64,000 bases of DNA from Fistulifera solaris (taxonomy: Eukaryota), in assembly GCA_030295235.1 (NCBI GenBank), contig AP026135.1, positions 62,001 to 126,000 of the forward strand, in the 5' to 3' direction. Below, in pieces: positions 1 to 64,000 of the stretch. The position numbers were made by a program, and so were the translations under genes. Position 1 is the first letter of the stretch; the number at the start of each line of letters is the position of its first letter. The notes below the pieces were generated by a model. It was not told the origin of the DNA, made no database searches, and worked only from the letters and a program-made list of their open reading frames with translations.

Positions 1-85
1 AATCAAACAAAGCAAGAACAAGAAAAGCATACCTTTTCTTGCTTGTGTGAATTTAAACGCACTTAGTTTGAGAAGTAAAAACATC

Positions 86-1811
86 ATGAAGTCACATACA
101 CAGGCCCTTCTTCTTTCATCGGCAGCTTGGTGGACCCTCTCATCCTTCCTCGTCGTCGTACGTGCCGATGACACCAACAGCTCTGCCGCCGATGTCTATG
201 AGGTGTGTGATTTGGAAACATATTATGCCGATCTCTTGTCGCTCGGTACACCGGATACGTGGACGTTGGAACAAATTCGCGATCACTTGACGGAAACACA
301 TCGCAACATATTACCCTCGTTCCCAACGAACGAACAACCGGATGACATTGTCGCCGCCTTGATCGATTTGTGGCCCGCTTCGGCGCACGGAACCGGTACT
401 GACAACGAAATTCACTTGATTTATTCCAATACTGCCATTGCCAGTCGTCCGGCGTTGGGACTCGAGAACTGGAGGCCGGAACAATATTGGCCCTTGACGC
501 GAGGAGTGTCCGTAACCTCGGCGACGTATACCGATGTGCATCAGAATGCTCCGGCCGATTACAGTGTTCTGGATGATAAGGAAGCCTTGAATCGAAACTT
601 TGTTGTCTTTTACGGAGAATGCGGTACCGTCAAGGATGCCGAACTTTGTGTATCGCCCGCCAACGTCGAAGCGGCCGAAGATACTTCACAAGATGGAAAA
701 GTGTACACACCCGAGGCCAACATGCGCGGTGACATTGCGCGTGGATTGTTTTATGACAGTGCTCGCTACGTCTACTTGACCTTGACAGACTGTCCACCCT
801 TTGCGCAGGGGAGAATACGGATACCGTTCGGCTCTGTTGGAATGGCACGCCCAAGATCCCCCCGACGAAGTCGAACAAGCCCGCAACGACCGGGCCTGTC
901 GTCGTTGGCAGGGAAATCGTAACATTTTTGTCGATTATCCTCAACTTGTGCCGCGTTTGTTTGGAGAGCCCGATTTCATTCTGGACAACCAGCAAACGTA
1001 CAATGAGTGTGTCGATGCGACCGAAGCCCCGACCGCGACACCCAACGAATGCAGTGCCATTCAACCGGGCGATATTAGTGTATTTGGATTCAATTCGGTC
1101 GACCCGGACCAGATTCTGTTCTTTCCCATTTTCAACATTCCAGCTGGCGTCGGAAGTCTGTTTTTGACCACCAACGCGTGGGATGGAGAAGCACTGTTGC
1201 CGACCGGAAAGACCGTTGAGGTGAGTGTGCATAGTGCGTGTGCTTGTGCTGGAATTTTCAGAGTGACGCGTAATGCTCATGCTTGAATGTTTCTCCTTTT
1301 CTAGTACGTGATTCCGGACAGAGGTATTGAAGCTGGTCTTGTATTTGCTTACAATGCAGTCATTCTCAACTACACCACCAATGAACCACGAGAAGAATTC
1401 GTATGGAACGAATTGAATGACGAGCCGTTTGCCGTGGACAATTTGGGCGATCACTTTCATTTGTACTGTATCAATGCGGACAATGAACCCCATTTCATTT
1501 TCAGTCTCGGGTTCAATAGCGTCAAGGAGTGGAAAGCAGACGCCTTACCGGCGGCCGAATATGGAAAGTCGAGTGCGTTGCCCGCTCGTCTTAGTGAAGA
1601 AGGCAATGTTTTGTTGCCGGACTTTGCAAACTGGTTCTACAATGGAACCCAAAATGCCAGTGCTTCTGTATTGATTCCGGCCTTTTCCGATGCCGCCAAC
1701 TGGATCAGTAGTGATCGACCATTCGAGATCGATAGTGGGGCGTCGACTATTCTGTCGATGCTTGTTTCAGTCGCATGTGTGTTTGTGTCCGTAGCATACG
1801 CTTGGATGTAA
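86..1811 (+). CDS. Secreted, membrane/GPI-anchored endonuclease I (His-Me finger, Bsn/EndA-like) family protein, active site degenerate
   Basis: Signal peptide (MKSHTQALLLSSAAWW...); endonuclease I-like motifs TDVH, MRGDIARGLFY, LLEWHAQDPPDEVEQARN, WQGNRNIFVDYP. One-base frameshift at the G run ~807-811; GT-AG intron 1221-1304; hydrophobic C-terminus. Confidence 0.75.
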
Positions 1812-1968
1812 GGGAAAAAGAAAGAAGGGTAGTAAACTTGAGAAAAAGAATCTATTTCATACTGTCATTAGGTTTTGTATCTTTATTTTACATTATATTC
1901 AAAATAACGTCGCTCGATTGTTGCGTCAATCGAGATTTCAATCTAACTATATTCTCTAGTCGAGTGAT

Positions 1969-3663
1969 TTAAAACCGCTTGTGATTGTTATCTTCGCCAA
2001 CAAGAATGGTTCGTAACTCTTGCTCGGTTAGAGAGCAAAGCCCCTTCGAGCTATCACTCGCGTGAGACGCATTCAACGATCGATCCCCGGATGCAGTCGT
2101 CGTCGTCGTAGGAGGCAAAACAAAACGTCCATGAGCACGAATGGTCCTTCCCTTTGTTTTCAAAGGACGTTGCACGCACAAATGCAATTGCTCGCGTTGG
2201 ACATCCCATGGTGAAAAGATACCTTCCAAGCATCGGGTGGGGGAATAAACTCGAATTTGGTTGGTACTCGCGTCTTCTCGCTGCGGTGGATATATTTCAA
2301 TATTAACTCCCTCAACATGACTGTCATCCGGAACGAATCCGAACGAATGTTGCAATACCAAACACAAGAGTGGCTTACGGATAATCTCGGTTCGCGGAAC
2401 GAGTTGCGCTTTCCGGCACAATTGGATCCAACCATCGATAAATTGTTTGGATAAGCCGTGTTGACGATATTGGGGATCCAAATACACACCCATCAGTGAT
2501 GACGTTGTCGTTGAAATATCCTTGCTTTCGGCCGTTGTCAACAACATATAACCTATTTTTTGACGCGGATGGGACGTGCTCCAAAGAATGAGACGTAGAT
2601 CTTTGTAGGATTGTCGATTGGGTTGTGCCGTGAGGGTAAAAAAGCCGTTGGTAGCCACGACAAAGTGTTTCATGGATGTAACATTGCCGTCATTCCATCG
2701 TTGTAGAATATGGTCGGGCCATGGCGTTCGTTTCCGTGATTGCTTTTCCAATAATTGCGAAGAATGCAAATTGTCACAGACTTTTGTACTTGCGGATTCA
2801 TCACTATAACAAGCGACGCACAACTGTCGCAATCGCTCTAGCGATTCGTCATTGGAATGACCTCTCGCCACAATTTCAAACGATTGTCGATTGTAACGTT
2901 GTGTGCGAATCATGTTAATTTCCAAGAATTCCATGGCACGATCGGGTGTCAATTTTCCCAACAACAAATTGTACGATAAGGTCGTCCACGGCGTCGTGGT
3001 ATGCGTTTGTTCGTACAACAGTAGAGCATCGTGGCCCGTCGGTGCGGCGGCCAAAGCCGAATTGAGTAACGCCACATTCGTGGTGAACCTGTTCGAATGG
3101 TGATCGGAGAGCGATAACAGTTGTACTATTTGATTCCAAAGTGTTGCTGTTGCGAAGTGTCTGGTATCTCCGGCTTGAGGAGAATGGGAAGCCTGCTCCT
3201 TTGCTTGTTGCAATTGTTGACTGTAATTTTGTAATACAACATGACGAGCCGCGAGTGATTCCGGACACAGGGTCTGCCATACAGAATACGCCCAATCTGC
3301 ATACGATTCGCTATTCGTTAAAGTCGAACGGTGATTCCGATTCGAGTAATGTCGATAACACAGTTTCAAAACGGCCAGCGTTGGTGCTTCCCAAGAAGAA
3401 GATGGGTCGATCAACGAAGATTGTTGCCGGAGTTGTAATAGCTCCTTATACGCGTCTTTGGGCGATGTATGATGTGAATAAGACGACCATTGTCGCGTCA
3501 ATAATAGTATTTTGTGCTGCAGTTGCTTCTGCTGCAATGATTCTACAGTTTGTTTTTGCTGTGATGGCCTTGGTTGTGGATGTGGCTGAACGGAAAGTGA
3601 ATAAGCAAAAGCAATTCCTACAAAGCAACACAAAGCGGCACGACGTAGTCGCGCCAAGTGCAT
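1969..3663 (-). CDS. PPR-like helical repeat + GNAT-like domain protein, probable signal/plastid presequence
   Basis: 564-aa ORF; hydrophobic N-terminus; PPR-like segments (VALLNSALAA, TLSYNLLLGKL); GNAT motif A-like LMGVYLDPQYRQHGL. Confidence 0.65.
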   Translation of the reverse strand: MHLARLRRAALCCFVGIAFAYSLSVQPHPQPRPSQQKQTVESLQQKQLQHKILLLTRQWSSYSHHTSPKDAYKELLQLRQQSSLIDPSSSWEAPTLAVLKLCYRHYSNRNHRSTLTNSESYADWAYSVWQTLCPESLAARHVVLQNYSQQLQQAKEQASHSPQAGDTRHFATATLWNQIVQLLSLSDHHSNRFTTNVALLNSALAAAPTGHDALLLYEQTHTTTPWTTLSYNLLLGKLTPDRAMEFLEINMIRTQRYNRQSFEIVARGHSNDESLERLRQLCVACYSDESASTKVCDNLHSSQLLEKQSRKRTPWPDHILQRWNDGNVTSMKHFVVATNGFFTLTAQPNRQSYKDLRLILWSTSHPRQKIGYMLLTTAESKDISTTTSSLMGVYLDPQYRQHGLSKQFIDGWIQLCRKAQLVPRTEIIRKPLLCLVLQHSFGFVPDDSHVEGVNIEIYPPQREDASTNQIRVYSPTRCLEGIFSPWDVQREQLHLCVQRPLKTKGRTIRAHGRFVLPPTTTTTASGDRSLNASHASDSSKGLCSLTEQELRTILVGEDNNHKRF

Positions 3664-4386
3664 CTGTCTTCACTTTTACAAAGAATCAAACAGGTAGTTG
3701 TTGATTTAATGATGATAATAGGCACAATAGGAAGACGAGGAGGCGATTCAATGCGTTTTACCTGATACTGCAACGATGCACGTGTGTTTTCGCGAAAATC
3801 AATGCGAGAGCAGTGCCGCTCGGCCATCAGTATAAGTCTTACTGTAGTCTGGTGTCTAGAGTGTGCTTATTCAGTCATGATCAAAATTCAGCCATGAATT
3901 GTTATTGAGGTCGTTCCTAATTGAGCTCTCTAGTAGTAGACTAGTCTATATATTGAAAGGGACATTTCGAGTCTATAACCGAAATGTTCGCGTTTCGTCT
4001 TTTCGTATTTCGCGCGGTCGCACACTTTGCCATATTGCTCAAACGGGACGAAGGAAGCGAAATACGAAGACGATACGAAACGCGAATGTTCCGGTTACGG
4101 TTAGAAACGACCCTAAGCTCAACTGTCTCGACATTCACTTTCATCAACGTTGCTTACCGTAAACTGTTAGACTGTTATATAGTACAGAAACCCAACCCAA
4201 AACGTGGAGCATACGCCATGTTGCAACGCTTCGAATGTCTACACGATTATTATTTTACGTAGCTCTCGTAGGGAAATTAATCGACAGAGGGGTACGGTAC
4301 CGGTACCCGGATACTGCACTGTTTGCAACTTGCAACCATCATGCGATTATTATTTTTTGGCGACACGATGATGAGGATGAAGTGAT

Positions 4387-5432
4387 ATGATTGATAAAAA
4401 ACACAGGAACTTCACGGTTCATATTTATTCTTTGTTGAAATATATAAAAACTTTATCATTGCTTATTGGGATGATAGCTTCGATGACTCAATCATCAACC
4501 GATCAAGGACAAAGTATCAACAAAGAAAGCGACTCGTCCTCCTTTTCACAAGTTGTTGTCGAAGAGTCATCTCCGTTGAAAGACAAAGAAGATCCAACAA
4601 CGAACAAAACTCGTCACAACGAGAATGAAATAATCAGCAAAACACCAACGCCCCCGCGATTTCCCCGGTGGACCGAATTGATGAAGAAACGTCACGCGAG
4701 CAAAGAAAAGAATTTGTTTCATTTGGGAGACACCGAACACTGGCACATTTCGGTACAACCCAATCGCAATTCTTCGCATTCCTTACGTATGATCATTCAC
4801 GACAAGCAAACGCAACACAAACTGGCCTTTGCCTTGTTAACGACGAATCGCAATCGATCCTCTTTAATGGGATTGTACATTGATCCGAAACACCGAGCAC
4901 AAGGATTGACACGTCGTATTTTGAGTCTTTGGTTGCAGTGGTGTATCTACGCCGATCCAACAATGCATCCGCAAACAGAAGTGATTCGCAAACCGCTATT
5001 GTGTTGTGTGTTGGAGCATGCGTTGGGCTTTGTCGTGTCCTCGTCTTCGTCCAGTTTACCAGTTTTTCTCGTACAGTCCAATAAGGACGACCAACGCATT
5101 CATTTACATTCGATACCACCACAATGTTTGCGCGGTGCCTTCTCGGCACGGGATATTCAACGAGAGGGATTGACAGTGCAATGCAGTGTGTGTCTTCGGC
5201 GGAATGAAGAGCAACAGCGAAAAGAAGGTCCAGAAAAGAAGAACAGCCAGAGCAAAAGGAACTTGTCGATCAATTAGACGAACGCAAAGTACAGCAACCT
5301 AGGCGACGACGAATCCATCTGAATGCACGCTACGAAAGGCGCGAACCATGGAAAACATTACCCGATGATCCTATTTTACAAACAGCCTTACGGCCGGATC
5401 AATTGCGCCTGATTTTACTGGGAAAGTTATAG
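4387..5432 (+). CDS. GNAT-like domain protein, paralog of the C-terminal half of 1969..3663
   Basis: SSLMGLYIDPKHRAQGL and EVIRKPLLCCVLEHALGF align with the neighbour. Restoring one A near 5234-5238 extends the frame to ...DQLRLILLGKL* (stop 5430-5432), matching the paralog's EQELRTILVG. Confidence 0.65.
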
Positions 5433-5541
5433 TTGTTACGGAGTAGTATTACTTTTTATTATTTACAAATTGAATATTTGCGCTCCATCATCAACTATAG
5501 CTCCATCATCAACTATATTACTTCTCGCAAAGTATATGGGT

Positions 5542-5972
5542 TCATGATAAGTCAGATCGAGCCATTTCAATGCGCACCAACAAATGGCCTGGAATCATTG
5601 CTTGTGGCAGCGAGCGACTGACTATTTGCGTTTCTTCGGGTTGTTCTGGGTTATCGTTGTAGTCTGAACTTTTGATGATACGTCGCTCGGTGCAATCCAT
5701 TAAAATTAAATTGTTTCTTTTAAAGACAATGAAAACAAGTGCAACGTGAATAAAGCAATCCTTCGTCAATATATATGCATCAATGAATACACTTTTCACA
5801 CGTACAATCGATCAATGCAAGTCAGAATGCCGTACGCTTGTCGACCATCTTTCATCGTACACAAAAGATATTTGCCGAGACCGTGATGTTGGACCCACGC
5901 CAGCGCATCTTCTTCTTTTGTTTCAGCGAATGAAGCTTGTTGCTGAGTTAGTTGCTCTGGGGAAGTGCTCAT
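5542..5972 (-). CDS. NAA38: LSm-domain protein, NatC auxiliary subunit NAA38/Mak31-like (copy 1)
   Basis: Exon 1 LLCTMKDGRQAYGILTCIDR; GT-AG intron 5805-5717; exon 2 NNLIL...SLPQAMIPGHLLVRIE, matching the NAA38 Sm2 motif (AMVPGHHIVSIE). Confidence 0.75.
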
Positions 5973-6362
5973 GATAATTGATTTGCAGTCTAGTTCAATT
6001 AAAGCGTTCATGATTCATGAAGAAGTGCGATGACATATTCGATGCAATTATTCACAAATAGACACGCCGAGAGCAAAAGGAACTTGTCGATCAATTAGAC
6101 GAACGCAAAGTACAGCAACCTAGGCGACGACGAATCCATCTGAATGCACGCTACGAAAGGCGCGAACCATGGAAAACATTACCCGATGATCCTATTTTAC
6201 AAACAGCCTTACGGCCGGATCAATTGCGCCTGATTTTACTGGGAAAGTTATAGTTGTTACGGAGTAGTATTACTTTTTATTATTTACAAATTGAATATTT
6301 GCGCTCCATCATCAACTATAGCTCCATCATCAACTATATTACTTCTCGCAAAGTATATGGGT

Positions 6363-6793
6363 TCATGATAAGTCAGATCGAGCCATTTCAATGCGCACCA
6401 ACAAATGGCCTGGAATCATTGCTTGTGGCAGCGAGCGACTGACTATTTGCGTTTCTTCGGGTTGTTCTGGGTTATCGTTGTAGTCTGAACTTTTGATGAT
6501 ACGTCGCTCGGTGCAATCCATTAAAATTAAATTGTTTCTTTTAAAGACAATGAAAACAAGTGCAACGTGAATAAAGCAATCCTTCGTCAATATATATGCA
6601 TCAATGAATACACTTTTCACACGTACAATCGATCAATGCAAGTCAGAATGCCGTACGCTTGTCGACCATCTTTCATCGTACACAAAAGATATTTGCCGAG
6701 ACCGTGATGTTGGACCCACGCCAGCGCATCTTCTTCTTTTGTTTCAGCGAATGAAGCTTGTTGCTGAGTTAGCTGCTCTGGGGAAGTGCTCAT
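6363..6793 (-). CDS. NAA38: LSm-domain protein, NAA38/Mak31-like (copy 2)
   Basis: Identical protein to copy 1, inside the 821-bp duplication. Confidence 0.75.
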
Positions 6794-6956
6794 GATAATT
6801 GATTTGCAGTCTAGTTCAATTAAAGCGTTCATGATTCATGAAGAAGTGCGATGACATATTCGATGCAATTATTCACAAATAGACACGCCGAAATAGCTGT
6901 GGATGGTGGCTTATTCACGTAGACCGAAAATCTGTGAAAAAAAATAAAACGGAGTG

Positions 6957-7014
6957 CCGGTACCGGTACCGGTACCAGGTACCCGGTACCAGGTACCCGG
7001 TACCAGGTACGGTA
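6957..7014. repeat. GGTACC-rich short tandem repeat upstream of NAA38 copy 2
   Basis: ccggtaccggtaccggtaccaggtacccggtaccaggtacccggtaccaggtacggta. Confidence 0.85.
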
Positions 7015-8452
7015 TTCCTTACCATTCGGGTGTCTCGTGAAGGTGGAAGGTGGACACATTTGAAACGTCCTACGTCGGTTTTAATTATGATATTTTCAAA
7101 CCACAGCGACACACTATCCAAAAGGTCACCTGCTTCGACCAATTTTCTTGCTCCAGCCAATCCGATTGCTGGTTCCAATGCATTTGCACTTTTACAACGA
7201 CTGTAAGCCATCCATACTGGCAGGTTTAAGAAAGCAAAACGGGTCACTTTTCGGATAAATATTTGCCATAACGAGGTATCAGAATTTCCTCACCATCTGG
7301 CGTTAATTATTGTTGTTTCCCCCACGGCATGACTTACTGACTAGCAACAAAGAACTCACAGAAAAGGAGTTCAAAATAACTTTTATCAAGGCGTGTTTCC
7401 TCGATTTAATGTCACTCATTTCCTCGTCAAAATCATTTTTGGGCGTCCCAACAATCGGGAACAAAAAAATCTGCTAAAACGAACGTTTTGTAGGCAGCGT
7501 GGTCGCTCCCAAAAATATCCATTCATGACTGAAGTGCAGTCGTGGCGAAAAAGCGTCAACACTATTGTTTATAGTAAATACGCAGACAACTATTGTCTAT
7601 GGTAAATACGCAGACAACGTTTCGTAAGCCTTATAATCTATGGACTAGCGACTCATAGTTTACATGAACGGAGTTCAAGATAGCTATTATTGGTTTTTTC
7701 CAATTTGTCTCACAGTTTTCCTCGTCAATATAGTTCTTGGTCGGAAGTGCCGTAATGATCAGGAACATCTCTGAGAGCTCAGTAAATTAATTGAAAGATG
7801 TCGTTGATGTGCTTAGTTAACAAGTAGATACTTTACGAAAGAGAATTCACAGATATCCAGCGTCAAATGTCGCTCATCCTTTCCCTTCTAACGACAACAC
7901 GGAAAAGAGAAACACGTCGAAATAAGCAACGAAATGATGCCCAATCGCATCTATTTTCCCCTAATTGGATTAATTCTACAGTTTTTATTGCAGATATCGA
8001 TCGCCTTGAGCCAAAATATGATTTACGACACAACAAAAATAATTTCGAATAAAAGTCGCCTATCGCCAGACTTCTGTCAATTGTTCATTCGAGATTTAGC
8101 ACAGCGGAAGCATCAGTCAGATTGTCTGAGTACCAGAACTTCTTGTAATAGAGCGAAATAGTTTTCTGACATGAAACTGCGTTAAAATTCTGCCTTGTCG
8201 TGGATGCTACGTAGAATCTTGTACAAGAGGTAGAATTTTAACGTCCTTTCCCATGAGTATCCTCGATGCAACCCACTCAAATATTCCCTATGAAAAATTA
8301 CCACAACCAGAATTTTGCCCATGTGCATTCGTACGCATCAAGAGACGAGAGAGGACTCGACATTCCTCTTCTATTATTGTTTGTGAATCGATGCTTTAAA
8401 ACATTGCAACTCTGCTGTGGAGAGCGCCGTGAAGAGCAGCAGCTTCATACGT

Positions 8453-9679
8453 ATGTTCTTTCGGAGCATTCATGTTTATTTGCTGGTGTGCTTTTACGTT
8501 GCCTTCAGCATTGTCACAAACAACATCACTGAAGGTTTTTCGTTTGTAAACACCGTCACCGATTGGCTTTCGCACCAGCAAGTGGCTTATCAACGTATAA
8601 ATGAGTCAAATGAGCTAGGACTTTTGCTCCGAAATAACAATTTGCCGAATGCAACTCATCTTTTATGGATTCATGCGAATTGGAACAACACGAAACAACT
8701 CATATTGCACTTGATTCCTTCGGAAACATCACTCGACAGTACCGTCAAATACGAAATGACAAATCAAGCTTGTCAATCACCAATTATATCATTGATTCAT
8801 CTGCATCAAGATCAATGGGAACGACAAACGAATTTAGTGCAGGCCCGTTTGTGGAATGCCATTGTCCAGACATCGCATCAATACTGTCACGAACGACGTA
8901 TCTACGCACGCCAGTGTCGCGTCGAACGCATATCTTCCCCCCAAGCACAAGCATTTTTACAACAGCATCACATGTGGTCCAGTGTGGCCGCCCGATATTC
9001 GTACGGTTTGTTGTTGAACGAAACGCTCGTCGCGGTAGCTACCTTTTCGTCGCGACGTCGCATTCAGCGAGGATTGAAAATTTATCGTTCTCACGAATTG
9101 TTACGATTCTGTACCCAATCCAATGTCACGGTCCTCGGTGGATGTTCGAAATTGGTCAAAGCCTTTGAACGCGATGTGGAACCGGACGATATTGTGACTG
9201 TGCTGGATCGGGATTGGACGAGTACACGGCATGACAATTGGAAGGGATTTTACTCCGTTCATACACGAGCCCCCTTGCCACTAGCGGTACGGGAAGGACA
9301 GCGGTATCATCTCATTGGTGCCAGCTACCAGATTCCTACGAACAGTAGCAAAGCTGGTTCGCAGCGACAATTTGTACCGTGGTCGGTTTATCAAGAATTA
9401 AACGAATGTCAAGATGCACCATCGGCTCAATCCTATTTGGAATCACACGGATATCATCTCTTGTACGATGCCGGTGTTGAACGATTGTTAAAGATTGTTT
9501 CAGAAGACCCAATCACCGATATCGCCGTCACTGAACTCTACAATAGTTCAATTCCGCAATACCCCCCTTCGTATTACAGTCCCAATGCGGGCATCTCCGC
9601 CTTATTGCGTCAAGCTGAAGAACAGTGTAAAGTGAACAACAATGATGAAAAAGTAGAGGAAGCTCAGCCAAGCGGATAG
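8453..9679 (+). CDS. Bacterial/phage-like protein with a Mom-type GNAT-like domain (the domain also found C-terminal in Hef-like endonucleases); N-terminal signal peptide
   Basis: Intronless ORF; motifs IHLHQDQW, RIYARQC, AFLQQHH, YSYGL...LVAVATFS, HELLRFC, VLGGCSKLVKAF, PDDIVTVLDRDW recalled from bacterial/phage proteins. Confidence 0.55.
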   Translation: MFFRSIHVYLLVCFYVAFSIVTNNITEGFSFVNTVTDWLSHQQVAYQRINESNELGLLLRNNNLPNATHLLWIHANWNNTKQLILHLIPSETSLDSTVKYEMTNQACQSPIISLIHLHQDQWERQTNLVQARLWNAIVQTSHQYCHERRIYARQCRVERISSPQAQAFLQQHHMWSSVAARYSYGLLLNETLVAVATFSSRRRIQRGLKIYRSHELLRFCTQSNVTVLGGCSKLVKAFERDVEPDDIVTVLDRDWTSTRHDNWKGFYSVHTRAPLPLAVREGQRYHLIGASYQIPTNSSKAGSQRQFVPWSVYQELNECQDAPSAQSYLESHGYHLLYDAGVERLLKIVSEDPITDIAVTELYNSSIPQYPPSYYSPNAGISALLRQAEEQCKVNNNDEKVEEAQPSG

Positions 9680-10017
9680 AAAAGAGAAAGTGCAATTTAT
9701 TTGAAAAAGTGAGTATGTAGCTGTCTCTTCACGGTGATAGCTATATAGAAAACGTGTAATAATACATTTCTTACGCGCGGTCGAAACCGGTTTCATATCA
9801 TACTTCTTCATGAAGTAGTCTTGTGTGAAAGTGTCCATAATAAATCCGTTCGACTCCCTCCTCGCTGCTTCATATAAGTTCTTTTTTTCTTTGTCATTGC
9901 ACGCAATGATGATAATCAGATATTTGTAATACCCTCATACATGCGGTTTCTTTTGTTTTCCTTTATCAATTACAATCAACAAACTATCATACAACGAAAG
10001 TAACACCGTCGTAAACA

Positions 10018-10965
10018 ATGAAACTGAACAATCAGCTCGGAATCACTTGCCTTATGGTCATTGCCATTGTCGTGTTCACGCTCAACAACAATCGCAACAA
10101 TACTTACCTTCGCTCTCCCGAAACAATCGTTCCAGTTGCTACAGCAACAGTCGACATTTCACGCCCTCTTCCGATCACTTCGGTACAAACGTGTCCCAGA
10201 AAATCGCTCCCACAAATCCGCCAACTCAAAATCAACAAGAGCCAATCGGGCGAAGATTTTGTTCTATTGCGATGGTTCAATGGGTTGTGTCAGGGAACCT
10301 TTATTGAACTGGGAGCACTCGACGGCATCAAATTCAGCAATTCGTACTTGTTTGAGTTCGCGCTGCAATGGCAAGGATTGCTGGTGGAGATTACGCCACC
10401 CAGTTTTGCCGCCTTGCAAAAAAATCGTCCCAACAATGTGCTCGTGCACGCGGGTGTGTGTGAACAGCGTCAAACCATTCATTATTACAACAGTACCGCC
10501 AATAAAACGGCCGTGCCGGGGATTGTCGAATTTGCTTCACCGCAATTTCGACAACGTTGGTGGCCGGATTTGAAAGCGGATTGGAGTAATAGTGTGGAAA
10601 TGGAATGCATTCCCCTACAAGAAATTATCGAAGAACATTACGTGCCAGCCATCAAGCGCAAGCAGCACATTCACAATAGCACAAGTCGAGTTGCGACCAC
10701 CACAACAAACGAAGCCGTTCATTTTGATTTCTTGAGCTTGGATGTTGAAGGAGCCGAAGATCAGGTACTAAGAAGTATCGATTTCGACAAAGTGTCCTTC
10801 GGCATTGTATTGTTGGAAGCCGATGATTACAATGAACTCAAGAATTTAGCCGTTCGTGTCTTTTTGGAATCCAAAGGTTACCTATTTTTGAAAAGTGAAC
10901 AACGAAGTTACTGGTTTGTTCACAAGCAATTCGATCAAATCTATCGCCATGTGTTGCATCAATGA
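10018..10965 (+). CDS. FkbM-family (Methyltransf_21) SAM-dependent methyltransferase, N-terminal membrane anchor
   Basis: SQSGED, GTFIELGALDGIKFSNS, WQGLLVE, FDFLSLDVEGAE motifs. Confidence 0.9.
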   Translation: MKLNNQLGITCLMVIAIVVFTLNNNRNNTYLRSPETIVPVATATVDISRPLPITSVQTCPRKSLPQIRQLKINKSQSGEDFVLLRWFNGLCQGTFIELGALDGIKFSNSYLFEFALQWQGLLVEITPPSFAALQKNRPNNVLVHAGVCEQRQTIHYYNSTANKTAVPGIVEFASPQFRQRWWPDLKADWSNSVEMECIPLQEIIEEHYVPAIKRKQHIHNSTSRVATTTTNEAVHFDFLSLDVEGAEDQVLRSIDFDKVSFGIVLLEADDYNELKNLAVRVFLESKGYLFLKSEQRSYWFVHKQFDQIYRHVLHQ

Positions 10966-11048
10966 AAGGCACCTAGTAGCAAGCTAGATTTTGAGTATTG
11001 TTTTTGCTTGTAATGAAAGACGAGTTATCAACGGTTATATGAAACTTT

Positions 11049-12340
11049 TCATAGTGCTTCAACAAAGCCCCGCACTTGTTGCAACGCAGAAGGACAAGCT
11101 ACTAATAAACAATAGATAAGTGTCAGGCGTTCATGTTCCAGCTGCATCCGAACTTCGGCTTTTTGATGCCGTTGCATTGCATTCGCCACGACGATCCCCG
11201 CACGGCCCGCCATTTGTTGTTGTGTCGCGTACTCAGTTTGTTGTTCGTCAAAGGGCATTACCCATCCAGGGGCAAAGCCCGTATACAGTACGGATGGTGC
11301 CGCTTGCCACAAAGGATGAATCCATCGCTTGCCCGACCGTAAGGCTAATTGCAATGGATATTGTCCGTGCTCAGTATCGCGTTGGAGAGGTGAATACACT
11401 TCCAGCAACGGCAGTAGCATGCCATCGTGACTGTGATAGGAGGGACTGGCTGCCCACAGATGTAATGGCGTAGTCTGATCGGGTATTTCGAAAGACTGAT
11501 TTGCTGGATTTGTCGGACGGACTGTGCTCATTGCTGCTGACTCATGCTTGTTTTCATTCGTACGCAACATATGGAAAAGTGGTATTACGGACGGCCGCCG
11601 TGACACGATGCGCGACTCATCCGGTGTAATATAGCCCTGTAACGAAAGTAGGAGATAGGCCACAGGTGCTGGGCAATACCCGTTCCGTGCCAAAACACAC
11701 GTCATATGATGAAAATCACGCAAGGGTGCGCCTCGCGTCATGGGTTGTGTCGTAGGTACACGACACAAGAGTTGCAGGCGTCGTAAAAATTCCAACAGTG
11801 GCAATAACTCGGTGCTTATGGCGCGGTGATCGGGCACATGACCTTGGAGTATGGCTTGTTGTATCATTTCGTATTCGTCCGGATGTTGTAACATTCGTGT
11901 CACACATTCATGCAAGGTTTCGTAACGAACCGTTTGCCAAGGCAATGGATTCCAGTACGTGGAAAGGAAAACATCCATAACAGACTGTCCCAGTTGCGTC
12001 CGTCGTGTATAAAAGTAACTTTTATGATTGATTGTGGATTGCGTGACAAATAATGTATCATTCAAGCTTTTTGAGCCAATCGCATCACGTATTCAAACGT
12101 TTTGAGAGGCAAGCCGTGACTGACGGCATAATGTAACGTCGTCCATCCCGTGCTGGTTGCTTCCCATAAAAGTATGTTCAGGGTAATAGTGTTCTTATTC
12201 GTTGATGTTTCATCTGGAGAACGACACGCCGCTTGAATCAATTCAGACAATTGATGAAAGTTCCCCAAACGAATCGCTTGATGTAACAAGGGAACGAAAC
12301 AGTGTGCGTCGTTCTTTTCTAGAGGCGGATCGAACGACAT
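11049..12340 (-). CDS. Protein with degenerate ankyrin-like repeats
   Basis: GWTTLHYAVSHG, QTTPLHLWAA, GQYPLQLALRSG; two ORFs joined by one indel at the T run ~12068-12072. Confidence 0.6.
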
Positions 12341-12563
12341 GACTCCTCGTCTTGGTCTCACTAGAAACTTTTTCTATTCCTTTTTATAAACACAGAATAT
12401 TTTTTGCTCGTACAATTATATAGTATTGGTTTGAATGATTGAATTGATTATCATGCTTCGATTGTTGAAGAATACCAGGTACATTGAGGCGGAGAATTTT
12501 GAAAACGAAAGACCTTCGTTTATTTGGTTGGGTCGTTCTCTCCCTATAGTGTTAGCACGTCCA

Positions 12564-12641
12564 CAGAAAATCTGAGTGTTTTATTATTCCAAATGACAGA
12601 AAATCTGGGAAAATGATGTTTTCAAGTCTACAGAAAATCTG
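12564..12641. promoter_or_regulatory. Three phased CAGAAAATCTG motifs in a divergent intergenic region
   Basis: Copies start at 12564, 12597 and 12631 (spacing 33, 34). Confidence 0.5.
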
Positions 12642-12792
12642 TGTGTTAGAATTGTAGACGAGCATTTTTGAGTGGCATGTCTTTTAGGCTGCATGCTTTA
12701 TCTTATTTTTATTGTTATTATTCTTTCTTATCTTCTCTACTTTTTAAAGTTCCAAATATTAGCTATCAATAACGTTATAGCACAACTGCACA

Positions 12793-13341
12793 ATGACATC
12801 ACCACCTTCCTCCGAAGATCCGTGGGTGCAAGCTATTCAAGCAGGTGATGTGATTCGTCGTCGGGCCATGATGGCCGAGGAAAACATCCACAACTTTCAC
12901 CCGTCACATTCGGCTTTCTTCTTACCTCCTGGCATCGGGCAGGGTGCCTTGACAGTGGTAGGGACTGCTTTAATCACTTGGCCGTTGCGTCGAGGTCTTT
13001 TTCGTCTACTGAACAAACCCAATCATAAGCAATTTCGGATCTTTTTGGAATTAGTGGTGACACCCCTACAAGCGTTGATTGTCGTACAAGCGGGTTTGTT
13101 GGTGGGGAGTGTGTGCGGAAGTCATCATTACTTGCAACATTTTCTTCAACTACAACAAGAGCAACACAAAAGAGACCAATCATTGGAATCTTCCTTCGTT
13201 CAGGACGTTTGTCAGGAACTAAGGTTGCCCGGTTCTGCGTCGCAGGATAGTACGGCCAGCTCGAATGCGATAACATTATGGACGTCACAACAAATATTAC
13301 AAACCTATCGACAAGTGCTACAGAATTGTCAAGAGAATTGA
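12793..13341 (+). CDS. Hypothetical protein with two hydrophobic segments
   Basis: 182-aa ATG ORF flanked by AT-rich intergenic DNA. Confidence 0.6.
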   Translation: MTSPPSSEDPWVQAIQAGDVIRRRAMMAEENIHNFHPSHSAFFLPPGIGQGALTVVGTALITWPLRRGLFRLLNKPNHKQFRIFLELVVTPLQALIVVQAGLLVGSVCGSHHYLQHFLQLQQEQHKRDQSLESSFVQDVCQELRLPGSASQDSTASSNAITLWTSQQILQTYRQVLQNCQEN

Positions 13342-13532
13342 ATAGAAACAATGATGCCCCTGCACGACTTTTTATGTTTACAATATTTTGTGTTTCAATT
13401 TGATATTTCCCAACTACTGCATCGTTTCGAATCCATTGTTTTCTTCGGCAAAATGAGAGGCGATTCGCTGTCGTAATGACTCGGATAAGGATATGCTACT
13501 GGCTGGTGAACTGGTTATTTGTGTGGGTGTCC

Positions 13533-15425
13533 TTAAAGACGAAAGAGAAGGTGCGGCCGGCAAAGAAACGTCCCCGTTGTACTTTCCTCCATCATCAGAA
13601 ACGAATCTGTTGCAATGGTACTCTCATCCATCCGTCGATCCTCTAATCTTTGTGGTACCTCCTCGTTGTCATGTGGATTGTGAATGTGCCGTCGAACCGA
13701 TTCGTATCGCTTTTTTCGTTCCAAGTCTTTCCAAATGGAATAGATCGATGGCTCACTCGATAACGGAATAGATAGATCGTGGTCGGCAGTTTTGTAAAAG
13801 TAAGGTTGGAGGTTGGAATAGAACGAATCTTGGTCGTCATCGTCATCTTTTGATGGTAACGAATCGCTTGAGAAAGGAACTTTGGGCAATTTTGTAGTAG
13901 CCACACGTTCTGGCATGAATTCCGTCAAGTAAATATTATCATCGTGCATCATGCTGCATTCGACATCTCGAGGAGTTCCCGTGAGACTGGAAGCGACCGA
14001 TTGATTATCGTCATGGTCGACCCGAATTTCGTCGGTCGATGCTTGACTGAACGATTCACGCGGTTTACCGAAATAACTGTCGTCGTCATCTCCATTGAAA
14101 GGAGAAATGCACCAGATCCCAATCAGTACCGCCACGATGAAAGCAATTATCAACCCAATTATTGTGAATGCCTTGCGTCCTGTTTCACTGATTTGTGGTG
14201 CTTCCTTCGTTTGTTCGTCTTCTTGTGGTTTTTCATCATATGTATAAGTATTATTGCTTTGCACGGAACCGTTCGGGATATCCTGATTCAACACAGTTAC
14301 TCTGGCCGTAGCTAGAACCTCATCCTCGTCCAAATGGAGTTGCACAAGTAAGTGATTGGCCAGTGCTATACTTTGTTGTTTCTGGATCTCTTCCGATGCA
14401 TCGATTCGAATGTCTTCGACCGGATCCTTATACAGATTCCCCGTGAAACGAAAGGACGCGTCCGGCTTGGTTTCCTCATACGATCGCGACATTATCTGAA
14501 GTGCCACATTGTGGATTCGGATATCTTCAAGGACAATCGAATCCATCAAATAACGTTCCAGGGCCCGTTGCACCAAAGCATCGAATCCCGAATGCCAGGA
14601 TTCCTGCGCCGTCAAATGCAAATCAAAGCTCATCAATTTGACAATGTCATAATAGACTGCCTGATCATCGCTCGACGGTATTTCCGGTGCCGAAGTCGAT
14701 TGTGTTCTGTCGGGAGATAGTGTGGGTGGGGGTGATTCTTTCACTATACTGATGGAAATTTGAGGGGCTGCTTTCGGAGATCTGGTTGTCTCCGGATTAT
14801 CGGTAGCCATGCCGGTTTCGACCAGGAGGGATTGTGTTGGAGGAGCCGTTAAAGCAACGGGGGATTCTGTTGCAATATTCACATAGCTCATTGCCACAGA
14901 TGGACTGACTGACGCCGACGGAGAAACGGTGGGAAACGCTCGGATGGTGTAATCGTCATTTTTGCTCTCATTGCTCTTGTTCTTCTTTTGCCGCCGAGTG
15001 GGAGAAGCTGTAGGAAAGAATGTTGGGAATGACGTAGGGAACGAGGTCGGCGAGGGTGTACGCTTTCGTTTGTTGCTTTTCTTTTCTTTGATATAGCGGG
15101 TTGGGGATGGCGTCGGAGCAGGATCGCTTCTATGTTTACTATTCTTATTTTCATCATTGTCATCTGGATTGTTCGGACTTGTGATCAATACGGATAGATT
15201 GGAATCATATTCAGGATAAATAGATGGAGCAATTGTGGAAGGATACGCACTCGCGTATTGAAAGAGCTTTCTTTTCCTATCATTCTCAATGGTCGCACCC
15301 TTCAGTTTATCGCCGCGAATTGTGCCTGCGTCAATCGAGAGAGCCAACGGAACCATCCATATTGCTGTGAGAAACGTTTTGCTGTTGATCATGGTCTTAT
15401 TAGATCTCAAGAAGGTAGTCAGCAT
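13533..15425 (-). CDS. Single-pass mucin-like membrane protein (cluster member 1)
   Basis: Signal peptide, RKL, Lys clusters, PT/PS repeats, shared domain (LMSFDLHL...LERYL...FRFTG), TM FTIIGLIIAFIVAVLIGIWCI, long cytosolic tail. Confidence 0.8.
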   Translation of the reverse strand: MLTTFLRSNKTMINSKTFLTAIWMVPLALSIDAGTIRGDKLKGATIENDRKRKLFQYASAYPSTIAPSIYPEYDSNLSVLITSPNNPDDNDENKNSKHRSDPAPTPSPTRYIKEKKSNKRKRTPSPTSFPTSFPTFFPTASPTRRQKKNKSNESKNDDYTIRAFPTVSPSASVSPSVAMSYVNIATESPVALTAPPTQSLLVETGMATDNPETTRSPKAAPQISISIVKESPPPTLSPDRTQSTSAPEIPSSDDQAVYYDIVKLMSFDLHLTAQESWHSGFDALVQRALERYLMDSIVLEDIRIHNVALQIMSRSYEETKPDASFRFTGNLYKDPVEDIRIDASEEIQKQQSIALANHLLVQLHLDEDEVLATARVTVLNQDIPNGSVQSNNTYTYDEKPQEDEQTKEAPQISETGRKAFTIIGLIIAFIVAVLIGIWCISPFNGDDDDSYFGKPRESFSQASTDEIRVDHDDNQSVASSLTGTPRDVECSMMHDDNIYLTEFMPERVATTKLPKVPFSSDSLPSKDDDDDQDSFYSNLQPYFYKTADHDLSIPLSSEPSIYSIWKDLERKKRYESVRRHIHNPHDNEEVPQRLEDRRMDESTIATDSFLMMEESTTGTFLCRPHLLFRL

Positions 15426-15866
15426 TCATTAGCCTTTACCTTGTAGTCTGGCAAAATTGTTTCATTCTTGAAAAAGTGAGGAAAAGTTTTTCAAGGTCAA
15501 CGCATCGGAACGAAAATTTGGGAGTGCTGCATTTTTTGCTTTGTGGTCCAGTGTCCTAAGTCACTGTAGCGAAGGGTGTGGCTTACTCATGAATAAATTC
15601 CAGTCCTGGTAAAGTACGGGCAACACTTTGAGGGTATAGTAAAATTGTGGAGGAGGATCGCAAGGTAGCTACGCGATAATCGAATACACCCCGTATTAGT
15701 TTTCAATTGTGTCTCCGCGTGCTTAATAGTAGTTGTAAAATCAAGTCAAGAACGAAGTTGATTCCGCTAGAAATTCGAAAGTATCCAACGAGTGATTTCT
15801 ACTAGTGAAACATTTTTCTAAAGTAACATAAAGCAAATGAATTTGGAAGCAGACTGCCTATTTCTC

Positions 15867-17078
15867 TCACATATCCAGCGATTCGCAAATACTTCTGTCC
15901 AAGGTATAGGACATGGCATAGGAGGCATAGTCAGGCAACTCATCTTTCACTCTTTGCTCGGTGATACTTGATGTTATCGAAGGAGCGTCCGTATGGTATA
16001 CGATAATAGTTGCCGTGGGGTTGGTGGATCGAGATGTTCTGGAACTCTTGGAGGACGTTTGCGGCTTCAATGGTTCTTCGGGTACTTGCCTTCGGTGACG
16101 GAAGGCCATGTATATGGCACCAGTGCCGATGATGGAAATAAGCACAACAAAAACGCAACCAGCGATGACAATCAAATGGGTAGTACCTTTCCAGTATAAG
16201 TGACCGCCCGCAGCGCCATCCGGAAGCGTACGGCTTTCTACGAATTGTACTTTCGTTACTCTGACTCGAGAAACTGCCATGAAAGGATTCTTGTCAAAGG
16301 TCGCTTGGAGCGATGGTTGATCCATCATCACCTGTAGTTGCTGGATCCAAATAGCATCTGGATTAATACTTTGATCGAGGCCAACATCGTAATAGTAGAA
16401 TCCCTGATAGCGATAGGCACATTCGGTCGTTTCCGGATTGCACGAGACGGTTTTCAATTTGAGTGTAACATTTTTCCCTTCCATACCTGGAGTATTCAAA
16501 TGTGATCCGAGGAACTGTTCGACAGTGGATTGAATGTGTTCATCATCAAAAGATGAGCTCCATTTCGGATCGCGCCACAAATTTAACTCGAACGTTTTCA
16601 AAGGAACGGAGAATGTGACGCTTTGTTGCTGTAAAGGAACTTCTTCGACGTCTTGTTTCGGCAAACTATTCTCTAGGTAAGCCGTCGGACTCAGTGTATC
16701 TGCTTTGCGACCCTTTGCACTGTATGCATCACTTGAGTCGTCTGATGGGTATAATTGTGATTTTTTGGGTGCAGTGGCAGGTTCCATTTCGTTTTCGGTC
16801 CATTCCAATGAGAGAGACTTGGTCTTCTTGTCGGATTTTGGGCTTCGTGTGGGTTCTGATGATGATGATCTAGTAGGACTGCGACTTTTTTCTGATTTCT
16901 TTCTTTTCGGAGTATACGATGGAGGGGAAGCAGGGTAGAACGTCGGACTGCTGATTACAGTCGAACTATCGGCGAGAATGCGTTGCCCGATTGCTTCCGA
17001 AAGGCTCGACCCTACTGCAAGCGAAAGCAAAAGCAGACACCATTGATGTCGGTGTAGTGGAAAAGGATTGCGACGCAT
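15867..17078 (-). CDS. Single-pass mucin-like membrane protein (cluster member 2)
   Basis: Signal peptide from MRRNP, RIL, KKSEKS/KSDKKTK, shared domain (PLKTFELNL...VEQFL...YRYQG), TM LIVIAGCVFVVLISIIG. Confidence 0.8.
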   Translation of the reverse strand: MRRNPFPLHRHQWCLLLLSLAVGSSLSEAIGQRILADSSTVISSPTFYPASPPSYTPKRKKSEKSRSPTRSSSSEPTRSPKSDKKTKSLSLEWTENEMEPATAPKKSQLYPSDDSSDAYSAKGRKADTLSPTAYLENSLPKQDVEEVPLQQQSVTFSVPLKTFELNLWRDPKWSSSFDDEHIQSTVEQFLGSHLNTPGMEGKNVTLKLKTVSCNPETTECAYRYQGFYYYDVGLDQSINPDAIWIQQLQVMMDQPSLQATFDKNPFMAVSRVRVTKVQFVESRTLPDGAAGGHLYWKGTTHLIVIAGCVFVVLISIIGTGAIYMAFRHRRQVPEEPLKPQTSSKSSRTSRSTNPTATIIVYHTDAPSITSSITEQRVKDELPDYASYAMSYTLDRSICESLDM

Positions 17079-17549
17079 TGCGATGGACTTTTTTAGATCA
17101 AAACGTAGACGGTGTCTGTGGTTATCGTCAATGTCGCTACATTTTTCCTTTCGGCGTTGGTAATCTTTTATCGATTCTTGTCGGGACACCAAAATACAGT
17201 GCCTGTCTTTCGCGTCTCGTCCGGCGCGCACGATTGGATGACACGAGCGCGAGACCCGCGAAATTTTTCGCATCGGCATTTTTGTCCTTTGGGATCGTGA
17301 CTCACTTGTATTATTTGCCGGGAATGGCTACTAATTCATAGGCATGACTCTGACTCCTTATGTTTAGACTTGGAACTACAATCGACAAATAGACTCCTAC
17401 AACGTATGCGAACATGAATGTGAATGCTCCAGTCTACGCTCTTCACTCAAGGATCGAACTCCTGAGCGATGCTTCAAGCTGACGGGACATGCACATGAAT
17501 TTACCGAAATAACAATTTTGACTCAAAAATCTGATTAACGAATTCATAA

Positions 17550-18860
17550 TCAAGCACTCCGCTTTCGTCTTAGATAGTATCCCAAAACATCATTTTCGGG
17601 AGATACGGATGCATTTTCTTCATGTCCTTCATCCGTCGGCAAACTATTGTGGTCTTTTTCGTCCTCGACAAATAGTTCCTTTTTCGTTTCCATGACAACT
17701 TGTCCTCCTCGTGACGGATGGCCACTAATCGTATTGGGAACGGATTCTGCCTCCGCCAAGTTTGCCTTGGCCGTATTCATTGGTTGATCGGATGACACAC
17801 TCATGGGCCGCGGCTCGCTCCGTAACACTGCGGGTTCCATGAAGTGCGCCTTGGTGGTCCATTTCTTTGGCCGGGGCGGAGAAGCAGGATCATTCTCTGG
17901 ATCCGAATATCCGTCCATGAGAATACTATCGGTATCAAATTGATGTACGGGAGCACGAATGGGACTCGCCGACATACTATGATGCGTCAATGATTCTTCA
18001 TCTTCCGAGGGCGTTCGTGTTGTGACCACGTAAAAGGAAGCCGGGACGACTTTTCCCATGGGAGTGGACCACGCGATCGATGCCGCGTCGTCCTGAGTCG
18101 GTGGTTTTACTGGGTCGGGTGGTAGCTGATTTTGTTGTTGACTTTTCGGTGGTCGCTGATTCTTCACCCGCCACACAAAAAAAATGAAACACAACACGCC
18201 TCCCAGCAGCACGACGGCAATCACGATCCATATCCATCTTGCAGGATTTCTCTCGTCATGTTGTTTCGGTGCAGGCGGCAAATACCAAAGTAGGGGTTTA
18301 TCTTGCCAGAAAGCATGTAGGGCCACCGTATTGGCCAAAGATGTTAGTTGCAAACGCTGCAATGCCGCAATATCCTCGCTGGTGGGAGGCAAGGCCATGA
18401 GAGCTTCTCCGAGGAATTCATACACAAAGTAAGGCGTTTGCCAATTGATTTGTGTGGCGGTCATGGTGAGGAAAACATCGATCAAAACCGTTTCCGAATA
18501 AATGAGTTGCAATTGTTGCTTCAGATAATCACTCAATTTGTCCGCGAGAATGAGTTCATCATCCGGATGTTCAATAAAAATCATACGAAAGTGTTGCAAC
18601 GGCCATGTTGTCCGAAATTGAGTGATGTTTTGCGTCCTATTGACGAGAGTTTCGGTAGCTTTGGGTGAATTCGTTACGCGTCTCGTCGGAGATAATGTTG
18701 GTGCGAACAAAGAAGCAGTGATAGTCGGCTGCGGCGAAAAGAAGAAAAATCGCAGTTTGGCTTGCTCTACAACCTGCCGCTGCGCTGGAAAGGACTGCTG
18801 GGCTCGCAAAAACGGTAGAAAGAGGATTATACTCGCATATTGCATGCGTCGAAGCGTCAT
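17550..18860 (-). CDS. Single-pass membrane protein (cluster member 3)
   Basis: Signal peptide, short PT stretch, shared domain (PLQHFRMIF...LSDYL...YEFLG), TM WIWIVIAVVLLGGVLCFIFFVW. Confidence 0.75.
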   Translation of the reverse strand: MTLRRMQYASIILFLPFLRAQQSFPAQRQVVEQAKLRFFFFSPQPTITASLFAPTLSPTRRVTNSPKATETLVNRTQNITQFRTTWPLQHFRMIFIEHPDDELILADKLSDYLKQQLQLIYSETVLIDVFLTMTATQINWQTPYFVYEFLGEALMALPPTSEDIAALQRLQLTSLANTVALHAFWQDKPLLWYLPPAPKQHDERNPARWIWIVIAVVLLGGVLCFIFFVWRVKNQRPPKSQQQNQLPPDPVKPPTQDDAASIAWSTPMGKVVPASFYVVTTRTPSEDEESLTHHSMSASPIRAPVHQFDTDSILMDGYSDPENDPASPPRPKKWTTKAHFMEPAVLRSEPRPMSVSSDQPMNTAKANLAEAESVPNTISGHPSRGGQVVMETKKELFVEDEKDHNSLPTDEGHEENASVSPENDVLGYYLRRKRSA

Positions 18861-19338
18861 TGTTGGAAAATGAAAATGAACTCTCAATAATTACGTTGAA
18901 TTCACTGCTTCTCTTGGTGACCTATTTTATATTCTTGTGCGCATTGCCCCCCTCTTCCTTGTTCTTCCACTCTAGATTGGTTACTCTAGAAAATCTACCG
19001 CGTTCAATATTAAGGATCCTTTATTATTTCGGGAGATATACGAGCGCGGCACACCGCAAAAGAATTGTCTTTTGTGTCGTGGGTGCGCGCTCCTGGACGA
19101 CTTTGGGTGCTGTTTTGTGTGCGCACCAACGCCTGCGTTGTGCCCGTTGATTTCGGAGGACGGACGAGGCGGACTTGAACAACTAATATATAAAACGTGT
19201 TATTGGCTCTACTTAAGCAGTGATGTTTTTTCAACTTCCCTCCTTTTTTCGGTGTTCGTCACAAAATAAATTGAACGCAAAACAAAATCAAGTTGCGTGT
19301 TGTTTGCTTGTTTCCTGTTATCCTTCTCACTTTTGAAC

Positions 19339-20053
19339 ATGGTAAACGCGCTACATGTTTACAAAAATCTTTTATGGATCAGCCTAGTGGGCTCACGTAC
19401 AACGACGGAAGCCACATTGAGGAGACGAGAAAAAGAAGAAAAACGTACTGACGACAATGCCCACGACGGCCCCGACAACGGTGCCCACCATCGTCTCTGT
19501 ACCTACAACCATCGCAGCAGCATCTTCCGATTTCATGACGAACGACCAGCAATTATCATTTATATCATTGCGAAATTTTTCGATGCATTTGCAGCCACCT
19601 GTGATGGAAACAGACCGATTGATGCAAAGTATCGAAGCATACTTGCAAGAAGGATTCTTGTGGAATATTCAAACAGTGACCTGGGGAGAGGTGCAACAAG
19701 TAGTATCCTCCGAAGCATCAGCATGGTATTCATTTGGAACCGGAGTGCTGCAGCTAGTCGATAATGTTGATACCAATCATACAGACATGATACAACAGGA
19801 GCAAGTTTCCCTCATGAAAGATACAGCACTCCTCGAATATGTATTGCGACAAGATTTCTTTACTCCGGACTTGAAAGTTCTGCAAGTTCAATTTGCGGGC
19901 GAACCAGCGCTACCGAACGATGCCATGTTTTCCAGTGCACTTTCCAAGGCGCAAAAACTCTCGCTATTGATTTTGAGTGTCTTGCTGCTATTTTCGATTG
20001 CTGCAATCGTATGTTTACGCCGTTATTGGAAAATACAAAGCCGAAAGCTTTAA
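19339..20053 (+). CDS. Single-pass membrane protein (cluster member 4)
   Basis: N-terminal ORF joined by one indel at the A run ~19439-19443 to PTTAPTT, shared domain (LRNFSMHL...IEAYL...YSFGTG) and a C-terminal TM. Confidence 0.7.
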
Positions 20054-20179
20054 TTCGTCTTTGGAGCTCTTGAACTTTCAAAACATTTGATAAGACTATG
20101 GCACTAGCTAGACGAATGCGAAAGCCAAATCAAACACTAAAAGTTACCGTTAACAGGCCGAGTTTTACAAGTGCTTCGT

Positions 20180-21775
20180 TTATCTAGCTGCTTCGGGTTC
20201 TGCCATGAAGTCGTCTTGGGTTTCGTCTTCAAATATTTTGATCTCTTTTTTATTGTCGTCGTCGCCTTCCTCGTCTTCATCCTCGTCGTCTTCCTCTGGA
20301 ATTGTCTGCGGCCGTTTCCATTCGTCAGTTTCGTGAAGATCTTCTTCCGGCACAGCTTCGCCCACCTTGGGTCTTGTTATTTGATAGCGTCGATATACCA
20401 CCAATACACAGAGGACAAAACTAACGATACTCAATAGTCCGGCAATCAATACGAGAAGACTCCGATCGTTGCTGTCAGCGCCAGCGTCACTCGGCGAACG
20501 ATCCTCATTGTCCCCTTCATCCTTCGCTTCCGATAGGGACAAGTCCAAAATCATAAGATTTGGATCGTTCATGCGTTGTTGTAGTTCTGTTTGTATGAAA
20601 TCTACGTCTTCGAGTAATCGTGTTTGATCTTCGTGTACTTCTGCAACCGTCACATCTTCAGCTTCTGTTGCTATTACACTTTTCCCATTCGCGAAGCTAT
20701 AGCCCTGGGCAGTATTTCGCTGTTTGGTAGGCTCGGGTAATGGAAAGATAACAGCCTCTAATCCATCTATTAACAATCCATCGAAAAAGATCGACTCCAT
20801 GCTGTCTCGTAGTTTCCCCGTTTCATTGACTGGATAAGCCAACGTTAAAACAAAATCCAACAATTCGAATTCTCTCGTGTTCAAGGATGGCGGTTCATTG
20901 GATGGCTGCGCGGCAGGGGAATCGTTTGCCTCGGTGGGAGATTCGGTCCTTGTTTGTGTGGGTCCTGGTAGTTCGCCCGATGGCAGAATCGTAGGAAGCA
21001 TGGTAGCGGCAGGAGATAATGTTGGGCGTGTTATCGGCGGTAAGCTAGGGCGGTCGACGGGCTTCTGAGGTGTCGAGGTGGGTTCACGGTCACTTGGATT
21101 ATCCTCATGACCACCGTCGCCATTGTCACCGTCATCCGTATCGTCGCCGGAAGTGACGTCTTTTCCGCCACTCTCATCACCCTTGTCCTTCTTGCTCTTC
21201 TTCTCAGATTTTTTATGGCCGCCGCTATCGTCTTCATCTTCGTACTCGTCGTCAGGGTTCTCACTTTCGTCTTTACTTGTCTTTTTTCTTCTTTTTTGAC
21301 TTCGATGGTCGGCTGTTTGGACGTTTTTCGTGTGAATTGTGATCGTCTTCGTCCTTGTTATCGTCGTCTCTCTTTTTCCCTTGAAGCTGAGACGGGGAGA
21401 GGGTGGGATTGTCGTCTTGGTTTTCGTCAACGTCGTCTTCATCTTTCTCTCGCTTTTTCCCCTGAAGTGAAGGAGGGTTACCCGTTGTCTGATCATCATT
21501 ATCTTCGTTTCCTCCTTGCGTGCCATGTAGCTGAAACATCGGTATTGTCCGACTCTCCTGTTTTTCGTGTGTGTTTTCATTTAGTTTCGTTTCGAGTATT
21601 ATGTCATGTGGTATTAAATGATTAGGCTCGGACCGTGAACTATATCTCCTCGTAGCGCCTTGAGTCTCCTTCTTCTCCGCGTACTGTTACGGGATTCCGC
21701 ATATGGAGCAACAGAGAGCAGGAGCACAACGAGTGTGATGGATCGGCCGAGTCTGCCGGGTTGTATGGATAGCAT
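20180..21775 (-). CDS. Single-pass acidic/Lys-rich mucin-like membrane protein (cluster member 5)
   Basis: Reconstructed start MLSIQPGRLGRSITLVVLLLSVAPYAES-RNSTRRRRRL at 21775; indels near 21630 and 21285; shared domain (LLDFVLTL...MESIF...YSFANG); TM LLVLIAGLLSIVSFVLCVLVVY. Confidence 0.7.
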
Positions 21776-22311
21776 CTCGAACTTGTGTAATCCTTGGATA
21801 GGACCTACAATATCAAAAGGAGGCTGTTATCTCAAGGTTTTGTTGTTCGACGTGTTGATTCATCGCCACAGAGGGATTAAAATTCTCGTCGGTGACACTT
21901 TCGAGGAGTCACGCAACGAAGAAATCATCCTTGTCAAAAAGTGGCGAAAATTTTATTCCTTCAAGGGACACGATTTCGGAGGCTATGTAAGGAAACGTGA
22001 TTTGAAATATATAGTAGACAAATGTAGTGCGCAGGTCTACCGCGGTACTGATTTCGCATATTTAGAAACAATTCCTACGGAGCTTTCGTATTTGGGTCGT
22101 TTTTGCCGTCATGTTAGTCTCAAGCTTTCGGATGACAAAGACACTTTTAGCATTAGATCAGAGCCATCATTCTCATTTCGAGTTTTCGTGCGGTTATTGG
22201 TGTTCAGTTGAATTAGTCGACGTGGGAATAGGATAATAAACAGCTAAAGTAATTAAGAGGCGATAGTTATTCATTATGTTTCGAAGTTTCAAACCATTTT
22301 GTGCACATTTG

Positions 22312-23211
22312 TTATTTCTTGATGGATTTGTATCTGCGATAGCATACAGCAGCAGCGGCGCAAAAGGTAATGAGGCACACGACTGTAGCAGCAATCATGA
22401 GTGCGGCATTCGTTTCATTATCATTTGCCGGATGAATCAGGTGAGCCGATGGAAGCAAGACATTTTGTTCCATAATCTCAATTTCTTGTACTCGAATGGT
22501 TCCGTCTTCGAGTTCTTGTTGCAACGCGCTTTCCACAAACGAAAGGTCGGATAATAGCTCTCTTTGCTGAGTCTGTAGCAACCCCACAGATTCCTTATTT
22601 TCCACAAGAGCACTACCGTCCGAAAACGAATACGTCTGAGAATTTACTTGCGCCGGTGTTGTTGAAAATTGTATCTCTTTGACGTCGACTAACACTATTC
22701 CGAGACGCAAGGTTGTTTCCATACCCTTTTCCAGGCGATCTAAATCGAGGGAGGTTTCCGAGGTAACGGATATTTGAAAGTCTAGCAGAGGCGCTGACAA
22801 AAGGTTTAAGTCGGGTTGCACGGGAACTGATGAACTCAATGTGAGAGTTGGTTGAGTGGTTGGTTCTTTCGTTGGATACAGAGTAGGGATTGGTGCTTCC
22901 CAGTTGACGGATTCTTCCGCTTCATCCTCATCCTCCTCGTCTTCGTATACTTTACTCACAACGGGTGATCTCGTCGGGGCTATTGTAGGAGCCGGTGTCG
23001 AAGAAGTTTTTCCGTCGTCTTTTTTCTTGCCTTTGTCTTTTCCTTTGGGGGTAGTACTACGTTTTGTACCCGGTGGCAACTCATGGGCACGGTCAAAAAT
23101 ATTTTCCCATTGCTGGTCCGAAGGTTGGAGACGTTTTGCCTCCACGAATGATGAGGAGTCACACAGCAGGCAACTATAAAGTCCCAATGTTAGCCATTTG
23201 CAAGATATCAT
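22312..23211 (-). CDS. Single-pass membrane protein (cluster member 6)
   Basis: Signal peptide, KRL, KGKDKGKKK, PT repeats, shared domain (PLLDFQISV...METTL...YSFSDG), C-terminal TM. Confidence 0.8.
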   Translation of the reverse strand: MISCKWLTLGLYSCLLCDSSSFVEAKRLQPSDQQWENIFDRAHELPPGTKRSTTPKGKDKGKKKDDGKTSSTPAPTIAPTRSPVVSKVYEDEEDEDEAEESVNWEAPIPTLYPTKEPTTQPTLTLSSSVPVQPDLNLLSAPLLDFQISVTSETSLDLDRLEKGMETTLRLGIVLVDVKEIQFSTTPAQVNSQTYSFSDGSALVENKESVGLLQTQQRELLSDLSFVESALQQELEDGTIRVQEIEIMEQNVLLPSAHLIHPANDNETNAALMIAATVVCLITFCAAAAVCYRRYKSIKK

Positions 23212-23808
23212 GGTGTTTCAACGTCTCATTGCCGTGATATCGTTGCTTGTACCCTTCGCAAAACGGCTTTTTCCAATGCGTGGATGAGGTGAAAAAGACG
23301 CGCGAAACACATGTTCGTCGCCCGTTGCAGATCAAATTTTGAGATCACCACAAGACACGAACAGTTGTTGTCGCTGTGGCACTGAAAAATGGCGCACCTC
23401 TCATCTCGATGTCTAATTACCTGAAAGTCGATCTACTGTAACCGAAATGAGTATCCAGTCCAATCACCAGCACGCGTAAGTGAAGTGTACTGTCACAAAA
23501 ATTTTCAAATTGAGATCGTTAAATCTAGTAATTCCTCTCGATTATTTAACAAAAAGTGTTTAAGTATCATTCTCTTCGTGATACTCAAGAGAACAATCCT
23601 TATTTCTCCGTTGGGGTGTGACTCCCTATCTAGTGCACATCACCTGACCAATTCACCACCGCTTTTGCCGACTCAACACGTTTGTAAGACTCCTCTCCCG
23701 TCATGCACACAAAAACACCTCGCGAACATCCCGTCCAGACAAAAAAAGTGCAACATAAGACCGATTTTGGAGCGATTCACTTGAACATTCACAAACTAAT
23801 TCGCAACA

Positions 23809-25740
23809 ATGAATTCCCTGTCGCGTTTAATAGTGCTAGCAGGGCTGTTGCTACAAGTGCAAGCAGCACCACGAGGGAGCCCCTTGGGTTCAAGGCGTTT
23901 GGGTCACCAAAACACCGAGTCGCCTACACCAGCGCCGACGCGGAAAAAGCATCTCTACTCCAACGTCGACAATCTCAATAATCGAGTTGAAGAAGACGAT
24001 GCTGACTGGTGACTACACCGGCGCCTACCACTTCCCCCACGCCTCCGACGTTTCATGCGAATTGGGGGCACCAACTCCTACGGTGCATGACAAGAATACT
24101 CCATGGATTGATATCGACGGGGATGATGATGGAGACGACGATGGTGGCGATGACGGAGGAACGACACCTACCGATGTAATCATCACACCAGCCCCAGTTT
24201 CTTCTCCTGTAGTGTTTGGCCCGCCCGTTCCCACTGCTTTCCCTGTTCCTGCACCTGTACCGGTACGAAGAACACGCCGACCAACACCCGTTCCTACGCT
24301 GCCACCGACGGTGGCTCAAGCTGCTCTCCGACGGTAGCTCTACCAGGGGTTTCGGCAACCGCTTTTCCGACAGTCGCTCTACCAGGCGTTTCGGCAACCG
24401 CCTTTCCGACGTTTCCGGGTGTGCCTGCAACTGCGTTTCCAACGCCTCCCGGATTCACGGCAACATCTTTTCCGACTCTGGATCTATCGAAATATTGGAC
24501 CCCGGATCCGACGGCCTCGCGAACAGCCGCTCCAACATCGTTTGGTGAAACAGCGTCCCCATCGGAAGCGCCCTCATCGGCACCGAATATCGGGACATTT
24601 GCGCCTGTGCAAGTCATTCCGATTGATTTTGGATCCATCGGCCATTTGCCGACCCTTTCGTTTACATCGCGTCCCTCGGCTGTTCCTTCCGTGTCTCCCA
24701 CGACCAGTGCACCTTCTTCGGCACCGACCGTCTTCTCGGCCATGCCGACGGAAGACAATACGATGTGGACACCGCTCAAAACCTTTGATTTGCAGCTCTC
24801 GCGGGATACCCGATGGAACACGCAATTTGCGCCCGATGAATTGCGTCAAGGTTTAGAAACTTATTTGACGGAGTCCATGATGATCTTGTCGGCCGATATG
24901 ACGAATGTTACGTTGACGATCTTCACTTCGGCATTCAATGAAGACAAATCGGAAGCATGGTTCCGATTTCAAGGCAAATTATTTTATCTGCCCAAGAGCG
25001 AGGACATGGAAATCAGTTCCGATGAAGTTTGGGCGCAGCAAATGGCATTACTGGAGAACATGGATGCCTTGCAATGGATTTTGCAAAATCAACCCACCAT
25101 GGCGGCGGGCTTTGTCACCATCAAACAGTTGGCCTTCTTGGACGGTTCTTCCACACAGACGTTTGATGGATACAGTGGTGGTAGTTCGAGTGCTTTGGAT
25201 CAAACAACGAAGATAGTGATCGCGGTTGCGGCAATTCTGTTGATTCTGGCGTGCAGTGTGGGAGTCTACATTTGCATGTTTTTGGATCCCGAGCCGGAAG
25301 AGGAGCCTTTGCCCATTCAAACCAAGCTCACTCCGCATACCGACAGTGACTTTTCGATCGGAAAGGGACTTCCCGGCAATCCTCACGTTCCGGAAGTCAC
25401 CTTTGATCAGGAATCGCACTCGGAAATGTCCAGCATAACCGAACTACGAGCGGACGATCCGCGACCAGACATCCCCGGCGCATCTTCGGTCGATGCCATT
25501 GCCTCGAATGATTCTCGACTTGTTCCACTCTCATCACTTCCCGCCGATTCCTCGCATCTCAGTAGTAGTAGTAATAACAGTCAGCAATATCGAACGACGG
25601 ATTCGGTCCAACTGAGTCAAAGCGAATGGTCCATGGCGGCGGGAAACACGGACCCGCCCGCCCATACCAGTGCTTTGGGTCCGGAAGCGTCGGAACAAGG
25701 ATCGGTAGAGGATCTCTACGTGACGTCGGATGCGAAATAA
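23809..25740 (+). CDS. Single-pass mucin-like membrane protein (cluster member 7)
   Basis: Signal peptide + RRL; indels at ~24008, ~24065 and ~24329 restore one frame; ATAFPT repeats; shared domain (PLKTFDLQL...LETYL...FRFQG); TM IVIAVAAILLILACSVGVYICM. Confidence 0.75.
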
Positions 25741-26411
25741 CATCACCGTATTGCCTCGCATTTTTCAGCCCTCTTCTGTGAATTTGGAAACATACGCACA
25801 CCGTTCCTATATATATAGAGCTTATCCAGTTACGACAGCATTGGAATGGTTTCCATTTCAGAAAAAGTTGTTTTTTTTTATTTATTGGAATGAATATGAA
25901 CTAAATACTCTAAAGTCGTGATGATTGTTGTAGAAACGAAGATTCATATTTGTTTTCGCTAGTTTTTCAACTAAGAAACTTTAAGCAGTTCAACGCAAAT
26001 AATTTGATTATCTTGAGCCATGTGGGGTTCGAATTAGTTTGTGCATGTTGAGTGCACCGGGATGCGTTGTTGTTCCTCTCTCTCTAGCAAAGTGAGGTGG
26101 CAGAGAACGAGGGCTAAATAAATAAATCAGGTAAGCCGTTAATCTTCGTCGCACTGGCTATCAAGACTGTAGCATGAATTGTACGCGCCCTTGGATTTGA
26201 CAAGATTGACGTCGGTCGACCGTGAATGAAACAGTAGAGGGGAAGCCTTTCGTCATTTTTTTTCTTGGCCAACGTCGATTGCTGTGTACTTTTACTTTTC
26301 ACTCATTTGTCGCGCATCCTGAAGAAAAAACAAGGAGTTCTGTGAGGTGAAGTTTGATTCATTCTTCATCATCTTCATCCAAGCAAAAAAGAAACAAACA
26401 AAGAAATTATC

Positions 26412-28768
26412 ATGTCCATGAATCACACAATTCCGATTGAAAGTGAAGAAGCTTCGGCGAGTCTCTCTACTTCAGATCTTTCCGGCGGCGTGAATCAAAC
26501 AGCCTTCACGACAGACGATGACAAAATGGAAGATGTCGAAGTAGGAGGCAATGATGCTCCGGAAGAACCGGTCATGACCCAAGGAAATACGTTAGTCGAT
26601 GTTCCCGGAACGATGAACAAAGGCATTCGTGCGGGTTCGATTCGTCGCTGGGTTTATGTTACGGCAATTGTGTTGATTGTGTTGGCAATTGTGATTGGCA
26701 TTGCGGCCAGTGTCTCGAACAATGATAACAAAACATCCGCCTCTTCTTCTTCTTCTTCTTCCGGATCCTTTCCCAACAGTTCGCCAGTTGCGTCTCCCGT
26801 GGCTTCTCCCACTGCGGCATCGCCCGTCGCCGCAAATCCTACCGCTCCTACTGCCGCAGCCCGCCAAGCCACGTACGAACAAGTCGTGACGTTTCTTTCC
26901 TCACGCGGCGTTTCCAAGGAAGACGAGCTGCGTCGCCGCGGGAGTTATCAGCACGATTCGGCGGTCTTTCTGGCGAATCATGATCCACTCAACTTGCCGT
27001 TGCCGTCGAGTACCGACTTGAGTGATCCGCAAGTCGAACATTATGTCACGCGCTACGTTATGACCTTGTTGCATCACGGGTTGGATGGATACAATTGGAC
27101 GTTCCAGCTCAATTTCATGAGTGAACTCGAAATGTGTTACTGGAATGGTATGAAATCGACCTTTCAGCCAGATTTTATCCCTCTGGCCGAAGCGGGAGGG
27201 GTATTTTGTTTGAATGGTACCCAAACGCCCGTGGCTTTGGATTTAGGCAAGTGATTGCGGCATGGCCTTGTGTTTTACACACGCTCCTTTGTGTTCTCAC
27301 GGTTTATCTTCAGAATTCAACAAACTCAAGGGAACGATTCCGACGGAACTCGGATTGCTGACCAAATTGGTGTTTTTGGATTTCGAATTTAACGAAATCA
27401 ACGGGACGATACCTACTGAATTGTGTCAATTGACCGATTTAGAGCATCTTTCCTTACGGGCGAACTACTTGACGGGCGAGTTGCCGAGTTGTATGGGGCA
27501 ATGGTCGAAATTGGCGTATCTAGACGTCGAAGTCAATCAGTTGGATGGATCGTTTCCTCAAGGTGATGCTCTTTGCAATATGAAAGACTTGGATACAGTC
27601 GTCCTTCAACGAAACTTGTTCAGTGGAGCGCTTCCGACTTGCATGGGGCAATGGACGCGTTTGAGGGGCTTCTTTGCTTCCGAAAATTTCTTTACTGGTA
27701 GACTACCATCGGAACTGGCGTTACTGCCTAATGTATCACACTTTCTTGTGGATGACAATGAGTTGACGGGCAATCCGAACACAGTATTTAGTGACATGCC
27801 CACTTTGACGTTCTTATATTTAGACAACAATCAGTTTACGGGGGTGATTGATTCCACGTTTGTTGCCAACTCACCCAATTTGACTGCCTTGGATATATCG
27901 CACAACAATTTCACCTTGGATCCTGCCTCGCCCGTTTTCCCGCTCCATTTGTTGCAACATCCGACACTGCAAATTCTTGATGCTTCTATGAATCTTCTCA
28001 ACGGTAGTTTGCCTTCGACCGAGTTGCAAGCGAATAACGCATTGCTCTTTTGTCGCTCCACGCAAATGCTTTGAGAGGAAGCATTCTCGACAATTGCACC
28101 AATTCAGTGAATTGGCGCATTTGGATTTGTCTTTGAACAGCTTCACGGGAGCTTTACCGGATCAGTTGTTTTCCCTGAGACTTTTGAATCTATTCTTGAG
28201 CGAAAATCCCAATTTGCAGTCCGGTCTTCTTCCAGACTCCGTTCTGACCAATCATACCGGCTTCCGTGAACTTTCCTTGCGCAACACACAACGCACTGGA
28301 CCCTTACCCTCGTTGGTTGGTTTCAATGATTTGGAGTTGTTAGATCTGGGAGGAAACGACTTTACAGGAGCCATACCTACGCAGTACTCTGAATTGCCCG
28401 ATTTGCGGTACTTGTTGTTAAATGGCAATCCAGGCTTAAGTGGTTCCATCCCGGTCATGAGCCAGTCTCCTGCGTTGCAGATTGCGCTGTTGGATAACAC
28501 GGATATTTACGGCGACTTTTCCAGCCTTTGCGCTTTGACGGCCTTTACGGACCTCGATGCATCGGACGTGTTGGGTGACAGCGCTTTGATTGTGAACTGC
28601 AACACGACTGCCGGTACCGTATCAAATTGTGCGTGCTGCAAATGCTGCCACCGTCCGGGAGGATGTTCCAATCCGGTCGTAGCCAGTTTGGACTGGACGT
28701 GGGAACAAAGAATGTCACAAACGGTGCGCGATTTTGCAATAAACGACACGCTCTTGTTGGATTTGTGA
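26412..28768 (+). CDS. Type II membrane leucine-rich-repeat protein (plant-type LxLxxNxLxGxIP repeats)
   Basis: N-terminal TM, SP-rich stalk, many LRRs, C-terminal CACCKCC; GC-AG intron 27247-27313; two indels near 28050 and 28086. Confidence 0.85.
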
Positions 28769-29407
28769 TGTATTTGTGATGAATTGAAGACTGGTTAAGC
28801 GTTTGAAAACAAGTTGTGACTTTGATGTTCGTTCAGCAGTCTTTTGGAACTTGTTATTTTAAGTTAAATCAATCAAGCCGAGACGATTGTAGTGTTATTC
28901 TTGCGATTTTTGATAGCTTAAATCGTAGGGCATCCTTTCCTCTGCAGAAACATCCCTGATAGATAGACGAGGTGGGCTACTCGAGAGAGCAAATCTAGTA
29001 GGTACCTGGTATACTTTGTAGTTAGTAGAACAACCGCCGAATGACTTGCCTGAAAAGGTAACATTCTCATGTGCTAAAAGCTTTTTCGGATAAGCTGACA
29101 TATGTTAATAATAGACTTGATAAAAAGGCAGATAATGTCAAAATCTGTGCGTTCCCGGCCCGAAGAGAAATCGACTAAAAGGCATCACCCCGGTTTTAGA
29201 AAGCGAATCCGTGATTGAACGAGCTGCCCTCTGTGCAAAAGAAATTGCACGTCACTTTTGCCGGTGCGGTTGAGTGATAAAATAATAATGACGGTGGTTC
29301 CATTATTGTTGTTCTGTTGGTTGTTGCAACTCTTCCAAGCTTCATCACATACTTCATTTACTCCATTCGTGGTCTCTCTTATTCGTACAATTCTTTGACA
29401 GGCAAAG

Positions 29408-30448
29408 ATGATGACGGCCGGTCGTTCGACGATGTTCCGTCTTTATTCTAGGACGACAACAACAACGACGAGGACGAAAAGACACCTCATTGCTTTCTAT
29501 TATTCCACACAATCATCACGCGATAAACAACCAAACAAGAAGGATGATCTGCAACATACGATTCAAATGGTTCAAACATACGATCCGGCGGGTTATTTAC
29601 CCGGTCAATTGCTTCCCACAACCCAAATGCAAGAAGGATATTATGCCGTTCGGAGTTTTTGGGTCGAAACGGGCTTACGTAAACAATCCTCCCTTGGTAG
29701 CATTGCAGTCACATCGCCTCAGGAATATTTAAACGCCTGGAAAGATGGTATTACCGCTGTCTTTGATGACAACAACCAAGACAAAGCGTCATCACATCCC
29801 ACATTACGACTTTTACATTCCTTGCGTCCTCATTTTCCCTCGTCCGATCCGTTTTTGCAAGTTTTGCAAGCCCGACAATACGAATTAGAGAGTCCCCAAT
29901 TTCGAACTTTACAAGAAGTGAAACAACACGCCACGCGATCGTGTGGGAATTTGTTGTCCTTGGTTCTTTGGACGGGAGATAAAACACCCACGACGCATCC
30001 GTACAGTCATCAAGCGGCGCAGTGTTTGGGACAAGCACATGGTCTTGTTCAAGCGTTGCGGACCAGTATTCCCGTCTTGTCGAATACGGGACGACTGTTA
30101 TTGCCGCAGGATTTGTTGCAACAAGAAGGTGTCGCGAGTCCACGGTATTTGTTGTCGGCGTTGAGTCAAGGCGATGAAGTGGGGACGGCGGCACTGGCGC
30201 GTGTCGTGGAACGGATGGCGGTGGAAGCGCGACACTCTCTCCAGAAAGCACGGCAATGGCAAACCGAGGTCCGGGAAGAATCGTCATCGGCTGTCTTGTT
30301 GCCCAGTTATGCCTTGGAAACGTATTTGGATCGTTTGGCAGCGAAACAATATCGTCTCACGGATCGGAGTTTGCGGAATGTGAGTTGGATGGAGCATGCG
30401 CAATGTTCGTTTCGCATGATTTTTGGTTACTACAATCGGACCTATTAA
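29408..30448 (+). CDS. NDUFAF6: NDUFAF6-like complex I assembly factor (squalene/phytoene synthase fold), mitochondrial presequence
   Basis: Arg/Thr-rich presequence; VQTYDPAGYL, YYAVRSFWVE, HPTLRLL, LGQAHGLVQALR, GRLLLPQDLL. Confidence 0.75.
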   Translation: MMTAGRSTMFRLYSRTTTTTTRTKRHLIAFYYSTQSSRDKQPNKKDDLQHTIQMVQTYDPAGYLPGQLLPTTQMQEGYYAVRSFWVETGLRKQSSLGSIAVTSPQEYLNAWKDGITAVFDDNNQDKASSHPTLRLLHSLRPHFPSSDPFLQVLQARQYELESPQFRTLQEVKQHATRSCGNLLSLVLWTGDKTPTTHPYSHQAAQCLGQAHGLVQALRTSIPVLSNTGRLLLPQDLLQQEGVASPRYLLSALSQGDEVGTAALARVVERMAVEARHSLQKARQWQTEVREESSSAVLLPSYALETYLDRLAAKQYRLTDRSLRNVSWMEHAQCSFRMIFGYYNRTY

Positions 30449-31630
30449 GTGAGCGGAACAGTGATTATGTCTTCTTTCCACGAGAAACCAAGCCCCATTA
30501 CTGGTCAGCCCCATTACACGCAACCTCACGATTCATTCGCTTGCGGACGATCGACTCGTTCACACATCAGAAACGATGCAGAGTCGTCTAGTCTGTAACG
30601 AAAATACTTTGATAGTAATATCTACACAGCCATTTATTTGGTTTACGGAACTGGCACTTCAAATCATAAGGTTACCGTAACAATGGGTGGCATGCATTCA
30701 GACTCAAGTCATGTTCCAAAGGTAATCGGAAGATAGCCAACGCGCCATAAGCTTCTCAGGAGCGACAGGATCTCGATGAAAGCAAACTATACCGTCTAAT
30801 AGAGTCCTATATGCTTCGGAAGGGTGACCCGGGATAGGACGATCGGGTGAAGGCTGATCTATAAGAGGCCCGGGATTGAAAAAAGCAGGAAGCATGGAAG
30901 GATTGTTCAAGTGGATCATGTCCAGTAGCCAGCTGGCCTGTTTTTGTTGGCTTGAATATCTTCAATAGATCCAGTCACCTTCGTTACTCGGACGAATATC
31001 AATCATCGCAATCGAATTGAATGCAAGTGCATTTTCTAGCCCAGAATCGAATGGACGTATAAGCATCATCATCTCTGTTTAGGGACAAGAGAACGACAGG
31101 AACTCTCAAGCGCGCCCCATAGCGGTCTGGGGCGCCCAAACGGAGATGCTTTAAAAGATGAAACAAAGTCATCTCCCTCCAGACATTTCGAAGGTGAGAT
31201 GATGACTAGAATTGACTCTTGCAGTAGAAGTAATAGGTTTCTTGGGTGTTAAGATATTGCAAATGTGTGTCTTTTTCACTCGGGCCTTGCTAAACGTGAC
31301 AAATCGTCGTGACCGTCTCGCAAAAGTGCGAAGTCTTTGATCTTCTTTGCTCCTGCCAATAAAAGAAGAGGAAAAAGAACTTTCGAACAAACGCATACAT
31401 GAACTCATCGCAATGCCTGCATTCAACCGACTATAATGCTGGCTCTTTTATTTTGTGAGGTATGGAAACTCGTAGCACAGCCAAAAGGTCTCCCAATAAA
31501 CCGACTGGTAATTTTTGTAGAGGGATCGTTAAATTTATAAATAGTGCTACTACTAGCGTATGGCTGATATTAGTTGAAAGGTAACGGGATTGGTAGCTTT
31601 GCTAGTTTCCTCGCCTAATGTCCAACTGGA

Positions 31631-32326
31631 TTACATAATATTGTGATTCGCCAATTCATCTCCCGGCACTTTATGATCTTCTGGCATTCCTTGTGCTTCA
31701 TAAACAGCTTCTACGATCATGCGTTTCGCTTTAGTTCCTTTGCCTTTGAGACCAATGTACGTGATTTCCGTTCCTCCATTCTCCTCCTTCTCGTCGTCGT
31801 CGTCGTCATCATCATCACCATTCGCACTACTGTTGTAATTGGTTTCGACAAATAAACTCAAGGACGAAATATTTTGAAATCGTCCCGCCGGACGACAAGG
31901 ATAATCAATCGTCCCTCCTTCCAAATGATCCGGTGGCAACAATTCCAAAGTTTGTTGCGGTGGCAAATCATCGTGCATCATATCAAAATCTAAATCTTCT
32001 CGATTGGTGAACAACCGTATCTTGCGCGGGGCGGCGGTACGATGCGCCGAAGTATTATTAGTCGTGCATATGCAAATCGACTGGACCGTCACCGCTTCGG
32101 TAAAGGGAATCGTCAATAACAATTCCGGATCTTCCGGTGGTGACTGCAAAGACGGTGTTGATGACAACCGATCTTGATGATATTTGAGAATTTCCCGTCC
32201 ACTACCCGCCACGACTTCATTGAGACATGTAACACGAGGAATATCCATATATTGTCGTAAACTCAATCCCAAATCATCCGTGTGATCGTGATCGTGGGAA
32301 TGGCCTTGACATTCCGGAGGATCCAT
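31631..32326 (-). CDS. PITHD1: PITH domain protein
   Basis: His-rich N-terminus; LQSPPEDPELLLTIPFTEAV, APRKIRLFTNREDLDF, RFQNISSLSLFV, TEITYIGLKG. Confidence 0.85.
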   Translation of the reverse strand: MDPPECQGHSHDHDHTDDLGLSLRQYMDIPRVTCLNEVVAGSGREILKYHQDRLSSTPSLQSPPEDPELLLTIPFTEAVTVQSICICTTNNTSAHRTAAPRKIRLFTNREDLDFDMMHDDLPPQQTLELLPPDHLEGGTIDYPCRPAGRFQNISSLSLFVETNYNSSANGDDDDDDDDEKEENGGTEITYIGLKGKGTKAKRMIVEAVYEAQGMPEDHKVPGDELANHNIM

Positions 32327-32547
32327 GTTTTCGGGGGGTGAGTTGAGGAATTAAGGATTGTTTTTATTAGGTTGATGTTCTAAGGTTTTGGTTGTATAGA
32401 AGCAAGGTAACTGGTTTTTTTTTTTTTGAGCTTCGTTTTTCGTTTACAAGTTAAAGTTTGCTGTTTATTTCTTTGTCCCCAAAACGGATAATAATTGCAG
32501 ACACATCATGGTTCGCATCGCAGGATGATGATGATGATGTGATGATG

Positions 32548-32607
32548 CGGTACGGTACCGGTACCAGTACATGGTACGGTACCGGGTACCGGTACCAGGT
32601 ACAGTAC
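32548..32607. repeat. GGTAC(C)-rich short tandem repeat in the PITH/TMEM14 divergent intergenic region
   Basis: cggtacggtaccggtaccagtacatggtacggtaccgggtaccggtaccaggtacagtac. Confidence 0.8.
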
Positions 32608-33113
32608 AAAAATAAAAACAAAAACAAAAAAGAAATATCCGATCGCCGTTACCAGTACAATCGCGTGTCGCAAGACGAATGAATAACGCCCAGATCGAAA
32701 AACCTTTTTGTCGTTCCGGGAATGTCATCTGACACTCGAAAAAAATGGCTAAGCCTTAATAATTGTCTTGCTAACAAAGAGATTGACTGGAGCAATAACG
32801 TGAAATACAAGCACACCTATTCGTAATTCTGTAGTAAGTATGATCGTCCTTAGCATAACCTCAGTAGGCACAACCTCGATAAATGCTGAAAAAGCGAGAG
32901 AAGATTTGTGTCTTATTGACTATGTCCCAAAGTGTTTTCTCAGCGATAACTACTTGTAGATGTAGACGGTACTTCCCCACGACTGCATTTCAGTCGTTAA
33001 TACGGCGACGAAGCATACTATAACGACGACATGAAAATCATCGGAAAGCTTTTGTTTTACTTTTCATTTTTTTTTCTTAGCAAATAACTATACCCTACAA
33101 CTATAACTCGAAC

Positions 33114-33479
33114 ATGTCCAAAATTCCCGGATCCGCACACGTTAATTTGTCACTTGGAGGACTCGTCCTCGCCGGCGGTATCGTCGGATACGTCAAAAAA
33201 GGCAGTCGTATGAGTCTGATTTCGGGCATCACCGTCGGTTCTCTTTTGTTGGGTTCCGGATATTTGATTGCCAAAACCGATCAGGTGTACGAAGGACATG
33301 TCTTGGCGACGACAACTTCATCCATTCTGGCGTTGGCCATGGGACAGCGCTTCATGGCGACGGGGAAATTCATGCCCGCCGGATTGGTGGCAGCGCTCGG
33401 GGTGGGGGCGTGTGCGTACAATTATCACAAATCGAAAGAATGGGCTCCCGAGACGTCGTCCTCCATGAAGGAGGAATAA
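33114..33479 (+). CDS. TMEM14: TMEM14/FAX family small membrane protein
   Basis: GGIVGYVKKGSRMSLISG and RFMATGKFMPAGLVA signatures. Confidence 0.9.
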   Translation: MSKIPGSAHVNLSLGGLVLAGGIVGYVKKGSRMSLISGITVGSLLLGSGYLIAKTDQVYEGHVLATTTSSILALAMGQRFMATGKFMPAGLVAALGVGACAYNYHKSKEWAPETSSSMKEE

Positions 33480-33642
33480 TGTGATAACGAAAAATGTCGT
33501 GTTGGAAGCTGGTGTAGTGTGGGAATATACATTGATGTTGGCACCGCAGTTTACACATTTCCGAACAGCCTTGAATGAAACAGTTCGTGAAAATTTAAAG
33601 AAGAACAAAACGTGATGGAACATCATGATAACATATTATATT

Positions 33643-33739
33643 CTGTAAAACTTGAATCGAAAGCAATTATATTCTTCGGTCACAGACTTTACTCTGTAAA
33701 ACTTGAATCGACAGCAAATAGATTCTTCGGTCACAGACT
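33643..33739. repeat. Two-copy ~51-bp tandem repeat between convergent genes
   Basis: ctgtaaaacttgaatcga...attcttcggtcacagact at 33643 and 33694. Confidence 0.85.
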
Positions 33740-34327
33740 CACAGTGTCTTGATAAACAAAAGTGTCGATGAAACAAGGAAATCCCGAAAAGGTAACCCAT
33801 TCGTCGTTGTCGTGCAGGAAGCTACTTCTGTGATCCATCTCAATTTCTTCTTCGTCACTCGAAATGGTGGTTGGAGCCGCCGTCCAATTTTCATCCTCCG
33901 TTTCTTCTGTGAATACCAGTACGGGTCGGTCCCAAGAAAACGATGAGCATTCCAATCTCTCGTTTCGTACGGCCGGAAGAACAATGCATTCGGGAATAAT
34001 ATCGTCCGTTGTTGCGTCCATGGTTGTTTCCCAGGTTGCTTCATGAAGGGTTGTCGTTGTTGTCGTAGACGAAGACGAAGACGAACTCAACGTAGAAACA
34101 TCGTCGTGCGTGGTCAAAGCTGACGGTGGTTCGACGACCGTTCGACTTGCTTTCATGGTGCTATGTGTGACTGTTGCGTGTTGCTCGTCGTTTAAATGAT
34201 GCTTCGTGGTATGATAGAATGTAGTGGATTGGAGTTCCATGGGTTGCGTTGCAAATGAGTTGGCGGCAGAAGGTGCCTTGGCCGTCACCAGGACTGGCGT
34301 GCACGACTTGACACTGTAAAGTCGCAT
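33731..34327 (-). CDS. Hypothetical low-complexity Ser/Thr/acidic protein (start may be 34156)
   Basis: 198-aa ORF; no recognisable domain. Confidence 0.45.
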   Translation of the reverse strand: MRLYSVKSCTPVLVTAKAPSAANSFATQPMELQSTTFYHTTKHHLNDEQHATVTHSTMKASRTVVEPPSALTTHDDVSTLSSSSSSSTTTTTTLHEATWETTMDATTDDIIPECIVLPAVRNERLECSSFSWDRPVLVFTEETEDENWTAAPTTISSDEEEIEMDHRSSFLHDNDEWVTFSGFPCFIDTFVYQDTVSL

Positions 34328-34617
34328 GATGAAAATTATGTTCGTATGTTGATGTCACTCCTAAAACGTTTTCCTTCGGCGTGGAAAACGTGGAACGAAA
34401 ACGTGATCGTAAAGGTGATCGAGCTTCCCATGTTGATGGCACAAATCGTGAAGCACCTCTTGGGCGTGGTTCTTGTTTGTTCCCCGCACTGCAGACACGT
34501 GTCATTGAAAAGAAAGAGAAAAAAGAAAATTCTGTTCCTTCGATGTGCGATGTTTGTTGATAATAAGTGGCTTGTTGGCGATTGATGTGGCAGGCACACG
34601 AAAAAACATCCCATCCC

Positions 34618-34731
34618 CAGATTTTCTGGCTACGTGAAGACACCCCACATCCAGATTTTCTGGGAACTTGAGAGTGCCCACATTGCCAGACTTTCTGGGA
34701 AAGAAAACTCACCAAACACACAGATTTTCTG
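34618..34731. promoter_or_regulatory. Four phased CAGATTTTCTG motifs in a divergent intergenic region
   Basis: Copies start at 34618, 34652, 34687 (CAGACTTTCTG) and 34721 (spacing 34, 35, 34). Confidence 0.5.
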
Positions 34732-34866
34732 GGGATGCATTATCTTGAAGCAACATGAATGAATCATGTGTGTTATGATGGGTCTTATTTGCGTGGCATG
34801 CGTTTACTGCGTATCCGCGTCAATTACCATTGTGTAGTTGTTACTATTAGTGCAAAGCAGCGAATA

Positions 34867-35673
34867 ATGTTAATTAGATTGATTCTGACTTTATTATGTT
34901 GCTGGAGTATTGCGGGTTATCAGCCTTCACCACGTAAATTATCAGCGGCATCATGGCAGAGAAGTATAGACAAGGCAGCAGTCGAAACGGTTTTATCGTA
35001 TTCTTCGCGACGACGCTTTTTCGGTCAGTTCGCATTGACTGTTACGGCAGGTTCGGTGATCACTACCCAACCTGCTTTCGCGGCTACCTTCACACCCGGA
35101 GGTACATTGGTCGATCGACCCGTCGGCGTCACCATCAACAATCCCGAAGCATCCCCGACGCGCGCGTTTGACAACAGCAACGTCTTGTTTCAACAAGATT
35201 ATTTCTTCAAATTCGGAACGGCCGCCCCCTGGATTGACGAAAGCAATCGATTGGAGTTTCCCACCCAAATGCCCTTTGTCCGAGTGCAACAACGCTACGA
35301 TGCTTTGCAGAAATATGGGACACGCGTGCAACGGGGCTTAGAACAAGTCGCGAGTTTATTGTCAACGAAGAATACAGAGGGAACTGTTCTGGAAGCGGAT
35401 CATCCCGTTTACGCGTTACGGGCACTCGGATTGTTGGCGAATAGTTTCTGTGCGTCCGAAAATACGGGGACGACCAATGAACTCTTGTTGGCGCGGTATT
35501 ATGTCAACGAAATCTATCTCGGCATCAACGATATTCGAATGAATCCTGATCGAACCAAACAAGCGTATCGCTCGTGTCTCAAAGCAACAAACTCTTATTT
35601 GAATATGATGAATCGAGTTATTACGCCCAAAGTGGGTGAGCCTTTTGTTTTGTTAGATATCACGGACGCCTGA
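34867..35673 (+). CDS. Probable plastid thylakoid-lumen protein of unknown function
   Basis: Signal peptide, then SSRRRFF + hydrophobic stretch + AFA (Tat-type lumen transit pattern). Confidence 0.65.
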   Translation: MLIRLILTLLCCWSIAGYQPSPRKLSAASWQRSIDKAAVETVLSYSSRRRFFGQFALTVTAGSVITTQPAFAATFTPGGTLVDRPVGVTINNPEASPTRAFDNSNVLFQQDYFFKFGTAAPWIDESNRLEFPTQMPFVRVQQRYDALQKYGTRVQRGLEQVASLLSTKNTEGTVLEADHPVYALRALGLLANSFCASENTGTTNELLLARYYVNEIYLGINDIRMNPDRTKQAYRSCLKATNSYLNMMNRVITPKVGEPFVLLDITDA

Positions 35674-35801
35674 GGACAATCGCTAATTTGTGAAAAACCA
35701 GGTTCATATGCTAGGCAGTTAATAGAACAATTAATCATGCAAGTTCTTTCTATATGATTATTATCTTTGTACATTCTCTATTTCATTCATAATCATTTCG
35801 T

Positions 35802-36307
35802 TTAAACGAGGAAACCCAAGTCACCACCGTTCTTCTTGGCCAATTTCACCAAATTCGTTCGTAGCGTTCTAGGTGCTTCGGCCAACCATTCTTCCATATC
35901 AATGGATCCATTCTCGTCACGATCGGCACGAGCAAAGATACCCTTCAGTTGTTTTTCCTTCAAAAACGCACCAAAACCCAATGCTTGTAACGCGACGACG
36001 AGTTCATCTTCTTCAATGACACCATTCTTGTTGATATCTGCCAATTCAAACAATTTTCGCAGCATCGTCTGGCCAAATTCTGTTTCGGCGGTATCCACGA
36101 AACGACCAATGACGTCCGAGTGTAGGGAAATGGCGTTGCCGCGGATCTTGTTGAGACGTTCCTCTCCCAATACTCCCTTGGCGGCAAGAACCACGGGAGA
36201 AAAGATGCCGTTCTTGTGATGATCATCAGCTTTCTTCTTGGGAGTATTCTTTTTGGGTGGTTCTTGTGGAACCAAATTGTGGTCGTGGTCAGCGGTGGCC
36301 ACAGAAG
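35802..36307 (-). pseudogene. 5'-truncated copy of the EF-hand gene
   Basis: Identical to 36960..37465 but lacks the presequence and promoter. Confidence 0.7.
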
Positions 36308-36831
36308 CATCCCCGACGCGCGCGTTTGACAACAGCAACGTCTTGTTTCAACAAGATTATTTCTTCAAATTCGGAACGGCCGCCCCCTGGATTGACGAAA
36401 GCAATCGATTGGAGTTTCCCACCCAAATGCCCTTTGTCCGAGTGCAACAACGCTACGATGCTTTGCAGAAATATGGGACACGCGTGCAACGGGGCTTAGA
36501 ACAAGTCGCGAGTTTATTGTCAACGAAGAATACAGAGGGAACTGTTCTGGAAGCGGATCATCCCGTTTACGCGTTACGGGCACTCGGATTGTTGGCGAAT
36601 AGTTTCTGTGCGTCCGAAAATACGGGGACGACCAATGAACTCTTGTTGGCGCGGTATTATGTCAACGAAATCTATCTCGGCATCAACGATATTCGAATGA
36701 ATCCTGATCGAACCAAACAAGCGTATCGCTCGTGTCTCAAAGCAACAAACTCTTATTTGAATATGATGAATCGAGTTATTACGCCCAAAGTGGGTGAGCC
36801 TTTTGTTTTGTTAGATATCACGGACGCCTGA
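36304..36831 (+). pseudogene. 5'-truncated copy of the lumen-protein gene
   Basis: Identical to 35146..35673; lacks the presequence and promoter. Confidence 0.7.
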
Positions 36832-36959
36832 GGACAATCGCTAATTTGTGAAAAACCAGGTTCATATGCTAGGCAGTTAATAGAACAATTAATCATGCAA
36901 GTTCTTTCTATATGATTATTATCTTTGTACATTCTCTATTTCATTCATAATCATTTCGT

Positions 36960-37592
36960 TTAAACGAGGAAACCCAAGTCACCACCGTTCTTCTTGGCCA
37001 ATTTCACCAAATTCGTTCGTAGCGTTCTAGGTGCTTCGGCCAACCATTCTTCCATATCAATGGATCCATTCTCGTCACGATCGGCACGAGCAAAGATACC
37101 CTTCAGTTGTTTTTCCTTCAAAAACGCACCAAAACCCAATGCTTGTAACGCGACGACGAGTTCATCTTCTTCAATGACACCATTCTTGTTGATATCTGCC
37201 AATTCAAACAATTTTCGCAGCATCGTCTGGCCAAATTCTGTTTCGGCGGTATCCACGAAACGACCAATGACGTCCGAGTGTAGGGAAATGGCGTTGCCGC
37301 GGATCTTGTTGAGACGTTCCTCTCCCAATACTCCCTTGGCGGCAAGAACCACGGGAGAAAAGATGCCGTTCTTGTGATGATCATCAGCTTTCTTCTTGGG
37401 AGTATTCTTTTTGGGTGGTTCTTGTGGAACCAAATTGTGGTCGTGGTCAGCGGTGGCCACAGAAGAAAAGATGATGTTGCTCGGTGGGGCAACAACCGAG
37501 TGAGGTCGAATCACAAAGGCTGCTGACGACATCATCATGGCGGAAGAAGCCATGATTGTCGCAATTAGTTTCAGATTTTTACGGTTCTTCAT
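36960..37592 (-). CDS. Plastid-targeted two-EF-hand calcium-binding protein
   Basis: SSAAFVIRP (ASAFAP-like); EF loops DINKNGVIEEDE and DRDENGSIDMEE. Confidence 0.85.
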   Translation of the reverse strand: MKNRKNLKLIATIMASSAMMMSSAAFVIRPHSVVAPPSNIIFSSVATADHDHNLVPQEPPKKNTPKKKADDHHKNGIFSPVVLAAKGVLGEERLNKIRGNAISLHSDVIGRFVDTAETEFGQTMLRKLFELADINKNGVIEEDELVVALQALGFGAFLKEKQLKGIFARADRDENGSIDMEEWLAEAPRTLRTNLVKLAKKNGGDLGFLV

Positions 37593-38083
37593 GTTTGCTT
37601 TGCAAAAAGGGGTGATTGTAGAATGATAATGTTTCTTTGCAACTTGTTTGTTTTATGAGAACATGGGAAAAGATAACGCAGAGAAAGCAATGGCTGAACT
37701 GATGCTGACGAAAGCTTGTTGTTGGCGAAACACGAACCAAAAAAGTGCTCACATTGTGAGAAACTGACTCATTCGCATCGGAAATTGGAACATTCGACTG
37801 AGTTCCGATTCGTGGAAGTTCTCTGACTATCGAGCATTGTGTGGCCAGCCGTCTGCAGTTGCTGTTTCGGAATACGTGGAATGTACACCTCAGTGCGGAA
37901 TATCGACACTTTGTGACTCTGATTCAGAAACAAGAAGATGACACGTCAGTTTGTAGAGTCAAGCTAGAAGTAGGACTTTTCTGAGTACTACTTGGTTTGT
38001 CGTCTCTCGTTCTTCCCCACGCTTCCATGCCTTCGTCACCGTTCACACCTCACACCGTGCCAAGCACGGAAAAGGGAACAGGG

Positions 38084-39235
38084 TGACATGACTCACAAGG
38101 AGATTAGAGGAGTAATAGAGGATATCACGGTAATGATGGATATTATATATTATGTAATGAATATGGAATCGAATAGAATGAGATCCGTTCTCATAATATG
38201 AGAACCGTTCGGATAATAAAGGACCGACGACGACAGACCGTAAGGTCACTGCATTCTGCCTCCAAAAGTTTATGTCGAAGACGAAGGCAAAAAGATAAAC
38301 TTTTTGAAAAAAATAATGCCGTCGGACCGCATCGGATAGCAGGAGGAAAAAAAGGCTGAGAAGATGAAAACTTTTAATGAAGTGAAAAACCTCTTTAAAA
38401 AACCTCCTTTGAATGTGGATAATCTGTGTAAAAAGAATTGTGTCAATAAGTTCATCTCCTCTTTTCGAGTGAGGTAGAGGCTGCTTTCCCCTGATCTTCT
38501 CCCTTTCATAAGAGAGATCTTTTACTGATTTTGAATCTCCTCTTTTGAGTGAGATCAATGGCTGTTTTTCCGTTGATCTTCTCCTTTTTATAAGATAGAT
38601 CTTTGAGTTGATTCTCCTCTTTTCGAGTGAGATCATTGTTTAATTGAAGTCTCCTCTTTATGAGTGAGATCTTTCTTTGATTCAAGTCTCCTCTTTCGAG
38701 TGAGATCTTTGTTCAATTCAAATCTCCTCTTTTCGAGTGAGATCTTTTTATTCAAGTCTCCTCTTTATGAGTGAGACAAAGGCTGCTTTCCCCTTCGTTC
38801 TCCTTTTGAGAAATCGAATAAAATGTGGTCATTTCAATTATCCTTTTTGGATGATAAATAATCGCAAGTCTCTTTTCTGCTTTGCGATAAAAACTGGTAA
38901 GATTGTAACTTTCTTTCAATGTAAAGAAACAAGCAATATTCGAAATACTTTCCTTTTGTATCAATAGATTTTCATCGTTCCATTTCTCTTGATGTCGATC
39001 TTTTTCAATCGTTTTCTTTTTCATCTTATTCTCCTGCAAGCGTAAGAATTGTGATGTGATGTGATCACAATGACATGACTCACAAGGAGATTAGAGGAGT
39101 AATAGAGGATATCATGGTAATGATGGATATTATATATTATGTAATGAATATGGAATCGAATAGAATGAGATCCGTTCTCATAATATGAGAACCGTTCGGA
39201 TAATAAAGGACCGACGACGACAGACCGTCAGGTCA
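38084..39235. mobile_element. Non-autonomous LTR-like (TRIM-like) element with 165-bp terminal direct repeats
   Basis: 38084-38248 and 39071-39235 differ at 2 positions; termini TGAC...GTCA; 822-bp AT-rich interior with no RT, integrase or transposase. Confidence 0.75.
38455..38812. repeat. Array of ~10 hairpin-forming repeats (core TCTCCTCTTTTCGAGTGAGATC), period 34-41 bp
   Basis: Units at ~38455, 38493, 38536, 38575, 38613, 38650, 38687, 38723, 38757 and 38798. Confidence 0.9.
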
Positions 39236-39503
39236 CGGCACAGGGAACAGCGTGAAAAGTGACTCCCGAAAATCGGAACTCTGAACTCTGAACTCTCCGA
39301 CTCCGCGCTATTGCAACGCACTCATCGGCGTGTCGGCGTGTCTGACACACGACAAAGCGAGATCGGCATGACGATGTGGGAAACGGTCAGCAAACCGAAG
39401 GAACAAATGAACAAGTGATGGCTTGTGCCATCCATGATTGCATAGTCCAATGCGAAAACCGTTCTTTCATTTTGTCTTCGTAACGAGTCTTCATAAAAAT
39501 ACT

Positions 39504-39983
39504 ATGAGCAAAATGACCTTGATTTTATTGATCACCTTTCTCGTGTTGAGCCTTCACAGAACATCTGGTTTCGTGTCAACGACGCCCAGAAATATGCACG
39601 CATTCGGTTTATCGGCTGTCACGCGCCATGAAGAAGTACGCCCTGTTCCCGTTGTTATGCATATACAAGAACTACTCGGTCGACAGCGCTGGCAGCAGCT
39701 GCAATTGGATCATCATTCGCACTTGATCGTTGGTTTGGAGAATGCCAATCCCGAATTCGGCCGCAATGTTTTGTCACAACTGTTTGATTCGAGTGCCACT
39801 CCTGGCATGAGTGAGTCTCAACTGGATCGGGCACTGCGATCACTGGGATATGTCTGGCTGCGTCAACAGCAATTGAACAAAGTATTTCCTCACGCGAAAT
39901 CGGTCAAGGCCCGTGATTTGAAGCGTCTTTTGGTGGGAAATCCTCATCGACTGAGAAATGCGCTGCTCAACTTGGCGGCCTGA
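39504..39983 (+). CDS. Diverged paralog of the EF-hand protein lacking both EF loops; signal/plastid presequence
   Basis: EFGRNVLSQLF / ALRSLGY / LRNALLNLA align with EFGQTMLRKLF / ALQALGF / LRTNLVKLA. Confidence 0.7.
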   Translation: MSKMTLILLITFLVLSLHRTSGFVSTTPRNMHAFGLSAVTRHEEVRPVPVVMHIQELLGRQRWQQLQLDHHSHLIVGLENANPEFGRNVLSQLFDSSATPGMSESQLDRALRSLGYVWLRQQQLNKVFPHAKSVKARDLKRLLVGNPHRLRNALLNLAA

Positions 39984-40090
39984 TCCATTTTTGAAACTAC
40001 TTGGTGTGATTGTCATCGTTAAAGTAACTTGGAAACTAGTAATGTAATTTGTAAAAAGAGCAATGATTATATTTATAGCCCTTCTGTTGA

Positions 40091-40970
40091 TCAAACACTC
40101 GAACGACGTTCTTTGGCTCGCAGCTTGAGTCCTGTGACTGGAGCAGGAATAGCTTGAAAGGTAGACATGACTTTTTGAATTTGTTCTTCGCTGCCCTTTT
40201 TCCACCGTAACGCCGACGCTGATCCGACCAAAAGAACCGCCTGTTGCGAGCCAGATGGGATGGTGGCGACAATCCGAGCCCGACGTGGAATCTCCGATTG
40301 TGTGCTTTGACTGAGCGTCGAGAATGACACGTCCATGACTTTATAAGACGATCCGTTATTTCTCTGAATCAGACTCGATGACTTGACTTTGACATCCGTG
40401 GGTGAACCATAAAACGAGAAACGACCCGTGGGTGCGAATAAATCATTCAGAAAGAAAGCATCACTCAATTGAGCTAGCGATTGACCCGATGTTTTCCGCG
40501 AAACCGCCAAGAAAGCACCATCGCCTGTACTCGGATCACGACATTCCACATCAAAGACAGTACCCGTTTGCAAGGGCCACGGGGATGAAAAAAGATGCCA
40601 GAATGGGCACCATGTTGTCACCACCGCTCACCAGTATTTCGGCCAAGACATCTCCGGATCGTGGGTCACGAGACACTTCACTGCCGTCCCGTAGAACGAC
40701 ACCGGTCTCTGGTCTTGATTTACCCGCCTGTCCACTGACTCCCATGGGATTGGACACAAAACCATTGCGTAGATAGTCCTCAACATTTAGACGATCTGGA
40801 ATTTCTTTATCTTCGGCGTTGACTTGTGTCGACACGACCGTTGTGATAGCACCTGTAGTAAATGCCCCGATGGCCTGACGACGATTACACAGAGACGAAA
40901 GGGCGACTACTGTAGAAGGCGCCACGTAGAGCGTAGCAAGAAGAAAGGATGTCCTTTGCATGGATTTCAT
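40091..40970 (-). CDS. Thylakoid-lumen protein, possibly PsbP-like fold
   Basis: Signal peptide + NRRQAI...VNA twin-Arg transit; one indel at the A run ~40588-40593; C-terminal LLVGSASALRWKK...VMSTFQA resembles PsbP-domain ends. Confidence 0.6.
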
Positions 40971-41905
40971 GGCGATGAGATTTGTAAACGATTGTGATGC
41001 TTTCTCGTCCGAAGATCGGCTTTTTTGTTGTCATCGCTGTGCTTGATCGCATGCTGGCAGTGTTTCAAAGAATAAGAAGAGTTGTCTGACGTGTGCGCGT
41101 GCGAACGAGAACTCATGACTCACTAATGAGGACGAATTGCTCGAGTCACGAGGCGTATGTCATCAGATTATTTTACAAGGGTAAAAAATAGACTTGATAA
41201 CATTTATTCCTAATTTCCTAAAGTTAGAATGCAATTTTGACATTCGACTGATTTTTCCGTTGTCTTTTCTATTTTCTCACAAATATTTCAAACTCCCTGA
41301 TGGTTGAACATAGATTTTGAACAAATACCAGGTACGGACTTTAGAAACATAGAGAACAAAATAAAAAGGCAGATTCGGTCTATCTCCGTTGAAAATAATT
41401 ACGGACCAGAAGCCAAAGAAAATGCAAACGAACGTCAAATTTGCATTTCTGCCTTGAGGAAATTAGGAATAAATACTACTAGTATATACGGAGTATGTGT
41501 TATGATAAAAAAAATAAAAAGGGTACAGATAAAAGATTTCCTCGCGAATGAATCGTTCGTGTTTGCTCACCAAGTGAAATCGAAACACTGCGAATTCAAA
41601 CGAGGAGGGCTCTTTTACTACTACAAAACGGCGAAACGGATCGAAAGAGCTTCCGAGTCGCTTCATCTGGCTCTATCATGCTCCGAACCTTCGATTTTAC
41701 TGTATACAAATAGTGTAGCTGGACGAGGAACGCAAAAGTCAATCTTCTCACGAAAGTTTAATTTATGCCGTTTCAGGCGCAACGTGAAGTAGAGTTCTCG
41801 AAAAGCGTTACCCACCAAAAAGAGAATGAGACGATGCGAAGAACTTTGTTGCTTTCTGGAAAACCACATTGCTACGGTAACAAACCGATTTGAATCATCC
41901 TTCCA

Positions 41906-43064
41906 ATGCGAGCCATTCTCCCCAGAATTGTAGGCACAGTCGCAATCGCTGGCATGATTGCCTTGCGGTCCAGGTCGGAACAGGGTTTTGTCGAACATAG
42001 GGTCGAGAAGGCCGTTACGGACAAGCCGCTCCGACTCGTCTTTCACGTCGGGCCCGGGAAAATGGGCAGTTCCACTCTGCAGAAAGCACTCCTTATGACA
42101 ACCTTGCCAGACGATGGATGGATTTCGTACAGTCACATCCAACTCGGCGCATTGAATCGCTGTCTGGCTCGAAAGAGTTGCAAATCGCACCAAATCGATC
42201 AATTTCGAGCCTTTGTTCATCAAGCCGAACAAGATCGTCGTCACATTGTACTGAGTACCGAGACATGGTTCAGTGTGTCGAATGAATTGCGTTGGTATCA
42301 AGAATTGTTTCGCAACACCTTGTATCAAGTAACCATGGTGGTGGCGTATCGACGTTATTATGATTGGTTGCCGAGTCGCTATTATCAACTGAATCGCTTT
42401 CGATGTCGACCCAATCCCGCCAATAAAGGACGGAACAATGTCAACTTAGGACGTCCCATTCCTCCCTTGCACAAGTATTTGAGTCATACACCTTTCGATC
42501 ACCCGACCGTCCGCAAAATCGAGCGTGTTTCCAGGTACTTTGATCGTATCGAAGTAATCAATATAGAACGAGGAAATTTACTGGAACAGTTCTTTTGTGA
42601 AATACTCGATGCCACCGAAACTTGTCAAAGACTGCAAGCGGGCCATTCTCCGTTCGCTGTAAATCAAGGCGAGACCCTTTCCTTCGATCGTCTCGCACAA
42701 TATTTGATCGAACACGATCTGGTGAATTCGTCCCAAATTGACGAGTTGTTGAAAGAATTGCAAATCAAAGTACCCAATTACGGAAAGGCCTCGAAAGAAT
42801 GTGCGGCATTGTCTTTAATATTAGAGGAACAGGAGAAACAAAATCATGATTTGAAACTGGACAAGGCTTCACTGGTTTGCCCGTCCTGGAATGTCACCGA
42901 TCGGCTTTTTTTCTTTCAGTGCCGAAACCGAACGCGCTTTGTTTCCCCAAGACTTTTCGTATGAAACAATGTGGAATGATTTCGCATCGAAACTGAATAC
43001 AACATCGTTTTGTGATGTGGATTTACAGGCTTTGATTATTCATAATGACGGCTTTGCTAATTAA
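41906..43064 (+). CDS. Membrane-anchored sulfotransferase-like (P-loop) protein
   Basis: LVFHVGPGKMGSSTLQ, IVLSTE, VVAYRRYYDWLPSRYYQ; indel at the T run ~42906-42912 extends the frame to a stop at 43062-43064. Confidence 0.6.
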
Positions 43065-44005
43065 TAATGAAACATTCGATCGTGAGTCGTGAGATCGACT
43101 GCGTTAACGGTTGACGTACAGGATGCTTTAGTACGTTTTTATACGGAGTCGCAACAAGGCGATGTGGAGTCGCAAGGGTCGATTAGCAATATTGCTTCAA
43201 GCTATCGTCGTCCTCATCTCAAAAAAACAACGATACAATTGCTCTTACTAAATCTAGTAAAAAGAGCTTGGTCAAAGTCAGGGCCTAAGCTGTGCTTTGT
43301 AGTCTTGCACTGGAAGTTGTTGCGTCGTATAAATAGCCGGGACTGAACATCTTTTGACGCGTTGAACAAAGATCGCCTAGAAATTGGATTGTAGTAAATT
43401 CCGGAAAAACAATAGTTGCATTTCATTTCTACAACTACATCAAGAGCAACGATACCGATGCAATCGTGACTAAACAGATTGAGCTTTTAGCGTCCCTGTC
43501 TTGATGCACTTCGGAAGTTGCGTTCGACAAATTGCGCGAAGCATTTGCTGGTTGTGACACTCTCATTTCCGTTTCGATCAGATGCAGGCGGTCAAGAAAG
43601 TGAAACTCATCGTGATTCTTATGACTGCCGCTTGTGTCCCAACGACGATAATTCTATGATTGGTAAATTGGTATGTCAGAAGCGCTCGTGGTCACATTCT
43701 TGGGACAAATCGGATGTGCTTTTTGTGATCAGAAGTTCCGTTGCGTCATTGGGCAGCGGAGTACATGCGGCAGCCTTGCTCGAGACTCATGGCGAAGTCT
43801 TTGCCACGAATGCGGGATTGCCATTTGTTTCACCACTGGTGGTGCCGCAGCTACGGCCTCGATGGAGAAGTTATAAGAAAACGCTCTCTAAACAATATAA
43901 CTTCGTTGTGTTAGGCCCCTATTTTGTCGGAAAATCCCTCCTTGCAACCCTTATCCTGCACTGAGGGCTTTCGCTAGGGGCCTTTGCGTTAAGAAAAGCG
44001 ACCTT

Positions 44006-45318
44006 TTAGATATTTTGAACTTGCAAGAGTAGTCCAGTGGTCTTCCTGTTTCGAAAGAATCGAGCAAGCTTTCGGAAAGGAAGGAATCGTTTGCCGAAGT
44101 AAGTTACATCGGCCGCATCATCTCGCATTGCATTCCAAACTTGATCGGGTGTCCATGTCGGATTGGCATGCAAATAAAGAGCGGCTGCTCCTGCTACGTG
44201 CGGTGCAGCCATACTTGTACCACTAAAAGAACCTATGTGTAAATCGCTGTATGCAATAGCAGAGTTAATGTTGACTCCTGGTGCAAAGATATCAACACAT
44301 GCACCGTGATTGGAAAACGTAGCTACTCTGTCATTCCAGACAGATGCCCCAACCGTGATGGCTCGAGGAACATAAGCCGGAATAAAGCGACATGAATTTC
44401 GCGCCTCATTTCCCGCGGCTGTAACGACTACAATGCCAGCCGCCACAGCATCATCAATTTCTTGGATTCTTTCAAATAGGCGCCGGGAGCCCAAAGACAT
44501 GTTAATGATCATGGGTGTGTCGGGGTTGATAATTTTTGGTCAATCACATATTCTATGCCCGCGATTATCGTGGAGGAGGTAGTCGATTGGCTTGTACCAA
44601 ATAAGTCCACGCTTACTAGAGTGACATTCTTGGCGACTCCAAACCTTAATCCTCCTATGATGCCCGCAACGTGTGTGCCATGGTCGTCATAGTATTCACA
44701 AAATTCAGTGGTAATACTTTTGCAAGCAACGACCCGGCTGCCAAATTCATAATGGGTGTTACGAATGGCCCCATCAAGAACGTATACTTGTACTCCAGAA
44801 CCATCGTAAGTGTACTCGTAGGACTTGTCTAGTGGAAGTTTGGCTTGGTCGATTCGATCGAGGCCCCAATTTTGCGGGTCAGTTTGTACAGTGTACTTGC
44901 TGACCCAAAAATCCTACGAAATATAAGGAGCAAAGATAAGCATGAGCAGGATAGGAACGATGAAGTATGATGAAAAATCAAGTTCTTGTACGCTCATGTT
45001 GCCACGCCTTTCTTTCCGTACCTGAATAACTTTTGTGACATCTGGATCCTTTAGTAACGCTCGGTGATGCTCGTCATGGATTCCTGCCACCACTATTGCA
45101 CGTTTCAATTCTCGCACGATATGAAACGACTCCGACGATGATGCTACAGCAGATGTGGGTGCGAAGAACAGTCTCTCGTTGGCCGAGGCCCGATCGGCAT
45201 CTTCGGCATAGTAGACAATGTATTGACCTGGAATCGATTCGTTTGCGGAGGTCTGAGATAGGACAAGTTTGGAAGCAACCGACGCAAAGAGAAGTAAAGA
45301 TAGAATGCAGCGGTTCAT
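44006..45318 (-). CDS. Secreted subtilisin-like serine protease (S8, proteinase K-like) with I9 propeptide
   Basis: Signal peptide, IPGQYIV, intron 45021-44914, NWGLDRIDQ, catalytic VYVLDG / HGTHVAG / GTSMAAPHVAG; indel near 44535. Confidence 0.9.
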
Positions 45319-45922
45319 GCTGATGCAGAAAGATACGGACGAAGAATGATTTCACCGAGAATCAGAATGCTCAATGACCCATTGAGCAAGAAATGCGTAG
45401 TATACAAGTGCGTCTGTGCAGGGATCGTTTCTCGTGCATACCAATTGCTTTATGAGCAATGTGCAATGTGCAATGTGCACCGGTAACATGAATAATAAAA
45501 GTGTTGATGACAAAAATCACCGCTAATGTCTAACGACACCCACCGCAAGCCCTAAAGATTGTCTTCCGTCTTTTCGTGGGCTTTTATACTTCTTGGTTCT
45601 TGGATCTTGGATCTTGGATAGCTATTATTAAGGAGCGGCAGTATTAAGTCACCATTACCGGTACCCTGTACCAGGTAACCAGTCACCAGTCACCACCAGT
45701 CACCAGCTTCGGGGAACCAGTACTGTAACCTGTTTTACAATAAACAACTATTGGTGTAGATATTTAGTAGACTTATTGGGACTTCTCGATTATTTATGAC
45801 CAAGCCATTCCATCTTCGATCTTTTCGGCCCGAGGCCTGAGCACTGTGCACCCAGCAACCAACCCTCATTTTCAAAAACAAAACATTTACTTCCATGTAA
45901 CTAACGATATTAGTCCTCTAGA

Positions 45923-46519
45923 ATGAAAACCACGTCCATTCTTCTCTCTTTTATGGTCATAAATGTGTTTACGCACCATGTACATTCTCTTGTTTGTAAT
46001 CGTCTCCGAGAAATTGTTGAGGAAAATTACGGCGACATCAATTGCCGGTTCCGTCTCGGGGCAACCTTGCGTGGTGGCGTAGGCTGCACTGCCAAATGTG
46101 AGTATACTGACAAGCCAGATTGGTACTATTTAATCAATGGAGAACAAGTATACGGAAGGGCGTTTTTCAAAGTGTCTGAATACATTCGTAGGCGCGTGGA
46201 GTTCGAATATGGAATTCTCCCGGGTAGTGGACGGATCGAGGGTCACTTCGGCCGTTACTCCTTCATGTTCCGCCAATGTGACCCACTCAATCGGTTCTGC
46301 GGATGCGAGGTAGTGGTCGATGGGAATCCCTGCTTTTGTGCAATTGTACCGGTCACTCGCAGGATCAAAACGCGTTGTCCATTCCCTTGGTTGGAAGACC
46401 TATTACCCGAAGAAGGAGTTTCTCCCGCAGACTCGGCGAGAATTTTCCTGAGAGCTAACTCAAATCTTGTCACACTGTTTGATCGCTTCTACAGCTTGTT
46501 TGAAGACGCCTCTAGATAA
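45923..46519 (+). CDS. Secreted Cys-containing hypothetical protein
   Basis: Signal peptide and about ten cysteines in 198 aa. Confidence 0.65.
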   Translation: MKTTSILLSFMVINVFTHHVHSLVCNRLREIVEENYGDINCRFRLGATLRGGVGCTAKCEYTDKPDWYYLINGEQVYGRAFFKVSEYIRRRVEFEYGILPGSGRIEGHFGRYSFMFRQCDPLNRFCGCEVVVDGNPCFCAIVPVTRRIKTRCPFPWLEDLLPEEGVSPADSARIFLRANSNLVTLFDRFYSLFEDASR

Positions 46520-47094
46520 TAGAGGATCAAATCATCCGAGTTCCTTGTTGCGACCCAACGCAGCAGAAGCAAACCACAGTAAACTGAATATGAAACTTGA
46601 CTGTCTATTCCAACTAGCTTGCCTGAGATGAACAGACGCCCCACACACACGGACAGCGCGCTATTATGCATAGATTTTGGCGAAAGTAGCCAGGACAGGA
46701 AACCAATTGAGTCGTCGGTGTAGATGTGCCATTTACGTTCTTTTTTTACATCCAAGGGGGGTCGAAGTGAGTTCCTACCGTGTTGCAAGTTTGAATGCAT
46801 TGAGCAGTTGACGCCACTCATTCCTGTAGCAACAACATCAACGATTTTCACATAGACCTAGCTGAAAAGTCAACGGTTCCTCTACTGCGGTCTTTTTCCG
46901 GGACTGGAAATAATTTCAGTCGGAAACGCTCCGCATTCGGTCCGCACTCCGCACGTCCTGCATGAACCGAGTTGATGTACCAGGTACCATAGGTACTTGA
47001 GCATGCAACGTCGTCTTACGAAGAAGAATGATAATATTATTGAAGACTCGAGAGAGATCTTTGGTTGAGTTGAGTCGATACTAGTATAATTATT

Positions 47095-47718
47095 ATGCAC
47101 AAGTGTGTGTTGCCTTTGCTTGTTCTATTGCTGCATAGTGTTCGTATTTCAGCTTTTCGTAGCTCTCCCACTATTACTTTACAAAGGAGGAGAAGAAGTA
47201 TTGTTGTGATCATGCACGCCTCTCGCTCATCGTTGACAACCACCACGATGATCCCTCGTGCGGCCGTTTCAGTCGTCGTACAATGTCAATGGTCTTCCCG
47301 AAATTATTATTTATTAGTGCAACGAGGACGGGAACCTGCCAAAGGCAAATGGTCCTTTCCGGGAGGCAAAATTGAATGGGGGGAATCGACAGTCCAAGCA
47401 GCTCTACGAGAATTCCGTGAAGAAACGAAATGGGCCAACCATAATCATCCACTCGAATGGTATCCCGGTACGGTGTGTACCAGTGACTCAATTGGATCCA
47501 CGTATCATTATTTGATTGCTCAATGTTATGCCCAAGTGACATCCCCCGTTTCAGGATTGCCGGTCGTAGCGGCTGCGGATGATGCGGCCGATGTGGGGTG
47601 GTGGACATTGGATGACATGAAGACATTGGATACGACACCCGGATTGAGTGAAGTGATACAACGTATCGCACTATTGTCACAACACGGAATGCTTCCTACC
47701 GTGTCTTTGGAAGAATAA
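47095..47718 (+). CDS. Nudix hydrolase with presequence
   Basis: Nudix box GGKIEWGESTVQAALREFREET; ISAFR presequence motif. Confidence 0.9.
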   Translation: MHKCVLPLLVLLLHSVRISAFRSSPTITLQRRRRSIVVIMHASRSSLTTTTMIPRAAVSVVVQCQWSSRNYYLLVQRGREPAKGKWSFPGGKIEWGESTVQAALREFREETKWANHNHPLEWYPGTVCTSDSIGSTYHYLIAQCYAQVTSPVSGLPVVAAADDAADVGWWTLDDMKTLDTTPGLSEVIQRIALLSQHGMLPTVSLEE

Positions 47719-47834
47719 ACTCTTGTATTCTTGATGCACGTGATGGCCGATATGATGTTCATTCTATCGTACAATTGCTATAATATTATCAGATATTGCC
47801 CTTCTACTCTTCGAGAACACGCTGATAAAAGCCG

Positions 47835-50800
47835 CTATTCGGCGGCCCGATCAAAAACATTGGTGTGCGGAGAGGGAGCCGCCAATTCCAGCAATTCCTG
47901 TGTACTCGTATCCAGCAGTGAATCCCATTCAAAGTAACTGGGCTGGGAGTTGCATTCGAAACAGAACGGGCCTGGAGGATTTAGTTCCCAATCCACTTCC
48001 TCTGTTTCTTCGCATTGCGTCAGGCTGAACATCTGCGTCGTGTCGACATCCGTACGACCTTCGAGCTGTTCTCCCCAAATACAAAGGTTCTGTGCGAAGA
48101 AACGACATCCTCGGAACATTTCTTTCATGCTGCGGATGCTATCCAATTGCCAGGATGATAAATCTTGATTAAACGCGGATGCCGACAAGAACATTTGTTC
48201 CATGCTTTGCACACGAGAGACATCCCAGTCGGATAAATCAGCGTTAAACGAGGAAGCCCAGGAAAACATGCCGCTCATGTCCGTGACACTCGCTACGCTC
48301 CATGTCGATAGGTCGCTCGAAAAAGACGAGGCCTGGGAGAACATTTTGGTCGTGGTAGTCGCGTTGGACACCGTCCAGCTGGACAAATCGGCATTGAATC
48401 GGGAGGCGCCTTCGAACATGGAAGTGAAGTTGGTGACACTCGACACGTCCCAATTGGACAAGTCTGCATTGAAGGAGGCAGCAGCACGAATACGGTTGCT
48501 GGAGAATAGTTCACTCAAATCTTGAATTCCAGAGAAGCACCAATTACCAATCTCGTCTCCGTAAGTGACTTCCAGATACTCGAGAGTATCTCCCAACAAA
48601 TAAAGATCCACTGCATTGACAAGTTCTTCTTTCGATGTAAAGCACTTGGTTGGAGCGGGGTTCGGGGTTGGGGTTGCTGTGGTGCTGGATGAGGGGCGCG
48701 GTGTCGGCGGAGGTGGCGCGGACGACGGCGGCTCCCCGGCAAACGCCCATATGTCTCGTCCTGAGAATACATCATCTACAAGGACTTCTTGAATGTTATT
48801 GCTGTCAAGTAAGGTACAGGTATTTGTTGTTTCATCGTCTTGCAAACCCTCGCAGTTGGCTTCAAAACCAATAAACGGCAGATTTGTAGTTGAATTCGTA
48901 CCAAAGCAGATTTCACATAAATTGCAAGCGATGCCATCAAACTCAATTTGGCATCGCAGTGCGAGGCCGTTGCGATTGTATTCAGTTGAGAAACACGCGT
49001 TTTCATATCCTTGGGATCTACTCAGGTATTGCACGCATAATTTTTCCGAAAGATTGGAAGCTGTCCCTTCAATTGGTTCTCGTGATGTTGATATAACGGT
49101 ATCACCGGATGTGAACACATTTGTTCCGGAAACAACCGGCGCAATCGAAGCTGTCGGTGGCGCCGCAGGAGACTTCGATGACGTTTGTGTTGGTGATGCT
49201 ACAGGAGACTGCGACAAGGAATCAGCCGTAGTCGGTCTCAAAGTTGTTGCCTGCGTACTATTTGTTTCCTCGTTGGACGAAATTGTTACAACTCTGGTGT
49301 CGGGGCCACGCAATGAAAGAACAATTATAGCCACAGTGAGAGCTGCAATGGCAGCCATTAACATGAGTATGACGTACTTGAGGGGTATACCCCACATGCT
49401 TGATTGCTTGTTGAAGTAGCTCTTCTCATTTTCCCACTCATCATCCTGACGATTGAACGAAGCCTTTACATCATTTCGAACCGCAGAAGATGGAGCGTGT
49501 TCAACCGACGCCTCGTAGTCCTTTTCATATTCATAATCGTAATCCTCTTCGCTATAGCCAGCATCGTCGTACTCACTTCTTTTTTCACCTCCATAAGCAA
49601 TGGCTCTGGTTTGGATTTGTTGATTGGGTACGTTGTGTTCTCTTTCTGCTGCAGGTGATGGGTGGATAGGTCGTTCATAGTCGTCGAATGCAGGGAAGAA
49701 CTCTGTATCGGTTTCAGGAAGCGATTCCCTTGCTTCCTGGGATGCTGAAAAAATCCATTACGTATTCTGAGTGTTCAGATTTCTTCCAAGATCCAGAGAA
49801 CTGGTCAGAGGCTGTTGATTCATTCCGACTTCTCGAAAAACCGCTGCCACTTCCTTTGTTCCCAGCGTGTCGATTGGGTACACCTTTCTCGTCGTCTGAT
49901 TCTGTCGGCGAGTCTTCATCGTCGTACAAGCTATCGTTCTCATATAAAGTCTCCCGTTCATCATCTTTTCTCAACGCCTCACTCTCGTGGTCAAAGCCAG
50001 GAGATAAGTGCCTGGCGTACAACCCTTCACTATAATGGGCTGAGCTACTTTCATCCTCCCTTGATGAAGCCGATTGTGATTCGCTTCTGCTGCGGTCATC
50101 GTCTCCTATCTTTCCATCACTTCCGTATCTATCATCATTGTCGATTGGTTGGGATCCGTCCCTATACCCGTTATCTCTTGGCTCACTATGTTCATCGTCG
50201 CCATAGGAACTATCATCTTCATACTCGTAGTCTACCTTACGAATAGCATGAGTTGCGTCATTGTACCCGATCTTTGCTTCGTCATCTGCATATTGGCTAA
50301 AGTGTGAAGTTTCGCTATCTTCATCGTCGCCTCGGGCGCTTCTGTCTTGATAAGAGTTGACGCTTCCTTCAACGCTGTTTCCAGACTCCAATATTGCTTT
50401 TCTCGCCAACGACCTGTCCTCGCCATTATCGTTTTGAGCAATTTCGTCCTCGGAATCATAATTACCGCGACCTCGCTGTCCCTGTCTATAGCCGTCTGTG
50501 TGATTCGCAACTTCTCTTTCTCCGGCATCATCACCGACTTGAGATTCAGCGACAAAACTGCCATTACTATGACCTTTGTTTTCAAGCTTGAATTGGGATT
50601 TGTGCCTGTCCTCGATTTCATTGCTGAATTGCGATCTGTCGCTGCGCTCGTCATTCTTGAAATCGGTGAAATGATCCTCATAATAATCTGAGCCTTCATC
50701 GTCGCCATAAGCCCGGTCCGGATCGTAATTATTATCATAGCCTTCAGCATCAACGTAAGCATCATGACTAAATTGTGATGCTTTGCCACTATCACTACTG

Positions 50801-53800
50801 CGCGATGTAATGTCTTTTGGTTCTTCTGTGTCGCCGCCATAGGCCGCGTTGTATTCTTCGTCTGCGAAACTACCTTCGTTTTGAATATCGTTGTCGGGCT
50901 CGGACTCGGACTCAAACTCGTGACACTGAGAACCGTCACTACCCCCGTAACTGTTTGCATCGTTCTCTTGGTCGTAGTCGCGGGGCTCGCTCTCCTGCTC
51001 AGCACCGTTGTATGATCCTGTAGCATCGCTGTCTGTCTCATCAGAATCCCGACCGTCATAATAGTCATTATCTCCTTCGTCAACATTACAGCCAGAAAAT
51101 GATCTGTCATTGTAATCGCCATCTCGAAGTAAGACTTCTTCTCCTTCTGCGTCGCTACCATAGACCGTGTTTTTATCTACGTCGCCGAAACTGCCGTCGT
51201 CTTGATTGTCGTTGTCGGGAACGGACACTAGTTTGGATTCGTGTCCGCTGTCACTGCTGCGGCTATATTGCGATCTATCACTGACCCCGTCGTTGTTTGT
51301 CTCATCATACTCCCGACCGTCATCATAGTCATTATCCTCATCGTCAACATCACGGCCAGAGAATGTTCCGTCATTGCAATCGCCATCATAAGCTGCTTCT
51401 CGCCCCCCTGCATCTGAGCCGTCGGCGTAGTCTCCTTGGTCTTTCTCAACAAAACTGGCGTCGTCTTGATTTTCATGATCAACTTCAGAGTTAGACTCCT
51501 GTAAATTGTCGATACTGTGGCTAGAATTCGATCCATTATTGCCCTTGTAGTCGTCGGAGTCATTCTCATCGCCGTCTGATCCGTTGTACTGAATTTCATC
51601 GTGATCTGCTAACCTCCTATCGTTGCAATGCTCGTCTTGGTCCGGTTGGTCATAATCATAGTATTCATCGCTGACATAACGGCCAGAATATGATTTGTTG
51701 CTGTTACTATCATTTCGGCCTCCGACTTCTTTTCCTTCCTGTGAGTGACCGCCATAGGCAGTGTCGTCCTCTTCGTCGGCGAAACTAACGTCTTCTTGAC
51801 TCTCCTCCTGATCGGAATCGGACTCGGGCTCCGACGTAGACTCATGCGCGCTGTCAGCATTGTGGCTAGATTGTGATCGATCACTGCCCCCGTATCCCCC
51901 ATAGTCATCTGCGTCGTTGTCGTCACCTTCAGACTCGGATTCGTTGTATTGTTCCTCGCCATCGTATGAGTCTCCGCTATTCCGATCGTCATTATAATCG
52001 CCATCTTCATTGTCAGCATTTCGACTGACGTGTGAACCGGTGCTGTAATCGTCATCAACTCCTTCCACTTCTGCATCGCCAGCATAAGATGCAGGCGTTT
52101 GGTAGTCTGCAAAACTGGCATCTTTATCAAAATCGTTGTCATAATCTGACCCCGATCCAGTTGACTGTCCATCGCTGCCCTCATAGAGCGCTGCGTCATC
52201 ATGACTGCCTGTTACTCCATCGTAAAGTTTATCGCCGCGGTCTGATGGTCCGTCACCGATGCTAGATTCGTCAATGTCTCCATCGTCGTCATAATCATGG
52301 TAATCATCATTGACGCTATTAGGACGTGATCGGTCACTGTGATCCCCAATATAATCAGATGCGTCACTGGCATCTTTTAAGTCAACGCATTCAGGTGCGT
52401 CATATCCTTCGCCGACAAAACTGTCATTGTTTTGACTCTGAATATTCGAATAATTTAACTGTAGTTCCGATTCGTATATACTGTCGATATTTTGGCTTCC
52501 TTGCGATCCATCATTGCTCTCATAGTCATCTGCATCGTTCTCATCGCCGCCGTGCGCACTGTATTGTCCGTTGCTACAAGTCTCCTTATTGTGTAGACTC
52601 TCACTGCACTTATCTTCTTCGTCTCCGAATTCGCGCCTAGAGTGCGATCCGTCGCTGTAATCACCATTACGATAAGACGCGTCATTGGTCTCTCCTAAGC
52701 CGTCGCAATCAGGTGCGTCGCACCCTTCGTCGGCGAAGCTGTCGTTGTTTTGGCTATGAATTATGAATTGGGGTTCCGACTCGTGTAGGCTTTCAATGCT
52801 GGGGCTTGCTTGTGATCCATCGTTGCTCTCATTGTCAATTGCGTTGTTCTCACCACCGCCGTCTTTCTTCTTATGGTCATGGCTGCGTACCAAAACCTCT
52901 CCATCGCTATACATCTCATCATCATGGTCCCAATCGTTAACATGATCATCACATTCATCGTCGACATTACGGCCGAAATGTGATCCGTCGCTGTAATCAC
53001 CATCATGGCCTAACGCTCCAGCTCCACGTACAACACCGTCCTCCGGGGCGCTGTAATCGAAACTTCTTTTATTTCGACTCTCTTGATTAAACTCAGATTC
53101 CCACTCGTGCAGCTTGTCGACATTTTGACTATATTGTGATAAGTCGCCTCCATAGTCTTCTGCGTCTCTCTCGTCGTCGCGCGATTCACCTTTATGTTCA
53201 TCGCCAGTCCCGTCACGGTCCAAATCGTCATTGACATCATCACATTCAGGGTCAACATTACGGCCAAGACTGAATCCGTTGCTGAATTCGCCGTCATGGG
53301 CTGCGATATCATCTTCTGCGTCAACGCCCTCAGCAGTACGATAGTCGTTGTCGGCGAAACTACCATTGTCAAATTTGGATTCGGACTCGGATCCACGTCC
53401 ATGGCTACTACCGCTAGAATTAGAGCCGTCGCTGCCATAGTAATCGTTTGCAAGGCCATAGTGCCCATCACCGAATATATTGCCTTGATCTTCATCTTCA
53501 TATTCGTCCTCACCATCAAGGCGACAAGGCGAACCTCTGCTTTCATCGTTGTCTTCGTACAGAACCCGGTTAGGATCATCGTGATAGTCGTCGGGAAAGC
53601 TACTATTGCTTTGACAATCGTTATCGGGCTCAGAATGCTGAGCGCTTCCTCTAGATTGGCTAAACTGTGATAAGCCACTGCAAGAAGTATTGGCTGTGTT
53701 GCCGCGATGTCCTTCGTCGTTTACGTGTACGTTGCTGGTGTTTCGAAATGATTGCGTGCGGTTGTTGTAAAAATCTTCCTCATCTGCATATTCCTTACCA

Positions 53801-56800
53801 GCTTCGGAGACGCCGTAAGAGACTATTATGCCAATGTTTGTTTCTGAAGACACTGCGGGATCGTGTGCATTATCGATACAATGACTAGAATCTGAAAAAC
53901 CATTATTGCCTCCGTTCTCTGTGTCATTTTCATTAGTGTTGATTTCGTCTACGCTTTCATTGCACCGTTCGCGGTCAGAAACTTCGCTGTAAGTGCCGTC
54001 GTGAGTTTCGTAGTGCTTGACATCAAGGCTCAACTGACTCTTGTTGTTGCTGAAATCCATACATTTGTCATTGCCTGCATCATCTCGGCTATTTTCGGTT
54101 CCGTTGTAATCGACATCTTCATTTTTCCTTTTGCAAGAAGAGCCGCGGTTTGATTTGGATTCTACTCCACCCTCGATGACAATTGCTACGCTATACTTCG
54201 TACTATCATGTTTGTACTCGATGTCCTCATCGCCCATCGTTTGGTTCCCTAGTCCAAGATCGTAGTCTTCGATGGTCTCATCCATTTCACCGCTTTCCAG
54301 CCCACTACCAGTACCGCTGGCGCTCGCTTGAGAACCCTGGCTGCAGCCTTCCTCAATGGCGTATCCGTTTTTTCTATCATATCTTGTATCGTCGAAGTTG
54401 TTGAAACTGTCGTTTTGATTGTCAATAACGTAGATCAATTGCGGACCATTACGGTAAGCGTGGCCTGCATTAGCATCTCTTCTGAAAAGGTCGTTAAATT
54501 CTATATTGTCTTTCATAAGGAGTGACTCGCCATCTTCCGCTGAGGCGCTACCGCCTGAATGGTCTTCTTCATGTCGTTCCCCGGTCATGTCACCGTCATA
54601 AACTGAGTGCGAAGCGTCGTTGCATTCAGCGCCAACGTATTCGTACTCCCTATCGACAATCTCACCCTTTGATTGCGAAGCGCCATTACAATCCTTGTCG
54701 TCACCGAGCACGCTTAAACAGTCTCGAGAACGATCCTTTTGTTTTGATTGTTATCGCAGTCACGGTTTTTGCCTTGTGATTCGCTGCTTTTCTCATCAGC
54801 AACTTTATCCTTGATGTCGGACTCAACTTGGTGCCCGATATTGACGTAGAAGCTTGATTTTGAAGTATTATTGTTATCAATACTTGTTGAAATGTCACTT
54901 TTAAAGTCGGCATCCACTTCCCCCAAATCACCGTAGAAGCTATTGTTTCTATCTTGCTCGACATTAAGACTCGTCTGTGACGCATCTTTGTTGGTCCCAT
55001 CGTGTTCTTCAGGGTTGTCACTAACATCGTCGTACTCGTTCTTCAAGCCAAGAATTCTAAACTCGTTACCATCGTTCTCTGCCTGTGATATTTTTTCCCC
55101 AGCTTCGATTTCCGCCTCATTGTGACAAGCGTTGGCATGCATATCAAAATTTTGGGTGCTCTCACAGAAATCTTCAAAATGCTCTTGATTTTCTTCCACA
55201 GGTCGACGTATCTGCAACGCGGTGATTTTGTCAACCCTATTTTCTTCCTCTTGGTCTCTCGAATCCAAACTCGCGTTTGCTCTCATACCATGATAACAAC
55301 TTGACTGTGATTTATCCAGACACTCCATCCAATCTAAAGCCCCATCGGCTTCGTGATCACTATGTTGATCACAAACGTCATTACTGCCACCAACGTACCT
55401 CGATGATGGTTCACCAATGAGCTCTTCTTCAATCCCAGTTTCATCAACTTCTTCAACGCTGTAAGAAGTTTCCGTCAATTGTGCATTATGGACATTGGTC
55501 GTTCGTGATTTTTCATAGAATTGTTGATCCTCCGAAACCTCTTCACTGCCGTCTTCGACAACGCCGTGATCATCGTCTCCATCACCAGTATTACTGTTGT
55601 CGCCTAAACGTGACGCGTCATTCTCTTGATCCTCCTCTCTAGTCAAAGTTTCATCAACTTCTTCCTCGGTGTACGACATTTCGTTGTCATTTCCATCGTC
55701 GTCGTGCCCGCTGGACCGTGACACTGACACTTCTATATCTTCCTCTTCCCATAACTCTTCGCTTGCTTCTTCACCGCCTACCAAACCGTCGTTTTCGTCT
55801 TCATTGTCGTCACACTCGCTTGACAGAGATTCGCTATGATACTCTTCATCATCTTCCGATGGATCCGCTCCGTGCATTTCATCCCTGCCGGAATTTTCAC
55901 TGTCATCATCCTTGTCCTTTGGGGCGTCTTGCGGATTTTCCTCATCACTATCAGGAAATTCAGTACTCGTCACCGAAAAGCTGCTGTCAAAATTCGATGC
56001 CGAGTACCGTGGATTTGCCGCCATTTCTCTCAACGCGGTGATAAGTTCTTCTTCTCGATCCGCAAATTGCTCTAACAAGAAATCAAGATTACCCAATTGT
56101 TCCGGCATCACGTTTGCCACGAGCTTTTCTAGTTTATTGCGAAGAGCTGCTTCGTCATCGTCTTCTTCATCACTGCCCCTGTCTGCCTCTTCCGCGCTGG
56201 GAGTGTTGGATTGTAAAATATCGCGAGTTTGATTGTCTTTGGAATTACTAACGACATGAAGCGGCGTCGTCTGTGGATTGCTAGCATTGCTTACTTCATG
56301 CCCAGCGTGTGAGAATTTAGTATCACAAGGTTTGGCTGAATCGTCTTGTACCGTAGCATGAACCTGCATGAAACTGTCTGCTTTGCTAGATGCGATTGAC
56401 GATTCTGTGAGCGGGGATTGCGATTGACTATGGGTCGAGGTTTCATCATGCTCAATAAAGGGATCTGTTTGAGCGTTTCCTTCCAATTTCTCATTCCTTC
56501 TCACTAAGCTGCCTGTAACACTTCTTCCTAGTGAATCGTCAATATCGTCTTGATCACTGCGTGAAATCTGACTGTTACGGCTGTCATCATCGCGGTGCGA
56601 CCCTCTCCGACTGTTATCCTGACTATACGAATTTTGGGTTTGGCTGTCTCGATGAGAGCTGCTGTCATCTCTACGGCGATGTCTTCCACGACTATGATTA
56701 CTTTCTCTATCGGCATGATTGGAAGCGTCATCATCCTGTCCCCTTGAACTCCCACTGCCGGCATCGTCGTCACCATACAAGTCCCCGCTTCCTTGACTGT

Positions 56801-57317
56801 TGTCCTCCACTTCCTGAATAGGTTTGTCACTGCTCAGACTATTGTCGTCAATCATGTGATGGGAACTATCTTGGCTGTCATCACCACTGTATTGTTGCCC
56901 CTCTTGACCGCTGCTATCGTCGTAAGTTGTTTCGCTGACGTCAATGGACCCCTCCTGCATCGATCTCTCCTGCCCACTATCGCTCATATTGCTGTGACTC
57001 TCCTTTGAGTAGCTTTGGTCGCTGTAGCTGTTGTTACTACTCTCCCTGTGACCTCCATCGTTGTAGCTTCGATTGTCGTCCGATTGAGAACTGTGATCCG
57101 AAATGTGATGGTGGCTTTGTTCGTCGCAGTACTCGCCATCGCTCTCGGCAGATGATACACTGGTCTGATCGCCACTATACTTTTTGCGAATGAGGAGATT
57201 GTTGTCGTGATTTGGCTTGTTTTTGTCACCGATTCGACCGTTCCCAGCGTCTTGTGTGTCTTCGCTGAGAATGCTGTAGTCATCAATCGGGGGAATAAAT
57301 CGCATTTTCCCCGGCAT
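47835..57317 (-). CDS. Giant (~3,100 aa) type II membrane protein: acidic disordered N-terminus, TM, Cys-rich domain, DUF285-type surface repeats
   Basis: ORFs of 894, 1665 and 520 aa join with single indels at ~54743 and ~49750; repeats FNADLSxWDVSxVTxMxxMF. Confidence 0.7.
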
Positions 57318-57873
57318 TAGAAAAATTTCTCTATTACGATCAGATAACAAACTAGAGGACTTTTCCAAGGAGTTGGTGATGCTTAACGTTGAGTTCAATT
57401 ACATCCAGCAAATAATACGCGTTCCAATAGCTGGAGAATAGAATGGATGAGGGCGAGAAGCGAGAAGTCACAAGTCGTCGCACAAAAGTCACAGGCCTCA
57501 CAATAATCCGTAGGGACCGTGACTTCACCGCTACGACATGAAGGCCCAATTAAGTGCATAACTTTCGTGAGATGGATTTTATTGCCCCGATTGGCAGTAT
57601 CTTTATAATTGTAGGAATTGTACCCTCCACACTTCTATGACTATTGGGTCTTGGTGAAAAAAGTCGAGCAGAGTAACAACGGACATTGTCGTCTGATACC
57701 TTGTGTAGAGTAGTCGATCTTAGCGTTTCCGTTCAAAAATGATTCGACAAAATCTCCTTGGAACCCGAAACCCCAATGCTCTTGGTAGTCTAGGTCTGCA
57801 TACAAAGTACGAAAACGTTCTAAAAGGGTCCTAGACAAGCTTCTTATTAACCAAAAATATTAGCCCCAGCAAC

Positions 57874-60800
57874 TCAGAAGCCACAGCGAAAGCAGAAGGG
57901 ACTGGGTGGACTCGAAGAAAAGTCGATTTCGCTCGTGGTTGGGCATTGCGTGAGACTGAATACTGTTGACGCATTCACGATTCGCCCCTCCAATTGATCG
58001 GCCCATGAGCACAAGTCTTGAGAGAAAAAGCGAGCTCCGCGAAACATTTCATTGAAGGATTCGACACTGTCCAGATCCCATGAGGATAGGTCATTGTTAT
58101 ATGCGGACGCCGAAAAAACATCTGATCCATTTTTCTGACGTTTGATACGTCCCAGGTCGAAATATCAGCATCAAAGGACGATGCTCTCGAAAACATGCCG
58201 CTCATGTCCGTCACGGATGAAACGTTCCATGAAGATATGTCTCCGGTAAAGGAGGTTGCTTGGTTGAACATATTGGCCGTACTTGTGACCGATGATACAT
58301 CCCAACTTGATAAATCCGAATTAAAACCGGAAGCACCCTCGAACATGGATGTTAGATCAGTTGCTCTTGAAACATCCCATCCCGATAAATCGCCATTGAA
58401 CGACGCAGCAGAGGGAGACCGAGATATGGCAAATAGAAAACTGAGGTCTTTGACACTGGAAATACACCAGTCTCCAATGTAAGACCCTCCACTGACACTG
58501 TTACCAGCGATGAATTCGTCCACGGCTAGTATTAGGTCGTCCCTTGAGGAAAAACAGTCGTCGGTTGAAGTGGGAGCCAGAGTAGGAGCAATTGTCTTGT
58601 TCAGTGTTGAATTATCCGTTGGAGCAACAACTGGCGCAGATGTTATGGTCGGCCAAATATCTTGATCGGAAAAGGCTGGCCCCACTAAGAAATCTTGGAT
58701 GTTAGGCTCCGTGAGCTCCGTGCAGTTCGTGAGATTGCCACAGTCAGTCTCGAAACCAACGTATGGTAGATTACTTTCTTGAATTGTGCCGAAGCAAATG
58801 GAACATGTGCCACAGCTACTACCGTCATATTCGATCGTACACCAAATTGCTAGTCCATTTCGATTGTAAATAGTAGAGAAACAGCCTTCTTCGTACTCCT
58901 CCGAACCGGCCAGGTATTTGACACACAATTTCTCAGATAAATCAGAACCTGTCCCTTCTATTGGCTCACGCGAACTTTGTATTTTAGCTTCCCCTGAGAT
59001 GTAAAGATTTTCTGGCAAGAGTGTTGGAGGTATTGTTTCTATGGGACCACGTGTTGGTGGATTGGACGTGACATTAATCACAGTCGGAGTTGTTGTCGAG
59101 TTGCCGACATTGTCGAAACTGCTGGGAGTGGTGCTCGAGTCGCGTCCTCTCACAATCAATATTAAAATCACCACTAAAAGTATGAGAACAATGCCAATGT
59201 AGCCATAGTGGCTTTTTTCCGGGCCAGAAAGAGTCTCCTTTAGGACCCTCTTTCCTCTCTGTGACGTTTTCGTCGTAGCTGGAATTCGTTTTGCTCCAAA
59301 GTTTAAATGGGTTCAGAAAATCAAAATAGCGTGGTGTTTTTCTGGCGACGTGATCGTCTCTTCCTTGAAAATCTTGTGCTTCGACGTCATCATCATTGCT
59401 ACAAATTTTACTCCCAGAAGCATCAACGGCATCAGCATCATCAGTAACAACACGGGAAACGTGCTCATCAATGTTGCTTTCCTGAAAACTGAGTCCACAT
59501 ACATTTGCCGAAGCATTTGCGCTCTCATAACTCGGACTATCTGACCTATATTCGTGTGACGATGGATTCCATTCGACATCATGAACGTTTGATGTTGGAT
59601 TGTCGTTGAACTGACCGGAAAATTCAGTAAAGATATATTTCTCGGGGGAGTCGCTAACACTTCTATCAGTGGGGTCTTCATCGTCAACGGTACCATGACC
59701 ATCAATCTCAATTGAATTCGCAGCCAATTTACCTTCCGAAGGCTCGCGATTGTCATCATCAGAGCGACTGCCGTCTACGTAAGGGTTCATTCCTAGACTT
59801 GGATCTGAATTATCTCTGTCTCCGTCTGAATACTCATCATTTGGGCAATCCGAATAATCTTCAGCAGTTCGCCATTTCTCGTCAATGGAAGAATTTTCGT
59901 CATCGCTGAAATTCTCTGAATAATTTTCTTTAACGTCTACGTTCGCTGCCTCGTATTTTCCGTGAATTGCTGAGCTTTCCTCATCATCTGTAGTATCATT
60001 CGAATACTCTTCATTGGCCGCTTCTTCAAATACGGAGTAGTCTTTATTTCCCGCTGAAACTTCGTTGTCATCGATGCCACTTGCGCGGCCCCCTTTCTCT
60101 TCATTTCTAATCAAAGGTTCATTGTCATCGCTACGGCTTGTTAAATTGTCTACACTTCTTCCATTCGTTTCTTGATCTAATTCAGCCTGATCTTCGCCAC
60201 CAGTCGAATCCTCGTCCTTTTCATCAATTTTACTGACTTGCTCATTCGAGCTGTTGTAACCACTGTTGTCTCCTGAAATAATTTGAGTTTTTTCTACAAT
60301 AGACATCGGCTCACTTTGATCTTCATCTCCATTTTCTAAGGTTCCATCATAGTTGTTGCTGTTGTCTGAGAACAATCCAGTTGCTTCTACAGCTAAAGTT
60401 GGTTGATCCTCAAACTGATCATCATTTGAGCTTTCGTCATAACTGCTACTTCTGTCAGAAGAGTTTCCTTCATTTTTACTTTGTGTAGGCCGAAATTCAT
60501 GAGCTTGATCATGCTCCGCTTCTCCATCTGAGCTTTCATCGTAGTCGCTGCTGCCGTCTTCGGAGTATCTTGTTTTGCTTTCCACAGCACGAGGCAAGAT
60601 ATTCCCACCCTGATCCTCTCCTCCACTCGAGCCTTCGTCTTGATTTACTTCTCCATTTGAGCTTTCATCGTAGTCGGAGGAATCCCCAGGATTTTCTACA
60701 GCAACTGGTGATCGTCTTTGATTTTCTCCAGAATCGTCCCCATTCGAGTTGTCGCTGGAGTCGCTGCTGTCATCCTCCTTTTCCTCAAGCAATCCTCGCT

Positions 60801-61119
60801 GATCCTCATCTTCGTATGATAGACTATCTTCGTCTTCGCTGCTACTTTCCGAGTATTTTCCCCTCCTTACGGCCACTGGAGACGATGGCTGATCCTCGTC
60901 ATCATACGAGCCGTCGTCGGAATTGCTGCTACCATCGGAATAATTTCCCTTCTTTTCGATAGGTAATTCATCAGGCTCCTCATCAGAACTTGAATCCTCA
61001 TCGCCGCTACTGCCGTTGGAATAGTGTCCTCTAGAGGAAGAGGCCCGCCGCTCCTCTTCCGATGATGAGCTATTATCGTCGTCCTCATCACTGCTGCTAT
61101 CTGAATATCCTTGACGCAT
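57874..61119 (-). CDS. Paralog: acidic N-terminus, TM, Cys-rich domain, DUF285-type repeats
   Basis: Indels at ~59215 and ~58115; SREPIEGT.S.LSEKLCV and YNRNGLA shared with the neighbour; reconstructed end PSPFCFRCGF*. Confidence 0.75.
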
Positions 61120-61999
61120 CTTTCAAACGCTTTGATATTCTGAAATGGGTAATTCGTTTTGATAGGATACAAAGGAGATTGATTGAATGTATTTGAAGCA
61201 AAAGCGCTTGGTTCTCCCATTGGAAATGAATTGAATTGACAACAACTTGAATGAGTTCTATGAAATTTTTTAGGGTGTATTTTTGTTCTGTTCCGCCGAA
61301 ACCGCAAAGACCTATTTTAGGAGTCCGCTCATGACCTATAGACCCAAAGTGTTGATTTCTCGAATCCACGACTGCATTTCAGTCATGAATCAAAATTGCC
61401 TCAAGTCTGTAAACGACCACAAGATTCCAGCTGACTTGCCAAAGTGGCAAACCAAGCGGCCTCAACACTAATACAAATATCTCTTGTAACATTTACAAGG
61501 CACAAATCGCTAGTCACTTCGAAACTACGGGCGGATCGACGTCCGACTATGATTCCAAAGTGTAAGCGACCTTTTACCATGACTGCATTTCAGTCATGAG
61601 TAAATACCTTGGTAGTTGTATTTTTAAGGGACAAATAGAAGCACTTCAACTTGAGTTCCATCTCTACCAGCAAATCGAAACATCAATTACTTAAGTTGAA
61701 ATGCCACATTTTCGTTTCTAGCGCCTACTTTTTTGTGCGCCGAACTTATCACTCCGGAATGTCGCACCAACACCCGGTGGATCTCGGCGCTTTTCTTTTC
61801 GTCTCTACCAGGTAATCTCTCGAAAAACAACAGACGAGACGAGACGTGACGAGACGAGATGATGATGAATGAAGAATGAAGAAGGAACGATCATCCGAAT
61901 AATTAGACAATAGATTTGTTCTCTTTCCTTTCTATCTACATTCTACGCTTACTAGTCTGTAACACAGCTACATCTGTTCTACACATTAGCAACTCAAGA

Positions 62000-62392
62000 A
62001 TGGCGTGTTCATCAGCACCATTATTATTTCAACTATCTCGACGAGTGGGAAGGATGAGTTCTCTGCATTCTCTGCGATCGGTTACAAAACGATCGTTCGG
62101 CACTGACGACGATATTGACAAAAGACTATTTACCGAAGAAATTAAAATTAAAATGCCCGACATGGGAGAAGGAGAAGGTAAGATTTTGACGTGGTACAAA
62201 GAAGAAGGAGACTTAGTGAAGCGAGGGGACGTTCTTTGTGACATTGAGACGGCAGATTTTACGTTCGGGATGGAGACGGATGACGAGCAATTGGGGATTA
62301 TGGGATCCATTTTAGTACCAGCGCCTTCAGAAATGATAGCGAATGGAAAGACTATTTGCATCGTTTTGCACAAACCGAATCATCGCGATTGA
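62000..62392 (+). CDS. Stand-alone lipoyl/biotinyl-domain protein, mitochondrial presequence, lacking the lipoyl-Lys
   Basis: IKMPDMGEGEGKILTWYKEEGDLVKRGDVLCDIETADF. Confidence 0.85.
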   Translation: MACSSAPLLFQLSRRVGRMSSLHSLRSVTKRSFGTDDDIDKRLFTEEIKIKMPDMGEGEGKILTWYKEEGDLVKRGDVLCDIETADFTFGMETDDEQLGIMGSILVPAPSEMIANGKTICIVLHKPNHRD

Positions 62393-62528
62393 TCGATAGG
62401 TAGAATGGACGTTACGCTTGCAAGCAATACAGTTGATTGAATGAAATTCTAGTGATCAAATTATCGGGATTGTTAATTCAAATTTCTAAGAAAAATTAGT
62501 CGGCTCATTAAGCACACAGAGAATTATT

Positions 62529-64000
62529 TTAACAGCTGGGAGCGTTCATGACAGGATCTTGCGGATGATACACAACGTTTTGTTCCGCCGCACTGATTTT
62601 CTTCGTCGGCATACTGGTGACTGGTTCATCCTGTCCGTCATTGAGCATTTCTTCACGACGCATCAGACAATAACGCTTTTCGTGGCATCCATACGCGTGG
62701 GGCGTCAGTTCAATCACATTGTTCAATGGAATGCTCACATAGGGAGCCTCTTTGCGATCCAAACCCATAAAGTAGGCGTACAAAATGCGCAATATACCTT
62801 GATGACCGACAATTAGAACGGGTTCTCTGGTTCGTTCCATCTCCTGTGCTAGGGGCTCGAGTCGCAACGTTACGTCCATGTACGATTCACCACGAGGATA
62901 TCGGTAAGTGAGCTTGTCTTCCTGGCGACGATTGAATTCTTCCGGATACACTTGTTCAATGTCTTTGTAGGTCATACCATCACAGACACCGGCATACAAT
63001 TCGTCCAGATTACGACGCGCCATGGGTCGGAATTGAACCCATTCACCCGTATCTCCATTGTCCCATTTGTACTTGAATTTCGAATGATCGATGAATTGCG
63101 TTGTTTCTTTCGTACGTCGTAACGTGCTGGTCCACAATCGACAGGGTTGCTGTACTTCGCTTTCTTCGCCCGTGTTCGGATCTACCACTTTTCTGACACC
63201 AATATGATCTTTGGCAAAGTCCGCCAACCGGCGCGCATATTCTTTCCCTGCCGGAGTCAGACCCGAATCACCTCCAATCTTTCCCAGCAGATTGTATTCG
63301 GATTGGCCGTGGCGTGTCAAGTAAAATGTCCTTGTTTGAGTGTGCAGATTCATAATGAAATGCACTACTTTCAAAGGCAAATATCCCCGAATATTGTTGA
63401 CTGTGCCCAATTCAAGAACAGAAGATTGCTATGAGAGCATTCGAGTTGGAAAAGACAAGAATCTTTACTTCAACGTACCGATGAAGCGTTTACTGTTGAT
63501 AATTTTAATGTGCGGTCCTTCATTTTCCTCCAATGTCTCGTAGACCGACATGTAATGGTCCCGACGGCGTTTAAAATCAGCAACCGCAGCTTCGGGTTCT
63601 AAATCACGATAGTCGGGTGTATTGAGCTTGACGCGACGAATGTTCTCCTCCAGTAGCTTTGAAGACAAGAAAAGAAAAGGATAACGTGTAAGTGCGATCA
63701 AGTAAAACACACACACACACACACACCTCTCTCTCTATCTCTCTTTCCTTGATACTTACTTGTTCATTGTCACAGAGACTCTCGAGAAAGATGATTTTGG
63801 CACCAATTCCACTCGATTTAAGGGACTGCATGAGATATTCCCGACGCTCCCGTGTTCCGTTGGTCGCATCAAAGGCGGCCACACGTACGCCTTCCTGTTT
63901 CATGTAGGCAATCAAATCATCCAAGGCGGCATTACACGCTTTGATACGCGATGTCGAACCTTCTTCATTGGTGGGATCGTAGAACGAAGCGGGCATGGTG
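62529..64000 (-). CDS. PFKFB: 6-phosphofructo-2-kinase/fructose-2,6-bisphosphatase (3' part; gene continues beyond the window)
   Basis: FDATNGTRERR, PDYR, YLTRHGQSEYN, LDELYAGVCDGMTY, YRYPRGESY; introns 63759-63657 and 63478-63401. Confidence 0.95.
63707..63745. repeat. Compound (CA)n(CT)n microsatellite in a PFKFB intron
   Basis: acacacacacacacacacacctctctctctatctctct. Confidence 0.9.

Follow-up and report, generated by a model that had tools for sequence, protein, structure and literature searches.

Self-cleaving SEA domains of the MUC1 type carry a G/S-V-V-V motif at the cleavage site. This site lies in a tight beta2-beta3 hairpin (PMC10327162). In MUC1 and MUC16 a SEA-type fold, present as tandem domains in MUC16, is combined with a signal peptide, a P/T/S-rich stalk, a transmembrane helix (TM) and a tail. 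A divergent membrane-proximal group, comprising PCDH15 MAD12 (6bxz), Gpr126/Adgrg6 SEA (6v55), CDH23 MAD28, dystroglycan and CARD1/HPCA1 (9vbv), has its domain just outside a single TM and lacks the G-S self-cleavage motif. The fungal Msb2 likewise carries a mucin stalk and a SEA-type domain beside a TM, which was missed by sequence and came to light only through structure (bioRxiv 10.64898/2026.05.06.723240). Few membrane-crossing proteins are known for diatom gliding, adhesion, wall building or partner sensing. The silicalemma-associated proteins (SAPs) combine a S/G-rich lumenal region with a 58-68-aa tail containing a conserved 23-aa motif (PMC10503012), and MRP1 of Pseudo-nitzschia multistriata is described as a probably secreted, mating-type-specific and positively selected protein with no TM described.

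The window analyzed here, a stretch of 64,000 nucleotides from the diatom Fistulifera solaris, contains seven consecutive open reading frames (g1 to g7, Table 1), each with the motif pattern by which a preliminary description had defined a common domain. Every gene encodes one TM helix (7/7; 21-aa hydropathy of 2.5-3.1) located 12-36 aa downstream of the domain, and signal peptides were called from hydropathy alone. The P+T+S content of the 40-60 aa upstream of the domain is 0.30-0.50 across the seven genes, whereas 120 control windows averaged 0.21 with a 95th percentile of 0.30; g2 is borderline. The stalks span ~45-320 aa, and the cytosolic tails, from 9 to ~200 aa long, are mutually unrelated. 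The common architecture reported previously was recovered from reading frames, TM, stalk composition and HMMs; the domain is indeed homologous, with its length corrected from ~105-125 to 112-128 aa. Individual members show peculiarities: g2 has a Cys pair within the beta2-beta3 hairpin, possibly a disulfide staple; g3 is the most diverged of the seven; g4 has a short stalk, a weak signal peptide (hydropathy 1.4) and an 11-aa basic tail; and the stalk of g5 is first K/D-rich, then P/T-rich. A 190-codon frame on the plus strand (21639-22211) overlaps the 5' end of g5, and next to the cluster lies an LRR membrane gene.

Table 1. Positions of the seven genes and associated features (window coordinates unless a contig is given)
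Feature	Position	Strand	Domain	TM	Remarks
g1	13414..15392	-	14277-14648	14106-14168	659 aa, type I membrane protein; long acidic/Ser-rich tail
g1 homoeologue	L008:3666-5168
g2	15867..17078	-	16233-16613	16113-16175	403 aa
g3	17550..18860	-	18270-18611	18171-18233	436 aa
g4	19339..20053	+	19556-19903	19955-20017	237 aa after indel correction at 19439
g5	20180..21775	-	20525-20875	20396-20458	signal peptide at 21775
g6	22312..23211	-	22465-22800	22342-22404	299 aa; 9-aa basic tail
g7 (FisN_30Lh100, GAX13806.1)	23809..25740	+	24763-25146	25213-25275	644 aa; long P/T/S stalk
g7 3' untranslated region	25741..25936	+			ends at 25936 in a poly(A) loose end; seen in runs X3 and X4 of one study, labeled RNA by the tool's guess

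Most frameshifts in the window are assembly errors: the indels at 13571, 18736/18745, 19439, 21282, 24007, 24063 and 24327 are missing from an independent contig set. Because of the indel at 13571, the corrected stop of g1 falls outside the span previously drawn for the cluster, which began at 13533. After correction with the independent contigs, g4 and g7 are intact, and g7 is identical to its database entry. Compared with its homoeologue, g5 contains 2 extra nucleotides near 21641-21645, which shift the frame after the signal peptide. This insertion is real, being kept in the independent set in a record that spans the site without a gap; splicing of an 83-nt intron such as 21640-21558 would rescue the frame. 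A pseudogene array was ruled out, as the indels are absent from the independent contigs and dN/dS is low; only the g5 insertion near 21643 stands.

Leave-one-out HMMs ranked each left-out gene above all non-cluster frames (874 six-frame ORFs), with E values of 1e-24 to 8e-9 for six genes and 0.009 for g3, the weakest. These searches, together with profiles built only from outside sequences, ruled out chance resemblance of the seven domains. Pairwise alignment exceeded all 500 shuffles in only 8 of 21 gene pairs, and the significant pairs define two subgroups, g1/g2/g7 and g4/g5/g6. As noted earlier, the genes share no DNA similarity (blastn, word 7, E<0.01). The homoeologous chromosome carries all seven with gene order retained, and their domains are under purifying selection, with dN/dS between homoeologues of 0.01-0.26 (0.01 in g7, the most conserved member). 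Downstream of the domain dN/dS is 0.08-0.42. A shared tail motif was not found, one of 10 tail pairs scoring above all 300 shuffles. The great age once ascribed to the array holds for the seven lineages and is putative for their linkage.

To the fold we applied AlphaFold2, modeling g7 and g3, the latter being the weakest member. Both models are ferredoxin-like (beta-alpha-beta-beta-alpha-beta) with pLDDT of 95.5 and 81.7, respectively, the g3 model having been built from the family alignment and thus biased toward the family fold. Compared with 48,161 chains, the g7 model matched PCDH15 MAD12 best (Z 9.2, rmsd 3.3, 98 aligned), with further matches to Gpr126 SEA (8.4), Nup54 (7.5) and MUC16 (7.0); an M20 peptidase dimerisation domain scores level with the SEA matches (Z 8.4-8.6). 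For g3, SEA/MAD-type chains occupy 12 of the 14 best rows, as judged from entry titles, with a Cas protein within 1 Z of the leading ones. SEA/MAD chains lead both lists, yet non-SEA folds come within 1 Z in both, and the sequence identities of the structure matches are 8-14%. The best Foldseek match was the MUC16 SEA domain (E 1.6e-3), with none at E<=0.001, and ESM features pointed, at the level of a lead, toward SEA, collectrin and CD34 clusters (scores 0.76-0.82). From the two confident models and the structure searches, which agree with the SEA/ferredoxin resemblance first proposed, we consider it very probable that the domain adopts a ferredoxin-type SEA-like fold.

Sequence profiles gave no such link. 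Pfam SEA (PF01390) scored above its gathering threshold in 0/7 window proteins, 0/14 domains, 0/26 relatives and 0/19 domains, and no Pfam SEA-type profile passed its cut-off. PF01390 also found nothing in the F. solaris genome, a blank that carries no weight because the controls were silent too, and profile searches of PDB sequences reached E 0.19 at best with profile A3 and gave no match with A8. The MUC1-type self-cleavage motif is absent from all seven window domains; among 114 domain rows, five contain GS[VIL][VIL], each of them from a relative and none with the motif at the hairpin tip. The domain is SEA-like and not a Pfam SEA member. Its predicted position close to the TM, with a P/T/S-rich stalk ahead, resembles the usual placement in the SEA superfamily.

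The family extends beyond the cluster. Profile matches comprise 36 representatives at 50% identity, with 1-7 domain copies and ending in a TM or a GPI-like hydrophobic tail, and further copies lie on other F. solaris contigs; both findings rule out a family confined to this cluster. The named species are F. solaris and Cylindrotheca fusiformis; a further search (15 proteins) added no named species, two metagenome scans yielded no confirmed loci, and the representatives P0029, P0040 and P0041 used as queries found nothing in the F. solaris genome. Weak Pfam matches of repeat-bearing relatives to GH3_C, DUF4440 and Lumazine_bd_2 were rejected as summed repeat artefacts, and an Amnionless match on P0038 (E 0.078) is a hint only. 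No description of the family was found in the literature searched, which agrees with its having been called undescribed, except that UniRef already names g7 automatically 'SEA domain-containing protein'.

In some relatives the hairpin that is self-cleaved in MUC1 contains RRxLQ, a protease motif of diatoms. The pattern RR[RKQ]?LQ, picked after seeing the data, was found in 6 of 101 domain rows, always within the beta2-beta3 hairpin and at no other place in the domain; a looser count, of R-x-L-[QEA], was set aside, as helix 2 gives background matches. Convertase cleavage within SEA-like domains has been described for Notch and KIAA1549 (PMC13570299).

Contigs labeled as RNA by a tool's guess cover g3, g6 (partly) and g7 in one study, for which no culture conditions are recorded, and are taken as partial expression of the cluster. 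Runs X2-X4 gave no cover for g1, g2 and g4, which is no sign of silence. An X3 contig on g5 has a loose end matching the homoeologue, and so does not prove expression of the window copy.

In overall plan the seven proteins resemble MUC1, MUC16 and, compared by architecture, Msb2, and some diatom relatives have tandem domains as in MUC16. They differ from the animal mucins in the shortness of their stalks and in lacking both a PF01390 match and the tight GSVVV hairpin, in place of which some relatives have RRxLQ, and from Msb2 in forming seven clustered paralogues with no pathway known. With the divergent membrane-proximal group they share the predicted fold (Z 7-9), the juxtamembrane position and the missing cleavage motif, at 8-14% identity and without detectable sequence similarity; unlike that group, they have the stalk alone in place of a cadherin, LRR or other folded ectodomain. 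We give an even chance to the hypothesis that they are membrane mucins of diatoms, serving at the cell surface as tethers or sensors. As type I proteins with a signal peptide they would take the secretory route, where several members probably lose an N-terminal RxL propeptide. The stalk, presumably O-glycosylated, would project from the plasma membrane under the frustule or into mucilage, and the SEA-like domain below it would form a stable base that bears load directly outside the membrane, without self-cleavage in these seven. The tails may give each paralogue cytosolic partners of its own, or none at all, and the cluster would represent a repertoire of old, separately conserved tethers or sensors comparable to MUC1, yeast Msb2 and dystroglycan. 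The domain repeats (up to seven) or GPI-like ends of relatives fit surface display. Against the mucin reading count the lack of basic residues directly after the TM in g1 and g7, the commonness of the ferredoxin fold and a topology like that of Sin1 and the SAPs. If correct, it would extend the mucin-SEA-TM design from animals and, recently, fungi to stramenopiles, and the family, with a recognisable mechanical or shedding module missed by Pfam, provides a short list of testable candidates in a transformable species.

The topology also bears on the silicalemma role suggested initially. At this membrane, that of the SDV, the proteins would hold organic scaffold in place while valves or girdles form and afterwards be clipped from it, like the SAPs and silicanin-1. 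The lumenal part of silicanin is reportedly Cys-rich, and R-x-L motifs are found in many secreted diatom proteins. Type I topology is shared with Sin1, SAP1 and SAP3 (bioRxiv 10.1101/2021.09.18.460806). Biosilica proteins are known to be processed at R-x-L, and this motif stands behind the signal peptide in g1, g2, g7 and the g5 orthologue; g6 has KRL, and g4 and the g3 orthologue lack the motif. Lysine-rich 14-mers (>=5 K), found in g1, g6 and the g5 orthologue, resemble pentalysine clusters. Nevertheless, set apart by description, these proteins have a folded SEA-like domain with 0-2 Cys in place of a S/G- or Cys-rich lumenal part, and no shared-motif tail of the SAP kind; GPI-like and multi-repeat relatives suit the cell surface better. 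With no specific support found, we regard this role as unlikely.

More doubtful is a function as transmembrane couplers of raphid adhesion-motility, with the stalk binding adhesive strands at the raphe, the domain bearing load and some tails engaging myosin/actin. Both named family species are raphid pennates, although a species name is attached to only 2 of 21 representatives. Adhesive trail proteins are P/T/S-rich; in the seven proteins no trail-protein domain (CAA or vWA) and no conserved cytosolic motif was detected. The current model needs a molecular continuum across the plasma membrane (PMC11420354), and the nearest structural matches are load-bearing juxtamembrane domains such as PCDH15 MAD12 (PMC7547225). 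Similarly improbable is a combined version: a SEA-type mucin repertoire in which the hairpin cleaved in MUC1 has taken different forms (an RxL protease opens it in some members, a disulfide locks it in g2, and others keep it plain) and at least one member passes actomyosin force to adhesive strands in gliding raphid diatoms.

A role as recognition or mating receptors or ligands related to MRP1 appears very improbable. Compared by description, MRP1 is a diatom protein with a signal peptide (PMC6261938) and a predicted SEA-like structure (bioRxiv 10.64898/2026.03.25.714164); a repertoire of diverged ectodomains would suit recognition, as would the neighboring LRR gene. However, MRP1 is reported to be under positive selection, whereas the present domains are under purifying selection, and to have a different element order (five helices), none of the 36 profile matches is a short secreted protein, and the coverage of g3, g6 and g7 comes from that single study of unrecorded culture conditions.

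Least probable of all is an independently derived ferredoxin-fold spacer in a passive coat or secretory setting, without SEA descent or signaling: Z values of 8-9 barely exceed the typical best for models without a clear match, a sequence-level SEA link is missing, bacterial SEAL domains converge on a similar fold (PMC10327162) and the g4 and g6 tails measure only 9-11 aa, but SEA-type chains from at least six unrelated families take the top ranks for two models, the stalk-domain-TM context is that of SEA usage, and the long tails are conserved between homoeologues.

Seven consecutive genes of the window (g1 to g7) encode proteins of one architecture, as the preliminary description held and as ORFs, P/T/S composition, domain and TM placement bear out. 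Its end of the cluster, 25740, stands, with the start moved from 13533 to 13414; the globular domain that it put at ~105-125 aa is present and measures 112-128 aa. All seven proteins have a hydrophobic N-terminus (weak in g4), followed by a P/T/S-rich stalk (P+T+S fraction ahead of the domain 0.30-0.50, versus 0.21 in 120 control windows), the domain, a TM helix 12-36 aa after it and a C-terminal tail, between 9 and about 200 aa long. No common motif was found among the tails, with one of 10 pairs significant.

Eight of the 21 domain pairs scored above all 500 shuffles, giving two subgroups, g1/g2/g7 and g4/g5/g6, with g7 as the bridge and g3 weak. Using leave-one-out profiles, every left-out gene outranked all non-cluster ORFs among 874 ORFs (E 1e-24 to 8e-9; 0.009 for g3, the weakest). 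A profile of 40 domain copies from outside relatives only placed g1-g7 at ranks 1-7 (E 2.5e-22 to 5.9e-5; next 0.56), a test that is not fully independent because the relatives were recruited by the profile of g1-g7. Among the seven genes blastn found no similarity, in line with the statement that none is evident at the DNA level.

Several reading frames are broken in the window sequence. Relative to an independent contig set, indels were located at 13571, 18736/18745, 19439, 21282, 24007, 24063 and 24327; allowing for these, g1, g3, g4 and g7 are whole, and g7 is identical to GAX13806.1. The case of g5 is different: compared with the homoeologue it has 2 nt inserted near 21643, and a contig of the independent set runs across this site without a gap. 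The frame then stops after 53 aa if no intron is removed; splicing of a candidate 83-nt GT-AG intron (21640-21558) would give 503 aa. Within 21558-21645, the strain-supported g5 insertion coincides with a GT missing from the homoeologue, and an intron gain, or the loss of one homoeologue, is possible. Contig C15 carries all seven genes in unchanged order and orientation, the domains being 78-99% identical to those of the window with dN/dS of 0.01-0.26 (Nei-Gojobori, own script). Coverage of g3, g6 and g7 comes from three runs, all from a single study and presumed to be RNA; in two of them poly(A) follows g7. The seven-gene cluster is real, conserved and partly expressed.

The g7 domain was modelled with AlphaFold2 from a 41-row alignment (pLDDT 95.5) as beta-alpha-beta-beta-alpha-beta, and g3 from a 38-row family alignment (pLDDT 81.7) in the same element order. 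Both models were compared with 48,161 solved chains. The top match of g7 was PCDH15 MAD12 (Z 9.2, rmsd 3.3, 98 aligned), followed among others by Gpr126 (Z 8.4), Nup54 (7.5), MUC16 (7.0) and CARD1 (6.9). A domain of an M20 peptidase ties with the SEA-type matches (Z 8.4-8.6). For g3, 12 of the 14 top rows were SEA/MAD-type chains, the type being read from entry titles. Pei and Grishin reportedly placed Nup54, collectrin and CD34 in one group with SEA/MAD12 in 2017. MAD12 is also termed SEA in the available part of PMC7547225. Foldseek ranked the MUC16 SEA domain first (E 1.6e-3); no match reached E<=0.001. ESM features pointed to an unnamed cluster of 58 members, mostly diatom among those with known phylum (0.92 and 0.90), to two cnidarian-labelled clusters, also unnamed (0.87-0.90), and, as leads only, to clusters of SEA, collectrin and CD34 (0.76-0.82). 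Pfam scans of window proteins, family domains and relatives gave no SEA match. The proposed SEA resemblance holds for element order and structure matches, but not for Pfam, and is tempered by the M20 tie. Given the structure matches, ESM leads and Pfam negatives, the domain is SEA-like in modelled fold and in context, likely shares descent with SEA and, judged by its sequence, is not a PF01390 member.

In Fistulifera solaris, FisN_30Lh100 (GAX13806.1) is a 100% match to the g7 domain; 'SEA domain-containing protein' is the automatic UniRef name both of FisN_30Lh100 and of FisN_30Hh100, its homoeologue. Searched with a profile, 1.84 billion representatives yielded 36 matches at E<=0.001. The domain occurs in 56 of 58 proteins gathered, in one to seven copies each; most relatives have a C-terminal TM plus tail, and P0016 (Cylindrotheca fusiformis, six copies) and P0033 have a GPI-like hydrophobic C-terminal stretch. 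For every cluster gene the matches include a close relative, with g4 unsettled in the tree (65 rows, 75 minus 10 near-duplicates; 125 columns). There, g1/g2/g7 cluster with eight outside rows (support 95/92); g4/g5/g6 make up a clade by themselves (99/99), and the branch of g3, a long one, is placed amid other outside rows. These groupings suggest that the three groups may predate the split from the organisms of the outside rows, with long branches meeting in the tree. Two metagenome scans gave no confirmed loci with which to compare gene order. Linkage is hinted at by the g7-like P0008 and the g5-like P0023, whose contigs of origin are each 6,685 bases long. Confinement of the family to the cluster was not borne out in the 51.7-Mb, 62-contig F. 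solaris assembly (window on C16), which holds further members on C8 and a homoeologue on C7. Both C8 members have a separate upstream ORF, then a P/T stalk and SEA-like domain; the upstream ORF matches DUF6174 (E 6e-7) in L026 and looks similar in L032.

Features of the window and family members elsewhere in F. solaris (contigs C7 and C8)
Feature	Position	Orientation	Remark
Seven-gene cluster	13414-25740	g1-g7: - - - + - - +	ORF analysis
Non-cluster member	C8 about 954.8-956.1 kb (L026:897-2235, L033), match near 955.6 kb		E 3e-12, GPI-like end
Homoeologue of the C8 955.6-kb member	C7 about 1061 kb		
Non-cluster member, domain fragment	C8 about 944.2-945.7 kb (L032:4247-5739), fragment near 944.3 kb		E 5e-5
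LRR membrane protein	26358-28765	+	adjoins g7
Identical-translation pair	34759-35670 and 36223-36828	+	
Identical-translation pair	35805-36347 and 36963-37652	-	
DUF285 membrane-protein ORFs	47838-49757, 57978-59312	-	
D/E/S-rich ORFs	49717-54750, 54717-57398, 59077-61122		very long
Neighbouring divergent ORFs	1972-3669, 4381-5274	-, +	common segment

MUC1 self-cleaves in the beta2-beta3 hairpin, according to the available part of PMC10327162; a MUC1-type self-cleavage motif is absent from all seven cluster domains. The g2 lineage has two cysteines in this hairpin (4 of 4 rows). Where MUC1 self-cleaves, some relatives carry a protease-type motif instead: RR[RKQ]?LQ, a pattern picked after inspecting the data, lies in the hairpin of six of 101 rows (114 minus 13 near-duplicates; P0029, P0034, P0036, P0037, P0038 and P0040) and nowhere else in the domain. 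RXL is a diatom processing site (PMC9650480, PMC10503012), and SEA-like domains of Notch and KIAA1549 are cut internally by convertases (PMC13570299), as far as the accessible portions of these papers go. By analogy, the RRxLQ hairpin of these relatives may be cleaved by a protease.

We consider it most likely, at roughly an even chance, that these putative membrane mucins act as tethers or sensors between plasma membrane and wall or mucilage. The glycosylated stalk would lie outside the cell on a SEA-like base that does not self-cleave, the proteins would bridge the membrane and the wall or mucilage, and the tails would differ in each paralogue. The precedent nearest in logic is fungal Msb2, whose SEA domain was detected by structure only (accessible part of bioRxiv 10.64898/2026.05.06.723240). 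That the proteins belong to the SDV membrane is unlikely, and a gliding linker (PMC11420354, in its available part) is improbable. A role in mating or recognition is more doubtful still, and a convergent passive spacer is very improbable. The one diatom mention of SEA in the literature searched, in the portions available, concerns the mating protein MRP1 (bioRxiv 10.64898/2026.03.25.714164; PMC6261938, including its searchable supplement). Papers on the silica proteome, trail proteome, phosphate and Myb network mention no such domain in their available parts, and preprint supplements could list members. The cluster belongs to a diatom family of SEA-like putative membrane mucins that is apparently undescribed: no description of family or cluster was found in the literature searched, a scope outside which most subscription journals lie, although the automatic UniRef name exists.

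The LRR protein next to g7 has an N-proximal TM and is of the general class of MRP2/MRM2; its gene has two assembly indels (28047 and 28085), is covered by RNA-like contigs and has poly(A) near 28897. At 34759-37652, the translations within each of two ORF pairs are identical over long stretches, a sign of either an exact local duplication or an artefact of assembly. Across 47838-61122, all on the minus strand, DUF285 ORFs alternate with D/E/S-rich ones under strong strand skew, possibly as duplicated giant acidic-tail genes. The two divergent ORFs share a segment, S[LS]LMG[LV]Y[IL]DP...R..GL and then IRKPLLC.VL.H, which we take to be GNAT-like.

What the first reader, a model, noticed from the sequence alone, without database searches (positions are those of the whole stretch)
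38455..38812. Hairpin-repeat array as the cargo of an LTR-like element
Seen: ~10 units at a 34-41 bp period. The main unit (A)TCTC-CTC-TTTTC-GAG-T-GAGA(T) folds as a bulged stem-loop, and its variation falls mostly in the loop (TTTTC, TTTT, TTTAT, TTTC) while the stem is kept. A second type (GATCTTCTC...AGATC) follows a GGCTG(C/T)TTT linker, giving A-B-A-B-A-A-A-A-A-B order. Short AT-rich ORFs converge on the array from both sides (a 37-codon + ORF ending at 38476; the minus ORF ending at 38752). Inference: stem conservation suggests selection on structure, such as multimeric protein-binding/packaging sites, small-RNA precursors, or a captured virus-like intergenic palindrome array. It resembles CRISPR only superficially.
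Basis: partly seen in the sequence, partly recalled or inferred. Interest (0 to 1): 0.75.

Follow-up and report, generated by a model that had tools for sequence, protein, structure and literature searches.

The report
Small retrotransposon carrying hairpin repeats
A 1.2-kb non-coding mobile element of the LTR-retrotransposon type, inserted between two diatom-like genes, carries ten short hairpin-forming repeats; plant elements are known to carry similar internal repeat arrays, so it is a clean but fairly ordinary insertion.

Summary
The array is real. Ten units of 34-41 bp lie at 38453-38829 in the order A-B-A-B-A-A-A-A-A-B, and each can fold as a short bulged stem-loop on either strand.

It sits inside a 1,157-bp element (38084-39240). 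The element has 170-bp direct terminal repeats that match at 167 of 170 positions, TG...CA ends and a flush 5-bp target-site duplication, CAGGG. I found no coding capacity and no Rfam family.

My best reading is a TRIM-like non-autonomous LTR retrotransposon in a pennate-diatom-like nuclear genome. Its internal region carries a minisatellite of imperfect palindromes. This matches the internal satellite-like arrays of sugar-beet TRIMs and the tandem repeats upstream of the 3' LTR in Tat/Ogre/Retand elements (PMC13570524, PMC7004042, PMC11963269).

The cores are much less variable than the spacers (Fisher p = 3e-6). Stem and loop do not differ significantly, and pairing is equally good on both strands. 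Constraint on the core is therefore plausible, but an RNA-specific structure is not shown.

There is no canonical primer-binding site and the orientation is unresolved. Copy number, an autonomous partner and covariation across copies could not be tested, because no host genome or viral collection was available.

CRISPR, retrozyme, Cassandra and miRNA-precursor readings fail their defining tests. Interest is low to moderate.

The parts
38079..38083 (.). Left copy of the 5-bp target-site duplication, CAGGG
   Evidence: Identical to 39241-39245 and flush against the TG end of the left terminal repeat. An offset 8-bp match, GGGAACAG at 38074-38081 and 39243-39250, is an alternative reading of the same flanks.
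38084..38253 (.). Left long terminal repeat, 170 bp. It starts TG and ends CA, and contains a 20-bp unit repeated twice (38178-38218).
   Evidence: 167 of 170 positions match 39071-39240; 20-bp tandem repeat. TATA-like site at 38144 and AATAAA at 38215 on the + strand; GC 0.38 against 0.454 for the window.
38254..38263 (-). Polypurine-tract-like GGAGGCAGAA (9 of 10 purines), read on the minus strand and abutting the terminal repeat
   Evidence: There is no comparable tract next to the other repeat on the plus strand, where GTGATGTGATCACAA has 9 of 15 purines.
38254..39070 (.). Internal region, 817 bp, AT-rich (GC 0.35), with no recognisable gene
   Evidence: no Pfam match and no credible homologue; no Rfam family; no similarity to the rest of the window; composition.
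38453..38829 (+). Array of 10 hairpin-forming units in the order A-B-A-B-A-A-A-A-A-B. Units 1-4 follow an 82-bp higher-order period and units 5-8 a 37-bp period.
38453..38476 (+). Unit 1 (A core), loop TTTTC. The 3' arm reads GAGG, giving a T-G wobble on + and a mismatch on -.
   Evidence: -7.4 kcal/mol (+), -6.6 (-).
38479..38487 (+). Linker GGCTGCTTT before B unit 2
38493..38519 (+). Unit 2 (B core), GATCTTCTC...GAGAGATC
   Evidence: -5.6 (+), -8.8 (-).
38534..38556 (+). Unit 3 (A core), loop TTTT
   Evidence: -8.7 on both strands.
38560..38568 (+). Linker GGCTGTTTT before B unit 4. Together with its flanks it can form a further 11-pair hairpin (38551-38580).
38575..38601 (+). Unit 4 (B core). 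One stem position is broken (C-T in the A-type register).
   Evidence: -3.3 (+), -6.0 (-).
38611..38634 (+). Unit 5 (A core), loop TTTTC
38648..38671 (+). Unit 6 (A core), loop TTTAT
38685..38707 (+). Unit 7 (A core), loop TTTC
38721..38744 (+). Unit 8 (A core), loop TTTTC
38755..38778 (+). Unit 9 (A core), loop TTTAT, outer pair G-C
   Evidence: -11.0 (+).
38781..38789 (+). Linker GGCTGCTTT before B unit 10
38794..38817 (+). Unit 10 (degenerate B core). Inner stem TTCTC/GAGAA plus outer stem TTCG/CGAA.
   Evidence: weakest unit, 22.7 bits, -4.1 kcal/mol on +.
38752..39039 (-). 95-codon open frame that runs into the array; probably not a gene
   Evidence: no Pfam match; 1 hit in 1.84 billion representatives (E = 2.1e-5, 27% identity, 6 stretches); that hit is itself a translated tandem repeat.
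39071..39240 (.). Right long terminal repeat, 170 bp, TG...CA
39241..39245 (.). Right copy of the target-site duplication, CAGGG

Best explanation
The 1,157 bp at 38084-39240 are one insertion of a small, non-coding LTR retrotransposon of the TRIM type (terminal-repeat retrotransposon in miniature). It lies in the intergenic space between two divergently oriented paralogous genes of a pennate-diatom-like nuclear genome.

**Shown**
- Two 170-bp terminal direct repeats that differ at 3 positions.
- TG...CA termini and a flush 5-bp duplication of the target.
- An AT-rich 817-bp interior with no gene and no known RNA family.
- A 10-unit array of imperfect palindromes occupying about 46% of that interior.

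**Inferred**
- The element was copied through an RNA intermediate by Gag, reverse transcriptase and integrase supplied in trans by an autonomous LTR element. In diatoms these are mostly Copia-type. Integrase produced the 5-bp duplication.
- The array is a retrotransposon-internal minisatellite of the kind known in plant TRIMs and upstream of the 3' LTR in Tat/Ogre/Retand elements. It grew from an 82-bp A-linker-B-spacer unit, followed by local amplification of the 37-bp A-spacer unit.
- Growth came from replication slippage or from reverse-transcriptase template switching, both of which hairpins are known to favour.
- The array is older than this insertion. Unit spacers differ by 33-55% while the two LTRs differ by 1.8%, so the array was carried by the element's ancestors.

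**On core conservation**
The 20-bp cores have stayed nearly identical while the spacers diverged. This is statistically real. It is compatible with a cis-acting role in the element's own life cycle, but it does not show that role. I treat the array as having no demonstrated host function and commit to 'TE-internal palindromic minisatellite'. I put selection on the core at roughly one chance in three.
For: **Element structure**
- The terminal repeats 38084-38253 and 39071-39240 match at 167 of 170 positions, with TG and CA ends. CAGGG lies flush on both outer sides.
- From the window's base composition, my arithmetic gives a joint chance of about 4e-6 for TG, CA and a 5-bp match at fixed positions.
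- This differs from the two complete head-to-tail duplications elsewhere in the window (units of 821 and 1158 bp). Here only the 170-bp ends are repeated.
- A PPT-like GGAGGCAGAA abuts one LTR.

**No coding or known RNA**
- Pfam finds nothing for the 95-aa and 197-aa frames; 16 ORFs were scanned in all.
- There is no credible homologue among 1.84 billion representatives. None of 94 word-sharing candidates scored.
- No Rfam family reaches its gathering score. The best of 7 weak matches is 20.5 bits against a threshold of 45.

**Composition and context**
- The element is AT-rich: GC 0.35-0.38 against 0.454 for the window.
- The array is real and confined to the element.
- Named relatives of a neighbouring gene are pennate diatoms (Mayamaea, Seminavis, Nitzschia, Amphora, Cyclophora).

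**Literature (passages read)**
- 10 of 115 sugar-beet non-autonomous LTR families contain internal satellite-like arrays (PMC13570524).
- Tandem repeats between pol and the 3' LTR are common in Retand and Ogre elements, their origin is ascribed to abnormal strand transfers, and their function is unknown (PMC11963269, PMC7004042).
- TRIM sizes and LTR sizes are given in 10.1101/010850.
- 27 'putative TRIM/LARD' copies are annotated in Phaeodactylum (PMC5859163, Table 2).
Against: - There is no canonical primer-binding site. No TGG occurs within 30 nt of the inner edge of either LTR in either orientation, and there is no 8-nt self-priming complementarity. The window holds no tRNA gene to compare with.
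- Orientation is unresolved. The PPT-like tract, and the purine-richness of the array and the right part of the interior, favour the minus strand. The TATA-to-AATAAA order in the LTR, and the purine-richness of the LTR and the left part of the interior, favour the plus strand.
- Only one copy is visible: the LTR 38-mer matches twice in the window, namely the two LTRs. Repetitiveness in the genome, the hallmark of a transposon, is therefore untested.
- The flanks also share an offset 8-bp match, GGGAACAG, because the target is itself a 7-bp tandem. This blurs the exact length of the duplication.
- At 1,157 bp the element exceeds the original <1 kb TRIM limit.
- The non-uniform divergence (core far less variable than spacer) and the one double-sided pair change fit a purely neutral minisatellite poorly.
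Confidence: 0.6

Rival explanations
1. The element is the same (TRIM-like LTR retrotransposon), but the hairpin cores are kept by selection because they act in cis for its propagation. Possible roles are reiterated binding sites for the Gag/nucleocapsid of the autonomous partner (a multimerised packaging or dimerisation signal), or reiterated polypurine tracts that serve as extra plus-strand primers.
For: - Cores are far less variable than spacers. Among the 7 A units, 3 of 16 stem columns vary against 19 of 20 spacer columns (p = 3e-6). In units 5-8 alone the figures are 1 of 16 against 10 of 17 (p = 0.002). The two LTRs differ by only 3 of 170, so the array is old yet the cores stayed intact.
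- 88.8% of cells pair in the named structure, against 26-58% when the partners are slid by 1-3 columns.
- The closing pair is C-G in the A units and T-A in the B units. An outer pair occurs as A-T, G-T and G-C. The covariation score is reached by 3 of 500 shuffles.
- Unit 10 keeps a hairpin with a different outer stem, TTCG/CGAA.
- Every unit carries a 10-13-nt polypurine run on the minus strand, such as GAAAAGAGGAGA. There are 14 such runs in the element, against 2.07 runs per kb (both classes) elsewhere in the window.
Against: - Only one genomic copy and 10 related units are available. The double change is one event inherited by three units, and the tool text warns that related sequences can exceed shuffles without any structure.
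- Stem versus loop variability is not significant (p = 0.55).
- Pairing is equal on both strands, 71 of 80 against 70 of 80, so an RNA of defined polarity is not indicated.
- Junction variability created when each duplication arose could produce variable spacers without any selection.
- No packaging signal is known for diatom elements.
Confidence: 0.25
2. It is not a transposon. A local rearrangement copied a 170-bp segment to a site 987 bp downstream, around a pre-existing intergenic minisatellite.
For: - The window contains two other recent local duplications, with units of 821 bp and 1158 bp at 99.9-100% identity. This genome or assembly is therefore prone to them.
- There is no canonical PBS.
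- Only one copy lies in the window.
Against: - The other duplications are complete two-copy head-to-tail units with no duplicated flank. Here only the ends repeat.
- The ends are TG...CA with a flush 5-bp flank duplication.
- The whole segment is compositionally foreign: GC 0.35-0.38 against 0.454.
Confidence: 0.08
3. The array has been taken over by the host. It could be a cluster of palindromic binding sites for a dimeric DNA-binding protein (an enhancer or insulator between the two divergent paralogues), a bidirectional transcription stop, or a source of small RNAs.
For: - It lies between two divergently oriented paralogous genes, 36960-37592 (-) and 39438-39983 (+), which are 30% identical with E = 2e-11.
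- The palindromes are symmetric on both strands, as expected for sites in double-stranded DNA.
- Base composition switches strand at the array.
Against: - No expression or binding data are available.
- Stems of 7-9 bp are too short for Dicer substrates (general knowledge).
- The array is older than the insertion, so the conservation arose in the element's lineage rather than at this locus.
Confidence: 0.05
4. The array was captured from a virus (for example, giant-virus intergenic hairpins), or is a CRISPR-like or prokaryotic repeat array.
For: Only the superficial layout of conserved cores alternating with variable spacers.
Against: - The spacers are homologous to one another.
- An exact scan for the degenerate core in 596 Gb of bacterial and archaeal genomes found 0 matches.
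- blastn of the whole element found no match in 50,697 phage records or 72,556 plasmid records.
- The gene context is eukaryotic.
Confidence: 0.02

Closest known systems
TRIMs and other non-autonomous LTR retrotransposons with internal satellite-like arrays (sugar-beet families TRIM-03, -04, -11, -12, -14, -16, -19, -20, -33, -34; PMC13570524, passages read)
   Same: Both are short and non-coding, with LTRs of about 170-200 bp, a target-site duplication and a tandem array filling the internal region. Mean TRIM LTR length is 198 bp, and 22% of plant TRIM subfamilies exceed 1 kb (10.1101/010850, passages read).
   Different: Those elements are from plants and have tRNA-derived PBS motifs. Here the host is diatom-like, no TGG-type PBS is seen, the units are short imperfect palindromes, and copy number is unknown.
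Tandem repeats between pol and the 3' LTR in Tat/Ogre/Retand Ty3-gypsy elements (PMC7004042 and PMC11963269, passages read; Macas et al. 2009 is cited there and was not read)
   Same: These are family-specific short tandem arrays inside the element, near the PPT. Their origin is ascribed to aberrant strand transfer and their function is unknown. If the minus strand is the sense strand here, the array lies about 200 bp upstream of the PPT-like tract.
   Different: Those are large autonomous elements of 7-13 kb with gag-pol. No hairpin character is reported in the passages I read ('hairpin' and 'stem-loop' occur 0 times in PMC11963269; 'palindrom' and 'secondary structure' occur 0 times in PMC7004042).
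'Putative TRIM/LARD' class annotated in Phaeodactylum tricornutum (27 copies, 7,291 bp; PMC5859163, Table 2 read)
   Same: It is a non-autonomous LTR class already recorded in a pennate diatom.
   Different: No sequences or structures were available to compare, because the supplementary tables were closed. The mean annotated length there is about 270 bp per copy, so those are mostly fragments.
CRISPR arrays
   Same: Both have conserved palindromic cores of about 20-27 bp at a regular period of about 37 bp.
   Different: The spacers here are diverged copies of one another, the period varies from 34 to 41 bp, two core types alternate, the genome is eukaryotic and no cas genes are present.
Retrozymes and Cassandra TRIMs (non-autonomous LTR elements carrying a functional RNA module; PMC4918200 and 10.1101/2023.07.14.548913, seen only in a search listing)
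   Same: These are small LTR elements whose cargo is a structured RNA motif rather than a protein.
   Different: No hammerhead ribozyme or 5S-like sequence was detected. Rfam gives no hit at gathering score, and nothing better than 20.5 bits.

Membership tests
LTR retrotransposon, non-autonomous (TRIM-like) | Two terminal direct repeats (LTRs), typically 100-250 bp in TRIMs | tested here: met
   170 bp each; 167 of 170 positions match.
LTR retrotransposon, non-autonomous (TRIM-like) | LTR termini 5'-TG...CA-3' | tested here: met
   Both copies start TG and end CA.
LTR retrotransposon, non-autonomous (TRIM-like) | Target-site duplication of 4-6 bp flush with the LTRs | tested here: met
   CAGGG at 38079-38083 and 39241-39245. 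An offset 8-bp match in the tandem-like target is an alternative reading.
LTR retrotransposon, non-autonomous (TRIM-like) | Primer-binding site complementary to a tRNA 3' end (TGG...) next to the 5' LTR | tested here: inconclusive
   No TGG within 30 nt of either LTR inner edge in either orientation, and no 8-nt self-priming complementarity. No tRNA gene in the window and no host tRNA set, so an internal-tRNA or unusual primer cannot be excluded.
LTR retrotransposon, non-autonomous (TRIM-like) | Polypurine tract next to the 3' LTR | tested here: met
   GGAGGCAGAA (9 of 10 purines) abuts the LTR in the minus orientation only. It is short and has one interruption, so the support is weak.
LTR retrotransposon, non-autonomous (TRIM-like) | No gag/pol coding capacity | tested here: met
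   No Pfam match for the 95-aa and 197-aa frames. No credible homologue.
LTR retrotransposon, non-autonomous (TRIM-like) | Small size (<1 kb in the original definition; looser in later usage) | tested here: inconclusive
   1,157 bp, which is above the original limit. It falls within the 22% of plant TRIM subfamilies longer than 1 kb (10.1101/010850) and within the unified usage of PMC13570524.
LTR retrotransposon, non-autonomous (TRIM-like) | Dispersed multi-copy family, solo LTRs, and an autonomous partner with related LTR/PBS | not testable with these tools
   Only the two LTRs are found in the 64-kb window. No host genome or eukaryotic DNA collection was available.
CRISPR array | Near-identical repeats separated by unrelated unique spacers, in a prokaryote, usually with cas genes | tested here: not met
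   The spacers align to each other. The gene context is diatom-like. The core has 0 exact matches in prokaryotic genome contigs.
Retrozyme / Cassandra-type TRIM | Hammerhead ribozyme, or 5S rRNA-derived sequence, in the LTRs | tested here: not met
   The Rfam scan of 37800-39500 at E <= 5 lists 7 weak matches, none of them a ribozyme or 5S. The whole window gives 0 hits at gathering score.
miRNA / hairpin small-RNA precursor | Stem long enough to hold a ~21-nt duplex | tested here: not met
   Unit stems are 7-9 bp with a bulge. The length requirement is general knowledge.
Tat/Ogre/Retand-type tandem repeat array upstream of the 3' LTR | At least 3 tandem units lying between the coding region and the PPT/3' LTR of the element | tested here: inconclusive
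   There are at least 3 units inside the element. The position relative to the PPT depends on the unresolved orientation, and there is no pol gene to anchor it.

The most novel reading that the evidence does not exclude
The ten stem-loops are a selected, multimerised cis-signal. Examples would be reiterated nucleocapsid-binding or dimerisation hairpins, or reiterated polypurine primers. Such a signal would let a tiny non-coding diatom retroelement out-compete its autonomous Copia-type partner for packaging and reverse transcription. If so, it would be the first defined packaging-type module of a stramenopile retrotransposon, and a case where a TE-internal 'satellite' has a function.
Probability: 0.12. 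Interest if true: 0.5.

Novelty: new member of a known kind. Interest (0 to 1): 0.25.

Why it matters
It matters mostly for annotation. The finding marks a clean, fairly recent insertion of a non-autonomous LTR element (LTRs differ at 3 of 170 positions) between two genes in a diatom-like genome. Such small elements are barely described in that group: one paper lists 27 putative TRIM/LARD copies in Phaeodactylum, and my searches found no paper describing their structure.

The uneven conservation, with cores kept and spacers free, offers a small and testable handle on an open question stated in the plant literature: whether tandem arrays inside LTR retrotransposons do anything for the element. 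If other copies exist, covariation across them would answer that cheaply.

Tried and rejected
**Coding capacity**
- Pfam found nothing on the 95-aa and 197-aa minus-strand frames.
- An HMMER search of the 95-aa frame against 1.84 billion representatives gave 1 hit, E = 2.1e-5. That hit is a 1074-aa translated tandem repeat matched in 6 stretches, so I rejected it as spurious.
- A word-indexed search with the 197-aa frame found 94 candidates, none scoring E <= 0.1.

**Known RNA families**
- At E <= 5 there were only 7 chance-level matches, the best at 20.5 bits against a gathering score of 45.
- The whole window gave 0 matches at gathering score.
- I therefore rejected the retrozyme, Cassandra and snoRNA/miRNA-family readings.

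**Related DNA elsewhere**
- Exact scans of prokaryotic genome contigs with the degenerate A core and with an LTR 23-mer each gave 0 matches.
- blastn of the whole element against phage and plasmid records gave no match.
- blastn at word size 9 against the rest of the window gave no hit.
- The covariance model found no further units outside the array.

**Primer-binding site and strand**
- There is no TGG and no self-priming complementarity, and no tRNA gene in the window.
- I looked for a strand preference of the hairpins through G-U wobble. There is none: 71 of 80 cells pair on + against 70 of 80 on -. Whole-array fold z-scores differ (-2.66 on +, -6.33 on -), but this reflects the B units and linkers rather than the A stems.

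**Other checks**
- The bacterial promoter/terminator scan is not meaningful for a eukaryote.
- Not checked, because closed or unavailable: viral contigs, metagenome contigs, any eukaryotic genome collection, and paper supplements. The supplements that may bear on this are Maumus et al. Additional file 1 (LTR and TSD table) and Rastogi et al. Table S8 (TRIM/LARD list).
Full report
**1. The observation**

Reading 37900-39400 shows the array directly. Tandem Repeats Finder reports two overlapping arrays:
- 38454-38635: period 82, 2.3 copies, 81% matches, score 219.
- 38613-38776: period 37, 4.5 copies, 83% matches, score 230.

The 20-nt core TCTCCTCTTTTCGAGTGAGA occurs 5 times at up to 3 mismatches, all within 38455-38776. 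Shuffles give 0.01 expected, and 0 of 100 shuffles reach 5. A pattern that allows loop-length changes recovers all seven A cores.

With three B units, the array has ten units starting at 38455, 38495, 38536, 38577, 38613, 38650, 38687, 38723, 38757 and 38796. Spacings are 34-41 bp and the order is A-B-A-B-A-A-A-A-A-B. A GGCTG(C/T)TTT linker precedes each B unit.

Each unit folds on its own as a bulged stem-loop of 7-9 pairs, on either strand. The fraction of 1000 shuffles folding at least as well is 0.000-0.049 on + and 0.000-0.016 on -. The whole array folds better than shuffles, with z = -2.66 on + and -6.33 on -.

A covariance model of the unit, run over the whole window with filters off, finds exactly these ten units (22.7-46.1 bits). 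Nothing else scores above 13.3 bits.
- The array runs to about 38829.
- The + ORF ends at 38477.

**2. The frame around it**

The array lies between two 170-bp direct repeats, 38084-38253 and 39071-39240, which match at 167 of 170 positions.
- Both repeats start TG and end CA.
- The five bases outside them are the same, CAGGG, at 38079-38083 and 39241-39245.
- From the window's base composition, my arithmetic puts the joint chance of these three features at fixed positions at about 4e-6.
- The target is itself a 7-bp tandem (GGGAACA GGGAACA), so an offset 8-bp match can also be read. Either way the flanks are duplicated, which indicates an insertion.

The window holds two other local duplications (35146-37461 with a 1158-bp unit; 5249-6890 with an 821-bp unit). 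Both are complete two-copy head-to-tail units at 99.9-100% identity. That is a different structure from terminal repeats around a unique interior.

The element is AT-rich: GC is 0.38 in the LTR and 0.35 in the interior, against 0.454 for the window.

**3. Content of the element**

Protein coding:
- The 95-codon minus frame (38752-39039) and the 197-codon minus frame (38043-38636) have no Pfam match.
- The 95-aa frame has one hit among 1.84 billion representatives (E = 2.1e-5, 27% identity, six stretches). That hit is a translated tandem repeat, so I regard it as spurious.
- The 197-aa frame has no hit among 94 candidates.

Known RNA families:
- No Rfam family is present. There are 7 chance-level matches at E <= 5 and none at gathering score.
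- In particular there is no hammerhead ribozyme (retrozyme) and no 5S-like sequence (Cassandra).

The interior shares no similarity with the rest of the window. The element is therefore non-coding and non-autonomous.

**4. Retrotransposon hallmarks that are weak or missing**

- A polypurine-like GGAGGCAGAA abuts the LTR in the minus orientation only.
- No TGG-type primer-binding site lies within 30 nt of either LTR inner edge in either orientation. There is no 8-nt self-priming complementarity.
- The window has no tRNA gene.

Orientation is unresolved:
- For the plus strand: the order TATA (38144) then AATAAA (38215), and the purine-richness of the LTR and left interior (0.61-0.62).
- For the minus strand: the PPT-like tract, the 95-codon frame, and the purine-richness of the array and right interior.

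Every unit carries a 10-13-nt polypurine run on the minus strand, such as GAAAAGAGGAGA. There are 14 such runs in the element against one purine run on the plus strand. Outside the element the density is 2.07 runs per kb for both classes together.

**5. Variation within the array**

On a MAFFT alignment of the ten units, I counted variable columns:

| Comparison | Stem | Loop | Spacers | Test |
|---|---|---|---|---|
| 7 A units | 3 of 16 | 2 of 5 | 19 of 20 | stem vs spacer p = 3e-6; stem vs loop p = 0.55 |
| Units 5-8 only | 1 of 16 | 2 of 5 | 10 of 17 | stem vs spacer p = 0.002 |

The first comparison mixes linker-type and plain spacers. The homogeneous block of units 5-8 avoids that and still shows the contrast. 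The conserved entity is therefore the 20-bp core. The variable parts are the spacers, not chiefly the loop.

In the named structure, 71 of 80 cells pair (88.8%), against 26-58% when partners are slid by 1-3 columns.
- The closing pair is C-G in the 7 A units and T-A in the 3 B units.
- An outer pair occurs as A-T (3), G-T (2) and G-C (1).
- The covariation score is reached by 3 of 500 shuffles.

These double changes are few, and the B-unit change is one inherited event. The tool warns that related sequences can beat shuffles without any structure. On the minus strand 70 of 80 cells pair, so there is no sign of a polarity-specific RNA.

The LTRs differ by 1.8% while the unit spacers differ by 33-55% pairwise. 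The array therefore predates this insertion and was inherited from the element's ancestors.

**6. Host and locus**

A neighbouring ORF (29408-30448, SQS_PSY family, named by sources as NDUFAF6 or phytoene synthase) has 125 relatives. Those carrying organism names are pennate diatoms: Mayamaea, Seminavis, Nitzschia, Amphora and Cyclophora. The best foreign hit is 86% identical. DUF285 ORFs and long intron-free ORFs fit this context.

The insertion lies between an EF-hand gene (36960-37592, minus) and a 30%-identical paralogue (39438-39983, plus). It therefore sits in the shared upstream region of two divergently oriented genes.

**7. What it most likely is and how it works**

*Shown:* a 1,157-bp insertion with LTR-type ends and a target duplication, no genes, and a palindromic minisatellite in its interior.

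*Inferred:* it is a TRIM-like non-autonomous LTR retrotransposon. An autonomous LTR element mobilises it in trans, and integrase made the 5-bp duplication.

The array grew from an 82-bp A-linker-B-spacer unit (2.3 copies), followed by amplification of the 37-bp A-spacer unit. The likely routes are replication slippage or reverse-transcriptase template switching. The plant literature proposes the latter for such arrays (PMC7004042, passage citing Macas et al. 2009).

Whether the cores are kept by selection is open. Candidate cis-roles are packaging, dimerisation or extra plus-strand priming. The alternative is that the cores only look conserved because spacers vary at duplication junctions. I give the cis-function about one chance in four to one in three.

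**8. Comparison with what is known**

- Non-autonomous LTR elements with internal satellite-like arrays are described in sugar beet, in 10 of 115 families (PMC13570524, passages read).
- Tandem repeats between pol and the 3' LTR are frequent in Retand and Ogre elements, with origin and function stated as unknown (PMC11963269, PMC7004042, passages read).
- Plant TRIMs average 685 bp with 198-bp LTRs, and 22% of subfamilies exceed 1 kb (10.1101/010850, passages read).
- 'Putative TRIM/LARD' copies are annotated in Phaeodactylum (PMC5859163, Table 2 read).
- Maumus et al. 2009 describe diatom Copia-like CoDi elements. The passages I read mention neither PBS (as a sequence feature) nor TRIMs (PMC2806351).
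- My searches for diatom TRIM descriptions returned nothing specific. One search found 3 papers, none on the subject; one search found 5 papers.

This is therefore a new member of a known kind. The palindromic nature of its units is a detail not reported in the passages I read.

**9. What stayed unchecked**

- Copy number, solo LTRs, empty sites and an autonomous partner, because no host or eukaryotic genome collection was available.
- Eukaryotic virus sets and metagenomes, which were closed.
- Paper supplements, which were closed.
- Transcription.

**10. Verdict**

It is a tidy TRIM-like insertion with a hairpin minisatellite, of low to moderate interest (0.25).

Noticed in passing
window 35146-37465: A perfect two-copy head-to-tail duplication with a 1158-bp unit (exact run of 1162 bp, with a 4-bp GAAG overlap at the junction). 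It yields one full EF-hand ORF (36960-37592, minus) and one N-terminally truncated copy (35802-36338, minus). At 100% identity it is either very recent or an assembly artefact.
   Followed up: partly
window 5249-6890: A second two-copy tandem duplication, with an 821-bp unit. It is identical apart from one mismatch seen near 5952.
   Followed up: partly
window 36960-37592 (-) and 39438-39983 (+): The two genes flanking the element are divergently oriented paralogues: 30% identity over 120 aa, E = 2e-11. Only the first keeps recognisable EF-hand motifs in Pfam.
   Followed up: partly
window 41202-41229 and 41447-41474: A 28-nt inverted repeat pair, 89% complementary, with 217 nt between the arms. 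It is MITE-like, but I saw no clear target-site duplication in the flanks.
   Followed up: no
window 38453-38829, minus strand: Each of the ten units carries a 10-13-nt polypurine run on the minus strand, such as GAAAAGAGGAGA, resembling a retroelement polypurine tract. The element holds 14 such runs, against 2.07 runs per kb (both classes) elsewhere in the window.
   Followed up: partly
window 38254-39070: Strand composition flips at the array. The LTR and the left part of the interior are purine-rich on the plus strand (0.61-0.62). The array and the right part of the interior are purine-rich on the minus strand (plus-strand purine fractions 0.38 and 0.41). This is unexplained, and it is the reason the element's orientation is unresolved.
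   Followed up: partly
window 47835-61119: There are two DUF285 (BspA-type repeat) ORFs, at 47835-49397 and 57975-59174. Long ORFs with no Pfam match lie at 49714-54711 (1665 aa), 54714-57398 (894 aa) and 59074-61119 (681 aa). The region from 50 to 56 kb has strongly negative GC and AT skew.
   Followed up: no
window 6957-7010 and 32548-32607: Short GGTACC-based tandem repeats (period 7/14 at the first site, 6/13/25 at the second) occur at two distant sites.
   Followed up: no
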